Source: Octopus bimaculoides (lineage: Eukaryota). Taken from it: a DNA stretch of 64,000 nt. The notes under the pieces were generated by a model that worked only from the letters and a program-made list of their open reading frames with translations, was not told the DNA's origin and did no database searches. The position numbers were made by a program, and so were the translations under genes. The stretch is from positions 14,201,556-14,265,555 of the forward strand of contig NC_069005.1 of assembly GCF_001194135.2 (NCBI RefSeq). The letters are read 5' to 3'. Each line of letters begins with the position of its first letter. Within the stretch, counting starts at the first letter, position 1. Positions 1-64,000 of this stretch are shown here, one piece after another.

Positions 1-19
1 TATATATATATATATGTGC

Positions 20-55
<36 letters not shown>

Positions 56-122
56 GTATGTGCATATATATGTATGTGCATATATATGTATGTATATGTA
101 TGTATATATATATATATGTATA

Positions 123-161
<39 letters not shown>

Positions 162-563
162 ATATGTATAAGTATATATGTGTGTGTATATGTATATATA
201 TTTATGTGTATATGTATATGTACATAGAATTTTTTTTTTTTTGTTAGACCGTTTAAATACCTTTATAGTTGCAAATATAGTGTCTGAGTCTCAGTGTGCA
301 CAGCTGATTGTATCTTTACTGTCAGACAATTGTAAATATGATTAGGGCTTTGCATCAAAATATGAAAGCTAGAGTTAACTTTGGTGGAAGGCTCTCTGAA
401 TCTTTTGCCGTGAAAAATGGAGTAAAGCAAGGAGACCCTGATGCACCCACCCTCTTTGTAATATACTTTTGCTGTGGTCTTGTCACATGCTTTTTAAAAC
501 ACTGAGGAGAGTATTTAGATAAAATATTGAACAACTGGGAATGTAATTAATCTGACCAGACTG

Positions 564-598
<35 letters not shown>

Positions 599-933
599 TG
601 TATATATGTGTATATATAGGTATATATGTGCATGTATGTATGTATATGTGTATGTATATATATACCTATGTTTGTATATATGTGTATGTCCGTGTATATA
701 TATATGTATCTAAGTAGGGAAAATTCACAAAAAAAAAACAATAGACGAAGACGTGGTGTAGGCAACAAACAGATGTATTAGTATAATGCCCGGGAAGTGG
801 AAAAGTCTTTAACGTTTCAAGCCTACACTCTTCCACAGAAAGAAACAAGGAGAGAGAAAAAAGGTATGTGTGTATGTATGCATATATTATATATATATAT
901 ATATATGTATGCATATATTATATATATATATAT

Positions 934-986
<53 letters not shown>

Positions 987-1010
987 ATGTATGTATATAT
1001 ATATTATTCG
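1..1010. repeat. Compound (TA)/(TG)/(TATG) microsatellites (1-225, 565-710, 866-1005); dozens more occur through the window, often at gap edges
   Basis: Directly visible dinucleotide runs. Confidence 0.95.
250..545 (+). mobile_element. Short RT fragment of an RTE-type LINE
   Basis: IRALHQNMKARV...SESFAVKNGVKQGDPDAPTLFVIYF resembles the RT GVxQG motif region. Confidence 0.7.
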
Positions 1011-1142
1011 TTTATATTTATATGGGTACCCCAAAAAACAACCCGGAAGTATTTCCCGCTTCTTTGATGAAGATATATACAGATAAACTTCATTCCCTTT
1101 ACTCTGTTGGATACGTAGTTGTTCGGTTTTGGTGAGGTGAGA
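745..1142 (+). promoter_or_regulatory. Putative promoter and non-coding first exon of the zinc-finger gene
   Basis: ETS-type CCGGAAGT (1043-1050) and CGGGAAGT (791-798), E2F-type TTTCCCGC (1052-1059), strong donor GAG|GTGAGA after 1136. Local CpG enrichment by manual count: about 13 in 1041-1400 versus 1 in 5041-5400. Confidence 0.5.
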
Positions 1143-2037
1143 ATTTTGTTCGTTTATATATATTTTTGGGACAATATTGTGCTGATGAACGAAATCTAGA
1201 TTCATTCTAGTAATCGCGAAATCGGTCGATACACAGTTAAGTTTATTTTAAAAGAAAGTTGGTCATCTTCTGTTGGTTGTTTTTTCCTCGCATAGGTACT
1301 AAATGTGGTTATTTTGAGAAGTCCACTGTGTGGCGTTATTATTTTTCTATAATAATGCCCTTTATATAAATATAAACGAATAATTATATTCTTGGGAATA
1401 GAAATTTCCCTAATGAATTATTTTACACACTGGCTTCTTGATAAAATTCTTGTAAAAAAGTTTTATCCTTTTTTGAATTTATGTATATATATATATATAT
1501 GTATATCATAGGTGCACGGTTCATGGAAGGAAAGGAAGCAATGGTTCCTTTTATTGAAACTATATTATTTTTTGTAAGATCGTTCTTCTAATTTTCTGTT
1601 AAATTACTATAAACTACATGAAATCATAGGCTTCAGACTTTTCTTGTCGGAATGAGCATGCGATGACAAGCAGTGACACAAAAGATTAGTGCAAGGGAAG
1701 CAACACGAGCTTTTACATCCTTTCCATAGTAATATCTTAGCATTTTTTCCGATAAAAATGCCACAAAGACAATTTTTTTCAATTAAGAGCTGATAACAAA
1801 TAGTTTTAGACGCTAATAAATACTTATACACTTAGATTAAATTTCTATCAATTCGCAATATCTATGATATTTATAATCTTACGTTATGTAACACTTACAT
1901 AGGATAAGGGAAGCAAGTTGACATTCTGCTTCCATAAGAAAGACACTAAAAAGAGAACATGCACATAGTTTTCTGCGTTTATTCAAAGAATACTTTATAC
2001 ATTTTCAAATTACAGAACACCCTTAATATAAGATGTG

Positions 2038-2075
<38 letters not shown>

Positions 2076-2759
2076 CAAATTAAAAATTAGCTGTATAATA
2101 TGAACATCTCAATTTCCTTCAAATATCTTTTGTGACAGAAAATTTTGGTCATTGCTTCCCCAGCCAGAAAGATCACCGCACACTGCTGATATATATATAT
2201 ATATATATATATATGAATATATGTGTATGTATGTATATATATGTATACTTGTGTATATATGTATATACATACATATGTATATGCATATATATGTGTATAT
2301 ACGTATATATGTATCGGACAGGCAGCCAGTTGGACATCATTTCTCTCGTGTCTTGATATTTTTTCTCTTCCACTATTTATTCTATGTCCTTTCAAAATTT
2401 CTTCCAGGCATTACCCATTGCAATTCCTCTTAGCCTAAAGGCCCTAAATGTCTGTCTTCATCAGTTGTTTACTACTATCCATCCACTCTGGTGTTGTTTT
2501 TTCAAAACCCTAACCCTCCACATATTTTAGTTTAAAAATTTCTGGATGCTGTTGTCCCATGTTTTCCTGTCTTGTTGTTAAAAGCACAAAATTGGGAGTA
2601 ATATCACCGTCAACAACTGAGGAGAGGCTAAACGTCTGTTGGTATTCTGTCCCTTACTTATCTCTTGTTGTGTGCTTACATATTTTGCACTCGTTGGTGA
2701 TTTCTTGTTCTTAATGTGTATTTTTCATTTATATATATATGTGTGTGTGTGTATGTATC

Positions 2760-2832
<73 letters not shown>

Positions 2833-5800
2833 CACATGCACCTGTCCTAGCACATGCACCTGTCCTTTGCACAGTTTAACATATAAATAAATAATAAATT
2901 GAAAAATGTGAAAACAACTAAAAAAGTCTGTAACTTTCAAACTAACTAGATCCACCCTCTCACACCTACGATACAATGTCATTCTCAAAATAAATAATCA
3001 CATCATTGAAATCTTGAACCTACAAGATAATGCATGATTAATTCAGAATAATGTGAATTAATATACCTTACACTTGACAGAGTAATCTGAATGCTAAAGG
3101 GTTGCAACTGTTACCTGCAATAATGGCAAATGTAAAAGCTGGCATTACTGTGCTAAACTATGAAAACGAATTAGTAAATGCTTCGAAGTAGGTGAATTTT
3201 CTACCATCCTGTTGTTTCATATTTATTTTTGTTGTTTGAAATGGACTTTGGATTTCTAAGTTTTCAACATGAGTCCATGTTAAACGTCATTACATCTTGT
3301 CATCAATATATTTGTTCTGATTTTGTTTAACTCTTGTCAAAAGAAAGCTGTGCATCTGTCATAAATTTCTCTCTCAAAACTTTCAAATAAATAACTATGG
3401 TTTTGTTTACTTTTAATGAGAAATGTCTTTATTTTCAACAATGCTAATTTAATAATTAAAGTAACTAAATGTTGAGAAATGAAAAATAGTATTCTTTAAT
3501 GGCATACTTCAACTTATTTATTTATTTGTTTCATTTACTTTTTGTCACAAGAGAGCCGACTTTAGCATTGAAGTCAGCTTTTCTGGCCCAAATATTCCAT
3601 GTGCTTTATGATCAAATTGGCCACATTCAGATACTCGTGTCTACCCTGGAATGTCATTTTAAAAACAATCACATCATCAAAATCTTGAAGCTACCAGATA
3701 ATGCAGCATTCATTCAAAACTGTGTGAATAAATATGCATTACATTTGACAGAGTAATCTGGATGTTAAAAGTGTTACGTGATAATTTTTTTAAACATCTC
3801 AGATTTTTTTCTTTTTTATCTTAAGGGTCTTATTTTTTTCTCAAACAGTCTTCACATTTTTTAGCTTAAGCACTGGAGATAACATGTTATATGTCATTGT
3901 AATATATTATGTACATCTTGTAAAATATATACATATGTTTTAATCTTGTTCAACACTTGTGCAGTCATATAGTTCTAAATTTTACATCTCCTTTTTGACC
4001 AGACCATCAGATGTCCTTACATGTTGCTGGTCGCAATGCATTTCCACTCTTCCTTTCATTGTGCCATTCCTTTTCCATTTTGGACTGAATTGTTTGATTC
4101 ATCTTCCCATCTTCTAAGTAGTTTCTTTCTAATTGCATGGGTCTACCTGTTATCTGTGAGCCTTCAGACATGCCCAGCCCAGTAAAACTTGTGTTTTCAG
4201 TATTCTGCAATCACACCACTCATTCCTTTCTGTTATAAAATTACCTTGCTTTTTGGATATACTCCCACAATGATATTCATATGCATCGATCTTTCCATAG
4301 CCCTCTGTATCATAGCCAGTCACTGTTTTTTAACTGACACTCCGTCAGTTACAATAACAAGTGTTCCAGTTGATCCGATCAACAGAATAGCCTGCTCGCA
4401 AAATTAACATGCAAATGGCTGAATGCTCAAGACACACATACCCTAAATGTAGTTCTTAGGGAGATTCAGTGTGACACAGAATGTGACAAGGCTGGCCCTT
4501 TGAATTACAGGTAAAACTCATTTTTGCTAGCTGAGTGGACTGGAGCAACAAAATAAAATATCTTGCTCAAGGACACAATACACCATCAGGATTCATATTC
4601 ATGATCTTACAATCATGAGCTGAATAAGCCACACACCTTCACTTCCTTCTTTATAGTAATACCTGTAGGACAGTGCCACTGAACAGATTGGTACACACAG
4701 TCTTGTCCAGCTGTACTTTGAGCACATCTCTAACTGAAGGAAACACCTTCCACTCTACTCTTATTCTGCCTGAGGTTTTGGTGTTCATGTCTTAGTATGT
4801 TTCCTCTCTGTCCTCAGTATATGTACTCTTTTGCCTTCTCACTTTTATCACTTCCCACCTCTATTCAGCCTTTTACTATGTTTTCAGGTTACACGTGTTT
4901 TGCTTTCATTTTGAGACCTACTTGCTTGAATTCTGGGCATGCAGCTCTATCAGCATGGCCTGCAGTTGATCTGAGGTTTCTGTGATGACATCACATGACA
5001 TCATCTGTGAAACAAAGATGTTTTAGTCACACACCACTGCTGACCATTTTAAGCATGCAGTGAAGAGTCTTGGAGAAATTGTAACACCTTGACTAGAGCT
5101 CACATGGGTGAAAATTCTCTTCTGGAAGCTTTAAATAAAAGCAAAAAAAATTGTTTTGTTTACTTCCAATAACATCCGAGTTTAGAATATTGCTTCTTGT
5201 TGTAAAAGTGCATCTCTTGTTGAAAATCAGTACATCTTTTTTTTTCTCAAAAATCAATTTAATTTTGTAACATTGAGAATTTTAAAAAACCCTTCTCTAA
5301 CTTTAGGATGGTCTTTTGTTGTTTTTTTTAAGATAATTTTTATTTATGCTTTGAACATCAGACATAGGTTCTGACTTTTTTAAAGATTAATTTTTAAAAT
5401 TATGCAATATTTAAAAATCCTTTAATAATAAGCAACATTTTAAATAATGTGTGTGTTTGTGTAAAAAATTTTAAGTATACAATTTATTGATTGGGTGGTT
5501 ACAGATGGAACATCTTTGTATTATTACCTATTATCGCAGGTTATTGAATCTTAAATAAAATTTTAGGAAGTTTATATTCTTGAAGCAACCTGTATCATGC
5601 AGCTTGCCAAAGATATGTCAATGAATGCAAATTGCAATTTTAATCTTTTATTTTTAACAAGATTTAGCTGTTAAGAGGGTACATACATTCTTTTTGTACC
5701 CTACTTATATGGCTTTGATTTCTTTTTTTTAATTGTATGTTCTGGCCTAAATATAGGAGTCACCCCAGATATATGTCATTGTCATCATCATTCTGAAGTT

Positions 5801-6326
5801 CACTTTTGCTTGCTAAATTCATTAAGCAAATTTTCTATGGCCAGATGCTCTTCCTGTTTCCAATCTAAGTAATATTTTCCCCTAGTATGGAATTGTTTAC
5901 ATGGAAGCTTGCAAACAAACAGCACTACTCATATAACAATGACATTTGTTTACAGTTAGTGCATGATGACATAAGGACGGACGGACGGACGGACGCACAC
6001 ACATTTGTGCATGATGGACTTCTTTGAGTTTTTAATCAACCAAATTCACTTGCAAAATATATATTTCCCTGGCCTCTTTTTGTGTGTGTAAAATTTATGG
6101 GTGTTAACTACTTAGGGATATGTGGGAATTTCAAAAGTGTTTCTTCTCCTCCAGAATTGTTATCCTCTTTCTGTAAAAATACAATGAAGAAAAATAATTT
6201 TGAAAGCAGTTCAAAAGTGAAAAACTTACAAGTAGAGTTATAGGGTGAAATTAATTAAAATGTATGAAAAAATTTGTTGCTGATTCAGAGTATCCTGAAC
6301 TTAACCAAAACTTTTTGTAAACAAAC

Positions 6327-6714
6327 AGTAGACTGTCTGATATATTCTGATTTTTGAGTATTCAAGAAAAATATGAGTCATGTAGATGCATAAATATAAT
6401 TAGACATGACCACAGCTTTCCAAGTAAGACTATCCCATCCCTGAATCCTAAATTTTTTTTACCTAAAACCTAACTCCACTACCTAATTCCTAACCCTAAA
6501 TGCAACTCTAAAGTTTAAACCCTAATCTTAATCCTTATGTGCTAATCCTAATCTCTGACTCTAACCCTTGAATTTTACCTCTAAACCCTAATCCCTAACT
6601 CTTAGCCCTAAACCCAACCCTAATCCTATGCTCCAACCCTAACCCTAACTGAACTCCAAACCAATGCACTAAATTTTATTGAATATTGCTGCAACATGAG
6701 TCAGACTGTCTACT
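6327..6714. repeat. Degenerate (CCCTAA)n-like array enclosed by short inverted repeats (probable old MITE)
   Basis: Array 6445-6660. AGTAGACTGTCTGA (6327-6340) versus TCAGACTGTCTACT (6701-6714) is an inverted repeat with one mismatch. Confidence 0.65.
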
Positions 6715-6864
6715 TTTTGTTTGAAAATTTTGCTTCAGGGCATAAAGTTTACAATTTAAAACAGAAATAAAAAATTTTCAAATGAAAAATAAGAATCTAA
6801 AAAGTTACCGAGTGGTGGTTCTCATTCCAAAACTCTGTTGCTATTGAATGATTTTTTTGCTTAA

Positions 6865-6990
6865 CCTTTGGCATGCTTAGGCGCATCATGTCACTGTATG
6901 AGTTGTCCTCCTATAGCTGCCAGCACATTGTGTCATATTGAGAGAGGAGGAAATTCCTAGGGTGACAATATGCCTACAGCAGGCTAAAGG
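6865..6990. mobile_element. Short TTAA-flanked MITE
   Basis: TTAA|CCTTTGGC ... GCTAAAGG|TTAA. Confidence 0.6.
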
Positions 6991-9271
6991 TTAATGATTT
7001 GCACTTCCCTAATTTGAAATTCCTTTAATTTACTGTAAATGATGGTGAGGGAACAAAATTGCTGAAATTGTCATCATTTGTGTCAACTTCTTGTATCATA
7101 GACCCTTTCATGGAATTATGGATAACTTGTTGACCTTCATGTCCATTTCTAAAATACAATTAAAAAGTATTTGATTAAAAAAAGAAGAAAATTCTCAATT
7201 TAAAAGCAATAATTTGTTCATTCTGTTGTTATTCCTTTTTAATAAGAAATATTTAAAGAAATTTAATGAAAACACATAACAAAATTGATAAAAAGACAAT
7301 TCAGTCATATTATATAGATATAGTGGAAATATTCAATGTGAGAAATGTGTGGAAATATTTAGTGTGAGATATTTGTTTGGTGAATACTAGTTATTGCATT
7401 GATATTTGGTTGAAAATTAGTGTAAATTACATTAAATTGAAAATTGCTAGGCAACTGAAATCATTACTGTATATGAGTAACGAATGAATACTGGGATTCA
7501 GTATCTCTATTACAGTATCTTCATGAAAATTCTGTGTCCTTGTCCTCAACTGGTTCACCAATCAGCCAGTTGGTATTACATATTTACTAGGTGTATGCTG
7601 ATGATGTGATATCTGCTAAGGTATTTAACTCCTTAGCATTTAAACTGGCTGCATCTGACCAAAATTTCCCACTTATTTCATTTTCAAACCAACCAGATTC
7701 TATCACTCACACCTAACTTGCAAAGTCCATTTTAAAAATAAACGATCACATCATCAAAATCTTGAAGCTACAAGCTAATGCAGGGTTTAACTCGAAACAA
7801 TCTTATAATAATTTTGCTTGTTACTCTTTTACTTAACCCATCTGTAATGCTTCCATGTGATTAGTTGAAGGGAGGGAAGGAANNNNNNNNNNNNNNNNNN
7901 NNNNNNNNNNNNNNNNNNNNNNNNNNNNNNNNNNNNNNNNNNNNNNNNNNNNNNNNNNNNNNNNNNNNNNNNNNNNNNNNNNNNNNNNNNNNNNNNNNNN
8001 NNNNNNNNNNNNNNNNNNNNNNNNNNNNNNNNNNNNNNNNNNNNNNNNNNNNNNNNNNNNNNNNNNNNNNNNNNNNNNNNNNNNNNNNNNNNNNNNNNNN
8101 NNNNNNNNNNNNNNNNNNNNNNNNNNNNNNNNNNNNNNNNNNNNNNNNNNNNNNNNNNNNNNNNNNNNNNNNNNNNNNNNNNNNNNNNNNNNNNNNNNNN
8201 NNNNNNNNNNNNNNNNNNNNNNNNNNNNNNNNNNNNNNNNNNNNNNNNNNNNCTTTCAGGTTTTTTGGATAAAGTTTTCAGAAATAACCCAATAAGGTTA
8301 CCATTAATTCCATGAAATATTCGCAAGTCCCGTTAATGGGAATAAATAAGCATTATATTCGACAGAATAATCAATGTTAAATAGCTAAATTGAATCATAT
8401 TCACTAATAATTCATCACTCTTAATACTCAAACTTATTTCAAGGGGTGTTTATCAATCCCTTGTATAGCTGCGTAGACATCCCCTCCCCAGTAGTGACCA
8501 CTTCACTGAACCCCTAGCCACATAGGAACCCTGACTCACTTTGCCGACCCCTGGTTTAAAATAAGCATTGCCAAAGCATAATTTTAATTATTGTGGGTGT
8601 CATTCATTAATTGGGATAATTTTAATTATTTTACCTGACAATGGAGGTGTTCTCTACTAGTAATTGCAGCCAAATATCCTATATAACTACACACTCCTAT
8701 CTTAATAGTGATGGACAGCAGCAAAATGATCTGATACAATCCATCCACCCATATTAATCAACAACAGCACTAATCTTGAACAACCCCATGATAATTCAAC
8801 ACAACAAAACCCACACACATAAGTGACAATAGCAGCAACAGAAAATTAGTGCTTCTAACAACCAGCCTACAATGAAAAGAAAACAAAAGCTGGAGACAGG
8901 AAGTAGACATCAGTGTGAGTAAGAGTTGCATGGTTTGATTGGTGGGGCTGTGATCCTTTCTCCAAGCCTTAGAAAATCCACTTTGAAAGTCGTATTTCTG
9001 TGAAAGTATATTAAAATTGGGATTAAGATTTTATTAATCATTTAAGATCTAATAAGGTTGCTGGAATAAAAATTACACTATATATAACAGGACATGAGAT
9101 GGTTATGTAGCTACTAAAGATGTAACTGAATATCTTATAAAGAATTTCTTGTGTTTTGTTTTGTGCTCTCATTTGTATACCAGATGATACCAAAACGATA
9201 ACGTGGACAGGAATACACATGACATTCTAAATACTGGTTATTTGTCATGCAATTTAAGTTTTTACTTTCAT

Positions 9272-9313
<42 letters not shown>

Positions 9314-10039
9314 TCCATTGTGTCCTTTACAATTTGAGGTGCTTGGGTGTGATTTGATGGGAATTTAGATGCTGTTTATAATAGGTTGAGTTAGGATTCT
9401 TTGTTTGAAAAGTTATGAGGTACTTAAAAATGAGGGTGATTGCAGTGTTTCTATGACATTCTAATATTATGTACAGTATGCATACTTATTCCTCTTCAGT
9501 TCTTGTTGAACATATAAGGCTACATCTAACTACTTGCCTAATTTGCATTTGCTGTAGTTTCTGTTACAGATTATTTTATAGAGTTGTTGTTGTTTACCCT
9601 GGCACCCAGCTTCCATCATATACAGTAATGGTTTCACTTGACCATTGTCTGAATTCTATTGGGTACATGATTCCTGTCAGTATAACTTTTGGAGTCACGG
9701 GAGCACAGAAACCCTTCTCGTCACAAATTTAATATTTTTCTTTATTCTTATGACAGAAAACTGTACAAACAGGTTTTTTTTCTTTCTTTTTTTCTTCCTT
9801 TTTCATTAACACACTTTGTAAGATGTGTATCAGCATGCATGCACATGATTTTATATATATGTTCATATATACATATCCACAATCTGATTTGTGCTTCCTT
9901 AAGATAAACTTGCTCTAATTTACTGTAAGTGGCCACAATGGAACGTGCTTATTATTGCTAAAGTATTACGGTCCTTTGTCTTTGTCTTGTCCTACATGGT
10001 TTTGGAGCCCTTGTGACCAATAAAGAAAGCATTATTATA

Positions 10040-10329
10040 ATCACTATTTTAGGAGCTGGGGTTTAGTTGATCAAATCAACCTCAGTACTTGACTGGTAAT
10101 AAAATAAAATACCAATCAAATAATTAGCTACTTCCCACCACTGAAATTGTTGGCCTTTTCCAAAATTTGAAAGTATTATTTTCATCATGGCTCTTCTGAG
10201 TTCAAACTGATGAGGTCAACTTTGCCTTTCATCCTTTCAAGATCAAAAGAGTAGCTACCAGTCAAGTTGATGTAATTGACTTACTCTTTTTCTTTCAAAG
10301 TTGCTGGTTTTGTGCCAAAATTAGAAAGA

Positions 10330-10380
<51 letters not shown>

Positions 10381-10630
10381 GTTGTTGTTGTTATTATTTG
10401 GTGGTTGAGCTGGCAGAACCATTTCCTTGTTGGACAAAATGTTTTGTGGAATTTCATTCATCTTTACAGTCTGAGTTCAAATTTTTCCAAGGTCGACTTT
10501 GCCTTTTATCCTTTTGGGGTGTCAATAAAATAAGCACCTGTTGAGTACTGGGGTCAATGTAATCAACTTACCCCCTCCTCTGAACTTGCTGGCCTTGTGC
10601 CCAAATTGGAAATCATTATTATTATTGATA
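10040..10630 (+). mobile_element. Cluster of the same (ATT)n-tailed SINE family (about three partial copies)
   Basis: Same core and tail motifs as at 24560-26490. Confidence 0.75.
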
Positions 10631-10879
10631 TCACCCAATCATTTTCAGTTTTTTAATCCTCTCTCTTATTGTCCGTTTTACAATGGTGTATGCATAACAA
10701 AGATATATTGTGTAGTTTATTTGAACTGAATATTTATTTTGTGATCCAAATTCATGCCTCTGTGATCTTTTAGTCAAATTAAATAAACTGTTGGCTCTGC
10801 AATGTGCATTGAGTACTCTCTTCTTCATCTGACATAACATCAATGTTTGAATATTTATATANNNNNNNNNNTGAATATT

Positions 10880-10922
<43 letters not shown>

Positions 10923-11049
10923 GGAAATATATATAAAAGCATGTCTTTGTCATTAAAAAAATTTTTTTTTTTATTGTTGATGTTGAATTGATAATGAATG
11001 ATCTTTTTAATTTCAGGTGGTTTAACAAGTAGGCTTTTTGAAGTGATCT

Positions 11050-11995
11050 CTCCATAGTTTGAGTTGTTCAACTTCACTTGCTGCTTATGGTTGAGATTTT
11101 GAGGAACACTTTCTTCTGCTTACTTCATTTACAATTTTCCATGCTATAGGTGATCGTTTATTGTCTATAGAAACTTTAATGTTGTTGATTTGCTTTTTTC
11201 ATATAAAGCTCTTACTCTTTTTGATATTCCAAGGCCAATTCCTTCTGTTCTTTAGTGAACTATTTTAGGTTTGATCATTTTAGTTTAGAAATCTTTCTGA
11301 GTGTTTCTCTCTTTTTGATGACAGCTGCAGTTTCCCAGGGAACTCTATGCTTAACTTCTGGTTTCAGAGGGATGCACTCGTTTGCTGCTTGCTTGTGTGC
11401 AGTGACAAAATTTTCATACTCAGGAGTGGTAGTTTCAGAATTATTTTGCAGGGCTTCATACCTTTTTCTTAATGTCATTGCAAATTGATCACATATATCA
11501 GGGTTTGCTAGAGATGACCAGTCATAGCATTTATGTTTGGTTTCAGGTTTTTTATTTGATCTTAGTCTGAGGCGAATTTTAACTGATACCGTCCTGTGTT
11601 CAAAGGAAACATTATTAAGTGTATCAAATGCCATGCAGTTCATGGCACTGTTTGCCCATTTTTTGTTAATGAATATGTACTCTAACTGTGCTTTTGTACC
11701 ACTTGGGTATGTGCATGTCTACTGCTTTCCATGCTTGCTCTTTTGATATCTTCTCCATTTCAATTTCTTGTTTCATGGAAGCTGTATTTGTATTCATCCT
11801 TTGCACGGTGAGCATATCTCCTATAAGCAAGACATTATAACAAGGTATTTGTCTCACAAGATAAAAGAGTTCAAGGTAGAACTTGACAACCTCTGCTTCA
11901 TCAGAGGCATTTGTTGGGTAGTAGCAAGATATAACAGTGGTGTGTGGGTTTCCATTTAAGGTTGCTATAATAATTATATGGGTGAATCTTTTCAA
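11050..11995 (-). mobile_element. Degenerate LINE fragment (apurinic endonuclease domain and downstream linker, RTE-like)
   Basis: ORFs 11666-11995 (TVISCYYPTNAS...VLLIGD) and 11275-11643 (SFEHRTVSVKIRLRL) match AP-endonuclease motifs of non-LTR retrotransposons; broken frames. Confidence 0.75.
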
Positions 11996-13450
11996 TAGTG
12001 TTCAGTGAGTCAAAAGCATGGGGACTAAACGTAATACTAAGATTACATTGCTATTAAATATCTACCTATCAACTTGCTTTGCTTCACTTTCATTTTGTAT
12101 GTGACAATATTTGATTATATAACTATATTGTATATAAACAAACAATATACTTCCTTTTGTTTGGTTTGCATCAAAAAGGCTAACAATAATGTAAATGAGA
12201 TGGGCTTAATTTTTCATTTTCACTACACATAAAATGTAGATTGGCTAACAATATTAAAATTACATTGTGTTTAGTAACAAATACTAACTGTATCAAAAAG
12301 TTGTTGAAGTGTGTGTGTGTACACAAAAAATCATTGGCAGTTTTTAGGCAATAATTTTTAAAATTCTTTTTTAAATGCAAGTTCTTTTAACATAATTGCA
12401 TTTCATCTTACAGCACTATTTTACATTTTCCTCTGATGACATTTGAGCTTCCTTCATGTTGCATATCTTGCCAATGTTCTTCTCATATGCATGCCATAAC
12501 ATATACTTATGCATATACCTTATAGGAATATATGATACATTGATATGAAATTAAAGTAAAATTAGCTCTTGAGGATTCTGTGTTTGCACAAATGTGTGGA
12601 GGGAGGTGGGGCTAGATACATGATGTGTCTGTTTCTTGGTAGATTCATCTGTTCTGGGTATTTTCATAACTATTCCCATGTAACTTTGATAGCCTTATGC
12701 TGCTGGTCACAGAGGGACTCTATTTTTAACACTGCCTGATGAGAGGTTCAGTTCTTGAAACAGAAAGTTCTATAATGGAAGACTTGCTACGAGGTAAAAT
12801 CATGTACCTTCTTTATATTGGATATCAGAAGTTGAATTTTCCCCCTATATTCTTTCACTACATACACACTTAATGTTCATAATTTATAGGAACATTAGTT
12901 ATGCATTTTGAGTGGAAAATATCTCATTAAGACTTAATATGTATCATGTGTTTTGTCATTGAGTATGTATTATATACACTAGTCTAGCACCTAGCAAAAA
13001 TAATGGGTTTTATTTGGGTAAAGAATACATTGTGCAAAGAAATTTTCCATAATACTCATTGTTGAATATACAGTGCCCTACATTGCTGGCATTGGGCTTC
13101 AATGAAGAACATCATAGCAATAAATGACAAAAAGTAGGAAAATATGGAGAATGTCTCATCATGGATAAGAGAAAAGCATGTGGAAGAATAGATCTAGCTG
13201 AGATTGAAGAACAAATCACCATTAGTCAGATATTATATCTTTATTTTATGTCCTGCTGTGTTGTGAACATGGTTAGTGGTTTTGGACAGACCTGTGAATA
13301 GTGTTATATATATACATACATACATGCATATATATATAGTATTAATATTTAGCAGAAGCAAAGAGTTTTGTGCATTGGCACTTATCAAACCTCTGTGTGT
13401 GACATTTCCTTCTTTTTTTACCATTATCATATTTTTTGTAACATTTGCTT

Positions 13451-13491
<41 letters not shown>

Positions 13492-14271
13492 NNNNNNNNN
13501 NNNNNNNNNNNNNNNNNNNNNNNNNNNNNNNNNNNNNNNNNNNNNNNNNNNNNNNNNNNNNNNNNNNNNNNNNNNNNNNNNNNNNNNNNNNNNNNNNNNN
13601 NNNNNNNNNNNNNNNNNNNNNNNNNNNNNNNNNNNNNNNNNNNNNNNNNNNNNNNNNNNNNNNNNNNNNNNNNNNNNNNNNNNNNNNNNNNNNNNNNNNN
13701 NNNNNNNNNNNNNNNNNNNNNNNNNNNNNNNNNNNNNNNNNNNNNNNNNNNNNNNNNNNNNNNNNNNNNNNNNNNNNNNNNNNNNNNNNNNNNNNNNNNN
13801 NNNNNNNNNNNNNNNNNNNNNNNTTTGTAGTGTATTAGTGTATGTATACACACTCACTAGCAGAATACCCAGTGTCCACCCAGCATTTCCTCAGCTGAAA
13901 AGTAGCTGTAAATGGCTCAGAATCTGTTTTTCTTCTTTAATGAAGGCACAAATTGAATTTGGGATTTATTTCTTTTGGAAAGTCAGTGTTTAACACAGGA
14001 TTAAGTAAATGTAAAAATCTTTTATTCTTGAGATTTTTTTAATTTTTAAAATAATTTAAAACATGCTTGGAATTCGGAGTGTTTGGAGGTAACCACTTTA
14101 AGAAACATAATTCTGATAACCTTTGCAACTGCCAAACATTCAATGATAAATGTTGTGATGCACTCTGTTTGTTAGTAGATCTATATCCATCATGCCCTTG
14201 GAAATTTTGAACATTATCATGTCATTAATTCATGATAATGTTTTCTGCTCTACTGACACGCACTTCCAACT

Positions 14272-14431
14272 GACTCTTGAGCTTCTTACATAGAATTGGT
14301 CATTAGCAAAGCAGTACTCCTTAAGATGTTGTCTAGCAGCTGCCAATGTTTGCCCTTGAGATTTAATGATTGACGAGGACAAAGCTTAGGTGTTCTGGAA
14401 ACTGAAGTTTCCTAAATTGAAAATGCATATC
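14272..14431 (-). mobile_element. Degenerate Helitron helicase C-terminal fragment (not in ORF track)
   Basis: Manual reverse-strand translation: DMHFQFRKLQFPEHLSF, frameshift, IIKSQGQTLAAARQHLKEYCFANDQFYVRSSRV. Confidence 0.75.
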
Positions 14432-14449
14432 TCTTTAGTAGAAGTGGAA

Positions 14450-16705
14450 TCCTCAGTCATTAGCCAGAGGGGAAGTAGATAAGAAAAAAAAAATTGCCAA
14501 TGTTCTGCATCGTGAGGACCAAAGACTTGAGGTATTTCGTGTTGCAAGACAGTGTAAGAGAGAGAATTGTGATGTCGTAGGAGAGAAATGTGTCTGCATG
14601 GCTGATGGCTCACTTGCATTTAATGAGGCTGCAAAGAGAGAGGCTTGGAGATGCCACTATGAAAGGTTGCTCAATAAAGAGAATGAATGGGAGAAGGAGA
14701 GTCTGCTGGATGTCGACCCAACAGAGGGACCAGCTATTTGAATTGACAGTACCTTGGTAGATAAAGCAGTTAAGAATTACAGAGGTATCAAGTTGATCAA
14801 GTTGTTGGCCCAGGTAATGAAGGTCACGGAGAGGGTCATAGCCCAACTAATTAGGGAGAGAGTCGTCAGTTTAGATGAGATGCAGTTTGGGTTCGTGCCA
14901 GGAAAAAGCACCACTGATGCTATATTTCTGTTAAGACAGCTGCAAGAGATATACATAGCCAAAGATAAACCTCTGTACCTGGCTTTCGTTGACATGGAGA
15001 AACCCTTAGACAGAATCCCCCGATCCCTTACCTGGTGGTCAATGAGGAAACTAGAGATAGATGAATGGTTAGTGAGAGCTGTGCAAGCCATGTACAGGGA
15101 CACTGTCAGTAAGGTAAGGGTTGGCAATGAGTGCAGTGAAGAATTCTGGGTAGAGGTGGGGGTCCACCAAGGTTCAGTCCTCAGCCCCCTCCTATTTATC
15201 ATAGCCCTCCAGGCAAAAACAGAGGAATTCAAGACAGGATGCCCCTGGGAACTCCTCTATGCTGACAACCTTGCTCTAATTGCTTTGTCACTATCAGAAC
15301 TAGAGGAGAAGTTTCAGCTGTGGAAGCAAGGATTAGAATCGAAGGGCCTTTAAGTCAACCTAGCTAAAGCCAAAGTCCTAATAAGTAGAAAGGTAGACAA
15401 AACACAAACCCCTTCGGGTAGATGGCCCTGCTCGATTTGTAGAAAAAGCATAAGCAGAAACTCTATAAGATGTACCCAGTGTAAGCTATGGACACATAAG
15501 AGGTGCAGCAATATCAAAGGAAGGCTAACTGGGAAGATAGTTTTTGTATGTGGCAGATGCTCAGGAGCAATAAACACTGAAANNNNNNNNNNNNNNNNNN
15601 NNNNNNNNNNNNNNNNNNNNNNNNNNNNNNNNNNNNNNNNNNNNNNNNNNNNNNNNNNNNNNNNNNNNNNNNNNNNNNNNNNNNNNNNNNNNNNNNNNNN
15701 NNNNNNNNNNNNNNNNNNNNNNNNNNNNNNNNNNNNNNNNNNNNNNNNNNNNNNNNNNNNNNNNNNNNNNNNNNNNNNNNNNNNNNNNNNNNNNNNNNNN
15801 NNNNNNNNNNNNNNNNNNNNNNNNNNNNNNNNNNNNNNNNNNNNNNNNNNNNNNNNNNNNNNNNNNNNNNNNNNNNNNNNNNNNNNNNNNNNNNNNNNNN
15901 NNNNNNNNNNNNNNNNNNNNNNNNNNNNNNNNNNNNNNNNNNNNNNNNNNNNNNNNNNNNNTGGATGAGGATAGCTGTGTGAAAAAGTGCCACAGCCTAG
16001 CGGTTGAGGGAACCTGTGGAAGAGGTAGACCCAGGAAGACCTGGGATGAGATGGTGAAGCACAACCTTCGAACATTAGGCCTCACCGAGGCAATGATTAG
16101 TGATCAAGCCAAGTGAGACCATAACCCATGGCCTATGCCAGGGGTGTAACCAGCCCACTTATGTGTACCTTTCCTTCATTGGACACTAAACTCTGCTTGC
16201 GAAGACCTGTTGAGACAAGTGAAATCGAAATCAATTTTGATGACAGCACTGCATGACTGGCATCCGTGCTAGTGGAGCGCTAAGAGCACCACCTAAGTGT
16301 GATCGTTGCCAGAACAGCTGACTGGCTTCCATGCCAGTGGCACATAAAAAGCACCATTCGAGCATGATCGTTACCAGCACCACTTTACTGGCACTTGTGC
16401 CGTTGGCACATGAAAAAATATTTGAGTAAGGTCGTTGCCAGTGCTGCTTGACTAGTCCCTGTGCAGGTAGCACGTAAAGAACACCATTTGAGTGTAGCCG
16501 TTGCCAGTACCGCCTGACTGGCCCTCGTACTGGTGGCATGTAAAAGCAGCCACTACATCCACGGAGTGGTTGGCATTAAGGAGGGCATCCAGCTCTAGAA
16601 ACTCTGCCAGATCAGATTAGAGCCTGGTTTGCCAGTTCTCAGTCAAATCGTCCAACCCAAGCCAGCATGGAAAGCAGACGTTAAACGATGATGATGAGGA
16701 CGATG
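14450..16705 (+). mobile_element. 5'-truncated RTE-type LINE (RT domain, C-terminal region, 3' UTR with ~65-bp tandem units, (GAT)n tail)
   Basis: Translation shows NYRGIK...QFGFVPGKSTTDAIF...FVDMEK...GVHQGSVLSPLLF...LLYADN. Stops, an internal deletion before NYRGIK, and a gap. Tail ...CCAGCATGGAAAGCAGACGTTAAACGATGATGATGA. Confidence 0.9.
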
Positions 16706-18117
16706 ACGGACGGACAGACATCTTCTCCTTTGGTGTACCCAGTGAGATTTGTAGTCTCAATGACATATGATATAAACTTTCTTGACCATTTGTCTCGTGT
16801 CATTTCATAGCCACAGCTGATCTAAATTACACAGCAGAGTTATTGGGGATCTTATTTCATTTTTTAAAGCCAGATCTGGTGTGGCAATAGTACTAAAGTT
16901 ACCAATAGACTTCTAAATTCTGCTGGACAGTGAAATATTTCTTCATGGTCCACTATATTCTAATGATTTGTAGTTGTGACTTTTATGTCTGCAACAGATG
17001 TTTGTTAGTGCTGTTGACACAAGCATTTTTTTTATTTCATAAATCCTCTTGTATGTTAGGAAAGGATGTTGTTGGCTGAAGAACAACTTTGATATCAATT
17101 TGTCTATTGTTTTAATCTGCAGATTAATTCACTCCCTTATCAGTTGTACCATGGCTTTTTCAGTAACTTCCATTAAACTGTGCCACAAACTTGATATCTC
17201 TGTAACGTCCTCTTTTTAATGCATTTCCTTCACCTTTTTAGCAGTTGACAAGGATATTGCCAAACCAGTCATCAGGTATGACGACACTTTCCTGTACTAC
17301 TTTGATTGACTTTGCGCATGTCTAGTTCTTGTTCTGCTCTGCTAGACATTGTAATCATCTCTGCCACTATCCCTCATGGACCAACTGCCTTCGTGTTCTT
17401 AATCACTTAGGCATATTGCTGTCATCTTGTATAGCTGGCCCTTCTCATGGTCTAGCTCAACTGGTGAGTCTGGTTTGTGTGGCTAGTAGCAGGAATAGCA
17501 AGATGGTACTCGAGCTATCCTGGAATCTCTGGGCCCTGGCAGACAATGGGTGCCTGGGATCAAGGTAGTTTAATGGAAGGGATAGAGAGAGGAAGATGTG
17601 ACATGCATTGAGACACTCAACTGTGCTTTGCTGTTAGCTAGTTTATATTAATGCTTGAAAGTTTTTTGAATTGCCTTGTATGTATGTGTGTTGTTTTTTG
17701 CATTTGGGCTCTATGACCTTGGAAATGTATTTATATACATATATACACTCATTAGCATCATCTGATGTCCACTTTTGTAGATTGTATATGTGTGCATGTG
17801 CATATATGTATGAAATATAGGATGCGTATATGGATATATTCAGAGTGTTTTTTGTGTCCAAGCATTTTGATTTTCTCCTAGTTAACCTTTTTACTGCAGA
17901 AATTAGATGTATCCACCCAAAATTTGATTACTCTTAGCTGCAAGAGAATGCAGCTTTATATTCCAATCCATCTTTTGTTGAGGAATGTCGTGTTTGGAAC
18001 TATTTTTTGTTGAGTTATATCAAGTTTATTGAGGAAGTGTGACTTGCAGAAAATATTGATTTTTATTTATTTATTGTTATATTTTTCGGTAAATATTTAA
18101 CATCATCATTACTAGAA

Positions 18118-18329
18118 TAGTTGTATGCTGTCGACTTAATGTGACAGTCCCCTGAAGGGAATAATACTACTGTTGGTTAGACCTAGGAAGCTGCATCGCT
18201 TCCTTGTAAACATAAGGACACAGGAAACGTGTCAAGGCTGATAGGAAGCGGTGCGGCTTCCTAGGTCTAACCAACAGTAGTATTATTCCCTTCAGGGGAG
18301 TGTCACATTAAGTTGACAGCATACAACTA
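18118..18329. repeat. Near-perfect inverted repeat (87-bp arms, 4 mismatches, 38-nt spacer); probable MITE
   Basis: Arms 18118-18204 and 18243-18329 compared by hand; TA at both ends. Confidence 0.9.
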
Positions 18330-19887
18330 CTTCATCGTATCACTACTGCATAAATCTCTCTGTGAGATTTAGAAATGTATTATTTCTAAATTCCTAGAAT
18401 AACCATGAAATTAAGTGGTTCCTCCTTGTCAATGGTTTTGACGACTAAGGAAGTTGATCTTCACACAAAACAGCCAGTAAACAAAGATGGTCAAGTGGAA
18501 TTGGTCAAGGTCATGATTGTTGTTACATCTTGCATTCTTTACATTTTTCTTCAAATTTTCATTTCATTCCCTTTTGGTTTCAGAAAGGTTAGTTCTATTG
18601 GTGACAGAGCAATGTTGGTTGGAATCAATCCTGAGCTTCATTTTCACTTGTTTTTTGTTTTAATTCCCCCATTTGAAAACTGACTTTGGTTGGACATTCA
18701 ACCCCAGAAAGGATATATCCTCATCCTTGAAGTGGTTNNNNNNNNNNNNNNNNNNNNNNNNNNNNNNNNNNNNNNNNNNNNNNNNNNNNNNNNNNNNNNN
18801 NNNNNNNNNNNNNNNNNNNNNNNNNNNNNNNNNNNNNNNNNNNNNNNNNNNNNNNNNNNNNNNNNNNNNNNNNNNNNNNNNNNNNNNNNNNNNNNNNNNN
18901 NNNNNNNNNNNNNNNNNNNNNNNNNNNNNNNNNNNNNNNNNNNNNNNNNNNNNNNNNNNNNNNNNNNNNNNNNNNNNNNNNNNNNNNNNNNNNNNNNNNN
19001 NNNNNNNNNNNNNNNNNNNNNNNNNNNNNNNNNNNNNNNNNNNNNNNNNNNNNNNNNNNNNNNNNNNNNNNNNNNNNNNNNNNNNNNNNNNNNNNNNNNN
19101 NNNNNNNNNNNNNNNNNNNNNNNNNNNNNNNNNNNNNNNACACACACACACACACACACAGAGTTGTCATCATCATTTAACGTTTGTCTTCCTTGCTGGC
19201 ATGGATTTGACTGTAGCTGGCCAGGCAGAGGACTGCACCAGGCTTCTGTGTCTGTTTTGACATGGTTTTTGTGGCTGGATGCCCTTCCTAATACCCACAT
19301 AAAAAACACCCAGCCCATTCTGTAATGTGGTTGACATTAGGATGGACATTTAGCTCTAAGAGGCAGTAGAGCTTCATGCAATCCTCTGGCTTGCTAGCTC
19401 CTGTCAAGCTGACCAACCCATGCCAGCATGGAAGATGGATGTTAAATGATGATATATATATACATACATGCATATACACGTGCACGTGAGCTCACACACA
19501 CAATATTACTGGTAGTTAAGAAGCTCACCTTGAAATCATGGGGTTTTGTGTTTAGCACCACAGAATGATACCTTAGGCATGTGTTTTGAGCTCCAGCGTG
19601 ACTAATGCTTTCCGAGTGAGCATGGTAGATAGAATTTGTGCTGAAGGCTGTCCTGTGTGTTTGTGTGCACATGCACACATCTTTTGTGTACCCAGCACTG
19701 ACACTTTGATGTTCATTCCTGTAACTTAGTGGATTGCAAAAAAAAAGTGACTGATATAATAGATGACAGAGTAAAAGAATGTAGGCATGTATGTGCAATT
19801 TAATGCGCAAATTTTTTTTTTAATAATTACATATGTAAGAATATCTGTAAATATTTAAAAAAAAAGCATACATGTACTGTATTGCAC

Positions 19888-19929
<42 letters not shown>

Positions 19930-20188
19930 NNNNNNNNNNNNNNNNNNNNNNNNNNNNNNNNNNNNNNNNNNNNNNNNNNNNNNNNNNNNNNNNNNNNNNN
20001 NNNNNNNNNNNNNNNNNNNNNNNNNNNNNNNNNNNNNNNNNNNNNNNNNNNNNNNNNNNNNNNNNNNNNNNNNNNNNNNNNNNNNNNNNNNNNNNNNNNN
20101 NNNNNNNNNNNNNNNNNNNNNNNNNNNNNNNNNNNNNNNNNNNNNNNNNNNNNNNNNNNNNNNNNNNNNNNNNNNNNNNNNNNNNNNN

Positions 20189-20232
<44 letters not shown>

Positions 20233-21378
20233 GTGTATATTATTTACATATATACACACATGCATACACAAATATAGATGTATAGCCTTAAACAGTTATC
20301 AAACACAAAACTAGTCGCTGCTATCCAGTTTACATTGATGCTACATATGAACCAGTAGTCACTAGTTGTGGGCTTTCTTCCTCAAACTTTCTTACCTTCA
20401 TCACAGTTCTATGTTTCAAGCTACATGGTAAGAGCCAGACACATTCATCACACATTTTGCCTTGCATGTTTAACGGAAGATAGATTAGTAGTCTGGAGCA
20501 GGTACCTGCCTCTAAGTTGTCTAACCATCTGACAAGATCAATAGTGCTGTCCATATAGTAATTGTGTGAGGTTTCACAGACAGCAGCACATCTTGCATTG
20601 CTTACTCAATTAAGGACTTGAGGCTATATATTTCCAAGCTTTCACTGAATATTGCACTGCTTTCCTACGTAACAATGTCGTTGTAGCTTTCTAGCTTTCT
20701 TCTTCTTCTTCTTCTCCCATGCAAGCAGATGCAGGCTAGTTCATTGTACAGACACAAATGCATATAAACATATGCACACACACACACACACACACACTTG
20801 TTCAAGTAAACGTGTACATGTACAGATTCACACGTACACATGCAGATGTCCATCATTACTTCTGCACACCATAGAAACAAACTCATGCACCTACATACAC
20901 ACTAGTCATCTCATTCTATATTATATACATACTGCCATGTTTGCAGCTTTATGCTGTGTATACAACACTATTAGCATACCTCATCTACACATCGTTGCTT
21001 TCATTATACACTGTGTGCGCACACTACTGTTATTATATACACTCCACTGTATTATAATTACATCGTGTACACATCAGTGCTTTTATTGCAGTACATCATA
21101 CTTTACACCATATTTAGTTGGCATGACTAAAGATACGATTTCCTTGGTACACTGTTGATGTTTACTGCTATACCACACTCTTCAAATTGAGTTATCCATA
21201 CAGATACATACACATACCTCTGTCTTTGCAATCACATCTGCATGTACTTCTCACTGTTTCATATCCTAAATGTTATCGGTTCCTCCATCACCCCTTATAT
21301 CTGCGTCTCTTTTCACCCTCTACATCTCACCTACCATATCTGATCTTTTTTCTTCTTCTTCCACCACTTGCAACTTGT

Positions 21379-21436
<58 letters not shown>

Positions 21437-21866
21437 NNNNNNNNNNNNNNNNNNNNNNNNNNNNNNNNNNNNNNNNNNNNNNNNNNNNNNNNNNNNNNNN
21501 NNNNNNNNNNNNNNNNNNNNNNNNNNNNNNNNNNNNNNNNNNNNNNNNNNNNNNNNNNNNNNNNNNNNNNNNNNNNNNNNNNNNNNNNNNNNNNNNNNNN
21601 NNNNNNNNNNNNNNNNNNNNNNNNNNNNNNNNNNNNNNNNNNNNNNNNNNNNNNNNNNNNNNNNNNNNNNNNNNNNNNNNNNNNNNNNNNNNNNNNNNNN
21701 NNNNNNNNNNNNNNNNNNNNNNNNNNNNNNNNNNNNNNNNNNNNNNNNNNNNNNNNNNNNNNNNNNNNNNNNNNNNNNNNNNNNTCTCTGCATTAACTTA
21801 CCAAAGTGTCTGTCTGTCTGTGCACATGCTTGGGTTGCTGTAATAAATCATTGAAATAAAAAGAAA

Positions 21867-21935
21867 GTTTCTTCTTCTTCTTCTTCTTCTTCTTCTTCTT
21901 CTCCTTCTTCTCCTTCTTCTCCTTCTCCTCCTCCT
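21867..21935 (+). repeat. (CTT)n/(CTCCTT)n polypyrimidine microsatellite
   Basis: Directly visible. Confidence 0.9.
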
Positions 21936-21959
21936 AGCCTGTTGGAATATTCTAAAGTT

Positions 21960-22188
21960 TAATAAATAATAATAATAATAATTCTTTCTACAATAGGCAC
22001 AAGGCCTGAAATTTGTGGGTGGGTGGATAAGCCGATCACATCGTCTCCAGTGCATGACTGGTACTTAATTTATTGACCCTGAAAGGATGAAAGGCAAAGT
22101 CAACCTTGGTGGAACTTGAGCTCAGACAGACGAAATGCTACTTAGCATTCTGCCTGGTGTGCTGATGGTTCCACCAACTTGCCACCTA

Positions 22189-22220
<32 letters not shown>

Positions 22221-23130
22221 TTATTATTCTTTCTACTGTAGACACAAGGCCTGAAATTTTGGGGAAGAGTCTAGTTGATTACATTGACCCCAGTACTTGA
22301 CTATTCCTTAATTTATCAACCATGAAGGGATGACAGGCAAAGTTGACTGTAGTATTTGAACTCCAAGCATGGAGAGTTAGAAGAAATGCTGCTAATCATT
22401 TTGTCCAACACACTAACAATTCTCTGGTTTGCTATAACAATTTTTTTAAAAAATAATTTTCAGATTTTGGCACAAGGCCAGCAATTTTAAAGGGAAGAGG
22501 CAAGTAGATTACATTGATCTCAGTACTTGACTGGTATTTTGTTTTATTAGCTCCAAAAGGATGAAAGATAAAGGTGTCCTCATCAGTATTTGACCTCAGA
22601 ACATAAAGAGCCAGAAGAAATGACAGTAAGCATGTTGGCCAATATGCTAACAATTCTGCCAGCTCACTGCTAATAATAATAATAATAATAACTCTTTCTA
22701 AATTTGGCTCAAGTCTAGTAATTTTGAGAGGAAAGGGACATCTTGACTGGTACTTATTTTATTGATCCCTGAAAAATGCAAGACAAAAATCAACTGTGAC
22801 AAGATTTGAACTCAGCCGGAAGAAATGTCACTAAGCATTTTCTCCGATGCGCTCACAATTCTGTCAGCTCCCCATCCACTTGCAGCAGCAGCAGTAGTAG
22901 TATAATAATGGTTTCAAATTTTGGCACAGGTTCAGCTGTTTTTGAAGGGAGAAGGAAGTCGATTACATGAAATCCATTACATGACTGGTACTTTTATTTT
23001 ATCAACCTCGAAAGGATGAAACACAGAATCGACCTTGACAGAATTTGAGCTCAGAACATTAAGACAGATGAAATGCTGCTAAGCATTTTGTCCTGCATGC
23101 TAATGGTTCTGCCAGTTCACTGCCTTCAGT
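21960..23130 (-). mobile_element. Array of about five head-to-tail tRNA-derived SINE copies (family with core CTTTCATCCTTTCGGGGTCGATAAAATAAGTACCAG and (ATT)n tail), antisense
   Basis: Repeated GGCACAAGGCC...CTGGTACTTATTTTATTGACC...AAAGGATGAAAGGCAAAGT units separated by (AAT)n. Confidence 0.85.
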
Positions 23131-23459
23131 AGTAGTAGTAGTAATAATTTGATATGATAAAGTGCCATATGTCTAAAGAAGATCGTTATGTGTGATTGTT
23201 TTGTTATTTAGTTTGGTCTGTATATTCTTATTTTGACCCCCATACAGTATTTCTGACTGGTCATTCTCATAATAGTAGTAATTTGGCACAAAATCAAGTA
23301 TTTTGGGAAAATATTATTCTCATACAACTGAAGTGGGGCAAACTCTGTGTGTGTGTGTGTGTGTGTGTGTGCATGTATGTTATGACTATAGATGTGTGTA
23401 TACATATTACACACATACACACACATGCACAATGTGTGTATTAGTAGTAAATAATGATG

Positions 23460-23490
<31 letters not shown>

Positions 23491-24140
23491 GAATGACAAG
23501 CGAGGTTGAAGTGAGATAAACTGGTTTCTTTTTAGCCAACTTGCTTGTCTTTCACTGTTTATTCAATAACAGAGCTGTTCACTGCTCTGGATATGTGGAG
23601 TTGGCTCTGTTAGAAATACGCACACACATACACCTCTAGCAACTCAGGCCTGCTAAGACACAATAATAATAATAATGATAATAATATAGAATGGTTCTAG
23701 TTGAGTAACAGAACTGTGTTGTTGTTTCTTGCTGAATGCTAGAGTAAGACCAGCATTCTAGTAGTATTAGTTAATACATCAAGTGGAATTTGCTGATATT
23801 GCTTGTAGCCAACCAAAATAGTACCAGAGTAGGTTTATGACAACATATAGTTTTAGTTTAGGCTGACAGCAGTCTTCTTTCTAATAGCTGGGAAGGAGTA
23901 TTGCCCTGTTATTTCTCTGCCAACTTCCACTTTTGTAATTTATGTACTAGCTACACTCCAGAGGCTGGCTGGCTGGCTGGCTGGCTGGCTTGGCTTGCTT
24001 GTTTTACTAATTAGTTACTCTATAGTTCTTTCTCACTGTCAAGATTGACTCATTAATACACTACACTCTGTTTAGTATACTGATACTAAGCTTAGATGGG
24101 TGGATTATCTTAGACACACACACACACACAAGGGATATTA

Positions 24141-24174
<34 letters not shown>

Positions 24175-24559
24175 CTAGGAACCAAATATTTCAATTTTGT
24201 TTTTCTTGCAGCTACCCTTATTGAAATTGATAAAAATAAGTATTAAAATAAATAATTAATTGTAGGGTGCCAATTGAAATATATTTTGCTGTTTATTTTA
24301 TTCTTCGCTCTGAATTTAAAACACTGCAACAATTGGCTTTACTATTTTATTTTTGTTCCTCCCCTCCCCAATCATTAAAATACAAATATATACTAGAATA
24401 ACTTTAATCAACTGTATCCACACCCACTACTCTTGATCAATCATATAATTTGTGCCCAAGGAAAGCGAATTGTTTGTGTTGGGGCTGTTAAATACTTTAC
24501 AAATTTTAATTCTCTCCCCTAAAATGCTTTATAAATTTTAGCTCTGTTCCCTATATTTG

Positions 24560-26490
<1,931 letters not shown>

Positions 26491-28751
26491 TTTTTATTAC
26501 ATCTACTACTTGTGTGTGGTGAACGACAAAATCATTAGAATGTAAAATGAAATGTCTAAGTCCTAGCTAGCATTGGCAATTTAAATTTGCTTTTGTAACG
26601 AATTAGATATATTTGAAGGTAACTTTTTAATTTCCTGGACCATGTCATAATTCCCCACCCCCCTATCTAAATAAACCTTGTTGACTCAATCTAGTTTTCT
26701 TCTTCCTAGGCTGGTAAACAAAAACAACCAAGTCTCTGCTTTCACGCAAGCTCACTTCTATCTCTCAATACAGTTTCTGCTACTATGTGCATACTCAATA
26801 ATATAGTAGCACAGAATCAAGCTTTCAGTAGGAAAATATGTTGAAATAAAAAGGGATATATTTGAGTCTGATCAACCCTTAAATTTCAGCTCCAGAAATG
26901 CAAACCATTTTAACAAATATGAATTAAATTGTTAGATTATATCTTATTCAGACGCTCATGCACACACATAATCTGTGTGTGTGGCAAAAAAAGTCATGCA
27001 TTTATTTATGTTGAATAAATATCGATTCGAATTCCTCTCGAAAACATTATTCCTCTTATGTAATAGAAATCTTAAAAACGTGTTCAATAATGTTGTTCTT
27101 GTTTGGCTAGAATTGGGAATGACAAAGCTGTTATTTCATGGGTAATGCTGAACTGTGATTTAAAAAAAACTGTTGTGACAATTCTATATGGCAAGTGCTT
27201 TTTTTATACATTTTTTTCCTAGCTATAGAGGACCGAGTTTAACTGAAGTTAAATTAATTTCACCAGATGTTTACTTAAATCTGTCTTAAAAATTGCCTGC
27301 CCCCAAATAGAATTTAAATTACGGCTAAATGGGGTTTTTCCTTCCGACACCCTAACTTCAGTTAGTGAATTAAAACAGTGAAATATTTAATAACAATGCA
27401 ATAACAACAAGAGTTAGAAAGAACCTTTGGTTGACAAAGTGTGCGTGTGTGCACGTTAGCTCTGTTTAGAAGCAGCCAAACTGATTGGCCTCAATGTATT
27501 GATTTTGTTCTGTTCATTCACGTCTCTCCTCTTCTTTGATTCTGTCTTACAATCCTCAGGTGTGCTCACAAACTTTTCACTAAGTAGTAGTAGTAATAGT
27601 AATAACATTGCAGTTGCTTAGTAGCAGAAAGTAAACTAATTAAAAACATTGTTCTAGTTTGCTCCAGAACTAGTAGTAGCAAGCAGTCTATGTTTTTGTT
27701 TTTCATTTTTGTGATTTTTTTTGCATTATATTTTTGCATTTACTTTTTTTAAATATATTTTTGCCATCTTGATGTAATTTTATGTTTTAATTTATTTAAT
27801 TTAATTTCAAAGTATATAAAACATAAAGATGTAATAATGATGGCTATTATAATATGTACATAGCTATAACTTTTGCGGTCATTTCTGAATGACTGCTTAG
27901 TTCCTAAATGTAGATTTAAAAGGGAAAAAGCTGTCTGTTATTAAAGCAGATTAATAGGTGGATTAATAGCATTTGTGTGTGTGTGTGTGTATAGACGTGT
28001 GTGCACGCGTGCGTGCTTGTTTTCTAGCTCCATCATATCAGAACTGTTCTCTCTCACTCTACACGCAATCTCCTTTGTGTGGTGGAGGGATTCAGTCACC
28101 AGTGTAGTGACATAGTGAGTGAAGTATTAATTTACACTCACATACCTACTGCAATGATTAGTCTCACTCGATAAAACCCTAGATACTACACTTAAATAAA
28201 TTAAGGTGATTATAATACTGTTAATTATATGAAAATAATAATAATAGTCTGTAAAGGGCTAGGTTTCTTTTTTTTTGTTGTTCCACCCCTCACCTGTCTG
28301 CCCATCTGCCTGTCTATCTCCTTTCCATATTTTTGTAAAAGCTGTGAAGGTAGAAAAAAAGCAATTCTTTATCCAAGTGACCTGACTGGTCTCAGCTTGT
28401 TGATCCAACCTTTGTTTGAACTGTGGAAGTGCAGAAGGGCTGAGTTCAAAAATAGAGAGAAAACTGGCTATACATTGAAATGTGGACTGCAATAGACTTC
28501 CAATTTATTTGGAAGTAGGATATACCACACATGCACACACTACTAATGTATTCCAAATGTTAACAGATGCTTCATGCTTAACTATTCCTCTAGCAACTTG
28601 TTTTTGAATTCAAAATATTTACAGTAATAATTTATAAAATCTATTTATTGTAAACATTCCAGTTTTAAACACTAAAGATAGGTTATGTGAAGAAATTGTT
28701 GGTTATGCTCATGTATAGTTAGTAGTAAAGATTCTTTCTCTCTCTCTCTCC

Positions 28752-28822
<71 letters not shown>

Positions 28823-30469
28823 TCAATAATTTTTCTTGGATGTCTTTTTATGTAAATACAAATATAGTATAGGCCCCCTTTCTCCACCCACCTTGAGCTA
28901 TATATCTTCATGATTTTTTAAACTAATCTTTCTAAATACAATTAATATACAAACTTCCAAATATTACTTTCCTCTACAGAGAAATTGTTTTGTAAAAATC
29001 CATTAATAATTAAGCTGTTTCTATGCGTGTGTGTAGAGAGAGAGAGAGAGAGAGAGAGAATAGCAGTCTTTCAGACTGCACACACCTAACCTTAACAACC
29101 ACTTGGTTGTCCTGTGAGTTGTAACTCTTAAAATTTTACTCCACCACTCCAATTAATTTGATTATCAATAACAATACAGGGTGTCACAGAATTTCGTGGT
29201 TGGAAGCCCTGCCTTAGATTATAAAATTGTGAAATATACCCTGTATAGAAAAAGAAGGGGACAAAAAAAAAAAAAAAAGAATAGACTTGAGCTTCAGTTT
29301 ATGTTGATAAATAATGTAGGTATCTTATGTCTCCTTTCAAAACTGAAGAAGTTGCAAGATGTGGAAATAGCACTGAGTTTTCAATAGAGAATGTAGTTTC
29401 TTAGATAAAGCATTAACCATAGAAATAGTGTGCAGTCTTGCTTGGTTTGATTGGTTGAGAGCATTGCGTCAGGGATTTTAATGGAATCACTGATCTAATA
29501 TTGATCTATTCTGTGAAAGATAAGGAATGAATGTTTTCCACTGAAATGAGAACTGTTGTGATATCTGAGCTGAGATTAAGGGCAATGGTTTCACAGATTG
29601 TTATTGTAAGGAAGGCTGCTGTAGGTAAGTGCAATTTGGAAATAGGAAGAGCGTAATATTGGTCTGCCATCGTGTGAATTATAATTTTCAATACAAGAGC
29701 TGCTGATGTAATCAAAAGATTCTGATCTTTATGCATCCTTGGTGGAAGTTAAAGTAATATAGATTAGAAATTAGAAATTGTATTGAAATGGTAGTGTATG
29801 TTGTAAGCCTGCCAACGAAAGTAAATTGTCTTTTTATGTGTATTCATGTGTTCAGCAATAGATATATGTATTAATGTACAAATATAGGGGGGGGGGGATT
29901 TTGGGTGTCTAAACAAAAACCGTTTTAGTAGTTTCATATGAATTTAAAATAATCTTGTTCCAGCATTTGTACTAATATAAAAAAAAATTGAATACTTTTT
30001 CTAGGAAATATTGAAGTTTCTTAAACTCTGAGAGAAAGTCACAGATTCTTCATAAAGAACTTGTGATAATGGTAATTAAGTTATTGTGAATATCCAGAAC
30101 ATTAACTGTTCTTACATGAATATGCCTTTTATTAATTAGCAAGTTAATGTTTGTAGCTCAAATTAAAAGAAAAAAAAATAGATGATTTGTTAACAACTTA
30201 TCTTGAACATATGAATCGGGATAGGATTGTATAAGTTGTATTTGGTGGTTGTTGATATTTTGTGGCAGATGTGTATATTGTAGGAATCTTCAAGCTTTGT
30301 TTTCTAATCCTCTTTTGCATTTTATTTCCTTAGCAGTGAGATGAGATGAGGGTTGATGATTTCTCTCGATCCTTTCAATTATAAAGATTGCAGACTGGCA
30401 GGATTGTTAGCAAGTCAGATAAAAGGCTTACCAGCATTGCTTCCTACTTCTTATGTCCTGAATTCAATT

Positions 30470-30960
30470 ATCATCAAGATCAACTTTGCCTTAAGTACTG
30501 CGGTCAATGTCATTGACTCTCCATTCCTTCTAGAATTGCTGGCCTTGTGCCAAAATTTGAAACAGTTATTAAGGCAGTGAGCCAGCAGAATCATTAGCAC
30601 TCTGGTCAAAACACTTAACAGCATTTCTTCTGTCTTCGTGTTCAGAGTTCAAATTCCACCAAAGTCAACTTTGTCTTTCATCCTCTTGGAGTCGATAAAA
30701 TAAGAAGCAGCTGAGCACTGGGGGTCAGTGTAATCAACTACTCCCCTCTCCCCAAATTTCAGGCTTTGTGCCTACAGTAGAAAGGATTATTATTGTTGCT
30801 ATTGTGGTGGTGGTGGTGGTGGCGGTGGTGGCGGCAGCGGCTCAGACAAAATGTTTAGCAGTAATTCTTCCTGCTCTTTACATTCTAGGTTCAGCTACCA
30901 TGATGGGTCAACTATGTCTTTCATCTTCAAAATTGCTGGCACTGTGTCATAAGTAGAAAG
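30470..30960 (+). mobile_element. Cluster of the same SINE family (about three copies)
   Basis: AAGGCAGTGAGCCAGCAGAATCATTAGC...GAGTTCAAATTCCACC...GTCGATAAAATAAG motifs. Confidence 0.75.
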
Positions 30961-32046
30961 AATTGTTGTTGCTCAGGTTTGAATGTTGGTCAAAATAACA
31001 GTATCTTACCCTTTATTTCCCTAATATAGTGAGTGTTCATTGTATGGCAATACATGGTCATATATTTTCAAAGTATAAAAGGTCTCCATATTAGTGTATG
31101 GGGGGATTTGGTTAAGTTAAAGTGAAGTCAAGCTCTTAAGTTTTCTGGCTAAATAAAATTGTAAATGTCTTTTTCTTTTAAACAGTGCACTTGAATTGCT
31201 GTCATATATATTTGAATTTTTCTAGTTATTTTTAAGTTCTGTTGATGTTCGGTTGAAACCATTAAAATTATAATTTTGCATCTGCTTTCTATGCTGGCAT
31301 GGGATAGATGGCCCAGAAGGTTCCAACAGGTCAGAAGACTATTTTTTAAATTAGTATCTCAGTTTTGGCTTGCAGTCTGCCACTGCACAATTTCTAGCTA
31401 AGGCCATGGTAAAATATAGTTGGCCAGACTGTCCACCATTAGTATTGAGTCTGGGCCTAACTTCTTAATGACATGTCCAAGCGAGTATTCAATTATTATT
31501 GTCTTAGTTCATCATCATTTAGTTTACTTTGCCTTGCTTGCATGAGTTTGATGGAGTTTATTGAGGCAGATTTTCTACATCTGGATGCCCTTCTTGTTAC
31601 CAACGCTCACCTGTTTATAAACAATGTAATATTTTCCCATTGCTAGACATGTTTTCTGCAGATGACTCGAAACAATAACGTTCATTTACAACCATCAGGT
31701 GATGTCTAGGCAAGGGTACACACACACTCACATTCATACATATATATACATACAAGCACATACATACACAAACACACAACAGTGGGCTTCTTTTAGTATC
31801 TGTATACCACATCTACTCAAAGCTTTGCTCATCCCATAGCTTTAATAGAAGACCCAAGATGCCACACAGTGGGACTGAACTTAAGACCACATCATTGGGA
31901 AGCCAGCTTCTTAACCACATGGCCAAGCATGTCATTGTTATATTTATTATTGAAAACCCAGCACTCAAGCCTACATATTACATATTTTTGCTTCTGAGTG
32001 ATATGATGCTCCTCGAGTTTTGTTTTTATTTATAAATTGTTGCTGT

Positions 32047-32081
<35 letters not shown>

Positions 32082-34379
32082 TACATCATCATCATTGTGA
32101 ACAAATGTCAATCTTATTTTAGTGTAGTTTTACCCACTCTGTAATCTCCCCTCTTCCTATCTAGCAGTTGTTTCCATATCAGGCTCAGTTATTGGTCTTG
32201 TCAATTTCTACAAACAGAAGTTAAACACAACCAAAATGTAATGTAAACTAAAACAAGGGTGTCTTGTTTTAAAATATGTCTTTAACTCATCCAGATTTGG
32301 AAACATTCAGTTCTGCTGAAACCTAATGAACAGCTGGAGGATTTAAGGCAATGAGTCATACCTTGATTAGTATTCTCCTCTTGAAAGAAACTGACTTACT
32401 CTACAAATATATATATATATATATACATANNNNNNNNNNNNNNNNNNNNNNNNNNNNNNNNNNNNNNNNNNNNNNNNNNNNNNNNNNNNNNNNNNNNNNN
32501 NNNNNNNNNNNNNNNNNNNNNNNNNNNNNNNNNNNNNNNNNNNNNNNNNNNNNNNNNNNTACTTCTTTGAAATATAATTTCTAATAAAGACACACTCATT
32601 CATTCACCTCAAGAGGTATTCTACTAATTTTGTATGTTATGTATTTATGTTTAACAAAAGCAAACAATATAAAGAAAGGCCGTTTAGTATTGTTACAGGC
32701 TTGCTGTATAATCATCATTGTATATTTATCTTCCTCGTGCTCCTGTTATTGTTAATCACCATATCTTTAAATATTTCCTTGAAGAACCAAATTTTTTTTA
32801 ATTCACTATTTTGTGATGGTCGTGCTTCAATCTAGATGGTGATGGTGATTTTCAACCTTGATGCCTGTGAAATGTAATAAAAAGAAAATGTGTGAATGCA
32901 TCTGATAACCTAAGGGGATTGTTATAAGAGTTAGTGTTTAGTTTAAGTTTATGCTGTTCTATTGATGCTGTATGATACTCATCTTATTGGTGATAATGAT
33001 GCTTGTTATCTCAGGTAAATTAAGACAATCTGGTGCCAATATCCTAACAGTTCAGTGGATTGTTGTATGTTGCAATGAATATGAGAATTAAAGACCAATG
33101 AGCTTTCAGTTTGAGGTGTTGGACTCCAATGGTGGCACAAGTTGGAACCTTGCTATAATCGTTGTATCATGCGTCTAGACAAGTAGCATCATCGTCATCA
33201 TTGTTTAACATCTGTTTTTTTTAATGCTGGTATGGGTTGGATGATTTGATAGCTGTTGACAAACTGGAGGACTGCACATAGCTCCTATGTTTGCTTTGGT
33301 ATGGTTTCTAGGGCTGGATCCCCTTCCTAATGCAGATTGTACTGGGTGTTTTTTTACACAGAAGCAACACAAGTGAGGTCACAAAGTAACTTCCAAAACA
33401 AAATCCCTCAACTGAGAGCAGGGTGTAGTATTGAGTGGGGTGGCTTTTTGTCAAATGAGGAGAGGTTAAAGTATGACAGAGGGACAGGAACAAGTGTCCC
33501 AGGTACTCCAGTTGGAAATATCTGTTTAAATGGTTTTGACTAACAGATGGGTAATGGTAGAATATTCAGCTGTAAAAACAAAACTGTTGGTCTGCAGTGC
33601 AAAGACTAGCCAAAAGCACAACCCAATAACAAATTAGTGGCTGCACTTAGTCCATATCAAGTTCAGATGATCATCATTGTTTGCATCTTTTTAATTTTCA
33701 AAATGTTAATAATATACCTTAACTCAATACACCACCAGTTCAGTGTGATAATGTATGCACTTTATTTTGGTTACTGGAGCGCTTCAGAATGTACAATATT
33801 AACATGTATCGTTAATCATTTCAGTGTCTGAATTTCACTTGAGTATGAAGCTACATTGATTAGGAAGCACACAGATTGTTACTTCTAGTACTAAGTTAAT
33901 ACAAAGATATTGTGTGTGTGCGCATCTGTACGTGCGTGTGATATTAGGAAGAAGAAGAAAAAAAAGCATTTCTTTGAAATTGTAATAGTTTAGATATAGC
34001 AAATGTCTGAACCACACAAGCAAGCTTATGAAGCCAGATGATTAGTTGTGTTTAACTCTAGTTCCTGCAATGTCTTTTAGATAGGAAGACTATAGAATTG
34101 CAGAAACATCTGTTGCAACCACTCTTATTTATGGAAACTGTGATATCCTGTTTAAACTCAATGATCATATAAAGACATTGATCTATAATTTTGGAGATAT
34201 TTCAACCTGTGGGTTTTCTTAACTACTTGCCTGTGGGAGGTTGAAGGAGTTACTTTTCAGCTAAGTAGCTGTGTAGTTAAGTTCAGAAATGCACCTTATT
34301 TCAGTACAAGGTATTTCAATTTGTCGTTCAACACTTGAACTCTGAACTTCTGCACACAAATGTTTCACTTTACATACAA

Positions 34380-34760
34380 AATGACTGTGTGGTAAGAGGT
34401 TTGCTTCCCAACCACATAGTTTTAAGTTCAGTCCCACTATGTGGCACTTTGGGCATGTCTTCTTCTATAGCACCAGGCTGACCAAAGCCTTGTGAGTGGA
34501 TTTGATAGACAGAAATGTTAGCACAGCGGGCAAAATGCTTAGCGGTATTTCATCTGCCGCTACGTTCTGAGTTCAAATTCCGCCAAGGTGGACTTTGCAT
34601 TTCATCCTTTCGGGGTCGATTAAATAAGTAGCAGTTACACACTGGGGTCAATATAATCGACTTAATCCGTTTGTCTGTCCTTGTTTAGCCCCTCTGTATG
34701 TAGCCCCTTGTGGGCAGTGAAGAAATATGAAACTGAAAGAAGCCTATCATATATACATGT
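34380..34760 (+). mobile_element. Second-family SINE head interrupted by a nested, 5'-truncated first-family SINE
   Basis: Host reads ...GGATTTGATAGACAGAAA, then ~200 bp GTTAGCACAGCGGGC...CCTTGTGGGCAGTGAAGAAAT, then resumes GAAACTGAAAGAAGCC. Confidence 0.7.
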
Positions 34761-35204
34761 CTTTGCATAATAGTTGTAAACATGTGTCACCATTCCAATC
34801 TTTCGTGGAAATCTGTCTGGTCAATTGGAAATATTATTTCACTTGGAAGCAGGTAAGGGTTGACGACAAAAGGAGCAACCAATTACATAAAAATCCACCT
34901 TGCCAAATTCTGTCTGACCTGTTTAAGCACAGAAAAGTGGACATTAAAATGATAATTATAATATGGTAAAGATAAAGTGTTTGCTCAAAAATGTTTCTGG
35001 TGAATCCACCATAGCAACATAAAGCAACCTTGTTATGTGTGCGAGACAAGAGAAGATAGCTAAAAAAGAAGCCTTTCTGACTTATTAAATGACCACGGGG
35101 CACACATTGTTGCTATTATTTAGATAAGTAGCAGAATTGATAAATATATCTTTGATAGTTGGGGAATTTAGCAAACTGTAACTAAAAATTGAAGCAAATA
35201 ATTT

Positions 35205-35421
35205 AAAACCTTTAGCATTCAGATTTCTTTGTCAAATATAACGCTTATTATTCACATTATTTTGAATTAATCATGCATTACCTTGTAGCTTCAAGATATT
35301 ACTGATGTGTTTTTATATTTTTAGAAGGACATTGTAGGGGAGGTTGGATCTGGTAAGTTTTAGCATAAAATACATAGAATATTAGGGTCAGTTTTGGCTG
35401 GTTTAAATGCTAAAGGGTTAA
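35205..35421. mobile_element. TTAA-flanked piggyBac-like MITE family (termini CCCTTTAGCATT / AATGCTAAAGGG); other copies near 2850-3165, 3560-3770, 7620-7800, 51577-51980, 52544-52750
   Basis: Shared ~210-bp internal sequence (TTTTGTCAAAT..CACATTGTTTTGAATTAATCATGCATTATCTTGTAGC) and terminal AATGCTAAAGGGTTAA. Confidence 0.7.
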
Positions 35422-35670
35422 AGAACCCAATGTGATGAGCCATCCCTCTCCACACAGCTATCTATGTCTGTGGATTACCTCCAGGCATGAAATTTTTTGA
35501 TAATGAAATATGAAGCAGCTTGAGATGATATATGCAAAAAGTTTACTCTGTTCCAGATATTGAGTTCTTTTTTGGTTTGTCTGTAAGAGTATTTTGTAAG
35601 TAGAAATACTTGCAAATACAATCCTTTGTTCTGATTGGGAAAATAGACAAACAGTCAACACTGTCTAATT

Positions 35671-36009
35671 CAGTGGTTCTCAACCAGGGTCCATATAGCC
35701 CCTTAGGGGTCATATAAGATTTTTAGGAGTCCACACAATAAAATAGTAAATTCAGGATTCAAATAGTATTTTAAGAGCCCCCTAAAAGAAATGTTACATT
35801 AGATGTAAGTATTGCAAGAAACAGCGAAGTTTTTTTTTCACTGTAACATTTTACATAGTTTGACCTATGTGGAAAACAAAAAAATAATTTTGAAAGAAGT
35901 TTCTATAAAACTAGTTTTTAAATATCGCATGACTATGGGGGTCCACCAGAATAAAATAATAATCAAAGGGGTCCATAGATTAAAAAAAAAAAATGGTTGA
36001 GAACCCTTA
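35671..36009. mobile_element. hAT-type MITE
   Basis: Termini CAGTGGTTCTCAACC ... GGTTGAGAACCCTTA, perfect 8-bp TSD GTCTAATT (35663-35670 and 36010-36017). Related fragments near 52310-52540 and 62090-62180. Confidence 0.85.
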
Positions 36010-37015
36010 GTCTAATTGCAGAGATGTGACCAACCCTTCTTCAACAGACTGATTTCCTGTAATTTCAATTTCAGTGAAAGCACTGAAGTTTGAAGAATTG
36101 TAAAAAAAATGTGGATTGTAAAAGCTATATGCTCAAGCCTCTACAAGTACATTTAGGAGAGGTTTTGAATCTGTGGACCTTTAAAATATTTTTTTAAGTA
36201 CTTTTTTAAATGATTTTTTTTCATATAGTGTAGTTTATGTCTTTAGTAACCCTGACTTCATATATTTAATCCCTTTCTTTCTGTGTTTGACAAGGTCTGT
36301 AATAACCATATCCTTGCATGTCTAAATCCCTTCTGTGACTGATAATATCTACAGTAACCCTGGTTTTGTGCATTTAAATCCCTTTCCACTCTCTGAATAT
36401 ATCTTTCTATGACCACTGATGTTCATTCTTATAAAGAATACTGGTCTTGTGTTGATGGTGTCTAAGGGTCACTTATTGTGTTGGTTTGTTAGGTAATATA
36501 TTCATAGAAATAGTATATAATAGGGAAGAAAACATTTGGGGAAAATTATACTTTGAATAATCGATGATTTTAATTGGCAAAAGACACATATTCAAGAAAT
36601 AAAATGGTGCTCTTGATTATTTCCAATGTTTTCAACATCAGAAATAACCAACATAGTCAATTACTAAAGTTCGCTAGCAAACATTAATTCTCAAGTTGAG
36701 CTAGTAAGGGAGACAACTCTAGACGTTTTCGGTTTCTTTGCTTTTATCAGAGGAGCTATTGTTGGCCCTGTAGTAACCTAGTTTATTATACAGAACTGCT
36801 TGTAAAGGAAAAGAAAAAAATTGAATGATCTCAAGAAATGAGATTAATTGATACTTTAATTGGAAAAAGGTGCTATTAATATNNNNNNNNNNNNNNNNNN
36901 NNNNNNNNNNNNNNNNNNNNNNNNNNNNNNNNNNNNNNNNNNNNNNNNNNNNNNNNNNNNNNNNNNNNNNNNNNNNNNNNNNNNNNNNNNNNNNNNNNNN
37001 NNNNNNNNNNNNNNN

Positions 37016-37060
<45 letters not shown>

Positions 37061-38129
37061 TTTGTGTAATTACCATTAGCTATGGATATTGCTGATGTTG
37101 AAGATATCAGAAATGATCAAATCTATCTCCTTATACTTGGAATAATTAAATGAATTACTGAGAAAAATGTTTCTGAAGAAGCGAAAAAGACAGATGTTGT
37201 CTGGTTTCATCAAGGGTGATATCTGCCAGAATTGCCGTCCAAAAGGTGCTGGTAATCCTGAACTTTGTATGTTCAGTTTTTTGTAGTCCTCAAACCAGAG
37301 TATGAAATTTGAATGGGTGAATTTTGAAGATAGCCTGTATAAAGAGTAAAAGTTATTTTTCTACATACAGAGAATAAGTAGAGACAAAAATTGAACATAT
37401 GAATGTTGAAGGCTATCTGTTCAGCTACAAGTGCCATTATGAGCGATTACAAAAAAAAAATGTATGAAATAAGGAGAATCTATTCTAAATGAAGTTTAGA
37501 ATAAGGGCCAGCTGTAACACACCATTTATGGGAGCTAGTAAATAAAGCAATTAAGAACCTCAGGGAATGCAAATGTTACCAAACTGTCTTCAAGTTTCTA
37601 TTCTTAAAAATCAAGAGTTTAGTAGGATTTAGTAAAATAACTGATTTCTCCAATATTAACCCTTTTGATACCAATTTAGTTGAAAAAGCTCCTAAAAAAA
37701 TGCCCTATTTTAAAGTGATTTAAATTAAAACCTTCTTTCAAATTTTCATGTTAATTTATGATCATCTTTATAATAGCAGTTATTTTTTTAAACCCATCAG
37801 TCTAAAAAATAATTGAAACAAAAGCAGTGTATTTCAACAGTAATATAGTAACAAAAGAATTTTAAGTTGGAGTTTAATGCATAAAAAGGTTTTACATAAA
37901 ATTATCATGGGCAGTTTAAATGTGAGCAGTTTTGTATCAGAACCAAACACGTTACTATCAGAAGGACTCATGTTATATTTAGTCCATAAGTACAATTATC
38001 AAGTACTTATTTCTACGACTGTGGTACTAAGCAAATGGTATTATGCTGCTGCATCTGTACAGAAGTCTATCATAAACAATTCGCAGATGGTGTCCCTGTC
38101 CTCAACAGATAGATGAGCTAAGACATGCA

Positions 38130-38340
38130 AAAGTACTGTATGGATATAGACCTATGACCTGTTGTTGGAAACCACTAAAATATTGCTTCTACCATAATGC
38201 AAGGGAGTTGTTTGGAAACAGTTTTCAATGAGGAGGTACATTTCTGGTGAGACAGCTGCCAGAAAATTGCTTGATAAAGAACAAAATTCTAGTTTATATT
38301 CATTGACTTGATGAGGCTCTTGTCAGAGTTGTTCAACTCA
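38130..38340 (+). mobile_element. Highly degenerate RTE-type RT fragment
   Basis: Manual translation gives TFLVRQLPENCLIKNKIL plus frameshifted FIFIDL, matching the AIFLVRQLQEKYLAKNKPLYLAFIDL region. Confidence 0.5.
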
Positions 38341-39053
38341 AAAATTTATTGATAAAGTAAGCTAGATACTTATGATTAATATGTGAAATATGTTCAGTCT
38401 TTGTGTGGGTGAATGAATGAAAAATAATAGGATCAGAATAAACAGTAAAATCTGTGGTAAATTAAAAGCAAATGTTCTTAATTGCAACAAAGATGTTTAG
38501 GATTTGAAAGCCCTTGTGGACCATCTGTATACCAATGACTTGAGACTCATTGCAAAATCTCTCAAAAGTTTATATACCTGAATGAATAAACTCTCTTCAA
38601 AAGGCCAGAAAGTGAACAAAGCAAATATTGGTTTCGAATCTTTTGGCACAAGGCCAGCAATATCAGGGTAGGAGGATATTCAGTTATATCAACTCCAATG
38701 CACAACTGGTACTTATTTTATCAACCCTGAAAGGATGAAAAATCAAGTGAATAAAACAAATATTAAGGTACATAGGTATGAGTGGAGTTCAAAAGGCTAT
38801 TTGTAGAAAGACCTTACTGAATGTCTTGTAGAAACATGGGTTGCTCCCCAAAACCCTAACCTTCATATTTAAAACTGTTAAGACAACAGGGAAACTACTC
38901 TGTTGCATAAGTGGTAATGAATATATTTGAGAAGAGTTAATGAATTGGATTATGATTACTCTTTACTAATGAGTATTTGATTGTTCTGCCTTGAATATTA
39001 TATATTGTCTATTGCTGTGACTCTTATATCGCTTCCTTTTATTTTCATTGCAG

Positions 39054-39294
39054 GTCACAAACTTCAAGATAAACAGATGAATACAGTGTGTGCAGCTCTG
39101 GCCGTAACATCATGTCTGCATTGAAATGTGTTTCCCCCACCCCATTAATATGAGCTTCTTATATGCCCAGCCAATAACAAGAACCATAGCCTGGCCATTA
39201 TAGTTCTTGTCCTCAGCTGTTATACGATTGGTGTGAATTGAACGATCCAGTGTCAGATGATGTTTTAACACTTAACTGTAGATACCAAACACAG
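39054..39294 (+). other. Candidate non-coding (5' UTR) exon
   Basis: Strong acceptor CTTCCTTTTATTTTCATTGCAG| ending 39053; possible donor CAG|GTGGAG after 39294; stops in all three frames. No transcript evidence. Confidence 0.25.
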
Positions 39295-39454
39295 GTGGAG
39301 AATTCTACCAAAGCAAAGCCAAGCTCTGTGAATGTAACTTACTTGGTGTTATATTACAATCAGATGAAGAATGTTTCTCACCACATTTTCTTTCATCCCT
39401 TTAACATGATTACATAAAAATCCTTCCTGTGAAATATAAAAAAAAAAACAGTAT

Positions 39455-39502
<48 letters not shown>

Positions 39503-40054
39503 NNNNNNNNNNNNNNNNNNNNNNNNNNNNNNNNNNNNNNNNNNNNNNNNNNNNNNNNNNNNNNNNNNNNNNNNNNNNNNNNNNNNNNNNNNNNNNNNNN
39601 NNNNNNNNNNNNNNNNNNNNNNNNNNNNNNNNNNNNNNNNNNNNNNNNNNNNNNNNNNNNNNNNNNNNNNNNNNNNNNNNNNNNNNNNNNNNNNNNNNNN
39701 NNNNNNNNNNNNNNNNNNNNNNNNNNNNNNNNNNNNNNNNNNNNNNNNNNNNNNNNNNNNNNNNNNNNNNNNNNNNNNNNNNNNNNNNNNNNNNNNNNNN
39801 NNNNNNNNNNNNNNNNNNNNNNNNNNNNNNNNNNNNNNNNNNNNNNNNNNNNNNNNNNNNNNNNNNNNNNNNNNNNNNNNNNNNNNNNNNNNNNNNNNNN
39901 NNNNNNNNNNNNNNNNNNNNNNNNNNNNNNNNNNNNNNNNNNNNNNNNNNNNNNNNNNNNNNNNNNNNNNNNNNNNNNNNNNNNNNNNNNNNNNNNNNNN
40001 NNNNNNNNNNNNNNNNNNNNNNNNNNNNNNNNNNNNNNNNNNNNNNNNNNNNNN

Positions 40055-40102
<48 letters not shown>

Positions 40103-40124
40103 TAACCCATAAAGTTTGTCAGAA

Positions 40125-43100
40125 ATGTCTGCAAACAAAAAGCGTGGTGTCAGTAGCCGTGTCTCAAAGGCTGAGCAAGCACTAAAGAGCAGCAGCGGTA
40201 ATGGCAGACCAGGAAGGTTGGTGGTAGAGTCTGGAGAAGATACTCCCAAGTCAGTTGAGAAATCTTCCTCAAAGTCTAGTGAAAGCATTGGAAATCAAAC
40301 CCCAAAGACCTCTGTGAATGCTGGAAAAGTTGTTCGTAAAGCTGGACGCCCTCGAAAGCATCGGGACGGTGATGGCAGTACACCAGCGACTTCCACAGCC
40401 CTACAGAACCCTGCCACTCTTTCTACCTCTGGTCCGCTGTCATCTGTTGGTGCCAAAAAAAGAGGCCGAAAAGCCAAGAATCCCGAATCTGCAGTTTCCA
40501 CTGGGAGGAAAAAGAGTATTAATAAACGTGCCCTTGAAATTGTGGACACTTCGAAAGCAGCAATGGAGAAGTTACAAAAGAAAAAACCCAAAGGAACAAA
40601 GTTGTTGGCCACAACAAAAAGTAAAAAAATAGGGAAAGTTTACACAGAAAAGGGAATTCTTAGCAAAGTAAAGAAGGTTTGTCCAACAGAAAGCAAAGGC
40701 GCTAACAAGAAAGCTGCCAAAGAACTACAGTCTGTAAATAATAGTAAACTAAAATCTTCAACTTTGCATAAAGTTCTCAAAGGTTCTAAAACAAAGAAAT
40801 TGTTTTCAAACTCTGAAACTGATACCAGTGAAAGCAGCAAAATGCCAAAATCCAAAAAACTAGGGCACAGCAAAGACAATAGCGGGACTGGGCTTAAAAA
40901 GGTTAAGCTAAAAACTTTGATTAAGATGAAAAAATCTGGTAGTCAGCCAGGTAGGAAACGCAAAATACCTCAAGCTGAGTGTGAAGATTCTAAAAAGAAA
41001 ACCAAAGCCAAAAAAATTGTCCAAAGTACTCCGGCCATTATCTCGAAACGGAAGTGCAAAAGTAAAAAAAATGACAATCCAGAAAGTGAGAACAAAGGCC
41101 AGTTGGTGATAAAGAAAAAACCAGGTCCTGTGAAAGGAAGTAAAAAGGCTGTCCCAAAGACTTCTGCACTTGATACTAGTAGTAAAGTACAGAAACTGAA
41201 GAAATCGTTATCGGATAAATTAAAAATTAAGAAATATAAGAAAGTGAAAGATAACCTGTCTCCGCACAGACTTAGTGGCGCTGAAAATGTGGTCCAGCAA
41301 TCCAATAAGTTTGAATCAGCCGATAATAGTAGAATATGTGAAACAAAAGATATTCGCTTCTCAAAGACATCTCCACTTGAGTCAGGTACACCTACAAATG
41401 GAGCAGAAAGTTCTAGAAGACTGGTGAAAACTACACTGGACAGTCATAAATTGAATGTTCAGGGTGTCTATGAAAGTGAAATATCTGATTGTTTCAAACA
41501 AGGAGTTAATGAGGATTCTATCAACAATGTCGTAGAACTGGCTGACATGTCTAACAGTGAAGGAATCAATACTGTCTTGGTGCCGAACAAGACCAAATTC
41601 CTCAACTCTTCGGTGACTGATGTTACGGACAGCGAAGATGTAAATACACAAAGCACAATAGACAGTGAGGATGTCACTACGCGAAGTACTCTCGATAGTG
41701 AAGATGTTAATACACAGAGCACCGTGGAAAGTGATCGAGTGACTACTCCTTGTACAGTTGATAGTGAGGCAGTCAATACTCCAGGTACTGTTGATAGTGA
41801 TCAGGTTAACACACCATATACCATAGATAGTGAAGATGTAAATACTCAGAGTACTGCAGACAGTGAGAGGATCAATACTCCTTGTACAGAAGAAAGTGAA
41901 AACGCCGTTCCTCCTCTTTCTGTTGACAGTGAGGAGGTGAACACCCCTTGCAGTGTCTTCAGTGAACAGGTGAACACCCCTTGCAGTGTCCTCAGTGAAC
42001 AGGTGAATACTTCCTGCAGTGTAGATAGTACAGAGGCTGCAATGCCAAGCTCAATAGAAAGTGAACGGATTAATACACCTTGTTCGATTGATGCTGACGA
42101 TCCCAGCAGTTGTGAACTGGTAGCTTCAGATGTGAAGGCTACTCATGTTGTCAGTTCCCAGAGTCTAGAATACAACACTGTGGAATCTTCGAAAACCCCA
42201 GTTAATCTGAAGGTGGAAGATAATGTGTGTTCGAATCAGATGTTAAGTAGTCTTGAACAGAAGTCACCAGCAGCAAGTGTGGAACCATCAAGTTTACTTG
42301 ATAACCAATCCAAAGAAGTGATAAATACGGGTAGACTGAGTTCACTTCCAAACTCCGAAAGTTCTGAACAAAACCAAGCTGGCTGCCAGTCATTTCCCAA
42401 CCAGTCCAAAGTTGAAACGGATGATGACATTTATACCAAACCAGCAAGCTCTGTGGAAATGAGTCCTTTACTTTTGGAACTTTCCCCTGCTGAAAGTGAG
42501 GTAAACGTAGTTGATGATGTCGAGGTTGTTGATCCCACCAACACATCACCAATTGAACCAGATCTGTCTACAGACAATCAAACAGATCATGGCTCAGATT
42601 TGATTAGCAGTCCAGTTTCACACACGGCAAAAGCTTCCGAGCAGTTGCTGGAAATGCAACATTCTGCAGAAGAAAATCATGGAGATTGTTCTACGTTTTC
42701 AGCACTGAAGGAGAAAAATTGCGATGACTCTTCGGGGTTTACTGTTCAGGCAAAACTTGTGTCTTCAAATCCGTCAGTTGAATTAGCTTCAGATGCCACC
42801 AGTTCTATGCCAGTGTTTTCATCGACTGTTAGCAAAGATCTTCAAACAACAAATGTTGCAGCCGTATCTGTTCCCTCTGCAAAGTCTGAGGATGAAGCTT
42901 ACAGATCTAAATGCTGCACCAATGATGTTGGAAGTCTTGCAGAACCAGTGCAAAAAGACCTTGCTATTGCTACAGAAGATAGAAAAGAATCTGTGACTGA
43001 TGAAGTGTTGGAAAAGTCAGCATGTGTCAATATGCCTGGCTTGGTGTCTGTCATCTCAAGACCTTCCATTATTTCTTCAAGTAAAACAGACATTATTAAA

Positions 43101-46100
43101 CACCAGCAGCAAACTAACTCAGCTAATATACATAATTTACATGAAGATAACAAGAAACCATTTCAACCCCAGTTCCCTGTCAAAGACAAAAATATTTTTG
43201 CCTCGTTTGCTGAACTTGAACCCAAGCTTCACGAAAAGCCTCTGTCTGTAATCCGAGCAACAGCAAATCCAGAAGCTAGTGTTTCAGCTTCACTGGTGAT
43301 GGAGATGTTATCACCACCCTCATCTTCCACCTTCAAACTCTCTAACTGCACTTCTGTATTGAGCAAGATCTCGAAATGTAGCACCGATGTAGACACGTGT
43401 AGTTCTGATGTAAATAAATCAGCCACTAAAATACTGCAGGATATTTCTTCATCTGAAACTGTTCCTACCAAAATTACATCACCACCACCAGAAGCAATTT
43501 CTCATGGCTCTTCATTCTTTGAAAGTAAAATGAATTATGTAAAGGCTACGGAGACGGAGACTTCAGCTTCACTACCCAGAGCTGGTGAGGAATGCAGTAA
43601 AATCACATTGTCACACACTTATTCGAAATTTGTTGAAGATTTGCCTGATCAGAGAAACATGCTGAAAGTTATCCCCCTTGAGCAACCTTCCTCTGGTGGT
43701 GAGCCACAACCTGCTTCACAAGCAACATCATTGTCACTTGGAACTAAACTGTCAGTAAACCAAAAGGATGATCAACCTCCAGCAACTGAATTAGATTCCA
43801 CATCTGATGAACAGAAAGTTGTTGAAAGCAATTTGAATACAAAAATACAATGGCAGCCAAATGCTGTAGCCATGTCTTCTGATGCCAAAGAGTTGGACCC
43901 TAACATAGCTTCTGTGATCAAATGTAGTGACGATGCCAACAAGTCTGATCCAATTAAACTGTTCAAAGAGCAAATCATTAAGAATGTACTTCCTAACGAA
44001 GTATTTCAAATGAAGACTTTACCCAGTAAAGATAATTTGTATTCTCCTTCCAGTATTGTTGCCACTGTTGCATCTAAAATTGACTTGAGTTTGAACACTG
44101 CAGCATGCTCTGCTAGCTTTAAAGATGAACATGGTTTACCCTTGGATACAGCTTCTGTCAAACTTGATCCAGACAAGCCTATGGATAATGACATTTTCAA
44201 AGTTAATTCTGATTTACAAAAAGATACAGTTAATCTTAAAGATGATGCTGATACGCAGTCAGATTCAGCTAGTCCTAAAACAGATCCTTATATGCAATCA
44301 GATGAGGGTAGCCCTCAAGTCAACTCTAATGTGCTATCAAATGAAGATAGCCCCAAAGATGAGCCTGATACAATACTGAATGTAGATGGCTCCAAAGACG
44401 AGCCTGATACTCTATCAAATTTATATGTCCCCCGAAATGAGTCCAACACATTATCAAATGTTGATAGCCCCAAAGATGAACCCAATGCATTATCAAATAT
44501 AGAAAGTACTAGATATGAGCCTGGTGTATTATTAAATGTAGGTCACCCCAAAGTTGAGCTCAATACATTATCAGATCTAAGTATCCCTAAAGATGGACCT
44601 GATACATTGTCAAATGTAGATAGCCCTAAAGATGTACCCAATGCATTATCAAATGAAGATAGCCCCAAAGAAGAGCCTAATACATTAATAAGTATGGGTA
44701 GCCCCAAAGATGAGCCCAATATATTAATGAATATTGATAGCCACAACGTTGAACCTAGTAAATTAATAAATGTGGGTAGCCCCCAAAATGAGCCAGATAC
44801 ATTACCCAATGTAGGTAGTCCCAAAGTTGAACATGACACGTTGATAAATGTCAGTAGCCCCAATGATGAACCCACTACATTATCGAATGTAGATAGCCCC
44901 AAAGTTGAACCTGACATAGTAGTAAATGTCAGTAGCCCCCAAAATGAGAACAATACATTATCAAATATAGGTAACCCCAATGATGAGCTCAATACATCGA
45001 TAAATGTAGGTAGCCCCAATGATGAGCCCAATACAGTAATAAATGCAGGTAGCCCCAAAGGTGAGCCCAATACATTATCAGTTGGTGGAAGCCCTAGAGA
45101 TGAGTCCAATGCATTAATAAATGTTGGAAGCCCTGGAGATGAACCCAGTGCATTATCAATTGTTGGTAGCCCTAGAGACGAGTCCAATGCATTAATAAAT
45201 GTTGGTAGCCCTAGAGACGAGTCCAATGCATTAATAAATGTTGGTAGCCCTAGAGATGAGCCCAATACATTAATAACTGTAAGTAGCCCCAAAGGTGAGC
45301 CTGATAAATTATCAGTTGTTGGTAGCCCTAGAGATGAGTCCAATACATTAGTAAATCTAAGTAGTCCCAAAGATGAGCCCAATACATTATCAATTGTTGG
45401 TAGCCCTAAAGATGAGCCCGATGCATTAATAAGTGTAGGTAGCCCTACAGATGAGCCCAATACATTGTCAGTTGTTGGTAGCCCCAAAGATGGACATGAT
45501 ACATTAATCAATGCAGATAGTCCCAAAGATAAGTCCGATATATTATCAAATATAAATAGCCCCAAAGATGAGCCCAATGCAATATCAAATACAGACAGCC
45601 CCAAAGATAAGTCCAATACATTAATAAATGAAGGTAGTCTTAAAGATGTACCTGATATACAATCAGATACAACATGCCCCGAAATTGACCTCAATATGCA
45701 GTTTGATGTAACTAACTCCCAAGTTGATGCTAATATGCAATCAGATTCTGAATGTTCTATGGATGTGCAGTTGAATGCAACTAATTCCGAAGTTGATCCC
45801 AATTTGCAGTCGGACTCAGCTTGCTCTAGAGTTGAACTTGACATGCAGTTGGAAGTAACTAACCCTGCAGCTAATCCCATTATGCCACTGTCTACAGCAG
45901 AGGATTTGCCAATGGATTCAGCAGTTTCCAAAGCTGATGGTGGCTCTCAGTTGACTATGACTGCTGTTGTTAAAGTCAATTCTGCTACTTATCAAGACAA
46001 ATGCAGTCCTGACGAGAAGTCAGATGTTATTGACAACACAAACACTCCTCCTTCTGCATCTTGTGAGCCATCTTCCCCTGTGGTTGCTTCAGAGAATAAA

Positions 46101-49100
46101 TCTTTTCAGCAGAATCAGTCTCCGGTCGCTGGAGATGAAGCAGAGCAGTTCATCAAAACATCAAAGCCTTCGGATCAATGCCAACCATGTGAAGTGAATG
46201 ATAGTCCTCAGTCCTCTTCATTATTTCCACCTCATCAAACTTCATCATCGTCATCATCAGTATCATCTGTAATACTTCCATCATCATCATCATCATCCTC
46301 ATCCTCCTCCTCATCATCATCATCCTCATCGGCATTGTCATTATCATTGCCATCAACATCATCATCAGAGCTACTGTCTCATGAACAATTACCTAGCTTA
46401 GCTCTATCAGATATGCCTTCTCAAGAACAGAAACTACCATTGGTTATAAGGTTTAATGATTCATCTAATACATGTGATGTGAAAAATGACGAGGAGAAAG
46501 GGAAACCTAGTGTCAAGGCAGAGGTAACCAGTGTGGTGGCAGAGAAGACGTACGTAGAAACGAAGGTCAGTGAAGAAAATGCAGTTAGTTCTGTAGAGTC
46601 TTTAAATGACTCAAACCTAAATGGCATTCCTGACACTATAGGCAATGGCAATGAACCTCCTCCTGGTATCAAGACTTCCAGCCTTGATCCTTCATCAAAT
46701 CTCAGCTGTAGTAGTGATAGTAGTAATAGTAACAGCAAGACGTCTGCTATGGGGACTGTTACTTCATCATCTATGGCCAGTCCATCATTGTCTAAATCTG
46801 ATGAGGCTTCTGTGATACATAGTGAAACCTCCTCCGATAGTGCAGTACCTTCCTATAAAAAGAACCCTGGTGCCTTGATACAAAATCCAACAAACACAAC
46901 AGAATCTTTGGCTGCATTTTCTTTGAATTCTGCCCCAGTTAAAAAGGAGAGTCTTACTGTCCCCACTATCAAGATAAAAGTCGAGTCTGAAGCAACTCCA
47001 TCAGACACTTTGTCCCATTTGTCAACCTCCATGGTGATAGCTCCTGCCGCTGCTCAAAGAATTCTCTCGTTAGCAACTCTGGCCAACAAAGTCACTCTGA
47101 AATCCAGCCATGCCACACCAGCCATTAAGAAATCAAAATCAGTAGATTCTGAAAGTGGCAGTTTGTTACTGAAAGGAGAGGCAGATGGTAACCTGGTGGA
47201 AAGTGAAGATAACAGTGAAAGTGTGGATGAAAGAGTTACCGGTTCAAAGAGCAGTGCTCCAGCTCCCCATAGGGTTGTGAGTGGAGATTTAACCGACCAT
47301 TCGAAGAAGGCTACAGTTGCCATTCCTTCAGATAAAGTTCCTGAAAGAGATGTTTCTGGCTCATCAACATCTACAGAATCTCCAAACATTGAGAAGCCTC
47401 TACTTAGCAAAGATGAGGAAAAACTCTCCAGTGTTGAATTAGGGAAAACCCCTACAGCTACCGACTTGGACAAAGGCTCTGCAGAAAACACTAACAACAG
47501 TTGCCTGAAATCTCCAAACTCCACTTCTAACTCGCAGCTTGTTTGTGATCCTTCTCTGAAAGAGAAGGACAGTGAAGAGCAAAGAAAAGGTTCTAGTTGT
47601 CAGGTTACTGTTGACCTGTCCGTCTCGGTCAGCATCGAGCCCCCTCCTACTCCTTATCCTCCCCTCTCCATATCTCCAAAGGCATCTCATAAGAACATAG
47701 AGATAAACGAGAGAACTGAAATGAGGTCATCCCCCCCTGATGATAAATCCAGCTCCTTAGCTGCAGTTAAAAAGCCAGATGTGGAAATAGTCAAACCACA
47801 GCTGAAGCCATCATTTGCTATCTTTGACAGCTGCCTTGTGTGCATAATTTGCCGGAAGATGTGCAAAAGTAAGAAATCTTTCCAGGCACATGTGTGGTGG
47901 CATTTTCATGCTTGTAGTCGGATGTGCACCCATTGTCTGCCTCCTCCAGAACCCATCAGTATTAATAACCAACACAAACTTCAGCTGAATAAGTGCCCTT
48001 ATGTGATGGATGTTATGGTTAAAATATGTCGCACTCTTAAAAAGATACGTCAGGCAAAGCTGCAGTCTGGCAAAGACCAGGTTGAGCGTGAAAAAACATT
48101 TGCAGAGGAGGAAACTGACACCGAGAGCGTGGATCTAGACTACGACTTGAACAACGGTGGTAGTGGTGGCGGTGGGGAAAACAGTAGCAGCAAGATGGCG
48201 GATCTGTCACTGACCGCAGCACAAGTTGACAGCAGCCAGTCAAACAACCAGAAATCCAATGCAACCGATGACAACAGTATATTTGCTCCAGCAAACGTTG
48301 AGTATCTCAGGTCTCTCTACTCCAGTGGTAGTAACAGCAAAAAACGGACTAAAAAGTCTTCTTCCAGTGGCCCGAACCACCACCACCACCACCACCATCA
48401 CCACCACCACCACCATAGTTCGTCCTCGTCGTCTTCTTCGTCCACCTCCTCATCTGTGGTAAACTCTTCAGTGTCGTCTTCCCACAAGAAAGGGGGTTTC
48501 TATGTCTGCGGTTTTCAGTACTGTACTTACTCCTGTATGAATTGTCTTCAGTTCCGTCTGCATCTACAGCAGTGTCATAACTTTGAAACTGTGTTTCCTT
48601 GCTACCATTGTGGCCAGCTGAACTATTCAAAAGATGACCTCATCAAACACATGTACAATCATTCAAATGCGCGAGATTTTCTGCTATTTCGATGTTGGTT
48701 CCCTCGGTGTCGATTTGGTACAAACATGCTTCAGGAGTTTCACGAACACAACAACATCTTCCATGTCGGTGAGTTAGTGTTTACCTGCTTCTATTGCAAT
48801 ACGGAGTTCCCCGAACTATCTGAACTGCTCAACCATCTCCAGTCTAATTTGCTGAAATTTGTACAATGTCCTCACTGCACTGTGAAGGACCGAAACCGAA
48901 GGACTGTTTTGAACCACATATCTACCGAACACCCACTGAAACCAAAGCAAATTGTGGTCACCTGCCAAGTTGTATGCAAAAAGAAGCAAACTGTCTCCCC
49001 TGATGCTAGTGAGATACTGCACAATCAGCATCTTAAACTAAACCAGTCTCTGTCCGAAGAACGAATACTGGAATGTATTAAATGTGGCCTGATCTGTCGT

Positions 49101-51424
49101 AACATAGCAACATTACGGAAACACTCCCGCGTCTGCCTCCGAGACGCTCTTTCTAAGAAAACATTCAGCTCACCAAGAGAGAACAATTTAACTATGATCT
49201 ACTCTTGTCAATGGTGTAGTTTCCCAGCAGCCTCTGATACAATGCTTTTCCAGCACACTGTTGACCAGCATCCGGGCAAGAATGCCAATTTTGAGCAGAT
49301 TGAGCTGAAGGCACTTGACTCAGGATATGGTGAATATGAAAACCTCTCTAGAATGTCGTCTTGGCTCGAAACAACCAAGAGCGAAGCTATCATCTGCCCT
49401 TACTGCAAAGTTGGCTTTGATGATGAACTCCAGTGGAGTGAACACATGGAGCATGAACACAACCACGAAGAGCATATAGTCAAAGAAGAAGATGATGATG
49501 ATGACGACGATGAGGATGGCCATTTATCAAAGTACCGATGTGATTTTTGTGAATTTAACGGTATTTCTGAAAAGGATCTCTTAGATCACCAGCAAATGAT
49601 GACTATATCCGAGGGTCCTGACGGGCTGCATAGAAGGGTTGTTGACCTCGCAAATGTAACACCAAAAGTGACAATGTTAACGGACACCAAGTTAACTGTG
49701 AGTAACGTTCAGTCATTCAAGAAGTTCAAGAGGTCACCAAGTAAAAAGATGAACAATGCATTCTTTAAGTGTTCTGGCTGCCACTTCCGGAGCTTGAGCA
49801 AGTGGCAATCATTGCGACACGTGAAGCATTGTTCCCTTGCAAAGCGACGCCTCTCAGAATATATGAAGAAAAGAGGGTCATTCGTAAGCCGAGATGAAGT
49901 GAAGGCAGATATGGACATATACAATTTCCCAGAAAGCAACTCTGGATCATCGTCTTCGTCGTCTGAGCGACTGAGTTTCACTGCCGCCAGTAGTGATGAG
50001 CTACGCAATCAAAAGAGTTCTCGAATGATGTCATACATGCGGGACAAACAGATGAACCTGATGGCCAAGGAAGGTATTATCGACTGCACAGACAGCGAGG
50101 GATACAAGTGTTCAATTTGTAAACATACTGGCAAAACAATGATAAACATTCGGCAGCATCTGTGGAAGACTCATCTGAAACTAAAACCCGTTCGTTGTCC
50201 TTGCTGTCCATTCACGTCCTGGAAGAACTACACCCTGGAAAAGCACAAGATCAGCAAGCATCATCATTCGCATCCCAACCTCTCTGATCAAGAGATGAAA
50301 TCGCTGGCTCAGAATCTCCAAGGAACCACTGATGGTCTCGTTGAATGTCAGCTCTGTTTCTACAAGAGCCCCAGTCCATATAAAGTACGAACACACCTCT
50401 GGCGAACGCACATGCACCTTGAAATGAAACAGTGTAGGTCCTGCTCTTATAAGTGTTGGTATTGGTACTTAATGAACATGCATCGACTGTCACGACACAA
50501 AATAAAGGTAGACCAGAATAGCACGAAATATCAGCAGCAGCAACAGCAGAAGAGTCAAAACGAAAACAAAAATATGCTCGAAGGTAATGGTGAATCCAAA
50601 ACCAATGACAAAAATTCGTGTAAATCAAATGATGGTGACAATGCTGTAATGTCTGACGAAGACATGAGTCAACTAGCTAAAGAGTTGATGGAGCGAAAGA
50701 CTGATAATAAATACGAATGCACTATATGTAAATATGAATGCACACGCATTATGATAATGAAAATTCATATCTGGAAGCGCCATTTGAATGTAAAACAACG
50801 CAAATGCCAATATTGTCCGTACACTTGCTGGCTAGAAACGCGTTTGGCTCAACATGTATGTCGGATTGTAGTAGCCAGTTCTTGTGATGTTAACTCCGAT
50901 GGTGGCGGCGGTGGTGATGGTGGTGCCACAGGGCCAATACAGGACTCCAAATCTCGGTGGGTGATTTCAAAAGCAGATGAACATGGTTGCAAGTTATACA
51001 TTAATAAATCAAAGCGTCCACACAAAAGACTATCGTTTGAAGAGTTCGGAAGGCCGTGTCCAAAGAAATTCCGATCACTTTCCGAAGGCGGGGCTGCCAA
51101 TGGGAGTGCTGATAACAGTGTTGATGGCTTAGATGACTCTGAGAATACCTCGAGTTTTACTGCCACCTCAACTGTGGCAACTTTTGTCAAGGGAAGTAAG
51201 AACTTTTCTTGGATCCGACAGAAGCATGAGAAGTCTGTTTCTCAATCTTTCTTCCGCGTTAATGACAAAAAACTTTTTGCACGCACCACAGACCGTTTGA
51301 ACCAGTTGGAAATTTATACGTGTGTTTTCTGTAGCTATAAGTCCTGGAATATGGAGGCAATGTGTCACCATACTTACAAACATAAGCTACAGTGTGGTTA
51401 CTGCTTGTTCAGAGCCTACAGCCG
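40125..51424 (+). CDS. Giant coding exon of a very large multi-zinc-finger nuclear protein (AT-hook/Lys-rich N-terminus, two tandem peptide-repeat arrays, poly-Ser, poly-His, ~19 C2H2/C2HC fingers); continues into a downstream exon
   Basis: Stop-free frame of ~11.3 kb. First ATG at 40125 (MSANKKR), just after a possible acceptor TTTGTCAG (AG 40121-40122). Ends at consensus donor CG|GTAAGT (GT 51425-51426, phase 2) in the middle of a finger (LQCGYCLFRAYSR). Many C-x2/4-C-x12-H-x3/4-H/C motifs between 47841 and 51424. Confidence 0.93.
41628..42089 (+). repeat. Coding tandem repeat, 14 x 33 bp (11 aa, consensus DSE[D/Q]VNTP[C/S][T/S]V)
   Basis: Units read from the translation: DSEDVNTQSTI, DSEDVTTRSTL, DSEDVNTQSTV, ESDRVTTPCTV ... 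ESERINTPCSI; the span is exactly 14x33 nt. Confidence 0.92.
44271..45635 (+). repeat. Coding tandem repeat, 35 x 39 bp (13 aa, consensus SP[K/R]DEPN[T/A]L[S/I]NVG), with more diverged units continuing to ~45870
   Basis: Units from SPKTDPYMQSDEG to SPKDKSNTLINEG keep exact 13-aa register; SPRDESNALINVG occurs three times identically at the protein level. Confidence 0.95.
46241..46367 (+). repeat. Coding (TCA/TCC)n poly-serine tract
   Basis: TSSSSSSVSSVILPSSSSSSSSSSSSSSSSSALSLSLPSTSSS in frame. Confidence 0.9.
48378..48416 (+). repeat. Coding (CAC/CAT)13 poly-histidine tract flanked by poly-Ser
   Basis: 13 consecutive His codons in frame. Confidence 0.95.
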
Positions 51425-54400
51425 GTAAGTAAAACGTTTTAGCTTGTTTTAATTTAATCAATACATCTCTCACTTTCTCTCTCTAATTTTGCACAGCAAT
51501 CTAGTTATACGCTTTAGTTACTGAACCTTACCTTTGACAGCTATATGTTGTTTTCAAACATTTATGCACATATGTTTAACCCATTAGCATTCAGATTATT
51601 TTGTCAAATATGTTTATTCACATTGTTTTGAATTAATCATGCAATTATCTTGTAGCTTTGACTGTTTGATGGTGTGATTGTTTATTTTTTGAATGTAGCA
51701 TTGATGCAAGAGGCAGGATCTGGCCAGTTTGAACAGAAAAAAAACTGGTAGAATATTCTAGATATAGCTGGTTTTAAATTCTCTAACCCTTTGGCATTTG
51801 TATTATTTTGTCAAAAGTAATTCTTATTTATTCACATTGTTTTGAATTAATCATGCATTATCTTGTAACTTTGAGATTTTGATGAGGTAACTGTTTAGAA
51901 TGACATTGTTGGGTTAGTGTGAGAAGCCAGATCTGGCCAGTTTGAACATAAGAGGCAGAATATTTGGGCTGGGTATGGCCAGTTTAAATGCTAAAAGGTA
52001 GTTCAAAGAAATGACCATTACTATATTCTCTTGACCATTTGTCATGTTCTCCTTAAATTAGTGCAATAAATGAATCGATTGCTTGGCTTATGATAAATGG
52101 TCCCAATTGTGTTTAGTTGAAGGAGAAATGGGAATTGTGGGCACACATGCCTATCCCAGAGGCATTAGCAATATAAGTGAAATAATTTTCACTGTGATGA
52201 GAAACAAGATGGTACTCATTTTTACTAGCAGATGATGTCCTGTACAGCACATAAGCAAGCTACTATTAACTTGTTTGGATGAAGAGAAGCTAAGCCATCG
52301 ACTTTTACGGCTCAACTGGGGTCCATATAAGATTTTGTTGTTAAAATTTATACGTAGTAAATTAATTGTACTTCTACAATAAACAAAATATTTTCACAAT
52401 TCTTTTATGCAATTCCTAATAATATTTAATCATAAAAATATAGTGGGATTTTCTAGACATTGAATAATTATGAGGGATTCCACTCTACTTCCTGAGTGAA
52501 ATCGGAATCAAAGAAGCCAAAAATAGTTAAGAACTACTGCTTTAACCCTTTAGCATTCGGAGTATTCTGTCACATGTAATGCTTTTTCATTCACGTTGTG
52601 TTTAAGTAATCATGCTTTATCTCATAGCTTTGAAATTTTGATGATGTGATTGTATATTTTTAGAGTAGCATTGAAAGGTAAGTGTGATAAGCTGCATCTG
52701 ACTGGTTAGAACATAAAACAGGAAACCTATTTGGGCCAGATGTGGCTCAGGTTAAATAAATGTGGGTCGGGTGGGAATATAGAAGCTGTAAAAGAAACTT
52801 GTTGAAGCGGCAGCACATCTTGTTGGGTATTTGTTGAAACATGTGAGTGAAATGTTGCCAATTTGATGATATTGATTGAGTCTGGTTTCTATCAGCCTGT
52901 TTGATACCAGCCCATTTGAAACTGCCTCTAAGTTCTGTGATAAACACTTTCTGTTTTAATGTGATCTCAAACCTTTCATCAAAGTTTCATATTTATGTTC
53001 CAAACATCAACTTAGTAATGACAAGAATTTTCAAAATTAATTGTAATAGTGAAGCCAGTGCAAGTCAATAGAAATATGATAACTAGTGCCAAAAAATATC
53101 TTTACTAACATTAGCAAAACCAGTGGGTTTTCTATGCTATTCCTTGTGTAAACCCAATTTACAGTTTAGAAATAACTAACATTAATTGTATGGCTTTTAA
53201 ACATCTTGTTGTCTCCCTTTATGCGCTGAGTTTCTTTCAGTGATGTGTTTCCTTGGGCCACCAGACACTGATGTATGGCTTCAGTACTGTTTAACTGATC
53301 TAAGATGAATCTATTCCTGGATAGGATACCAGCCTATAGCAAGTAACATCCTCAGACAAACTTGTAGCAATTCCTGACGGCTATAAGGTCTATAGAATTC
53401 TTGTGCTATGTTCAGAAACACAACTAAGTTTTTGTATCTATTATGATTTGTCTTACACCTAGTCACTTGACCAATGTGTTTACACAACCCTTAAATAACA
53501 ATTTCTTTAACCAAACATGAAATAGGGTTAGATTGACCACACAGTAGAACTAAAACTCACAGTCCAGGAACAAATCATCTTGTATTTTATTCATCCATTT
53601 TCCTCTTTCACATTGTCATCATTGTCATTTGACATCCACTCTTCCATGCTTGCACAGGTCAGAGTTTCTTTTTTTTCTTCTTCTTTGAGACAGCTTTTCT
53701 ATGGCCAGATGCTCTTCCTGTTGCTAACCTCACCTGTTCCCAAACCTGATAATATTTCCTCGTGGAAGACTGGAAACAAACATCACCAGTTGTTTGTTGG
53801 TGATACACTTTTACGATCATAAAATGATGTCACGGCAAGATCATACACACACACACATACATAATGAGCTTCTTCCAGATTCCATCAACTAGATGCATTC
53901 ACAAGGACATGGGACCCTGACAGGTGCTACTAATCTGCATCAGAGTAGACCTGGGAAAAATAGTGGCTAAGAAACAGACCCACATACCTCAAAACCTTAG
54001 AACTTCTGACACCAGTGCCCCACTACCAGATGCAGTTTAAAACCATACCCAATAGACTTAATTGTTAATGCTAAGTGACTAGTGAGTTATGGTTGTAGAA
54101 GTGAAATAGCACAAATGGAATAATGGCTACTTTGAGGTGCAATTAGAAGCATGGTCATCTTGCAAGTGATGGATATGGAATTCAAATTCTCTCAATGGTT
54201 CTGTTCTTTTTTTGTCTCTAGTTTGTAATTTATAATATCTGAGAAAAGACTTCTCTGTACCCTGTCAACATCAAGTACTGCATCCATTTCATTCTTAATA
54301 TCCCAGTTTGTATGGTTGTAAGTAGATACCAGAGAGTAAATTCATTCAACTCTACAGCTTGTGAGTGACATAAACAACCGTTTTATTAGTTTTAGGTTCT

Positions 54401-54548
54401 GGGTATAGGTTCTCTTGTAGCCCTGATCCATGAATAGATTGTGCTCCACAATGGAATCATATTTCAGTATAGATATCATGGAATATGGTACCATTTATGT
54501 GTGTGTGTGTGTGTGTGTGTACACACCTGTGCTTATTCCTCTATTATA

Positions 54549-55835
54549 TTAGGTTGTCAAGAAAGTTCTTGCAGTTTTTAACTTTCAAATTCAGATCCAC
54601 ATATCTTGGCTCAAACAAAGCTTTATTAATTGAAATAAACACCATCAGGATCAACCCACTTTTGCCAACACGAAACAAGTTTATTTACGCCAGTCGCATA
54701 AAGATCTTGCATTCTGGTGGCGATGAAGTCATTGAAAGCGTGTTTGGCATCGTCTTAGTTTTTGAAGCATTTCTCATGCAGGAAGTTGTCGAGATGCTTG
54801 AAAAAGTGGTAGTCAGTAGGCAAGAGGTCTGGTGAGTATGGCGGATGAGGCAGAGTTTCGTAGCCCAATTCATTCAACTTCTGCAGGGTCAGTTGTGCGA
54901 TATGCAACCGAGCGTTGTCGTGGAGAAGAATTGGTCCTTTTCTATTGACTAATGCTGGCTGTTGTCGGATTTTCCTATGCATTTCATCCATTTGCTGACA
55001 GTACTTCGCCATAGTGGTTTCGCCTGGATCCAAAAAGCTTTGATGGATGAGACCGGCCGCAGACCACCAAACAGTTGCCATTACCTTCTTTTGGAGCAAC
55101 TTTGGCTTCGGGAAGTGCCGTGGGGCTTCATCAGTGTCCAACCACTGAGCTGAGTGTCGCCAGTTGTCGTAAAGAATCCACTTTTCATCGCAAGTCACAA
55201 TCCGGTCAAGAAACGGGTTGTTCTTGTTGTGTAAAAGAAGGGAAGACGACACTNNNNNNNNNNNNNNNNNNNNNNNNNNNNNNNNNNNNNNNNNNCGTGT
55301 GGCACCCATTTCTCAAGTATTTTTGTTTATCCAATCTCTTTCAAGTGGTTCGAAATTATCGTGTACATTACGTTTAATTCAGAAGCAAGCTCTTGAACAG
55401 TTGTGCGTGGATTGGCTTCCACTAAGGCTCGTAGTTGATTGTTGTCAACATCTGATGGCCGACCACTACCCTTATCATTTTCAAGACTCTTGTCACCGCT
55501 ACGGAATTTCTTGAACCACCATTGTGCTGTTCGTTCATTAGTGGTTCCTGGGCCAAATGCATTGTTGATATCACAAGCTGTTTCAGCAGCTTTTTGGCCT
55601 AGCTTGAACTGGAATAAAAAAATTGTGTAAATTTGCTTTTTGTCCATGTTGTATTCAACGTTCCTGAAAAAATGGCCTAATTACTCAAAAAGAAAAAGAG
55701 TAACACGATTAGGTAGAGCGAAAAACGGCTTTAAAATGATATATACAGTCAAAGTAATTTAGTGAAAATTAATTTGAAAATACATCATTTAAAACCAAAA
55801 TTAAAAATTCTGCAAGAACTTTCTTGACAACCTCA
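54549..55835 (-). mobile_element. Full-length but defective mariner (DD34D, Hsmar1/cecropia-like) DNA transposon
   Basis: TIRs TTAGGTTGTCAAGAAAGTTCTTGCAG (54549) and CTGCAAGAACTTTCTTGACAACCTCA (ends 55835), TA on both sides, ~1.29 kb long including a gap. Confidence 0.95.
54626..55647 (-). pseudogene. Mariner transposase pseudogene
   Basis: MDKKQIYTIFLFQFK...WVPH...TCDEKW...HDNAR...[13 protein letters not shown]...VYFN-stop. In-frame nonsense codons at 55327-55329 and 54755-54757, small in-frame deletions, and a 42-N gap. Confidence 0.92.
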
Positions 55836-56342
55836 TACTTTATCCTTCAACACCTGGCATAAAACTCTCTCTATCTCTCTCTAATCAAATCCCACTCTGT
55901 CAAGAAGACTTTCTTTGTCTTGTCTTTACTTTGTGCTGCAATTTATTATACCTCACCAGTGCCAGTGTCGTGAAAAATGCACCCAGTACACAGTGTAAAG
56001 CAGTTGGTTTTAAGAAGGGTATCAAGCTATAGAAACCATGCCAAAGCTGACATTGAGGCCTGACTCAGCTCTGCAGCTCATTAAATCCCATCATACAATC
56101 CAAAATATCACAAACAGACATTAAACAATTATCATGATGATGATGTATAATAAAAACCTGAGTCTTAGACAACTAGTGTTGATCTGCAGAGTCAGCAAAT
56201 AACCATTTAGTGAAGTTTGAAATTTTGGGAGTGTCACAGGAGAAGAGAATAGTGACATTTTAAGTTAAACCCTTGGTGGGAGAGTTTTGAATAAAACACC
56301 TGACGTTTCATCTCACCCACAACATACATATTTTACAGTATA

Positions 56343-56580
56343 CAGTAAATCCATTGCCATATCACAGTTCACCTATTGCGGTTTATTATTTTAGCTTATA
56401 TCGATTCCTCCATGGTATTGTTTTGCATTTATAATAAAATAAATATATACAATTATAAAAATATAGAATACTGATAAAAAAAAATTATGCAGTACAATAC
56501 CGTTTCTACTTCACAGATTTTCACCTATCTCTGGGAGGGGGTATTGAAACATAACACCCGTGATATTCGAAGGATTACTG
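56343..56580. mobile_element. Tigger/pogo-like MITE
   Basis: TA|CAGTAAATCC ... CGAAGGATTACTG|TA. Confidence 0.5.
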
Positions 56581-57374
56581 TACTCCACAGTTGTTAATCT
56601 GCTGAAATAACATGTAATTGTAGCAGTAAAAGCACAACCAACTCATCAGGCAGTATATTGTGTGGCCATGACATTATCATTGCACTGTATATACAGGTTT
56701 CCTGATCACTTGATAGCTACTGTATAAAAGCCAACACCGAGGTAGACACAATTGAGTTCTACAATTGGCATATAAGCAAATGCTTCTGAGTATTTTATCA
56801 ATTGTGATAAGCCCTTCGTATTTGTTGGCTCAGCAATTCTGGAGACTATATCTTGAAGTAATTCCCAGTAACTGAACAGTTTCTGAGGATTCCACAAGAT
56901 AAAAGAGATCTTAGATAAAATTTGATAAAAATTTATTTTACGTAATAAAAAAAGAATAAATAAATAAATAGAAGTTATTCTCCCATTTCAACATAACGTT
57001 TTACTTGTTTCAGTCCCTGGAGTATTGTCATATTGGAGCACTAACTTAGGAGTTTAGTCGATCAAATCGGCCCCAGTACTTTAAAAAAAAAAAATTTTAA
57101 GTGCATTATTTATTCTATTGGCTCATAAGCCAATCTGCTAAGTTACAAAGACATAAACAAACCTACACCGGTTAAGAAACAGATATGTACACACTATGTA
57201 TGTATGTATCTATCTGTGACGAGGTTTTATTTATTTATTTTTTTTTGTTACGTTCTCTTTTCAAAATAATTTCATTTAATCTCACTCTCTCATGAAAATT
57301 AATTATCCATTAAATAAAGACATGAGTTCCAGAACGGCTGGCCACACACATACGAAGTTATTTATCTCAAAGTG

Positions 57375-57751
57375 TTTACTCTTTACTCTTTTACTTGTTT
57401 CAGTCATTTGACTGCGGCCATGCTGGAGCACCGCCTTTAGTCGAGCAAATCAACCCCAGGACTTATTCTTTGGAAGCCTAGTATTTATTCTATCGGTTCT
57501 TTTTGCCGAACCGCTAAGTTACGGCGACGTAAACACACCACCATCGGTTGTCAAGCGATGGTGGGGGGACAAACATATACATATATACGACGGGCTTCTT
57601 TCAGTTTCCGTCTACCAAATCCACTCACAAGGTTTTGGTCGGCCCGAGGCTATAGTAGAAGACACTTGCCCAAGGTGCCATGCAATGGGACTGAACCCGG
57701 AACCGTGTGGTTGGTAAGCGAGCTACTTACCACACAGCCACTCCTGCGCCT
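57375..57751 (-). mobile_element. Young tRNA-derived SINE of a second family (head AGGCGCAGGAGTGGCTGTGTGGTAAG, CORE-like CCTTGGGCAAGTGTCTT, tail GAAACAAGTAAAAGAGTAAA)
   Basis: Complete copy with A/B-box-like head on the minus strand and CpGs retained. Confidence 0.85.
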
Positions 57752-58619
57752 TGTTTGTTGACTTTTTTTTACTACTATACATATTCATCTGATAAGAGAG
57801 AAGAAGGCATTTTGACTTTGAACTCTTGATTTTCCATAATTCGATTCGCCAAAAATAAACAGTCTTTTACGTCTAGACACCCTATGGGAAAGAAAATATA
57901 ATTTTAAGTAACGGAGAAAAAGAAATCTGTAGAAATACAGTCGGTTAGATGGTTCCAGGGAGATAACTCTGTAGCTTCTAACTTACTTTAATTAGCTTAG
58001 AAATGTGATGACGGATTCTGGTGCATTCTATAGTTTAAATTTGATAGCTTTGGATGTTATTTAAATGGCTAGTATGGTTCTTCCACGGAGTAATTACTTC
58101 AGTTTCAACACATTGTCCCAGGTCAAATCACTTGCCAGACAAGTACAACTCCGAAATTAGGAAATGTATTTCTGATCATTCGAGATACTTCGAAGTCATT
58201 TTTCATGACGCCTTCTCCAAAAGTGTGCTTTCGTCAATAACTAAAACTAGCGATATTGAAAGAATGTGGCGTTAACTTGTGAAACGACAATTAACTAATG
58301 CAGTTGTGGTTACGTAGGCGGAGTGTGCATATTAAATGTTGCCTTTCATATTATTTCTGATTGCACTCGGCAATGTTTATTCCCACAACCGAAACAAACG
58401 TGTTTTTAAGACAATCGTCCTCGATACGTCCCTCGACTGCCCTTACAACCAAAATCCATTACCCCCAAGTAGTATAACAATAATGAATTGCCATCGGCCA
58501 GTTTAAAAAAGCATTTATTAATCAAATAGGGCGAATATCTTGACAAGGGAAGCAACTCTTGGTTGGTTTGTAGATTACCCCCCCTCTCTCTGATTTATTA
58601 CTGTATGTACTACATATAC

Positions 58620-58810
58620 TCTTTTACTTGTTTTAGTCATTAGACTGCGGCCATGCTGGAGCACCGCCTTTAGTCGAGCAAATCGACCCCCAGGACTTAT
58701 TCTTTGTAAGCCTAGTACTTATTCTATCGGTTCTTTGGCCGAACCGCCAAGTTACGGGGATGTAAACACACCACCATCTGTTCTCAAGCGATGTTGGTGG
58801 GACAAACACA

Positions 58811-58858
<48 letters not shown>

Positions 58859-59117
58859 CGACGGGCTTCTTTCAGTTTACGTCTACCCAATCCGCTCACA
58901 AGGTTTTGGTCGCTCCGAGGCTAGAGTAGAAGACACTTGCCCGAGGTGCTACGCAGTGGGACTGAANNNNNNNNNNTTAGTCGAGCAAATCGACCCCCAG
59001 GACTTATTCTTTGTAAGCCTAGTACTTATTCTATCGGTTCTTTGGCCGAACCGCCAAGTTACGGGGATGTAAACACACCACCATCTGTTCTCAAGCGATG
59101 TTGGTGGGACAAACACA

Positions 59118-59165
<48 letters not shown>

Positions 59166-59331
59166 CGACGGGCTTCTTTCAGTTTACGTCTACCCAATCC
59201 GCTCACAAGGTTTTGGTCGCTCCGAGGCTAGAGTAGAAGACACTTGCCCGAGGTGCTACGCAGTGGGACTGAACCCGGAACCAAGTGGTTGGTAAGCGAG
59301 CTACTTACCCACACAGCCACTCCTGCGCCTA
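58620..59331 (-). mobile_element. Second-family SINE, one copy represented twice across a 10-N gap
   Basis: 58670-58966 and 58977-59273 are identical 297-bp stretches; the head is completed at 59331. Confidence 0.85.
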
Positions 59332-59612
59332 TATGTTCATGACCCTTTCTCCCACTCGCTTCCTCCAAAGATGTACTTTTGTGAATTACTAAAACTAGAT
59401 TGGAAGAATGTAAAGTTAACTTGTGAAACGAGGATTAATTAACGCAGTTGTGGTTACGTAGGCGGAGTGTGCATATTAAATGTTGCCTCCCACAGAACAT
59501 TCGTATAATTATTTGTAAAGGCAAGTGGCTTTGTGGTTAACGTGATTGCACTAATAATGTTTATTCCCTCCCGCCCCAACTGAAGCAAACAGGTGTTTTT
59601 GAAGCAATCCTC

Positions 59613-60400
59613 GGATCTTTGTGATTTGACGGGCAACACTTGTTTTCTTAACAAAACACTTTCAAACTTGGGACACTGGTAGAATGTGTCATATAAAACA
59701 ACTTCTTCTCTTAACCTTCTTAACAAAAAATTGTACATCGCAAGTTATTTCATGTTAAAGTTGTCGTATTTCTGTAATTTCAACCAATCACTGACGTCTA
59801 TTCAGCTGAATACAGTTACTGCTGTTCGGTGTCAAGTGTGTTATTCCCTGTATAATTATATCATTATTCCCTAGTAAGGGTTTAGGGGGTTAGGGTTAGG
59901 GTTCGGGTTTTATGGTTATGAGTTATAGGGTTAGAGTTAAGGTTATGGCAAAAATAATCATAACCCTAACCGTAATCCTAAAACTAACCCTAACTCTAAA
60001 ACCCGAACCCGAACCCTAACCCTAAAACCCTAAAGCTAAAACCAGTACAAACGTACGAACGATGTCATAAATAACAGTAACAAACGAAATATATACCACT
60101 GATAGTTGTTGTTGACAACGGATAGTTTTTGTTGACAAACAACGGCACTAATTTTATTCAAGGGAAAATATCCCCAGACACCGTTGTTTACATTCCACGG
60201 CGTAATTGTTTTCAACTCAATAGACGTCAGTGATTGGTTGAAATTACCGAAATACGACAATTTTTTACATGAAATAACTTAGAATACAAAATTTTTTATC
60301 TGTTCTATACCACAAAATATACAAGTATTCGAAGTTTGAAAGTGTTTCGGTACCAAAAACACTACATAAAAAAATGTTGCCCGTCAAATCACAAAGATCC
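59613..60400. mobile_element. Non-autonomous TIR element (MITE), Merlin-like, with internal head-to-head telomere-type repeats
   Basis: Perfect 26-bp TIR GGATCTTTGTGATTTGACGGGCAACA / TGTTGCCCGTCAAATCACAAAGATCC, imperfect arms extending ~200 bp, perfect 8-bp TSD CAATCCTC (59605-59612 and 60401-60408). Confidence 0.9.
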
Positions 60401-60704
60401 CAATCCTCAACTGCCCCTTACAGCCAAAATCCATTACTCCCAAGTGGTTTGCCTGCAAAAAAAACAATAAAATAAAAAAAAATTGAAATAAATAAAACCA
60501 ATGACATCGGCCAATTAAAAAAACTTTTGCGTTTATAAGTGACGTAGCATGTATCTCTTGACAAGGGATGCAACTCTTTATTGTGTTTGTATATATTATC
60601 TTTTCCTCTTTCTCTTCTCCCCAGCACTCGGTCTTTCTCTGTGGTTTGTTACTGCAAGCCTCTTTGTACTCAACTGACTAATAACAGGCAACACCAGAAC
60701 ATTT

Positions 60705-60876
60705 TATCTTTTATCTGGTTCAGTCATTAGACAAGGTAGTGCCCCATGCTGAAGAATTGACCCCAGTACTTTTTTTAAAGCCTAGTACTTATTCTCTTTC
60801 TTTTGTCAAACTAAGTTATGTGAACGTAAACAAACCAACACCGTTTGTCGAGCAGTGGTGGGGAGCAAAGACATAC

Positions 60877-60914
<38 letters not shown>

Positions 60915-61052
60915 GACAGGCTTCTTTCAGTTTGTCTACCAAATCGTTTCATAGTGCTATAGTAGAAGACACTTGCTCAAGATTCCTTGGGATGGGACTG
61001 AACCTGGCACCATGTGGTCGGGAAGCAAGCTTCATATCGCACAACCACGCTG
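60705..61052 (-). mobile_element. Older, degenerate copy of the second SINE family
   Basis: AAGCCTAGTACTTATTCT...ACGACAGGCTTCTTTCAGTTT...AGTAGAAGACACTTGCTCAAG motifs. Confidence 0.75.
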
Positions 61053-61519
61053 CTTTGAAAAGACAAAATAGAATTTACATTTGTATAATTCTTTTCTTTG
61101 CCATTGTGTTGGACAAAATAACTTAATTCTTAAAATTCTCATAAACATGGAAAACTTTATTAAGCCTTTGCTTGCATAATTAATTGTATCCTTCTTATAA
61201 CAGTATTAACGAGCAGGACCTGTGAATATTGCATGGAATTAATGGTAAACCTATTGGGTTATTCCTGAAAGCATTATCCAAAAATCCTGAAAGCGTAGCC
61301 TCTCTTGTATCTGTACAGATAGATAGTCGCTCATCTGCTACTCGTTGAAAAGTGAAAGAAATTGGAATACGATGATTACTTAATGCACTTTATATACTTT
61401 ATGCACAATTTTATAATAAATATTCACTCTTATTTTCCCATTTATAAGCCAAGGCAATAGATACACCTTTCAATTTGTGTACACCTTTCAATCCAATACT
61501 TCTTTGCAGACAACGTTCT

Positions 61520-61741
61520 TCATGCAAGCTCTCCCTCATCTTTTCCCTTGTTTGTCAGTGTTGATAACTTTAACTCTCTCATCAGATAATTTGAGAATGC
61601 AACATATAGCTGACCATGGCCGAATACAGGTTCAGCCAAGAACAGTCCTACTTTATCAAATGTCTGCCCTTGTGATTTATTGATAGTCATTGCATTTGAC
61701 AGGCAAACGGGAAACTGGTTTCTTACTAAAGTGAATGACAA
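61520..61741 (-). mobile_element. Helitron PIF1-like helicase C-terminal fragment
   Basis: [43 protein letters not shown] matches the hallmark [22 protein letters not shown] motif. Confidence 0.85.
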
Positions 61742-63016
61742 GTTTGGGATGCAAATGTGTTAAGTGATAGGTGATGTAAAAAAAAAAAAAAGTTCAGTAA
61801 AAAAAAAAAAATCACTTTTCACTATGCACTCACCATCACCACCTCCACCACTATGACCACCATCATCTCTCTCTTTCTCACTCTCTCTCTCTCTGCTTTT
61901 CTTTAATCTCACCATCAGAAATCAACCCTCTGCTAAAATTATATTTCTAACTCTTCTCTATATCACGACCTTCAACAAACTTTTTTAACCACATAATAAA
62001 TATTATGTTTACCCCTAGCACATGTCATGGACGCTTTTAATTCAAAACAATGTGTACAAATAAGCATGCTAAAGGGTTAAGGGGGCCTTCTTTATTATGT
62101 TTTAAATTAACAAAATCAAAGGGGTCCCCAAAACCTATTGACCCTGGGGCTTCACTAGATCTAAATTTGACTGGGTCCTGTATGTATGGATGTTAAGTTG
62201 AGGGGAGAGTAAAACTGTCTGGTTTCATTTCTCTATGTTCTGTATATTTTGCCTTTCATCTCTCAAAGTAATTCAAATCAATTTTAGTGAATTATGTAAC
62301 CCCAACCTTCTAAATGTTTGGCCTAATGTTTCACCAAAATAAGTCAATATTAGCGTGTGTGTGTNNNNNNNNNNNNNNNNNNNNNNNNNNNNNNNNNNNN
62401 NNNNNNNNNNNNNNNNNNNNNNNNNNNNNNNNNNNNNNNNNNNNNNNNNNNNNNNNNNNNNNNNNNNNNNNNNNNNNNNNNNNNNNNNNNNNNNNNNNNN
62501 NNNNNNNNNNNNNNNNNNNNNNNNNNNNNNNNNNNNNNNNNNNNNNNNNNNNNNNNNNNNNNNNNNNNNNNNNNNNNNNNNNNNNNNNNNNNNNNNNNNN
62601 NNNNNNNNNNNNNNNNNNNNNNNNNNNNNNNNNNNNNNNNNNNNNNNNNNNNNNNNNNNNNNNNNNNNNNNNNNNNNNNNNNNNNNNNNNNNNNNNNNNN
62701 NNNNNNNNNNNNNNNNNNNNNNNNNNNNNNNNNNNNNNNNNNNNNNNNNNNNNNNNNNNNNNNNNNNNNNNNNNNNNNNNNNNNNNNNNNNNNNNNNNNN
62801 NNNNNNNNNNNNNNNNNNNNNNNNNNNNNNNNNNNNNNNNNNNNNNNNNNNNNNNNNNNNNNNNNNNNNNNNNNNNNNNNNNNNNNNNNNNNNNNNNNNN
62901 NNNNNNNNNNNNNNNNNNNNNNNNNNNNNNNNNNNNNNNNNNNNNNNNNNNNNNNNNNNNNNNNNNNNNNNNNNNNNNNNNNNNNNNNNNNNNNNNATTT
63001 GTGTGTGTGTGTGTGT

Positions 63017-63278
63017 AATTTAGAGGAAAAAAAACCCCACTATTAATTAATTCAATAATGAAAAACGTTATTCACACCATCCAGAAAAATAAATATACTA
63101 TAAAAATTATATTCTAAAAATCAATAAAGTACATAAAACAGTAAATGTTACTATTTATTGTTTTATGTACTTTATTGATTTTTAGAATAAGGTTTTTATA
63201 GTATATTTATTTTTCTAGATGGTGTGAATATTGTTTTCCTTTATGGAATTAATTAATAGAGGTTTTTTTCTCTAAATT
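63017..63278. repeat. AT-rich palindrome/hairpin, ~128-bp arms with 6-nt loop (GTTACT); probable MITE in microsatellite
   Basis: AATTTAGAG...CAGTAAAT versus ATTTATTG...CTCTAAATT are reverse complements with few mismatches. Confidence 0.88.
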
Positions 63279-63433
63279 ATATACATATATTATTTATTGT
63301 GAAATTTGATTTAGAATTGCTAAATTGAATTTTTCCCTGTAAGTTTTGGATTTATATTCCCTACTATTATTATTATAATATATATATAGCAATAATAAAT
63401 TTCTGAGTGAGATATAAACAGTAGCAGCACAGC

Positions 63434-63820
63434 ATTGTGAAGTATATTTGCCACCTAAATGTGGCTGACCCATATGGGACAATGCTACTGTAGTTTATAG
63501 CCCCAGGAAGATATCTCCTCCAACTGGCTAACAACGCACTGTCTGTTCCCGATCAGTATTTGCAAAGGGAAATCATTGTTCCCATCTCCAGCCTGATGTG
63601 ATACGCACAGACCCAGGTTTCTGGGCAATAACCATGACAATCAGCATGTGACAATCACCGGCTAGGGATTAGAAGTGATATTTTCCCTTTGCAAATATTG
63701 ATAGGGCACAGACAGTGTGTCATTAGCCAGCTGGAGGAGATGTCTTCCTGGGGCTATACACTACAGTAGCATCATCCCATATGGGTCAGCCACATTTAGG
63801 TGGCAAATATACTTCACAAT
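63434..63820. repeat. Inverted repeat with ~138-bp arms and ~110-bp spacer; probable MITE
   Basis: ATTGTGAAGTATATTTGCCACCTAAATGTGGCTGACCCATATGGGA... versus ...TCCCATATGGGTCAGCCACATTTAGGTGGCAAATATACTTCACAAT; first 46 bp perfect. Confidence 0.9.
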
Positions 63821-63898
63821 ATATATGTATAAAATGTTTCTATTTCTTGACTAATGTTTGCTCTGCACTAATCCTTTGTTTTTTTTCTCTTTGAATAG

Positions 63899-63983
63899 GA
63901 AGAAGATTGCTGATCATATTGATGAATTCCATCAAGCGCCACTGAAGATTGTTGTAGATAAAAACTTCAAGAAATATCAAATG
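63899..63983 (+). CDS. Next coding exon of the same zinc-finger gene; completes the split C2H2 finger (R-KKIADHIDEFHQAPLKIVVDKNFKKYQM...)
   Basis: Branch-like CTAAT (63851 and 63868), polypyrimidine tract CCTTTGTTTTTTTTCTCTTT, AG at 63897-63898. Phase-2 joining with 51424 gives CGYC-LFRAYSRKKIAD-H-IDEF-H (exact x12 spacing). The frame is open to the window end. The 3' boundary is uncertain (possible donor ATG|GTATTT after 63983). Confidence 0.85.
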
Positions 63984-64000
63984 GTATTTCCTTCATTGGG

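Follow-up and report, generated by a model that had tools for sequence, protein, structure and literature searches.

A giant first coding exon in Octopus bimaculoides encodes a cephalopod member of an uncharacterised lophotrochozoan C2H2 family, probably a nuclear chromatin-associated scaffold

Does an 11.3-kb open frame in a 64,000-nt stretch of Octopus bimaculoides DNA (the window) belong to a real gene, and what kind of protein does it specify? The preliminary description had read it as one giant uninterrupted coding exon. In the ORF listing, a single stop-free frame extends from 40116 to 51428 (+; 3,770 codons), and translation of 40125–51425 gives 3,767 aa. The giant exon contains no in-frame stop, and the probability of such a frame arising by chance is ~1e-103, so the single-frame reading holds; the two alternative frames contain 12–72 stops per 400 codons and the flanking intron ~75 per 1,190 codons. 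Translation begun at 40123, the exon start first proposed, is riddled with stops because this start includes two bases, 40123–40124, that precede the reading frame; the proposed limits of the exon are nonetheless consistent.

The proposed 3′ bound was retained, with a consensus donor (CG/GTAAGT) at 51424/51425. The 5′ side was revised from a spliced acceptor to a first coding exon with its own ATG at 40125. We assign this ATG as the start codon because the ortholog of Argonauta hians (P0002; 4,364 aa, colinear from residue 1), whose annotated Met1 corresponds to it, begins with the same MSANKKRGVSS. An in-frame TAA lies upstream at 40110–40112. The AG dinucleotide taken earlier as a candidate acceptor, if used, would join only a 5′-UTR exon through a putative splice at 40122/40123. 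An assembly gap (39503–40054) lies directly upstream of the giant exon. Downstream, the junction 51424^63899 suggested at the outset was confirmed by P0002 and by a second ortholog, the transcript-like contig P0001: each reads ...CGYCLFRAYSR/KKI(M/A)EHI... unbroken across it. The intron-less contig from ERR12374249 crosses the junction, and the tail of P0001 matches the next exon (tblastn E = 3e-11). The gene is expected to continue beyond the window for ~300 further residues, the A. hians tail after the junction being 299 aa. We conclude that the gene encodes a protein of roughly 4,000 aa and that 40125–51424 is its first coding exon, much larger than any of the others (Table 1).

Table 1. 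Features of the locus (window coordinates; aa, residues of the window protein)
Feature	Position (nt)	Strand	Residues (aa)	Remarks
AG dinucleotide, earlier candidate acceptor	40121..40122	+		tgtcag/AAATG
Coding part of giant exon	40125..51424	+		11,300 nt = 3,766 codons + 2 bases; phase 2 at donor
Basic N-terminal region	40125..41156	+	1-344	net charge +66; pI 10.6; K+R 24-26%
AT-hook-like motif NGRPGR		+	26-31	in basic head
AT-hook-like motif KAGRPRKHR	40338-40364	+	72-80	in basic head
AT-hook-like motif KKRGRKAKN	40455-40481	+	111-119	in basic head
11-aa peptide repeat array	41627..42022	+		~12 copies; 33 nt; DSEDVNTQSTx type
13-aa peptide repeat array	~44325..45689	+		~34-35 copies; 39 nt; P[ND]TL[SI]NVGSPKDE
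Poly-serine tract	46242..46367	+		
Conserved island in disordered region	46959..47186	+	2279-2354	57% identity vs 25-31% around
First, isolated C2H2 finger	47841..47909	+	2573-2595	family-conserved; consensus CxxCx9FxxHxxxHxH
Poly-histidine tract	48376..48415	+		13 His, then poly-Ser
Five-contiguous-finger core + C-terminal extension	48480..49019	+	2786-2965	180 residues; family-defining
Thirteen further fingers	49074..51424	+	2984-3767	singles, C2HC variants, three tandem doublets
Intron	51425..63898	+		GTAAGT ... polypyrimidine tract ... AATAG; 12.5 kb; includes assembly gaps
Next coding exon, start	63899..64000	+		follows ...tttgaatag; G/AAG AAG ATT ...; encodes KKIADHIDEFHQAPLKIVVDKNFKKYQMVFPSL

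Thirteen N-runs interrupt the draft sequence of the window, and tandem repeats make up part of the frame and hold open an antisense frame of 462 codons as well; both would suit a non-functional origin of the frame as a pseudogene, a repeat- or transposon-derived sequence or an assembly artefact. That origin is effectively refuted by the improbability of the frame, the lack of any N-run within the giant exon, the presence of colinear orthologs in two other cephalopods and strong purifying selection on the exon. Relative to the ortholog contig L001, pN was 0.054 in the five-finger core and 0.17 overall (range 0.05–0.17), with pS ~0.88. The tandem-repeat copies have diverged to 71% matches and are therefore not a collapsed artefact. 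The locus is a real, selectively constrained octopod gene, with expression inferred from a related species.

To place the protein, an exhaustive phmmer search was run, which returned 581 matches at E ≤ 1e-3, of which 32 reached E ≤ 1e-30; the complete core was present in 79 of the 150 matches listed. When taxonomic range was looked up for 30 of these 150, 10 carried no source name, and all 20 named clusters came from molluscs, a brachiopod or a nemertean, every one being ‘uncharacterized’, ‘hypothetical’ or auto-named. The closest entries were an A. hians ‘hypothetical protein’ and ‘uncharacterized’ proteins of other Lophotrochozoa, in agreement with the earlier failure to assign a known gene, and a literature search found no paper mentioning these family members and no described function. 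Members include A. hians GAB1608034.1, Octopus sinensis LOC115224503, O. vulgaris CAI9740727 and O. bimaculoides LOC106882551 among cephalopods, and Mizuhopecten LOC110465661, Haliotis LOC124131628, Lingula LOC106171239 and Lineus LOC135501493 outside them. Like the window protein, family members have the whole core with all invariant residues, an isolated finger before it, colinear C-terminal fingers and a long disordered N-terminal half, in 2,000–5,000 aa total. Among the listed relatives, true orthology holds for the A. hians protein alone, by its finger-region identity (see below) and shared Met1. The remaining ones, at 26–36% identity, are either paralogs or the orthologs of such paralogs; they lack the basic AT-hook head and carry the core at residue ~100–2,400 (commonly ~700–1,400), in contrast to ~2,800 in the window protein. 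A neighbour-joining tree without support values placed the window protein, P0002 and P0001 as sister to Octopus P0003 and Sepia P0004. We conclude that cephalopods have two paralogs in a conserved, uncharacterised lophotrochozoan family of giant C2H2 proteins, the window protein being one of them; membership of the family is defined by the 180-aa five-finger module together with the colinear C-terminal finger series. This newly places the gene in a Lophotrochozoa-wide family, represented in molluscs, brachiopods and ribbon worms, with no described vertebrate counterpart.

The order of regions is as originally read: a basic head with AT-hook-like motifs, an acidic serine-rich middle with two repeat arrays, poly-Ser and poly-His tracts, then fingers. 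Charge along the protein falls into blocks of +66, −163 and +25, the central block comprising ~2,200 acidic serine-rich residues (S+T 19–35%). A Pfam search of the window protein matched nothing beyond zinc-finger families and gave no AT_hook match. The window protein and its A. hians ortholog are 71% identical in the basic head, 85% in the finger region (C-terminal 1,200 aa) and 25–31% in between. All three AT-hook-like motifs are retained in A. hians, and the head is missing from 22 other family members. Similarly, the ~2,800-aa pre-finger region is not found in other family members. The 13-aa array, in perfect register with no indels, occurs in the window protein only, its motif being present neither in the A. 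hians ortholog nor in paralogs; the 11-aa array is partly common to A. hians, which has four motif copies. A poly-His tract is also found at the 5′ end of contig L001. Within the family, only this cephalopod paralog has the AT-hook head and the outsized disordered middle, which fits the lineage elaboration proposed in the preliminary description. The paralog has gained a strongly basic head with its three AT-hook-like motifs, the poly-Ser and poly-His tracts, and a fast-evolving disordered region of ~2,200 aa, acidic and rich in serine, that carries lineage-specific tandem peptide repeats.

Nineteen finger starts (CxxC/Cx4C) were counted, against ~19 estimated previously, and no TGEKP linker occurs among the 19 fingers, in support of the modular, non-KRAB protein proposed. 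The wide spacing ascribed to the fingers applies to only part of them: five are contiguous, with a period of 27–31 residues, and there are, besides, three tandem doublets of the HxW(K/R)xH type. The thirteen-finger C-terminal region is colinear with family members, and the intron interrupts its last finger. Across 19 full-length family proteins the core has 30 invariant columns. AlphaFold2 modelled it with pLDDT 89.9 and pTM 0.77, strands 124–129 and 159–164 being paired, and it is predicted to form a single compact domain, not beads on a string. Core finger 4 is without a second histidine; its fourth ligand is missing in 58 of 80 sequences, while 78 of the 80 retain C166. By the logic of this conservation, the zinc site of finger 4 is probably completed by the distal invariant cysteine, which would tie the C-terminal β-strand back onto fingers 4 and 5, and the five fingers would fold as one compact unit.

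Comparison with known arrays bears on what such a core might contact. Its sequence profile aligned across all five fingers with the DNA-binding arrays of CTCF (ZF3–7, E = 2e-25) and TFIIIA (E = 2e-22), and each finger has the same β-β-α fold; the similarity is generic to C2H2 fingers, at 20–24% identity. Unlike CTCF and TFIIIA, the core has no TGEKP-like linkers, is predicted to be compact and combines the incomplete finger 4 with an extra conserved strand-plus-cysteine extension. With the core model as query, Foldseek matched CTCF, TFIIIA and PRDM9 arrays finger by finger only (TM-scores 0.15–0.23). Core net charge over the family averaged +2.8 (range −9 to +14). It is doubtful that the core reads DNA in the classical major-groove manner, because it is not consistently basic and its predicted compact shape is unlike that of DNA-wrapping arrays. 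The protein might then be mainly a protein- or RNA-binding scaffold, with the core and doublets as interaction surfaces rather than sequence-specific readers of DNA, and DNA contacted by the AT-hook head only. The predicted rigid body, the lack of a global match to DNA-bound arrays and the near-neutral family charge are consistent with this reading, as are poor conservation of base-contacting helix positions between paralogs, with framework and inter-finger residues kept, and weak matches of the first finger to zf-C2H2_jaz and zf-met, which are double-stranded-RNA-binding finger types. However, the five-finger profile match to CTCF and TFIIIA and the basic character of the window’s own core (+5 to +7 depending on bounds; pI ~8.5–8.7) argue against it, and DNA-free AlphaFold predictions may over-pack fingers; we consider a predominantly protein- or RNA-binding role unlikely.

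A likeness to WIZ, ZNF644, ZNF462 and ZNF518 had also been suggested. WIZ, ZNF644 and ZNF518 carry widely spaced non-TGEKP fingers in long, mostly disordered chromatin-associated proteins; the searches run gave no Pfam or sequence signal toward them. A trace was seen for ZNF462/ZFP462 only, the vertebrate Weiss-Kruszka syndrome gene, whose nuclear product recruits G9a/GLP and HP1. The window protein could be its highly diverged invertebrate ortholog, recruiting the G9a/GLP–HP1 heterochromatin machinery via C-terminal fingers. ZNF462 fingers were the sole specific Pfam families touched (PF23075 at 18.6–22.2 bits; PF23225 and PF23223 sub-threshold in the window protein), PF23223 reached 28.5 bits in P0001 against a cut-off of 27, and PF23225 was matched in 9 of 19 family members, although its high scores are sums over many weak fingers (‘stretches 0’). 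Both proteins are large, with ~20–30 dispersed Y.C..C.[FY]...H....HP fingers (~27 in ZNF462) encoded mostly in one very large exon, ~5.5 kb at the fish locus, and BLASTP aligned one finger doublet with the preceding acidic stretch (E = 1e-6). The link did not survive direct comparison. ZNF462 is ~2,500 aa long, so its last ~500 aa lie beyond the stretch compared, which covers ~2,000 aa of the Albula goreensis protein; phmmer with this stretch did not recover the window protein or the ortholog of A. hians, and the five-finger core does not occur in it. The core profile hit only isolated single fingers of ZNF462 (5–19 bits), and hhalign of the family against ZNF462 gave E = 2.6e-20, bettered by 15 generic multi-finger proteins (1e-27 to 1e-49). 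No significant pairwise or colinear similarity was found, and ZNF462 has a finger at Met1, unlike the window protein, and neither an AT-hook head nor a 2,200-aa acidic region. Consistently, ZFP462 has been described as vertebrate-specific (10.1101/2021.06.28.449463). The link to vertebrates consists of weak ZNF462-type finger matches only, the fish ZNF462 tests lying at generic zinc-finger background, and orthology to ZNF462 is very unlikely.

The Octopus vulgaris paralog P0003 is auto-named ‘serine-rich adhesin for platelets-like’, and this name and the serine-rich composition are the sole support for a secreted or surface adhesin-like protein. Domain content effectively eliminates that identity: the window protein carries 19 zinc fingers of intracellular type and lysine/arginine clusters like nuclear localisation signals, and its extreme N-terminus, MSANKKRGVSSRV, is polar and basic with no apparent hydrophobic signal-peptide-like stretch. 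The name of P0003 evidently stems from low-complexity similarity.

GRP-type minor-groove hooks and multiple C2H2 fingers occur together in one nuclear protein in ZFAT, PATZ1, ZBTB24 and Drosophila ROW. The window core shows only generic finger similarity to this class (36.7 bits with a ZFAT finger), and its members are far smaller, without a giant acidic repeat-bearing middle, so the likeness is architectural only. The data favour a real octopod gene of the lophotrochozoan C2H2 family; from its motifs and composition the product is probably a chromatin-associated scaffold, a nuclear chromatin- or DNA-binding role being the most likely one. In this model the AT-hook head would anchor the protein to AT-rich DNA, while specific contacts with DNA and/or partners would be made by the C-terminal fingers; the long acidic, phosphorylatable middle may be a spacer or a region of multivalent interactions. 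The conserved island within the disordered region holds a SUMO-consensus-like IKVE.

The frame that encodes the window protein is single and stop-free over 40116-51428 (3,770 codons, forward strand), and translation from ATG 40125 to the donor gives 3,767 residues. No stop was found in it, compared with 12-72 per 400 codons in the other two frames and ~75 per 1,190 codons in the flanking intron; at the exon's own base composition the probability of such a frame by chance is ~1e-103. GC is 0.39-0.45 inside the frame versus 0.23-0.37 around it. The long uninterrupted coding exon of the preliminary description is therefore genuine; the codon frame begins 2 bases inside the exon start proposed there (40123), and reading from 40123 itself runs into many stops. 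We conclude that the exon is real, codes for protein under constraint and has an ortholog that is expressed in a relative; pseudogene and artefact readings were rejected. Within the exon (40125-51424), GC3 is ~0.28-0.36 in the disordered part, to ~47300, and ~0.46-0.48 in the finger-encoding part.

The predicted splice junction 51424^63899 was examined in two relatives. The intron-less 3,851-nt ortholog contig P0001, assembled from run ERR12374249, reads ...CGYCLFRAYSR followed directly by KKIMEHIEEFHQ..., and the 4,364-aa Argonauta hians ortholog (P0002, GAB1608034.1) reads ...AYSR followed by KKIAEHIGEFH... at the same place. Because both are continuous across it, the predicted junction is right. 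These relatives further indicate that the coding sequence continues past the window's end for ~300 residues, with four additional fingers. At the 5' side, an in-frame TAA lies upstream of the ATG (40110-40112) and the A. hians protein begins with the identical MSANKKRGVSSRV, which together make 40125 the start codon and the giant exon the first coding exon. Directly upstream of the start codon, in the promoter and 5'-UTR region, lie a 552-base assembly gap (39503-40054) and then (AT)20, to 40095; the 13 N-runs in the window mark a draft assembly. The start codon, donor and downstream exon make a firm gene model for what is likely one of the largest coding exons in a cephalopod genome.

The anatomy previously outlined (basic head, acidic S/T-rich middle, two repeat arrays, poly-Ser and poly-His, 19 fingers) proved accurate on translation (Table). 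AT-hooks are defined by a GRP core with basic flanks. The head carries the AT-hook-like motifs NGRPGR, KAGRPRKHR and KKRGRKAKN, conserved in A. hians; the Pfam AT_hook family gave no match in the window protein. By the criterion of C-x2-4-C-x12-H-x3-5-H motifs together with a beta-beta-alpha fold per finger, the latter as modelled for the five-finger core, the protein is assigned to the C2H2 zinc-finger superfamily, and over aa 2768-3167 Pfam zf-C2H2_4 passes its cut-off of 27 with 28.9 bits. The fingers had been described as scattered and without TGEKP linkers. Scattering applies to the remaining, spaced fingers and not to five contiguous ones (aa 2795-2936, period 27-31 residues) or to three pairs forming tandem doublets of HxW(K/R)xH type. 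The linker statement was confirmed: a string search for TGEKP, TGExP, GEKP and TGxKP found none in the window protein or among its 19 fingers. Pfam likewise detected no KRAB, SCAN or BTB domain in it, and judged from its sequence it is not a KRAB-type or tandem TGEKP poly-zinc-finger protein.

Table. Features of the giant exon, its boundaries and its product (nucleotides in window coordinates; residues counted from ATG 40125)
Feature	Position	Strand	Details
AG dinucleotide	40121-40122	+	Candidate acceptor of a 5'-UTR exon only (40122/40123); from sequence
Donor CG/GTAAGT	51424/51425	+	From sequence
Next coding exon	from 63899 to window end	+	After polypyrimidine tract and AATAG; encodes KKIADHIDEFHQAPLKIVVDKNFKKYQMVFPSL
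Basic head	aa 1-344		Net +66, pI 10.6
Acidic S/T-rich middle	aa 345-2540		Net -163, pI 4.4, almost no Cys/His
11-residue repeat array	41627-42022	+	
13-residue repeat array	~44325-45689	+	P[ND]TL[SI]NVGSPKDE, ~35 copies in perfect register
Poly-Ser tract	46242-46367	+	After the 13-residue array
13-His run	48376-48415	+	
19 finger starts	from residue 2570 on		13 canonical C2H2 and 6 variant/degenerate (C2HC, degenerate)

We asked whether the finger region has relatives in molluscs and other animals. A word-indexed protein search returned P0001 as the sole relative. The same kind of search with the core alignment A2 gave zero matches although A2 members sit in the searched collection, and the tool's negatives are therefore weak for such proteins. 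In an exhaustive phmmer search with the exon's last 1,200 residues as query, 581 proteins matched at E <= 1e-3, of which 32 reached E <= 1e-30. Sources were looked up for 30 of the best 150 matches; 20 of the 30 fell in clusters with a source name, and all 20 were lophotrochozoan. They comprised cephalopods (Argonauta, Octopus, Sepia), bivalves (Argopecten, Mytilus, Pinctada, Sinanodonta, Mya, Mizuhopecten, Solemya), gastropods (Haliotis, Pomacea, Nucella, Batillaria, Lymnaea), the brachiopod Lingula and the nemertean Lineus. Every one is labelled uncharacterized, hypothetical or unnamed, or bears an automatic name; among the latter, neither 'REST-like' (Mya) nor 'serine-rich adhesin-like' (Octopus vulgaris) was considered informative, and an adhesin reading of the window protein was rejected. 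A literature search by locus name for six family loci found no paper, and PDB sequence searches returned generic finger proteins only, apart from His-tags that matched the poly-His run. The phmmer alignments of family members with the query fall into 6-14 separate stretches, and finger columns are kept along the whole C-terminal half in a 19-sequence alignment.

Full-length alignment of these 19 members contained 30 invariant columns, all within a 180-residue stretch corresponding to aa 2786-2965 (nt 48480-49019) of the window protein, in which every one of them is present. The pattern of this five-finger core is FYxCGFxxCxF...H...H / CxHCG / LYxC....CxFxTN / CxxC / NLLKFVxCPHC..K...R...LxHI...HPxKPRxIxV..Q..CxER. 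It is complete in 79 of the 150 phmmer matches listed, and phmmer with the core alone as query gave 226 bits for the Octopus paralog and 100-158 bits for family members from bivalves, gastropods, brachiopods and nemerteans. A complete core, with colinear fingers before and after it, places the window protein by sequence in a lophotrochozoan five-finger-core family. The gene is thus no orphan but belongs, as a fast-evolving paralog, to a lophotrochozoan zinc-finger family that is old, widespread and wholly unstudied. The general kind, a long disordered multi-finger nuclear protein, is known; what is undescribed is the family with its compact five-finger domain.

No Pfam family covers the core. 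AlphaFold2, run on the core with a 44-sequence alignment, gave one compact prediction (pLDDT 89.9, pTM 0.77) of five beta-beta-alpha units and an additional pair of strands (124-129 and 159-164, core numbering). Foldseek against the PDB matched this model to CTCF, TFIIIA, PRDM9 and GLI arrays finger by finger only, with TM-scores of 0.15-0.23 and rmsd ~16 Å; the core is accordingly predicted to form a single compact domain whose global shape is unlike that of DNA-wrapped arrays. In finger 4, C103, C106 and H119 occur in 80/80 sequences and a nearby second His or Cys is missing in 58/80. C166, the sole spare conserved ligand in the core, is kept in 78/80. Because finger 4 mostly lacks a fourth ligand and C166 is conserved, C166 probably completes the fourth zinc site, which would staple the C-terminal extension onto fingers 4 and 5. 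A domain without a Pfam model and predicted to be compact is unusual for C2H2 arrays and offers a concrete target for structural work.

Conservation along the protein is uneven. Compared with the A. hians ortholog, aa 1-344 are 71% identical, the middle 25-31% and the stretch that starts at residue 2543 and runs to the end 85%; a conserved island within the middle (aa 2279-2354) contains the SUMO-consensus-like IKVE. Against the ortholog contig L001, pN is 0.054 within the core (overall 0.17), with pS ~0.88; pN and pS are reported rather than dS because synonymous sites are saturated. Such low pN beside saturated pS indicates that purifying selection on the finger region is strong. The pS value (47826-51424 versus L001) exceeds the 0.75 expected at saturation, which suggests that the two species differ in codon or GC3 preference. 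The 13-residue array motif was not found in the A. hians ortholog, and the basic AT-hook head is missing from all 22 other family members compared. The core lies at residue ~100-2,400 (commonly ~700-1,400) in other members versus ~2,800 in the window protein. The AT-hook-like head and giant acidic repeat-bearing middle emerge from these comparisons as lineage-specific gains, in keeping with the earlier view of a lineage-elaborated protein. A neighbour-joining tree of the core, built without support values, places the window protein, A. hians and P0001 as sister to the Octopus (P0003) and Sepia (P0004) paralogs, with a third cephalopod clade further off. This topology indicates, for the core sequences compared, that the gene duplicated within cephalopods and that the window copy then diverged fast. 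Two constrained ends versus a centre of 25-31% identity with species-specific arrays make it a good case for studying disordered-region expansion in nuclear regulators.

Because of its fingers, AT-hook-like motifs, Lys/Arg clusters and a polar basic N-terminus unlike a signal peptide, the protein is probably nuclear and associated with chromatin or DNA. The AT-hook-like head would anchor it on AT-rich DNA, the fingers would bind partners or supply specificity, and the middle, acidic and rich in SP and CK2 sites, could serve as a regulatable spacer, the whole acting scaffold-like. The main live alternative is that the fingers make protein or RNA contacts instead of reading DNA. The core's net charge is near neutral family-wide (mean +2.8), which speaks against a classical DNA-reading array of strongly basic character. 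The family could form a class of chromatin regulators specific to spiralians, built around an undescribed zinc-finger domain whose five fingers are made rigid by a distal Cys at the fourth zinc site. One cephalopod duplicate could then have been rebuilt to ~4,000 aa with an AT-hook anchor and a fast-evolving acidic, phospho-regulatable repeat region, and it possibly organises AT-rich or repeat-rich chromatin in repeat-laden genomes. On a second reading, the family could be the long-missing invertebrate counterpart of ZNF462, which, if true, would contradict the description of ZNF462 as specific to vertebrates. Taken jointly, we hold the two readings to be unlikely.

ZFP462 has been called vertebrate-specific, with 27 fingers, and its C-terminal part binds G9a/GLP, WIZ and HP1 (10.1101/2021.06.28.449463). 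The only specific Pfam signals in the window protein come from finger families of ZNF462, none of which reaches the cut-off of 27 (PF23075, 18.6-22.2 bits; PF23225, 13.7-23.2; PF23223, 12.9). PF23223 reaches a marginal 28.5 bits, against the same cut-off, in P0001, the sole ortholog to do so; PF23225 matches 9/19 family members, its high scores being many weak fingers summed. For direct comparison, a ZNF462 N-terminal sequence served solely as a probe to fetch a real protein, P0200 of the teleost Albula goreensis. This genuine fish ZNF462 carries five ZNF462 Pfam families, whereas the window protein has none above the cut-off. The direct ZNF462 comparisons used the ~2,000 residues recovered from the Albula locus, all but the last ~500 of a protein of ~2,500 aa. 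phmmer with these residues did not find the window protein or its A. hians ortholog, and the core profile matched only isolated single fingers in them (5-19 bits). hhalign of the family C-terminal half against ZNF462 gave E = 2.6e-20, compared with 1e-27 to 1e-49 for 15 generic multi-finger controls. The likeness to ZNF462 is therefore one of finger type only. ZNF462 orthology was unsupported over the first ~2,000 residues, the Pfam models being sub-threshold in the window protein and the similarity below that of generic controls. The interpretation in the preliminary description, which likened the architecture to ZNF462 among other factors, is supported in part. Sub-threshold 'ZNF462 finger' Pfam matches should not be taken as orthology. 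The fish locus itself (L002, 10001-24002, CM040741.1) is annotated as two genes of 846 aa and 1,127 aa, and apparent frame changes near 14002-14014 and 15600-15654 interrupt its large exon; the split and the frame changes are likely assembly or annotation errors.

Rfam gave no match anywhere in the window. A 462-codon antisense ORF (44543-45931, reverse strand) lies within the 39-nt repeat array; the simplest explanation is not a gene but a periodic repeat that happens to lack stops in that frame. The 137-codon ORF 24608-25021 (reverse strand) is low-complexity, largely poly-Asn, poly-His and poly-Ile, and probably not coding. Upstream of the gene, a 199-codon ORF (14754-15353, forward strand) has a match to RVT_1, a reverse transcriptase family (E = 1.8e-18), is interrupted by the gap 15583-15961, and looks like a retroelement remnant.

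What the first reader, a model, noticed from the sequence alone, without database searches (positions are those of the whole stretch)
44271..45635. 35-unit, 13-aa Ser-Pro repeat array: candidate phospho-switch or ruler domain, still homogenising
Seen: exact 39-bp periodicity with 28 of 35 units beginning Ser-Pro (mostly SPK/SPR followed by acidic DE). Central units are most alike (SPRDESNALINVG three times), while both flanks grade into a diverged MQSD-type unit (SPKTDPYMQSDEG before; CPEIDLNMQFDVT, NSEVDPNLQSDSA after), the pattern expected from central expansion by unequal crossover. Established: S/T-P is the target of proline-directed kinases (CDK, MAPK, DYRK) and Pin1, and repeat-borne multisite phosphorylation controls the RNA Pol II CTD, Ki-67 and MDC1. 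Inference: a multisite charge switch in a DNA-binding protein. I do not recognise this repeat unit.
Basis: partly seen in the sequence, partly recalled or inferred. Interest (0 to 1): 0.8.

Follow-up and report, generated by a model that had tools for sequence, protein, structure and literature searches.

The report
Coding Ser-Pro repeat in zinc-finger gene
The 35-unit, 13-amino-acid Ser-Pro repeat is real and lies inside an 11.3-kb coding exon of a giant ZNF462-like zinc-finger protein of a mollusc, where it most likely forms an acidic, disordered stretch of repeated docking or phosphorylation motifs; this is an ordinary kind of feature with an unrecognised unit sequence.

Summary
There are 35 in-frame 39-bp units at 44271-45635 with no indels, and 28 of 35 start with Ser-Pro. 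One degenerate unit lies before the array and three after it, all in register.

The array sits in a single exon (ATG 40125 to splice donor 51425) that encodes about 3,770 aa. That product has a basic N-terminus with AT-hook-like motifs, about 2,000 aa of acidic, Ser-rich low-complexity sequence, and then at least 15 C2H2 fingers. The fingers give near-threshold matches to ZNF462-specific Pfam models.

Constraint within the repeat unit is not limited to Ser-Pro. Five positions are anchored: S1, P2, E5, L9 and N11. pN/pS is about 0.16 at the Ser-Pro codons and about 0.79 elsewhere. In the older 5' half, Ser-Pro is no better kept than E5, L9 or N11.

No unit carries a full CDK or MAPK consensus. 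Most units are about 70% identical to each other, so the array is old. Only a patch at about 45090-45480 looks recently duplicated.

No Pfam family and no orthologue of the array turned up among 1.84 billion representative proteins. One distant ZNF462-like protein has its own 13-aa array with a similar P-x-D-E-x-N core but no Ser, and it sits at a non-collinear position.

Phosphorylation is plausible but untested. I rate this a new member of a known kind, of modest interest.

The parts
40125..51424 (+). Giant coding exon (about 11.3 kb, about 3,767 codons) of a ZNF462-like zinc-finger gene. It contains the array.
   Evidence: The ORF at 40116..51428 is the only long open frame in the region. 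The ATG is at 40125, after an in-frame stop at 40110-40112. A canonical donor, CG|GTAAGT, begins at 51425. The splice to 63899 restores the codon CGG and continues the match to orthologue P0001. The 5' end is uncertain because an N-gap at 39503-40054 lies just upstream.
40335..40970 (+). Three AT-hook-like basic motifs (RKAGRPRKH 40335-40361, KKRGRKAK 40455-40478, PGRKRKIP 40947-40970) within a basic N-terminal region with net charge +72 over 470 aa.
   Evidence: Regex and charge counts. The motif assignment is by eye and was not tested against a profile.
41628..42089 (+). A second in-frame array in the same exon: 14 units of 33 bp (11 aa), consensus DSEDVNTPCxV.
   Evidence: TRF rows at 41627-42022 with periods 33 and 66. 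Units are listed.
44232..44270 (+). Degenerate 5' flanking unit (NLKDDADTQSDSA), in register with the array.
   Evidence: 59% identical to the core consensus. Its best match (74%) is the 3' flanking unit at 45636.
44271..45635 (+). Core array: 35 units of 39 bp (13 aa), consensus SPKDEPNTLSNVG, net charge -48.
45090..45479 (+). The youngest and most homogeneous patch of the array. SPR/LINV-type units alternate with SPK/LS[IV]V-type units, and it includes the identical pair at 45168 and 45207.
   Evidence: Best-partner identities here are 0.82-1.00. The 3' half of the array has mean lag-1 identity 0.76 against 0.66 in the 5' half. Even lags exceed odd lags (P about 0.007).
45636..45752 (+). Three degenerate 3' flanking units (SLKDVPDIQSDTT, CPEIDLNMQFDVT, NSQVDANMQSDSE). 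Further relics that have slipped out of register continue to about 45890.
44543..45931 (-). Antisense ORF of 462 aa. It is a by-product of the repeat unit lacking stops in one reverse frame, not a gene.
   Evidence: Listed. Across the array, - frame 2 has 3 stops, whereas + frame 1 has none and is continuous with 11.3 kb of ORF.
47832..51424 (+). C2H2 zinc-finger region: at least 15 finger-like motifs in this exon.
   Evidence: Regex matches. Pfam PF23225 scores 26.5 bits (cut-off 27) and PF23075 scores 20.3 bits. PF23223 scores 17.7 bits on the spliced C-terminal end. PDB sequence matches are to generic C2H2 proteins such as CTCF and TFIIIA.
51425..63898 (+). Intron of about 12.5 kb, carrying a mariner (Mos1-type) transposase remnant on the minus strand.
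   Evidence: Donor and acceptor sites. Pfam HTH_48 and Transposase_1 hits.
63899..64000 (+). Start of the next coding exon (…R KKIADHIDEFHQAPLKIVVDKNFKKYQMVFPSL). The gene runs off the end of the window.
   Evidence: tblastn of P0001 residues 955-994. The spliced translation has no stop codon.

Best explanation
The array is an in-frame coding minisatellite inside the giant exon of a ZNF462-like chromatin zinc-finger gene.

Origin: it grew by unequal exchange or slippage from an older 'x-P-x-V-D-x-N-M-Q-S-D' unit, relics of which survive at both edges. Most duplications are ancient. A patch of about 10 units towards the 3' side has duplicated recently in blocks of two and six units.

Product: about 455-510 residues that are acidic (net charge -48), punctuated by proline and probably intrinsically disordered. 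This stretch sits in the roughly 2,000-aa linker between a basic N-terminus with AT-hook-like motifs and the C-terminal finger region.

Proposed function: selection maintains a repeated short linear motif, S-P-x-[DN]-E-x-[ND]-x-L-x-N-psi. The array therefore most likely acts as a multivalent module in which each unit offers the same small docking site. The Ser-Pro serine is a probable phosphorylation site that raises the negative charge (from about -48 to about -100 if all sites were filled) and tunes partner or intramolecular binding.

Shown here: the repeat, its frame, the gene context, the position-specific constraint and the age structure.

Inferred: disorder, multivalent docking and phosphorylation.
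For: Repeat and frame: period 39, 0 indels, 35 units, and only + frame 1 is open.

Gene context: the array is embedded in an 11.3-kb ORF with a canonical donor and acceptor. The downstream exon matches the mRNA-derived orthologue P0001.

Host protein: several C2H2 fingers match ZNF462-specific Pfam models. Homologues pass the curated cut-offs: P0001 with PF23223 at 28.5 bits against 27, and P0002 with PF23225 at 29.1 bits against 27.

Constraint by position: consensus residues are kept at S1 in 30, P2 in 32, L9 in 29, E5 in 28 and N11 in 25 of 35 units. pN/pS is 0.17 (S1), 0.12 (P2), 0.11 (E5) and 0.24 (L9), against 0.5-3.4 at positions 6-8, 10, 12 and 13. Ser-Pro compared with the rest gives Fisher P = 1e-4. 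The Pro codon varies freely at its third base (CCC 22, CCT 13) but hardly at bases 1 and 2 (33 and 34 of 35).

Composition: 12% Pro, net charge -48, and the disordered side of the charge-hydropathy boundary. AlphaFold2 on the single sequence gives mean pLDDT 40 and pTM 0.33.

Age structure: edge units are 0.59-0.64 identical to the consensus and interior units 0.72-0.92. There is one perfectly identical adjacent pair, and the 3' half is more homogeneous.
Against: - There is no expression or phosphorylation data. No orthologous array was found to test conservation between species.
- The units are not independent samples. The 13 CCT Pro codons may derive from a few events inherited by a sub-family, so the Fisher P is overstated.
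- Overall pN/pS is 0.66, and mean conservation is flat across codon positions (0.79, 0.80, 0.81). Much of the unit therefore evolves nearly neutrally.
- No unit has the optimal CDK or MAPK consensus.
- A low pLDDT from a single sequence is only weak evidence for disorder.
- The older flanking units mostly lack Ser-Pro. Its prevalence could therefore partly be a founder effect of the unit that was amplified.
Confidence: 0.5

Rival explanations
1. Tolerated, functionless expansion. The array is a coding minisatellite drifting in a disordered linker. The only selection is against frameshifts and stop codons, because the fingers lie downstream, and perhaps for general solubility.
For: Overall pN/pS is 0.66 and conservation is equal at the three codon positions. 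Positions 8, 10 and 13 have pN/pS above 2. No homologue of the unit was found anywhere. A second, unrelated 11-aa array lies in the same linker, and a distant relative has other arrays, which suggests the linker simply tolerates repeats.
Against: Five positions show few replacements despite plentiful synonymous change. There is no in-frame indel in 1,365 bp at about 30% divergence, although the older relic units downstream have slipped register.
Confidence: 0.25
2. Multisite charge switch driven specifically by CDK, MAPK or DYRK-type proline-directed kinases. This is the first reader's reading, by analogy with the RNA polymerase II CTD, Ki-67 and MDC1.
For: 28 Ser-Pro sites at a fixed 13-residue spacing, all 16 units of the 3' half included. 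The Ser-Pro codons are under purifying selection. 13 sites have S/T-x-x-x-S-P spacing, which would allow GSK3-type priming (consensus from my own knowledge). The 11-aa array also carries T-P in 8 of its 14 units.
Against: There are 0 [ST]-P-x-[KR] sites and 0 P-x-[ST]-P sites. No Arg lies at -2 or -3, as DYRK would prefer (units listed; consensus from my own knowledge). Ser-Pro is no better conserved than E5, L9 or N11 in the older half, and a pure charge switch does not explain that. Outside the array, Ser-Pro is not enriched: 24 observed against 26.5 expected.
Confidence: 0.2
3. Array of phospho-enhanced SUMO-interacting motifs. The L-[IV]-x-V and L-S-[IV]-V cores, followed by G-S-P-[KR]-D-E, would bind poly-SUMO or multi-SUMOylated chromatin proteins.
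For: A generic four-residue core with at least three V/I/L occurs in 15 units, including 10 consecutive ones (units 22-31). Composition shuffles give 5.5 +/- 1.8. A review defines the SUMO-interacting motif as such a core plus flanking acidic or phosphorylatable residues that forms a beta-strand on binding (PMC12751080). AlphaFold2 places one short strand per unit, although at low confidence.
Against: The motif is loose and gives many false positives (PMC12751080). With stricter ELM-style patterns written from memory, only 7 matches remain. Half of the units have L-S-N-V, with only two hydrophobic residues. A basic K or R and a Pro interrupt the would-be acidic flank. The similar array in P0006 has no hydrophobic core.
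Confidence: 0.1
4. Folded beta-rich rod (a solenoid-like 'ruler'), with one strand per 13-aa unit and two units per turn.
For: The AlphaFold2 model has a 5-6-residue strand in nearly every unit. L9, N11, a hydrophobic residue at position 12 and G13 are conserved. There is a weak two-unit (26-aa) periodicity.
Against: Mean pLDDT is 40, pTM is 0.33 and no residue exceeds 70. Only 22% of residues are hydrophobic and the composition lies on the disordered side. AlphaFold2 often builds spurious beta structures for repeats (my own knowledge).
Confidence: 0.05
5. Not part of the protein: either an intron or exitron removed from the mRNA, or an assembly artefact.
For: There is no transcript evidence for this part of the exon. 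The assembly is a gapped draft.
Against: Among the six frames only this one is stop-free across the array, and it continues the 11.3-kb ORF on both sides. Units are about 30% diverged, so they are not a collapsed or duplicated read artefact. Third-base variation at conserved codons indicates translation.
Confidence: 0.03

Closest known systems
Vertebrate ZNF462 / mouse ZFP462 (host protein family)
   Same: Both are very large proteins with many C2H2 fingers scattered along them. ZFP462 has 27 fingers (bioRxiv 10.1101/2021.06.28.449463). Finger-specific Pfam models for ZNF462 (PF23225, PF23075, PF23223) match this protein and its homologues.
   Different: The window's own scores all fall just under the curated cut-offs, the best being 26.5 against 27. 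I found no description of a tandem-repeat array or AT-hook-like N-terminus in ZNF462. The paper describes ZNF462 as conserved in vertebrates, and recruitment of G9a/GLP and HP1 is known only for the mouse protein.
13-aa array of P0006 (locus L003, ENA ERZ21939214 contig ctg10827l), a distant ZNF462-like protein of an unidentified animal
   Same: Same protein family: BLASTP E = 2e-23 over the finger cluster. Same 39-bp / 13-aa period. The unit KPQDECNASTDVH aligns with SPRDESNALINVG at 6 of 13 positions (P, D, E, N, A, V). It was the fourth-best hit among 1.84 billion representative proteins.
   Different: It has no Ser before the Pro and no L-x-N-V hydrophobic patch. It has 12 nearly identical units (96% matches), so it is young. 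It lies downstream of the homologous finger cluster, whereas the array here lies upstream. A match of 5 of 13 or better at the best rotation has chance P of about 0.02, and every strong hit in that search was a 13-aa-period protein. Common descent is therefore unproven.
Neurofilament H/M KSP repeat side-arm domain (from my own knowledge)
   Same: Dozens of tandem short units each carry S-P next to K and E in an acidic, disordered region. Multisite proline-directed phosphorylation changes its charge and extension.
   Different: The units there are 6-8 aa with K before the Ser (K-S-P). Here the units are 13 aa with G, D or S before the Ser and a conserved E…L…N tail. That is a cytoskeletal protein and this is a zinc-finger protein. 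No sequence similarity was detected.
RNA polymerase II CTD heptads, MDC1 PST repeats and Ki-67 repeats
   Same: Tandem repeats bearing S/T-P that act as multisite phospho-platforms in nuclear proteins.
   Different: The unit lengths differ (7, 41 and about 122 aa) and the sequences are unrelated. Those arrays are conserved across wide taxa, whereas no orthologue of this one could be found.
Histone H1/H2B SPKK DNA-binding motif (from my own knowledge)
   Same: Both begin S-P-K/R and occur in chromatin-associated proteins.
   Different: SPKK needs two basic residues. Here position 4 is D, V, N or G, and there are 0 matches to S-P-[KR]-[KR]. The unit is net acidic.

Membership tests
ZNF462-like zinc-finger proteins (host gene) | ZNF462-specific finger models (Pfam PF23223, PF23224, PF23225, PF23075) reach their gathering score. 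| tested here: inconclusive
   Window protein: PF23225 26.5 bits against a cut-off of 27, PF23075 20.3 against 27, and PF23223 17.7 against 27 on the spliced end. Orthologue P0001 passes PF23223 (28.5 bits) and the bivalve homologue P0002 passes PF23225 (29.1 bits).
ZNF462-like zinc-finger proteins (host gene) | A very large protein with many C2H2 fingers dispersed along it. | tested here: met
   At least 3,800 aa encoded within the window. There are 17 finger-like regex matches, of which at least 15 are plausible fingers, between residues 2573 and 3763, with more in downstream exons of the orthologue.
ZNF462-like zinc-finger proteins (host gene) | Recruits G9a/GLP and HP1 to silence chromatin. 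| not testable with these tools
   Known only for mouse ZFP462 (bioRxiv 10.1101/2021.06.28.449463).
Proline-directed multisite phospho-repeat (CTD / neurofilament KSP type) | Tandem units each carrying S/T-P. | tested here: met
   28 of 35 units overall, and 16 of 16 in the 3' half.
Proline-directed multisite phospho-repeat (CTD / neurofilament KSP type) | The S-P positions are under stronger constraint than the rest of the unit. | tested here: inconclusive
   pN/pS is 0.16 at the Ser-Pro codons against 0.79 elsewhere, P = 1e-4. However, E5, L9 and N11 are equally conserved in the older half, and the units are not independent.
Proline-directed multisite phospho-repeat (CTD / neurofilament KSP type) | The sites match a kinase's extended consensus: CDK [ST]-P-x-[KR] or MAPK P-x-[ST]-P. 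| tested here: not met
   0 and 0 matches. Only the minimal S-P is present, with K or R at +2 in 21 units.
Proline-directed multisite phospho-repeat (CTD / neurofilament KSP type) | Phosphorylation observed on the repeat. | not testable with these tools
SUMO-interacting motif array | A four-residue core with at least three V/I/L. | tested here: inconclusive
   Present in 15 of 35 units, against 5.5 +/- 1.8 in shuffles. Only 7 matches remain with stricter ELM-style patterns written from memory.
SUMO-interacting motif array | An adjacent acidic or phosphorylatable stretch. | tested here: inconclusive
   The core is followed by G-S-P-[KR]-D-E. This provides Ser, Asp and Glu but is interrupted by Pro and a basic residue (definition from PMC12751080).
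SPKK minor-groove-binding motif | S-P-[KR]-[KR]. | tested here: not met
   0 matches in the array.
Any curated protein repeat or domain family (Pfam-A) | A significant profile match over the array. | tested here: not met
   There is no hit over the array. The only row is a chance-level HTH_PafC match with E = 0.17.
Folded beta-solenoid repeat | A confidently predicted regular fold. | tested here: not met
   Mean pLDDT 40.4, pTM 0.33, and no residue at or above 70.

The most novel reading that the evidence does not exclude
The 13-aa 'P-x-D-E-x-N-[AT]…V' repeat may be an ancient module of invertebrate ZNF462-like proteins that is amplified again and again. It is shared between this mollusc and the distant animal behind P0006. 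In this reading it is a multivalent docking motif for a conserved chromatin partner, possibly SUMO or a reader enhanced by phosphorylation. The cephalopod lineage would then have added a Ser-Pro phospho-switch and a hydrophobic L-x-N-V patch.
Probability: 0.12. Interest if true: 0.55.

Novelty: new member of a known kind. Interest (0 to 1): 0.3.

Why it matters
Coding tandem repeats in disordered linkers of chromatin regulators are a quick route to changing how many copies of a binding site a protein offers and how it is regulated by phosphorylation. This array is a clean case. There are 35 units, so each position has 35 internal replicates to show which residues selection keeps (S1, P2, E5, L9, N11), and every unit yields a near-identical tryptic 13-mer, so mass spectrometry could test phosphorylation directly.

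If the motif proves to be a real docking site, it would give a first functional handle on the uncharacterised invertebrate relatives of ZNF462, a human neurodevelopmental disease gene. If it does not, this remains a typical lineage-specific coding minisatellite.

Tried and rejected
- The whole-protein homology search timed out.
- The word-index search with the array plus flanks found nothing.
- The profile search with a finger-cluster alignment returned one unrelated finger fragment.
- Two JGI metagenome scans found nothing.
- Exact look-ups of window-encoded ORFs, made to identify the species, found nothing. The Octopus origin is therefore unverified. The nearest named relative is the bivalve Tegillarca granosa.
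- The 42 weak hits of the exhaustive HMMER search are, apart from P0006, unrelated proteins that merely share a 13-aa period. P0027 is a BTB-finger protein with different fingers. P0009's unit GPGKEPNSLIIII matches at 5 of 13 positions, but it sits in an ORF that looks like translated non-coding DNA.
- I first counted the Tegillarca 30-bp x 42 array as a third coding array. I rejected this because no frame is open for more than about 127 aa.
- A pseudo-alignment of shifted array windows, intended to deepen the AlphaFold input, was abandoned. MAFFT aligned the overlaps as a staircase, so it carried no information.
- CtBP PxDLS, SPKK, sumoylation psi-K-x-E and PDSM motifs gave 0 matches, and HP1 PxVxL gave 2.
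- PDB sequence matches to the finger region are generic C2H2 proteins plus His-tag artefacts.
- I first placed the splice donor after 51425. The correct reading is CG|GTAAGT, with the codon completed by G63899.
Full report
**Observation.** Tandem Repeats Finder reports a single array at 44335-45648 with period 39, 33.7 copies, 71% matches, no indels and score 921. Cutting the sequence into 39-bp units from 44271 gives 35 in-frame 13-aa units. Of these, 28 begin Ser-Pro, and the consensus is SPKDEPNTLSNVG. SPRDESNALINVG occurs three times, and the copies at 45168 and 45207 are identical in DNA. One degenerate unit lies upstream (44232) and three lie downstream (45636-45752), all in the same register. 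Further relics downstream have slipped out of register. Only + frame 1 is free of stops across the array. The description is accurate.

**Context.** The array lies in one ORF, 40116..51428, of 3,770 codons. The first ATG is at 40125, just after an in-frame stop and 70 bp after an assembly gap, so the true 5' end is uncertain. The ORF does not end at its stop codon. A canonical donor, CG|GTAAGT, begins at 51425. A polypyrimidine-AG acceptor ends at 63898, and G63899 completes the split CGG codon. The spliced reading continues without a stop. It matches residues 955-994 of P0001, a 71%-identical protein from a Logan contig assembled from sequencing run ERR12374249. The intron holds a mariner Mos1-type transposase remnant. 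The gene runs off the end of the window.

**Host protein.**
- Residues 1-470 are basic (net +72) and contain three AT-hook-like motifs.
- Residues 471-2560 are acidic and Ser-rich. They contain a separate 14-unit, 11-aa array (DSEDVNTPCxV, 41628-42089), the 13-aa array, a poly-Ser run and a poly-His run.
- From residue 2573 there are at least 15 C2H2 fingers.
- Pfam gives only ZNF462-specific finger models. PF23225 scores 26.5 bits against a cut-off of 27, PF23075 scores 20.3, and PF23223 scores 17.7 on the spliced end.
- Homologues pass the cut-offs: P0001 and P0048 with PF23223 at 28.5 and 28.9 bits, and the bivalve Tegillarca granosa protein P0002 with PF23225 at 29.1 bits.

I therefore call the gene ZNF462-like, with membership borderline for the window's protein taken alone. 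Mouse ZFP462 has 27 dispersed fingers and recruits G9a/GLP and HP1 (bioRxiv 10.1101/2021.06.28.449463). Nothing is known about invertebrate relatives. I could not verify the species. The closest named relative is a bivalve, so a mollusc is consistent.

**Anatomy of the unit.** Conservation of the consensus residue is highest at P2 (32/35), S1 (30), L9 (29), E5 (28) and N11 (25). I counted differences from the consensus codon as synonymous or not. This gives pN/pS of 0.17 (S1), 0.12 (P2), 0.11 (E5) and 0.24 (L9). Positions 4, 6, 7 and 12 give about 0.5-0.7, and positions 8, 10 and 13 give more than 2. Ser-Pro against the rest is 0.16 against 0.79, Fisher P = 1e-4. The Pro codon shows the classic pattern, with bases 1 and 2 nearly invariant (33 and 34 of 35) and base 3 split C 22 / T 13.

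Two cautions apply. First, units share ancestry, so the counts are not independent events and the P value is too optimistic. Second, averaged over the unit the three codon positions are equally conserved (0.79, 0.80, 0.81) and overall pN/pS is 0.66, so most of the unit is only weakly constrained.

Split by halves, the older 5' half keeps S1 in 14 of 19 units and P2 in 16 of 19. That is no better than E5 (15), L9 (15) or N11 (16). The 3' half keeps Ser-Pro in 16 of 16 units. What is maintained is therefore a five-anchor motif, S-P-x-x-E-x-x-x-L-x-N, rather than a bare Ser-Pro.

**Age and turnover.**
- Mean DNA identity between units is about 0.70 at all lags.
- Edge units are 0.59-0.64 identical to the consensus and interior units 0.72-0.92.
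- The 3' half is more homogeneous, with lag-1 identity 0.76 against 0.66 in the 5' half.
- Only one adjacent pair is identical.
- Even lags are slightly more similar than odd lags (block-permutation P about 0.007). This reflects alternating SPR…LINV and SPK…LS[IV]V units.
- Best partners at offsets of 2 and 6 units suggest block duplications.

The pattern fits growth by unequal exchange, with the edges escaping. However, the array is mostly old, and 'still homogenising' applies to roughly 45090-45480 only.

**Motif tests.**
- There is no [ST]-P-x-[KR] (CDK) site and no P-x-[ST]-P (MAPK) site.
- 21 units have S-P-[KR].
- 13 sites have S/T-x-x-x-S-P spacing, and 4 have S-S-P.
- S-P-x-[DE] occurs 20 times. 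From my own knowledge, however, Pro at +1 disfavours CK2.
- SPKK, CtBP PxDLS, psi-K-x-E and PDSM motifs give 0 matches.
- A generic SUMO-interacting core (at least three V/I/L in four residues) occurs in 15 units, 10 of them consecutive, against 5.5 +/- 1.8 in shuffles. It is followed by G-S-P-[KR]-D-E.
- This fits the loose definition of a parallel SUMO-interacting motif with an acidic or phosphorylatable flank (PMC12751080). Stricter patterns written from memory keep only 7 matches, so I treat it as a low-probability lead.

**Structure.** The array has 12% Pro, 22% hydrophobic residues and net charge -48. It lies on the disordered side of the charge-hydropathy line. AlphaFold2 without an alignment gives mean pLDDT 40 and pTM 0.33, with one short strand per unit and no residue above 70. 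This gives no support for a fold, though it is only weak evidence for disorder.

**Relatives.**
- Pfam has nothing for the array.
- The word-index search found nothing.
- The exhaustive HMMER search of 1.84 billion representatives found 42 weak hits, all confined to the array, and nearly all are unrelated proteins with a 13-aa period.
- The exception is P0006, a 2,029-aa single-ORF product on a 338-kb ENA contig (locus L003).
- P0006 is homologous in its finger cluster (E = 2e-23). It carries in-frame arrays of 42 bp x 27 and 39 bp x 12, and the next ORF carries one of 102 bp x 4.5.
- Its 13-aa unit KPQDECNASTDVH aligns with SPRDESNALINVG at six positions.
- A 5-of-13 match at the best rotation has chance P of about 0.02. 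That array lies downstream of the homologous finger cluster, whereas the one here lies upstream, and it lacks both the Ser and the hydrophobic patch.

I therefore consider common descent possible but unproven, at roughly one in four.

The 30-bp x 42 array at the Tegillarca locus is not an open frame, so it is not evidence of a coding repeat. The 10 kb upstream of the Tegillarca gene has no 39-bp array. That favours a lineage-specific origin for the array here.

**Mechanism.** The best-supported reading is a coding minisatellite that builds a long, acidic, Pro-punctuated and probably disordered segment. This segment presents about 30 copies of one short linear motif, between a basic DNA-binding-type N-terminus and the finger region. 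The Ser-Pro serine is the obvious candidate for regulation by phosphorylation, which would roughly double the negative charge. Multivalent docking and phosphorylation are inferences.

The rivals, in order, are:
1. Neutral tolerated expansion.
2. A specific CDK/MAPK charge switch.
3. An array of SUMO-interacting motifs.
4. A folded beta rod.
5. Non-coding sequence or assembly artefact.

**Novelty and verdict.** The unit sequence is an orphan, but the kind of feature is well known: an S-P-bearing tandem repeat in the disordered region of a nuclear protein. I rate it a new member of a known kind, with interest about 0.3. Its interpretation is partly supported.

Noticed in passing
window 41628-42089 (+): A second, unrelated in-frame tandem array lies in the same exon: 14 units of 33 bp (11 aa), consensus DSEDVNTPCxV. 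It has T-P in 8 units and a conserved D-S-E start.
   Followed up: partly
window 46242-46367 and 48376-48416 (+): A poly-Ser run ((TCA)n, about 41 codons) and a run of 13 His codons lie in the same exon. The His run produced spurious His-tag matches in the PDB search.
   Followed up: no
window 54755-55647 (-): A mariner (Mos1-type) transposase remnant lies in the intron, with Pfam HTH_48 and Transposase_1 hits. It is interrupted by an N-gap at 55254-55295.
   Followed up: yes
window 14754-15353 (+), also 11275-11643 (-): A reverse-transcriptase fragment lies upstream of the gene (Pfam RVT_1, E = 1.8e-18). The second ORF, which I guessed might be retrotransposon-derived, had no Pfam hit.
   Followed up: partly
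window 6561-6650 and 59955-60043: Short interstitial telomere-like arrays of CCCTAA/TAACCC type.
   Followed up: no
window 58670-59273: A 307-bp unit is repeated exactly twice at 100% identity, and an N-run (58967-58976) lies at about the junction. This looks like a scaffolding or gap-closing duplication rather than biology.
   Followed up: no
window, 13 N-runs (for example 39503-40054, directly upstream of the ATG at 40125): This is a draft assembly, and its gaps are mostly flanked by (TA)n, (TC)n or (TG)n microsatellites. The gap before the exon hides the promoter or upstream splice site.
   Followed up: partly
L003 12649-13778, 14325-14803, 19185-19705: A distant ZNF462-like gene on ENA contig ERZ21939214:ctg10827l carries three different in-frame arrays: 14 aa x 27, 13 aa x 12 and 34 aa x 4.5. 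Tandem arrays therefore seem to arise repeatedly in the linkers of this family.
   Followed up: partly
L002 24999-26264 (Tegillarca granosa CM056607.1): A 30-bp x 42 array is partly annotated as the C-terminus of the 'LOW QUALITY PROTEIN' P0002, but it is not open in any frame beyond about 127 aa. The neighbouring 728-aa gene model (7682-9981) looks like the N-terminal part of the same gene, so the gene model appears to be split.
   Followed up: partly
window 44543-45931 (-): A 462-aa antisense ORF runs across the array (repeating LGLPTFINVLGSS). It is a by-product of the repeat unit, and gene finders could mis-call it as a gene.
   Followed up: yes

What the first reader, a model, noticed from the sequence alone, without database searches (positions are those of the whole stretch)
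50030..50875. Three copies of an unusual Trp-containing double zinc-finger module with a conserved helical leader
Seen: (1) RDKQMNLMAKEG..YKCSICKHTGKTMINIRQHLWKTH-LKLKPVR-CPCCPFTSWKNYTLEKHKISKH; (2) SDQEMKSLAQNL..VECQLCFYKSPSPYKVRTHLWRTH-MHLEMKQ-CRSCSYKCWYWYLMNMHRLSRH; (3) SDEDMSQLAKEL..YECTICKYECTRIMIMKIHIWKRH-LNVKQRK-CQYCPYTCWLETRLAQH. All three share H-[LI]-W-x2-H in finger 1, a 7-residue linker, C-x2-C-x-[FY]-x2-W in finger 2, and an upstream D-x2-M-x2-[LM]-A motif. Established: paired Trp residues pack adjacent fingers into one unit in tandem CWCH2 (Zic/Gli) proteins, but there the Trp lies between the cysteines. Inference: a distinct fused two-finger fold, possibly for protein or RNA binding.
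Basis: partly seen in the sequence, partly recalled or inferred. Interest (0 to 1): 0.7.

Follow-up and report, generated by a model that had tools for sequence, protein, structure and literature searches.

The report
Trp-clamped double zinc-finger module, cephalopod
Three copies of an 80-residue unit (a short helix followed by two classical zinc fingers carrying tryptophans where neighbouring fingers normally touch) sit in a giant, uncharacterised cephalopod zinc-finger gene; the unit is real and conserved but is a lineage-specific variation on ordinary C2H2 fingers, not a new kind of domain.

Summary
Window 50031-50875 lies in an 11.3-kb coding exon (40125-51425, + strand) of a eukaryotic gene whose closest relative is an Argonauta hians hypothetical protein. 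It encodes three copies of: leader (D-x2-M-x2-[LM]-A), finger 1 (C-x2-C-x12-H-[LI]-W-x2-H), a 7-residue linker, and finger 2 (C-x2-C-x-[FY]-x2-W...).

The module is not a chance pattern. It recurs with both Trp, the same spacing and a related leader in paralogous giant C2H2 proteins of Octopus and Sepia. It is 88-97% identical to A. hians with no indels, while the spacers diverge. No Pfam family reaches threshold.

Both fingers are classical C2H2 fingers (CTCF-like by sequence, predicted beta-beta-alpha fold), and the 7-residue linker is the canonical length. The two Trp fall on helix position 9 of finger 1 and position -2 of finger 2. These are the known "boundary residue pair" through which adjacent fingers touch.

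AlphaFold2 predicts a helix-strand extension plus two fingers (pLDDT 86-90, pTM 0.70-0.71). I had no coordinates, so Trp burial was not measured. It is not a tCWCH2 (Zic/Gli) motif.

Verdict: a new variant of a known kind, of moderate interest. Function is unknown; I favour a rigid two-finger nucleic-acid-binding unit.

The parts
40125..51425 (+). Giant coding exon of an uncharacterised multi-C2H2 zinc-finger gene. It runs from the ATG at 40125 to the donor AGCCG|GTAAGT at 51425/51426.
   Evidence: ORF 40116-51428. tblastn of A. hians P0001 places its residue 1 at nt 40125 and its residues 2769-4065 at 47799-51425. Start and donor read directly.
63900..63986 (+). Next exon, after a ~12.5-kb intron. 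It completes the split finger CGYCLFRAYSR|KKIADHIDEFH. The exon end at 63986 is my reading of a GT donor.
   Evidence: Acceptor ...tttgaatag|GAAGAAG read. P0001 residues 4055-4099 align to 63855-63998.
50031..50108 (+). Module 1 leader (SYMRDKQMNLMAKEGIIDCTDSEGYK). Motif DKQMNLMA is at 50043-50066.
   Evidence: AF2 predicts helix at residues 5-15 and strand at 16-18.
50109..50174 (+). Module 1 finger 1, CSICKHTGKTMINIRQHLWKTH (C-x2-C-x12-H-x4-H). The Trp at helix position 9 is encoded at 50163-50165.
50175..50195 (+). Module 1 linker LKLKPVR: 7 residues, with K-P at the TGEKP positions.
   Evidence: alignment to CTCF.
50196..50261 (+). Module 1 finger 2, CPCCPFTSWKNYTLEKHKISKH. The Trp at position -2 is encoded at 50220-50222.
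50274..50345 (+). Module 2 leader (PNLSDQEMKSLAQNLQGTTDGLVE). The motif starts at 50286.
50346..50498 (+). Module 2: finger 1 CQLCFYKSPSPYKVRTHLWRTH, linker MHLEMKQ, finger 2 CRSCSYKCWYWYLMNMHRLSRH. Trp codons are at 50400 and 50457.
   Evidence: 97% identical to A. hians.
50643..50717 (+). Module 3 leader (AVMSDEDMSQLAKELMERKTDNKYE). The motif starts at 50655.
50718..50870 (+). Module 3: finger 1 CTICKYECTRIMIMKIHIWKRH, linker LNVKQRK, finger 2 CQYCPYTCWLETRLAQHVCRIV. The fourth zinc ligand is missing at canonical spacing. Trp codons are at 50772 and 50829.
51321..51425 (+). Fourth finger pair: CVFCSYKSWNMEAMCHHTYKH-KLQ-CGYCLFRAYSR..., completed in the next exon. Its first finger also has C-x2-C-x-Y-x2-W.
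48507..48932 (+). Four-finger block that is the most widely conserved part of the family across Lophotrochozoa. It gives the family context and is not part of the Trp modules.
   Evidence: Best-matching stretch (query residues ~200-385) in most of the 150 hits. Finger map.

Best explanation
The three modules are specialised pairs of classical C2H2 zinc fingers inside a giant, probably nuclear, multi-finger protein of an octopod cephalopod.

Shown:
- Each module is about 80 residues: a short helix plus beta-strand leader, then two beta-beta-alpha fingers.
- Both fingers have H-x4-H spacing, and the core aromatic sits at position -5 instead of -3.
- The fingers are joined by a canonical-length (7-residue), hydrophobic, non-TGEKP linker.
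- The conserved Trp occupy helix position 9 of finger 1 and position -2 of finger 2.

Inferred:
- These two positions are the boundary residue pair that normally forms the Arg-to-Ser/Thr contact between adjacent fingers. Replacing them with Trp/Trp turns a weak polar contact into a hydrophobic clamp. Together with the hydrophobic linker residues, this fixes the two fingers in one orientation.
- Finger 1 lacks the canonical Phe. The amphipathic leader packs on finger 1 and adds a third strand to its sheet, as in SWI5 finger 1.
- The result is a rigid two-finger unit.

Inferred with lower confidence:
- In this gene the unit was triplicated. With net charge +8 to +10 per pair, and AT-hook-like motifs at the N-terminus, it most likely contacts nucleic acid (DNA first, RNA second) in a non-canonical geometry.
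- In the less basic paralogues, a hydrophobic residue at position -1 of finger 2 (Phe) suggests a protein-contact surface instead.
For: - Ligand spacing and Trp register were read from the sequence.
- Positions 9 and -2 are the interacting boundary pair of adjacent fingers (PMC7293014).
- Among 1304 tandem finger pairs in the 150 representative proteins, Trp is 0.8% at position 9 and 0.9% at -2. The W/W combination occurs 7 times against about 0.1 expected; 6 of the 7 are in this cephalopod family, and the seventh (P0097) has different spacing (H-x3-H, 6-residue linker).
- The module is present with both Trp, a 7-residue linker and a leader in A. hians (3 copies), Octopus vulgaris, Sepia, O. 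bimaculoides and P0005 (one copy each), at only 18-34% identity between lineages.
- Octopus versus Sepia: 95% identical.
- Window versus A. hians: modules 88-97% identical with no indels, spacers 57-83% identical and rich in indels.
- AF2 gives pLDDT 86.5 / pTM 0.70 (module 1) and 90.4 / 0.71 (Octopus module), with the same helix-strand-finger-finger topology.
- SWI5 ZF1 has an N-terminal strand-plus-helix extension (PMC7614390). Tramtrack 2drp gives the highest target-normalised TM-score for module 1 and is near the top for the Octopus module.
Against: - No coordinates were available, so a W-W contact, Trp burial and leader packing were never measured.
- pTM of about 0.7 and high linker pLDDT are also seen for ordinary tandem fingers.
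- Paralogue C (P0064, P0059) has Arg at position 9 with Trp at -2, so the Trp pair is dispensable.
- The W/W co-occurrence is phylogenetically non-independent and may go back to one ancestral module.
- Leader amphipathicity is significant in only some copies.
- Base-contact positions (-1, 2, 3, 6) are variable and often hydrophobic, which argues against canonical DNA reading.
- Module 3 finger 2 lacks a normal fourth ligand.
- No expression or binding data exist.
Confidence: 0.5

Rival explanations
1. These are ordinary tandem C2H2 fingers. The two Trp are lineage-specific substitutions with no special structural role, and the fingers are flexibly linked until they bind DNA in the usual way.
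For: Ligand spacing and linker length are canonical. The best sequence matches are CTCF fingers. Foldseek finds only generic tandem-finger structures. Position 9 is Arg in paralogue C. Finger pairs preceded by a conserved leader are common in other giant zinc-finger proteins, for example 27 pairs in the Amphiura protein P0046.
Against: Both Trp are retained through divergence to 18-34% identity, where otherwise almost only the zinc ligands are invariant. Trp is below 1% at either position in 1304 background pairs, yet the two co-occur. Position -1 of finger 2 is Phe, Tyr or Leu in most copies, which is atypical for base contact.
Confidence: 0.25
2. The module is a protein-protein interaction unit, a docking surface in a giant scaffold, and not a nucleic-acid binder.
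For: The recognition-helix positions are hydrophobic in several copies: Octopus L,T,C,C / F,N,G,A; window module 2 finger 2 Y,Y,L,M. Paralogues B and C have near-neutral finger pairs, +1 to +3. The fused tCWCH2 units are proposed to have roles other than direct DNA binding (PMC2837044).
Against: The window's three pairs and the Octopus/Sepia pair carry +7 to +10 net charge in 54 residues. The linker keeps the DNA-binding length. The protein has AT-hook-like motifs.
Confidence: 0.2
3. The module is a divergent member of the tandem CWCH2 (Zic/Gli/Zap1) class.
For: It has two Trp in two adjacent fingers, no TGEKP linker, and a compact AF2 model.
Against: The published tCWCH2 pattern (C-x-W between the cysteines in both fingers) matches nowhere in the ORF or in the 150 relatives. 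The linker is 7 residues against 11.8 +/- 4.4. GLI, ZIC3 and Zap1 structures are not among the top 50 Foldseek hits.
Confidence: 0.03
4. The reading frame is not a real gene: a chance ORF, a pseudogene, or repeat-derived sequence.
For: The gene is unannotated as far as these tools show. The N-terminal two-thirds is low-complexity, with coding tandem repeats.
Against: The ORF is open for 11.3 kb in DNA of 39-45% GC. It has a full-length orthologue in A. hians with the same exon junction. Conservation follows the domain-versus-spacer pattern expected under purifying selection. 592 relatives score E<=0.001.
Confidence: 0.02

Closest known systems
Classical (TFIIIA/Kruppel-type) tandem C2H2 zinc fingers, e.g. 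CTCF ZF3-7
   Same: C-x2-C-x12-H-x3-5-H ligands, a hydrophobic residue at helix position 4, predicted beta-beta-alpha fold, and a 7-residue His-to-Cys linker. phmmer E=1.7e-9 to CTCF.
   Different: H-x4-H in both fingers. The aromatic is at -5 instead of -3. The linker is hydrophobic and non-TGEKP. The boundary positions 9/-2 carry Trp/Trp instead of Arg/Ser-Thr. There is a conserved N-terminal helix-strand leader. All Pfam C2H2 models score below their gathering threshold.
Boundary residue pair (positions 9 and -2) of adjacent C2H2 fingers (PMC7293014)
   Same: The two conserved Trp fall exactly on these two positions, which interact and set inter-finger geometry.
   Different: The pairs described there are mostly R/K with S/T/A. 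W/W was not among the modes tested in that paper as far as I read. In 1304 local pairs it occurs essentially only in this family.
Tandem CWCH2 motif of Zic/Gli/Glis/Zap1/PacC (PMC2837044)
   Same: One Trp per finger in two adjacent fingers, proposed to hold them together. No TGEKP linker.
   Different: There the Trp lies between the two Cys (C-x-W-...-C), the linker is longer (11.8 +/- 4.4 aa), and insertions are frequent. The published pattern is not matched here. The Trp are in a different part of each finger, so any packing must use a different interface.
SWI5 finger 1 (PDB 1ncs) and Tramtrack finger 1 (PDB 2drp): fingers with an N-terminal structural extension
   Same: An extra N-terminal helix and/or beta-strand adds to the finger's sheet (PMC7614390). 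AF2 predicts helix plus strand before finger 1 in two modules. 2drp gives the highest target-normalised TM-score for module 1 and is near the top for the Octopus module (0.48-0.50).
   Different: No detectable sequence relationship. TM-scores are below 0.5 when normalised by the query. In SWI5 the adjacent fingers are structurally independent.
ZNF462 / ZNF142 finger families in Pfam (PF23225, PF23075, PF23223, PF23612)
   Same: Giant proteins with dispersed pairs of C2H2 fingers. These families give the best, but weak, Pfam hits to several fingers of this protein.
   Different: All hits are below the gathering score (8-25 bits against 27). None covers the leader or the two-finger unit. No orthology was shown.
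Uncharacterised lophotrochozoan giant C2H2 proteins (A. hians GAB1608034.1; O. vulgaris CAI9740727.1, labelled 'serine-rich adhesin for platelets-like'; O. sinensis LOC115224503 and LOC115224524; O. bimaculoides LOC106882551; bivalve, gastropod, Lingula and Lineus proteins)
   Same: True homologues: same order of solitary HxWxH finger, four-finger block, finger pairs and C-terminal fingers.
   Different: Only the Argonauta-type gene has three Trp modules; the other cephalopod genes have one. Outside cephalopods I did not find the W/W module among the 150 representatives.

Membership tests
Classical C2H2 zinc finger | Ligand pattern C-x2-4-C-x12-H-x3-5-H | tested here: met
   Five of the six fingers match. 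Module 3 finger 2 has C-x2-C-x12-H but no His or Cys at +3 to +5 (HVCRIV), in both Argonauta-type sequences.
Classical C2H2 zinc finger | Beta-beta-alpha fold | tested here: met
   The AF2 secondary structure shows a hairpin plus a 12-residue helix for each finger, at pLDDT 86-90. This is a prediction, not an experiment.
Classical C2H2 zinc finger | Conserved hydrophobic core: Phe at -3 and Leu at +4 | tested here: inconclusive
   Position +4 is hydrophobic in nearly all fingers (Cys in finger 1 of P0005 and O. bimaculoides). Position -3 is G/S/C/T, and -5 is aromatic (F/Y) in finger 2 but H/Y/Q/L in finger 1. I recall this variant as the 'aromatic swap' of ZFY-type fingers, from memory; a paper search found no usable source.
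Classical C2H2 zinc finger | Pfam zf-C2H2 family models reach their gathering score | tested here: not met
   Best generic hits: PF13465 at 14.6 bits (cut-off 40), PF13894 at 12 bits (27), PF12756 at 15 bits (26.9). PF00096 is not listed.
Tandem CWCH2 (Zic/Gli/Zap1) | Trp between the two Cys of each of two adjacent fingers (the PHI-BLAST pattern of PMC2837044) | tested here: not met
   The regex of the published pattern gives no match in the 3770-aa ORF or in the 150 relatives.
Tandem CWCH2 (Zic/Gli/Zap1) | Elongated, variable linker (11.8 +/- 4.4 aa) without TGEKP | tested here: not met
   The linker is invariably 7 residues in all 10 modules. TGEKP is absent, but the length is canonical.
Tandem CWCH2 (Zic/Gli/Zap1) | The two fingers share one hydrophobic core centred on the two Trp | not testable with these tools
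   Model coordinates were not returned. Only pTM 0.70-0.71 is available.
ZNF462-type fingers (Pfam PF23225, PF23075, PF23223, PF23077) | Score at or above the gathering threshold (25-27 bits) | tested here: not met
   8.5-24.5 bits.
C2H2 finger with N-terminal extension (SWI5 ZF1 / Tramtrack ZF1 type) | An extra N-terminal helix and/or strand packing on the finger sheet | tested here: inconclusive
   AF2 predicts helix 5-15 plus strand 16-18 (module 1), and helix 3-14 plus strand 18-21 (Octopus module). Foldseek to 2drp gives TMt 0.48-0.50. Packing contacts were not inspected.
Lophotrochozoan giant C2H2 protein family (unnamed) | Significant full-length homology and shared finger order | tested here: met
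   P0001 scores 2254 bits at 85% identity, and P0002-P0032 score E<1e-30. Finger maps are collinear.

The most novel reading that the evidence does not exclude
The leader plus Trp/Trp double finger is an autonomous 80-residue domain, not two beads on a string. In it the leader helix, the hydrophobic linker and the two boundary-position Trp form a single core. This would be a second, independently evolved solution, distinct from tCWCH2, for fusing two C2H2 fingers. It would be used for a non-canonical ligand: RNA, protein, or DNA read in an unusual geometry.
Probability: 0.2. Interest if true: 0.55.

Novelty: new variant of a known kind. Interest (0 to 1): 0.35.

Why it matters
If the Trp/Trp pair at positions 9 and -2 does lock two fingers together, it would be a natural example of how the inter-finger boundary, known to tune DNA-binding geometry, can be hard-wired hydrophobically. 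That would interest people who study or engineer zinc-finger arrays. It would also give a first structural handle on a large, wholly uncharacterised family of giant lophotrochozoan zinc-finger proteins. If the Trp turn out to be incidental, this is one more lineage-specific decoration of the commonest metazoan DNA-binding domain.

Tried and rejected
1. The search for homologous proteins was run three times: on the 482-aa C-terminal region, on the 10-module alignment, and on the four-finger block. It returned nothing each time, although the 85%-identical A. hians protein is in the collection. I treat these as tool misses, not as absence of relatives.
2. Pfam scan of the 2575-aa N-terminal part: no family.
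3. Pfam scan of four relatives: only sub-threshold ZNF462 and SUZ12 finger hits.
4. A DNA-level repeat search across the modules found only short chance matches, so recent duplication is rejected.
5. None are stored.
6. tblastn of all 150 relatives against the window found no second family member in the 64 kb, although A. hians has a paralogue annotated under the next locus tag.
7. ZNF462 orthology was considered because of the Pfam hits, and was not adopted: all scores are below threshold, and two literature searches were unhelpful.
8. A literature search for 'aromatic swap' fingers gave no usable source. That comparison rests on my memory only.
9. The intron hypothesis for AQH|GTATGT in module 3 was rejected. 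The frame stays open for another 190 codons, and that stretch is conserved in A. hians.
Full report
**What the window is.** Base composition is about 26-45% GC in 2-kb bins. The window contains N gaps, microsatellites and GT-AG introns, so it is eukaryotic. The finding lies in one very long open frame, 40116-51428 on the + strand. The A. hians protein P0001 aligns from its residue 1 at the ATG at 40125. The frame ends at a consensus donor, AGCCG|GTAAGT, at 51425/51426. About 12.5 kb downstream, an acceptor at 63899/63900 continues the frame and completes a split finger, CGYCLFRAYSR|KKIADHIDEFH.

**Checking the observation.** Each copy consists of:
- a leader with D-x2-M-x2-[LM]-A;
- a finger C-x2-C-x12-H-[LI]-W-x2-H;
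- a 7-residue linker;
- a finger beginning C-x2-C-x-[FY]-x2-W.

Each motif is expected fewer than 0.01 times in shuffles of the zinc-finger region. The copies are 25-32% identical to each other and share no DNA repeat. In the third copy the second finger has no fourth ligand at normal spacing (AQHVCRIV). This is conserved in the closest relative, so it is not a sequencing error.

**Relatives.**
- An exhaustive HMMER search with residues 2576-3770 found 592 proteins at E<=0.001.
- The best hit is a 4364-aa hypothetical protein of Argonauta hians, 85% identical over the matched stretches.
- The next hits, at 27-37% identity, are giant uncharacterised proteins: Octopus vulgaris and O. sinensis, a cluster containing a cuttlefish (Acanthosepion/Sepia pharaonis) protein, O. 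bimaculoides, bivalves, gastropods, the brachiopod Lingula and the nemertean Lineus.
- The most widely conserved part is a four-finger block at about 48507-48932, not the Trp modules.
- The order of fingers is collinear among the cephalopod genes.
- I cannot name the species of the window. It is an octopod-like cephalopod whose closest available relative is A. hians.

**Is the module conserved?** Yes.
- The full pattern (both Trp, H-x4-H, 7-residue linker) occurs three times in A. hians.
- It occurs once each in O. vulgaris (P0002), the cuttlefish cluster (P0003), P0005 and O. bimaculoides (P0008), always preceded by a related leader such as SKDEEMKAMARKII.
- A third paralogue lineage (O. sinensis LOC115224524 and P0059) keeps the finger-2 Trp but has Arg in finger 1, as HIRMHH and HIRVDH.
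- Across the ten aligned modules only seven zinc ligands and the finger-2 Trp are invariant. Identity between lineages is 18-34%.
- Octopus and cuttlefish modules are 95% identical.
- Against A. hians the three modules are 94%, 97% and 88% identical with no internal indels. The spacers are 57-83% identical and full of indels. This is the signature of purifying selection on the whole unit, leader included.

**Is it a known family?**
- No Pfam model reaches its gathering score on the modules, on the rest of the protein, or on four relatives. The best are sub-threshold hits to ZNF462- and ZNF142-specific finger models and to generic C2H2 models.
- By sequence against the PDB, the modules resemble CTCF fingers (E=1.7e-9), with the linker aligned to TGxxP linkers. 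The fingers are therefore classical C2H2 fingers.
Its published pattern matches nowhere in this protein or in the 150 relatives.

**Where the Trp sit.** I count from the first His as helix position 7.
- The finger-1 Trp (H-L-W) is position 9.
- In finger 2 (C-P-C-C-P-F-T-S-W-K-N-Y-T-L-E-K-H) the Trp is position -2.
- These are the two positions that interact between adjacent fingers and set their mutual geometry, the 'boundary residue pair', usually Arg with Ser/Thr/Ala (PMC7293014).
- In 1304 tandem finger pairs from the 150 representative proteins, Arg (45%) and Lys (13%) dominate position 9. Trp is 0.8% at position 9 and 0.9% at -2.
- W/W occurs seven times against about 0.1 expected, six of them in this family. 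These occurrences are not phylogenetically independent. Their retention through deep divergence is the stronger argument.
- Paralogue C has the canonical Arg at position 9 opposite the Trp. This fits the view that the same interface is being used.

**Predicted structure.**
- AlphaFold2 with the 10-module alignment gave pLDDT 86.5 and pTM 0.70 for window module 1. It gave pLDDT 90.4 and pTM 0.71 for the Octopus module (all five models 88-90).
- Both have the same topology: helix, short strand pairing with the first finger's hairpin, finger, linker, finger.
- Foldseek against the PDB found only generic tandem C2H2 structures (CTCF, Kaiso, Tramtrack, HKR3, ZFAT). Query-normalised TM-scores were at most 0.49, and no hit had E<=0.001.
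- GLI, ZIC3 and Zap1 were not in the top 50.
- Tramtrack (2drp), whose first finger I recall as having an extra strand (from memory), gave target-normalised TM-scores of 0.48-0.50, the highest for module 1 and near the top for the Octopus module. SWI5 finger 1 is a documented precedent for an N-terminal strand-plus-helix extension (PMC7614390).

**Function.**
- Shown: the finger pairs of the window's three modules carry net charge +8 to +10, and the Octopus/cuttlefish pair +7. The leaders are neutral to acidic.
- Shown: the N-terminus has AT-hook-like GRP motifs.
- Against canonical DNA reading: positions -1, 2, 3 and 6 are variable and often hydrophobic, and position -1 of finger 2 is Phe in three paralogue lineages.
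- I therefore favour a rigid two-finger unit that binds nucleic acid in a non-canonical way, and I keep protein binding as a serious rival.
- Every functional statement here is inference.

**Verdict.** The module is a conserved, so far unannotated, specialised double C2H2 finger with an N-terminal extension and a Trp/Trp boundary pair. It is a new variant of a known kind in an uncharacterised cephalopod gene family. It is not a new fold and not a tCWCH2 member.

Noticed in passing
window 44335-45648; 41627-42022; 46242-46367; 48376-48415: Coding tandem repeats in the giant exon. A 39-nt unit repeats about 34 times (13-aa repeats of the SPKDEPNTLSNVG type). 33/66-nt units encode 11-aa DSEDVNTQST-type repeats. 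There is also a long poly-Ser and a poly-His run.
   Followed up: partly
window ~40125-47800: The N-terminal two-thirds of the protein is low-complexity, has no Pfam hit, and is only about 42-44% identical to A. hians, against 77% for the zinc-finger region. It contains AT-hook-like motifs, e.g. KAGRPRKHR.
   Followed up: partly
window ~50950-51095: A ~49-residue block (SKSRWVISKADEHGCKLYINKSKRPHKRLSFEEFGRPCPKKFRSLSEGG) is 100% identical to A. hians although its flanks are indel-rich. It is basic and may be a nuclear-localisation or docking motif.
   Followed up: no
window 47841-47909: The solitary finger CIICRKMCKSKKSFQAHVWWHFH is conserved in 1-4 copies in all cephalopod paralogues as H-[LIV]-[WLM]-W-H-x-H or H-L-W-T-H. 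This is a second Trp-bearing finger type in the family.
   Followed up: partly
window 54755-55309 (- strand): A fragment of a mariner-type transposase (Pfam PF01359, E=1.9e-23) lies inside the 12.5-kb intron, next to an N gap.
   Followed up: partly
window 57412-57714, 58594-59292, 60685-61123: Several copies of a dispersed, SINE-like repeat lie in the intron, each ending in CA/TA microsatellites. Their translations share ...SRANRPPGLILCKPSTYSIGSLAEPPSYGDVNTPPSV....
   Followed up: no
window ~40040-40054, ~55260, ~58970, ~62370-63000: Assembly gaps (runs of N). One ends about 70 nt upstream of the start codon, just before an (AT)n microsatellite, so any 5' UTR or upstream exon cannot be read.
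   Followed up: no
P0046 (Amphiura filiformis XP_072013384.1), whole protein: This echinoderm protein carries about 26-27 dispersed two-finger pairs. Each pair is preceded by a conserved ~20-residue leader (...P-S-x-x-E-K-x-L...TG-x-Y-x-C), has TGEKP linkers and lacks the Trp. This shows that 'leader plus finger pair' modules are a wider architecture.
   Followed up: partly
tool behaviour: The word-indexed protein search missed an 85%-identical protein that the collection demonstrably holds.
   Followed up: yes
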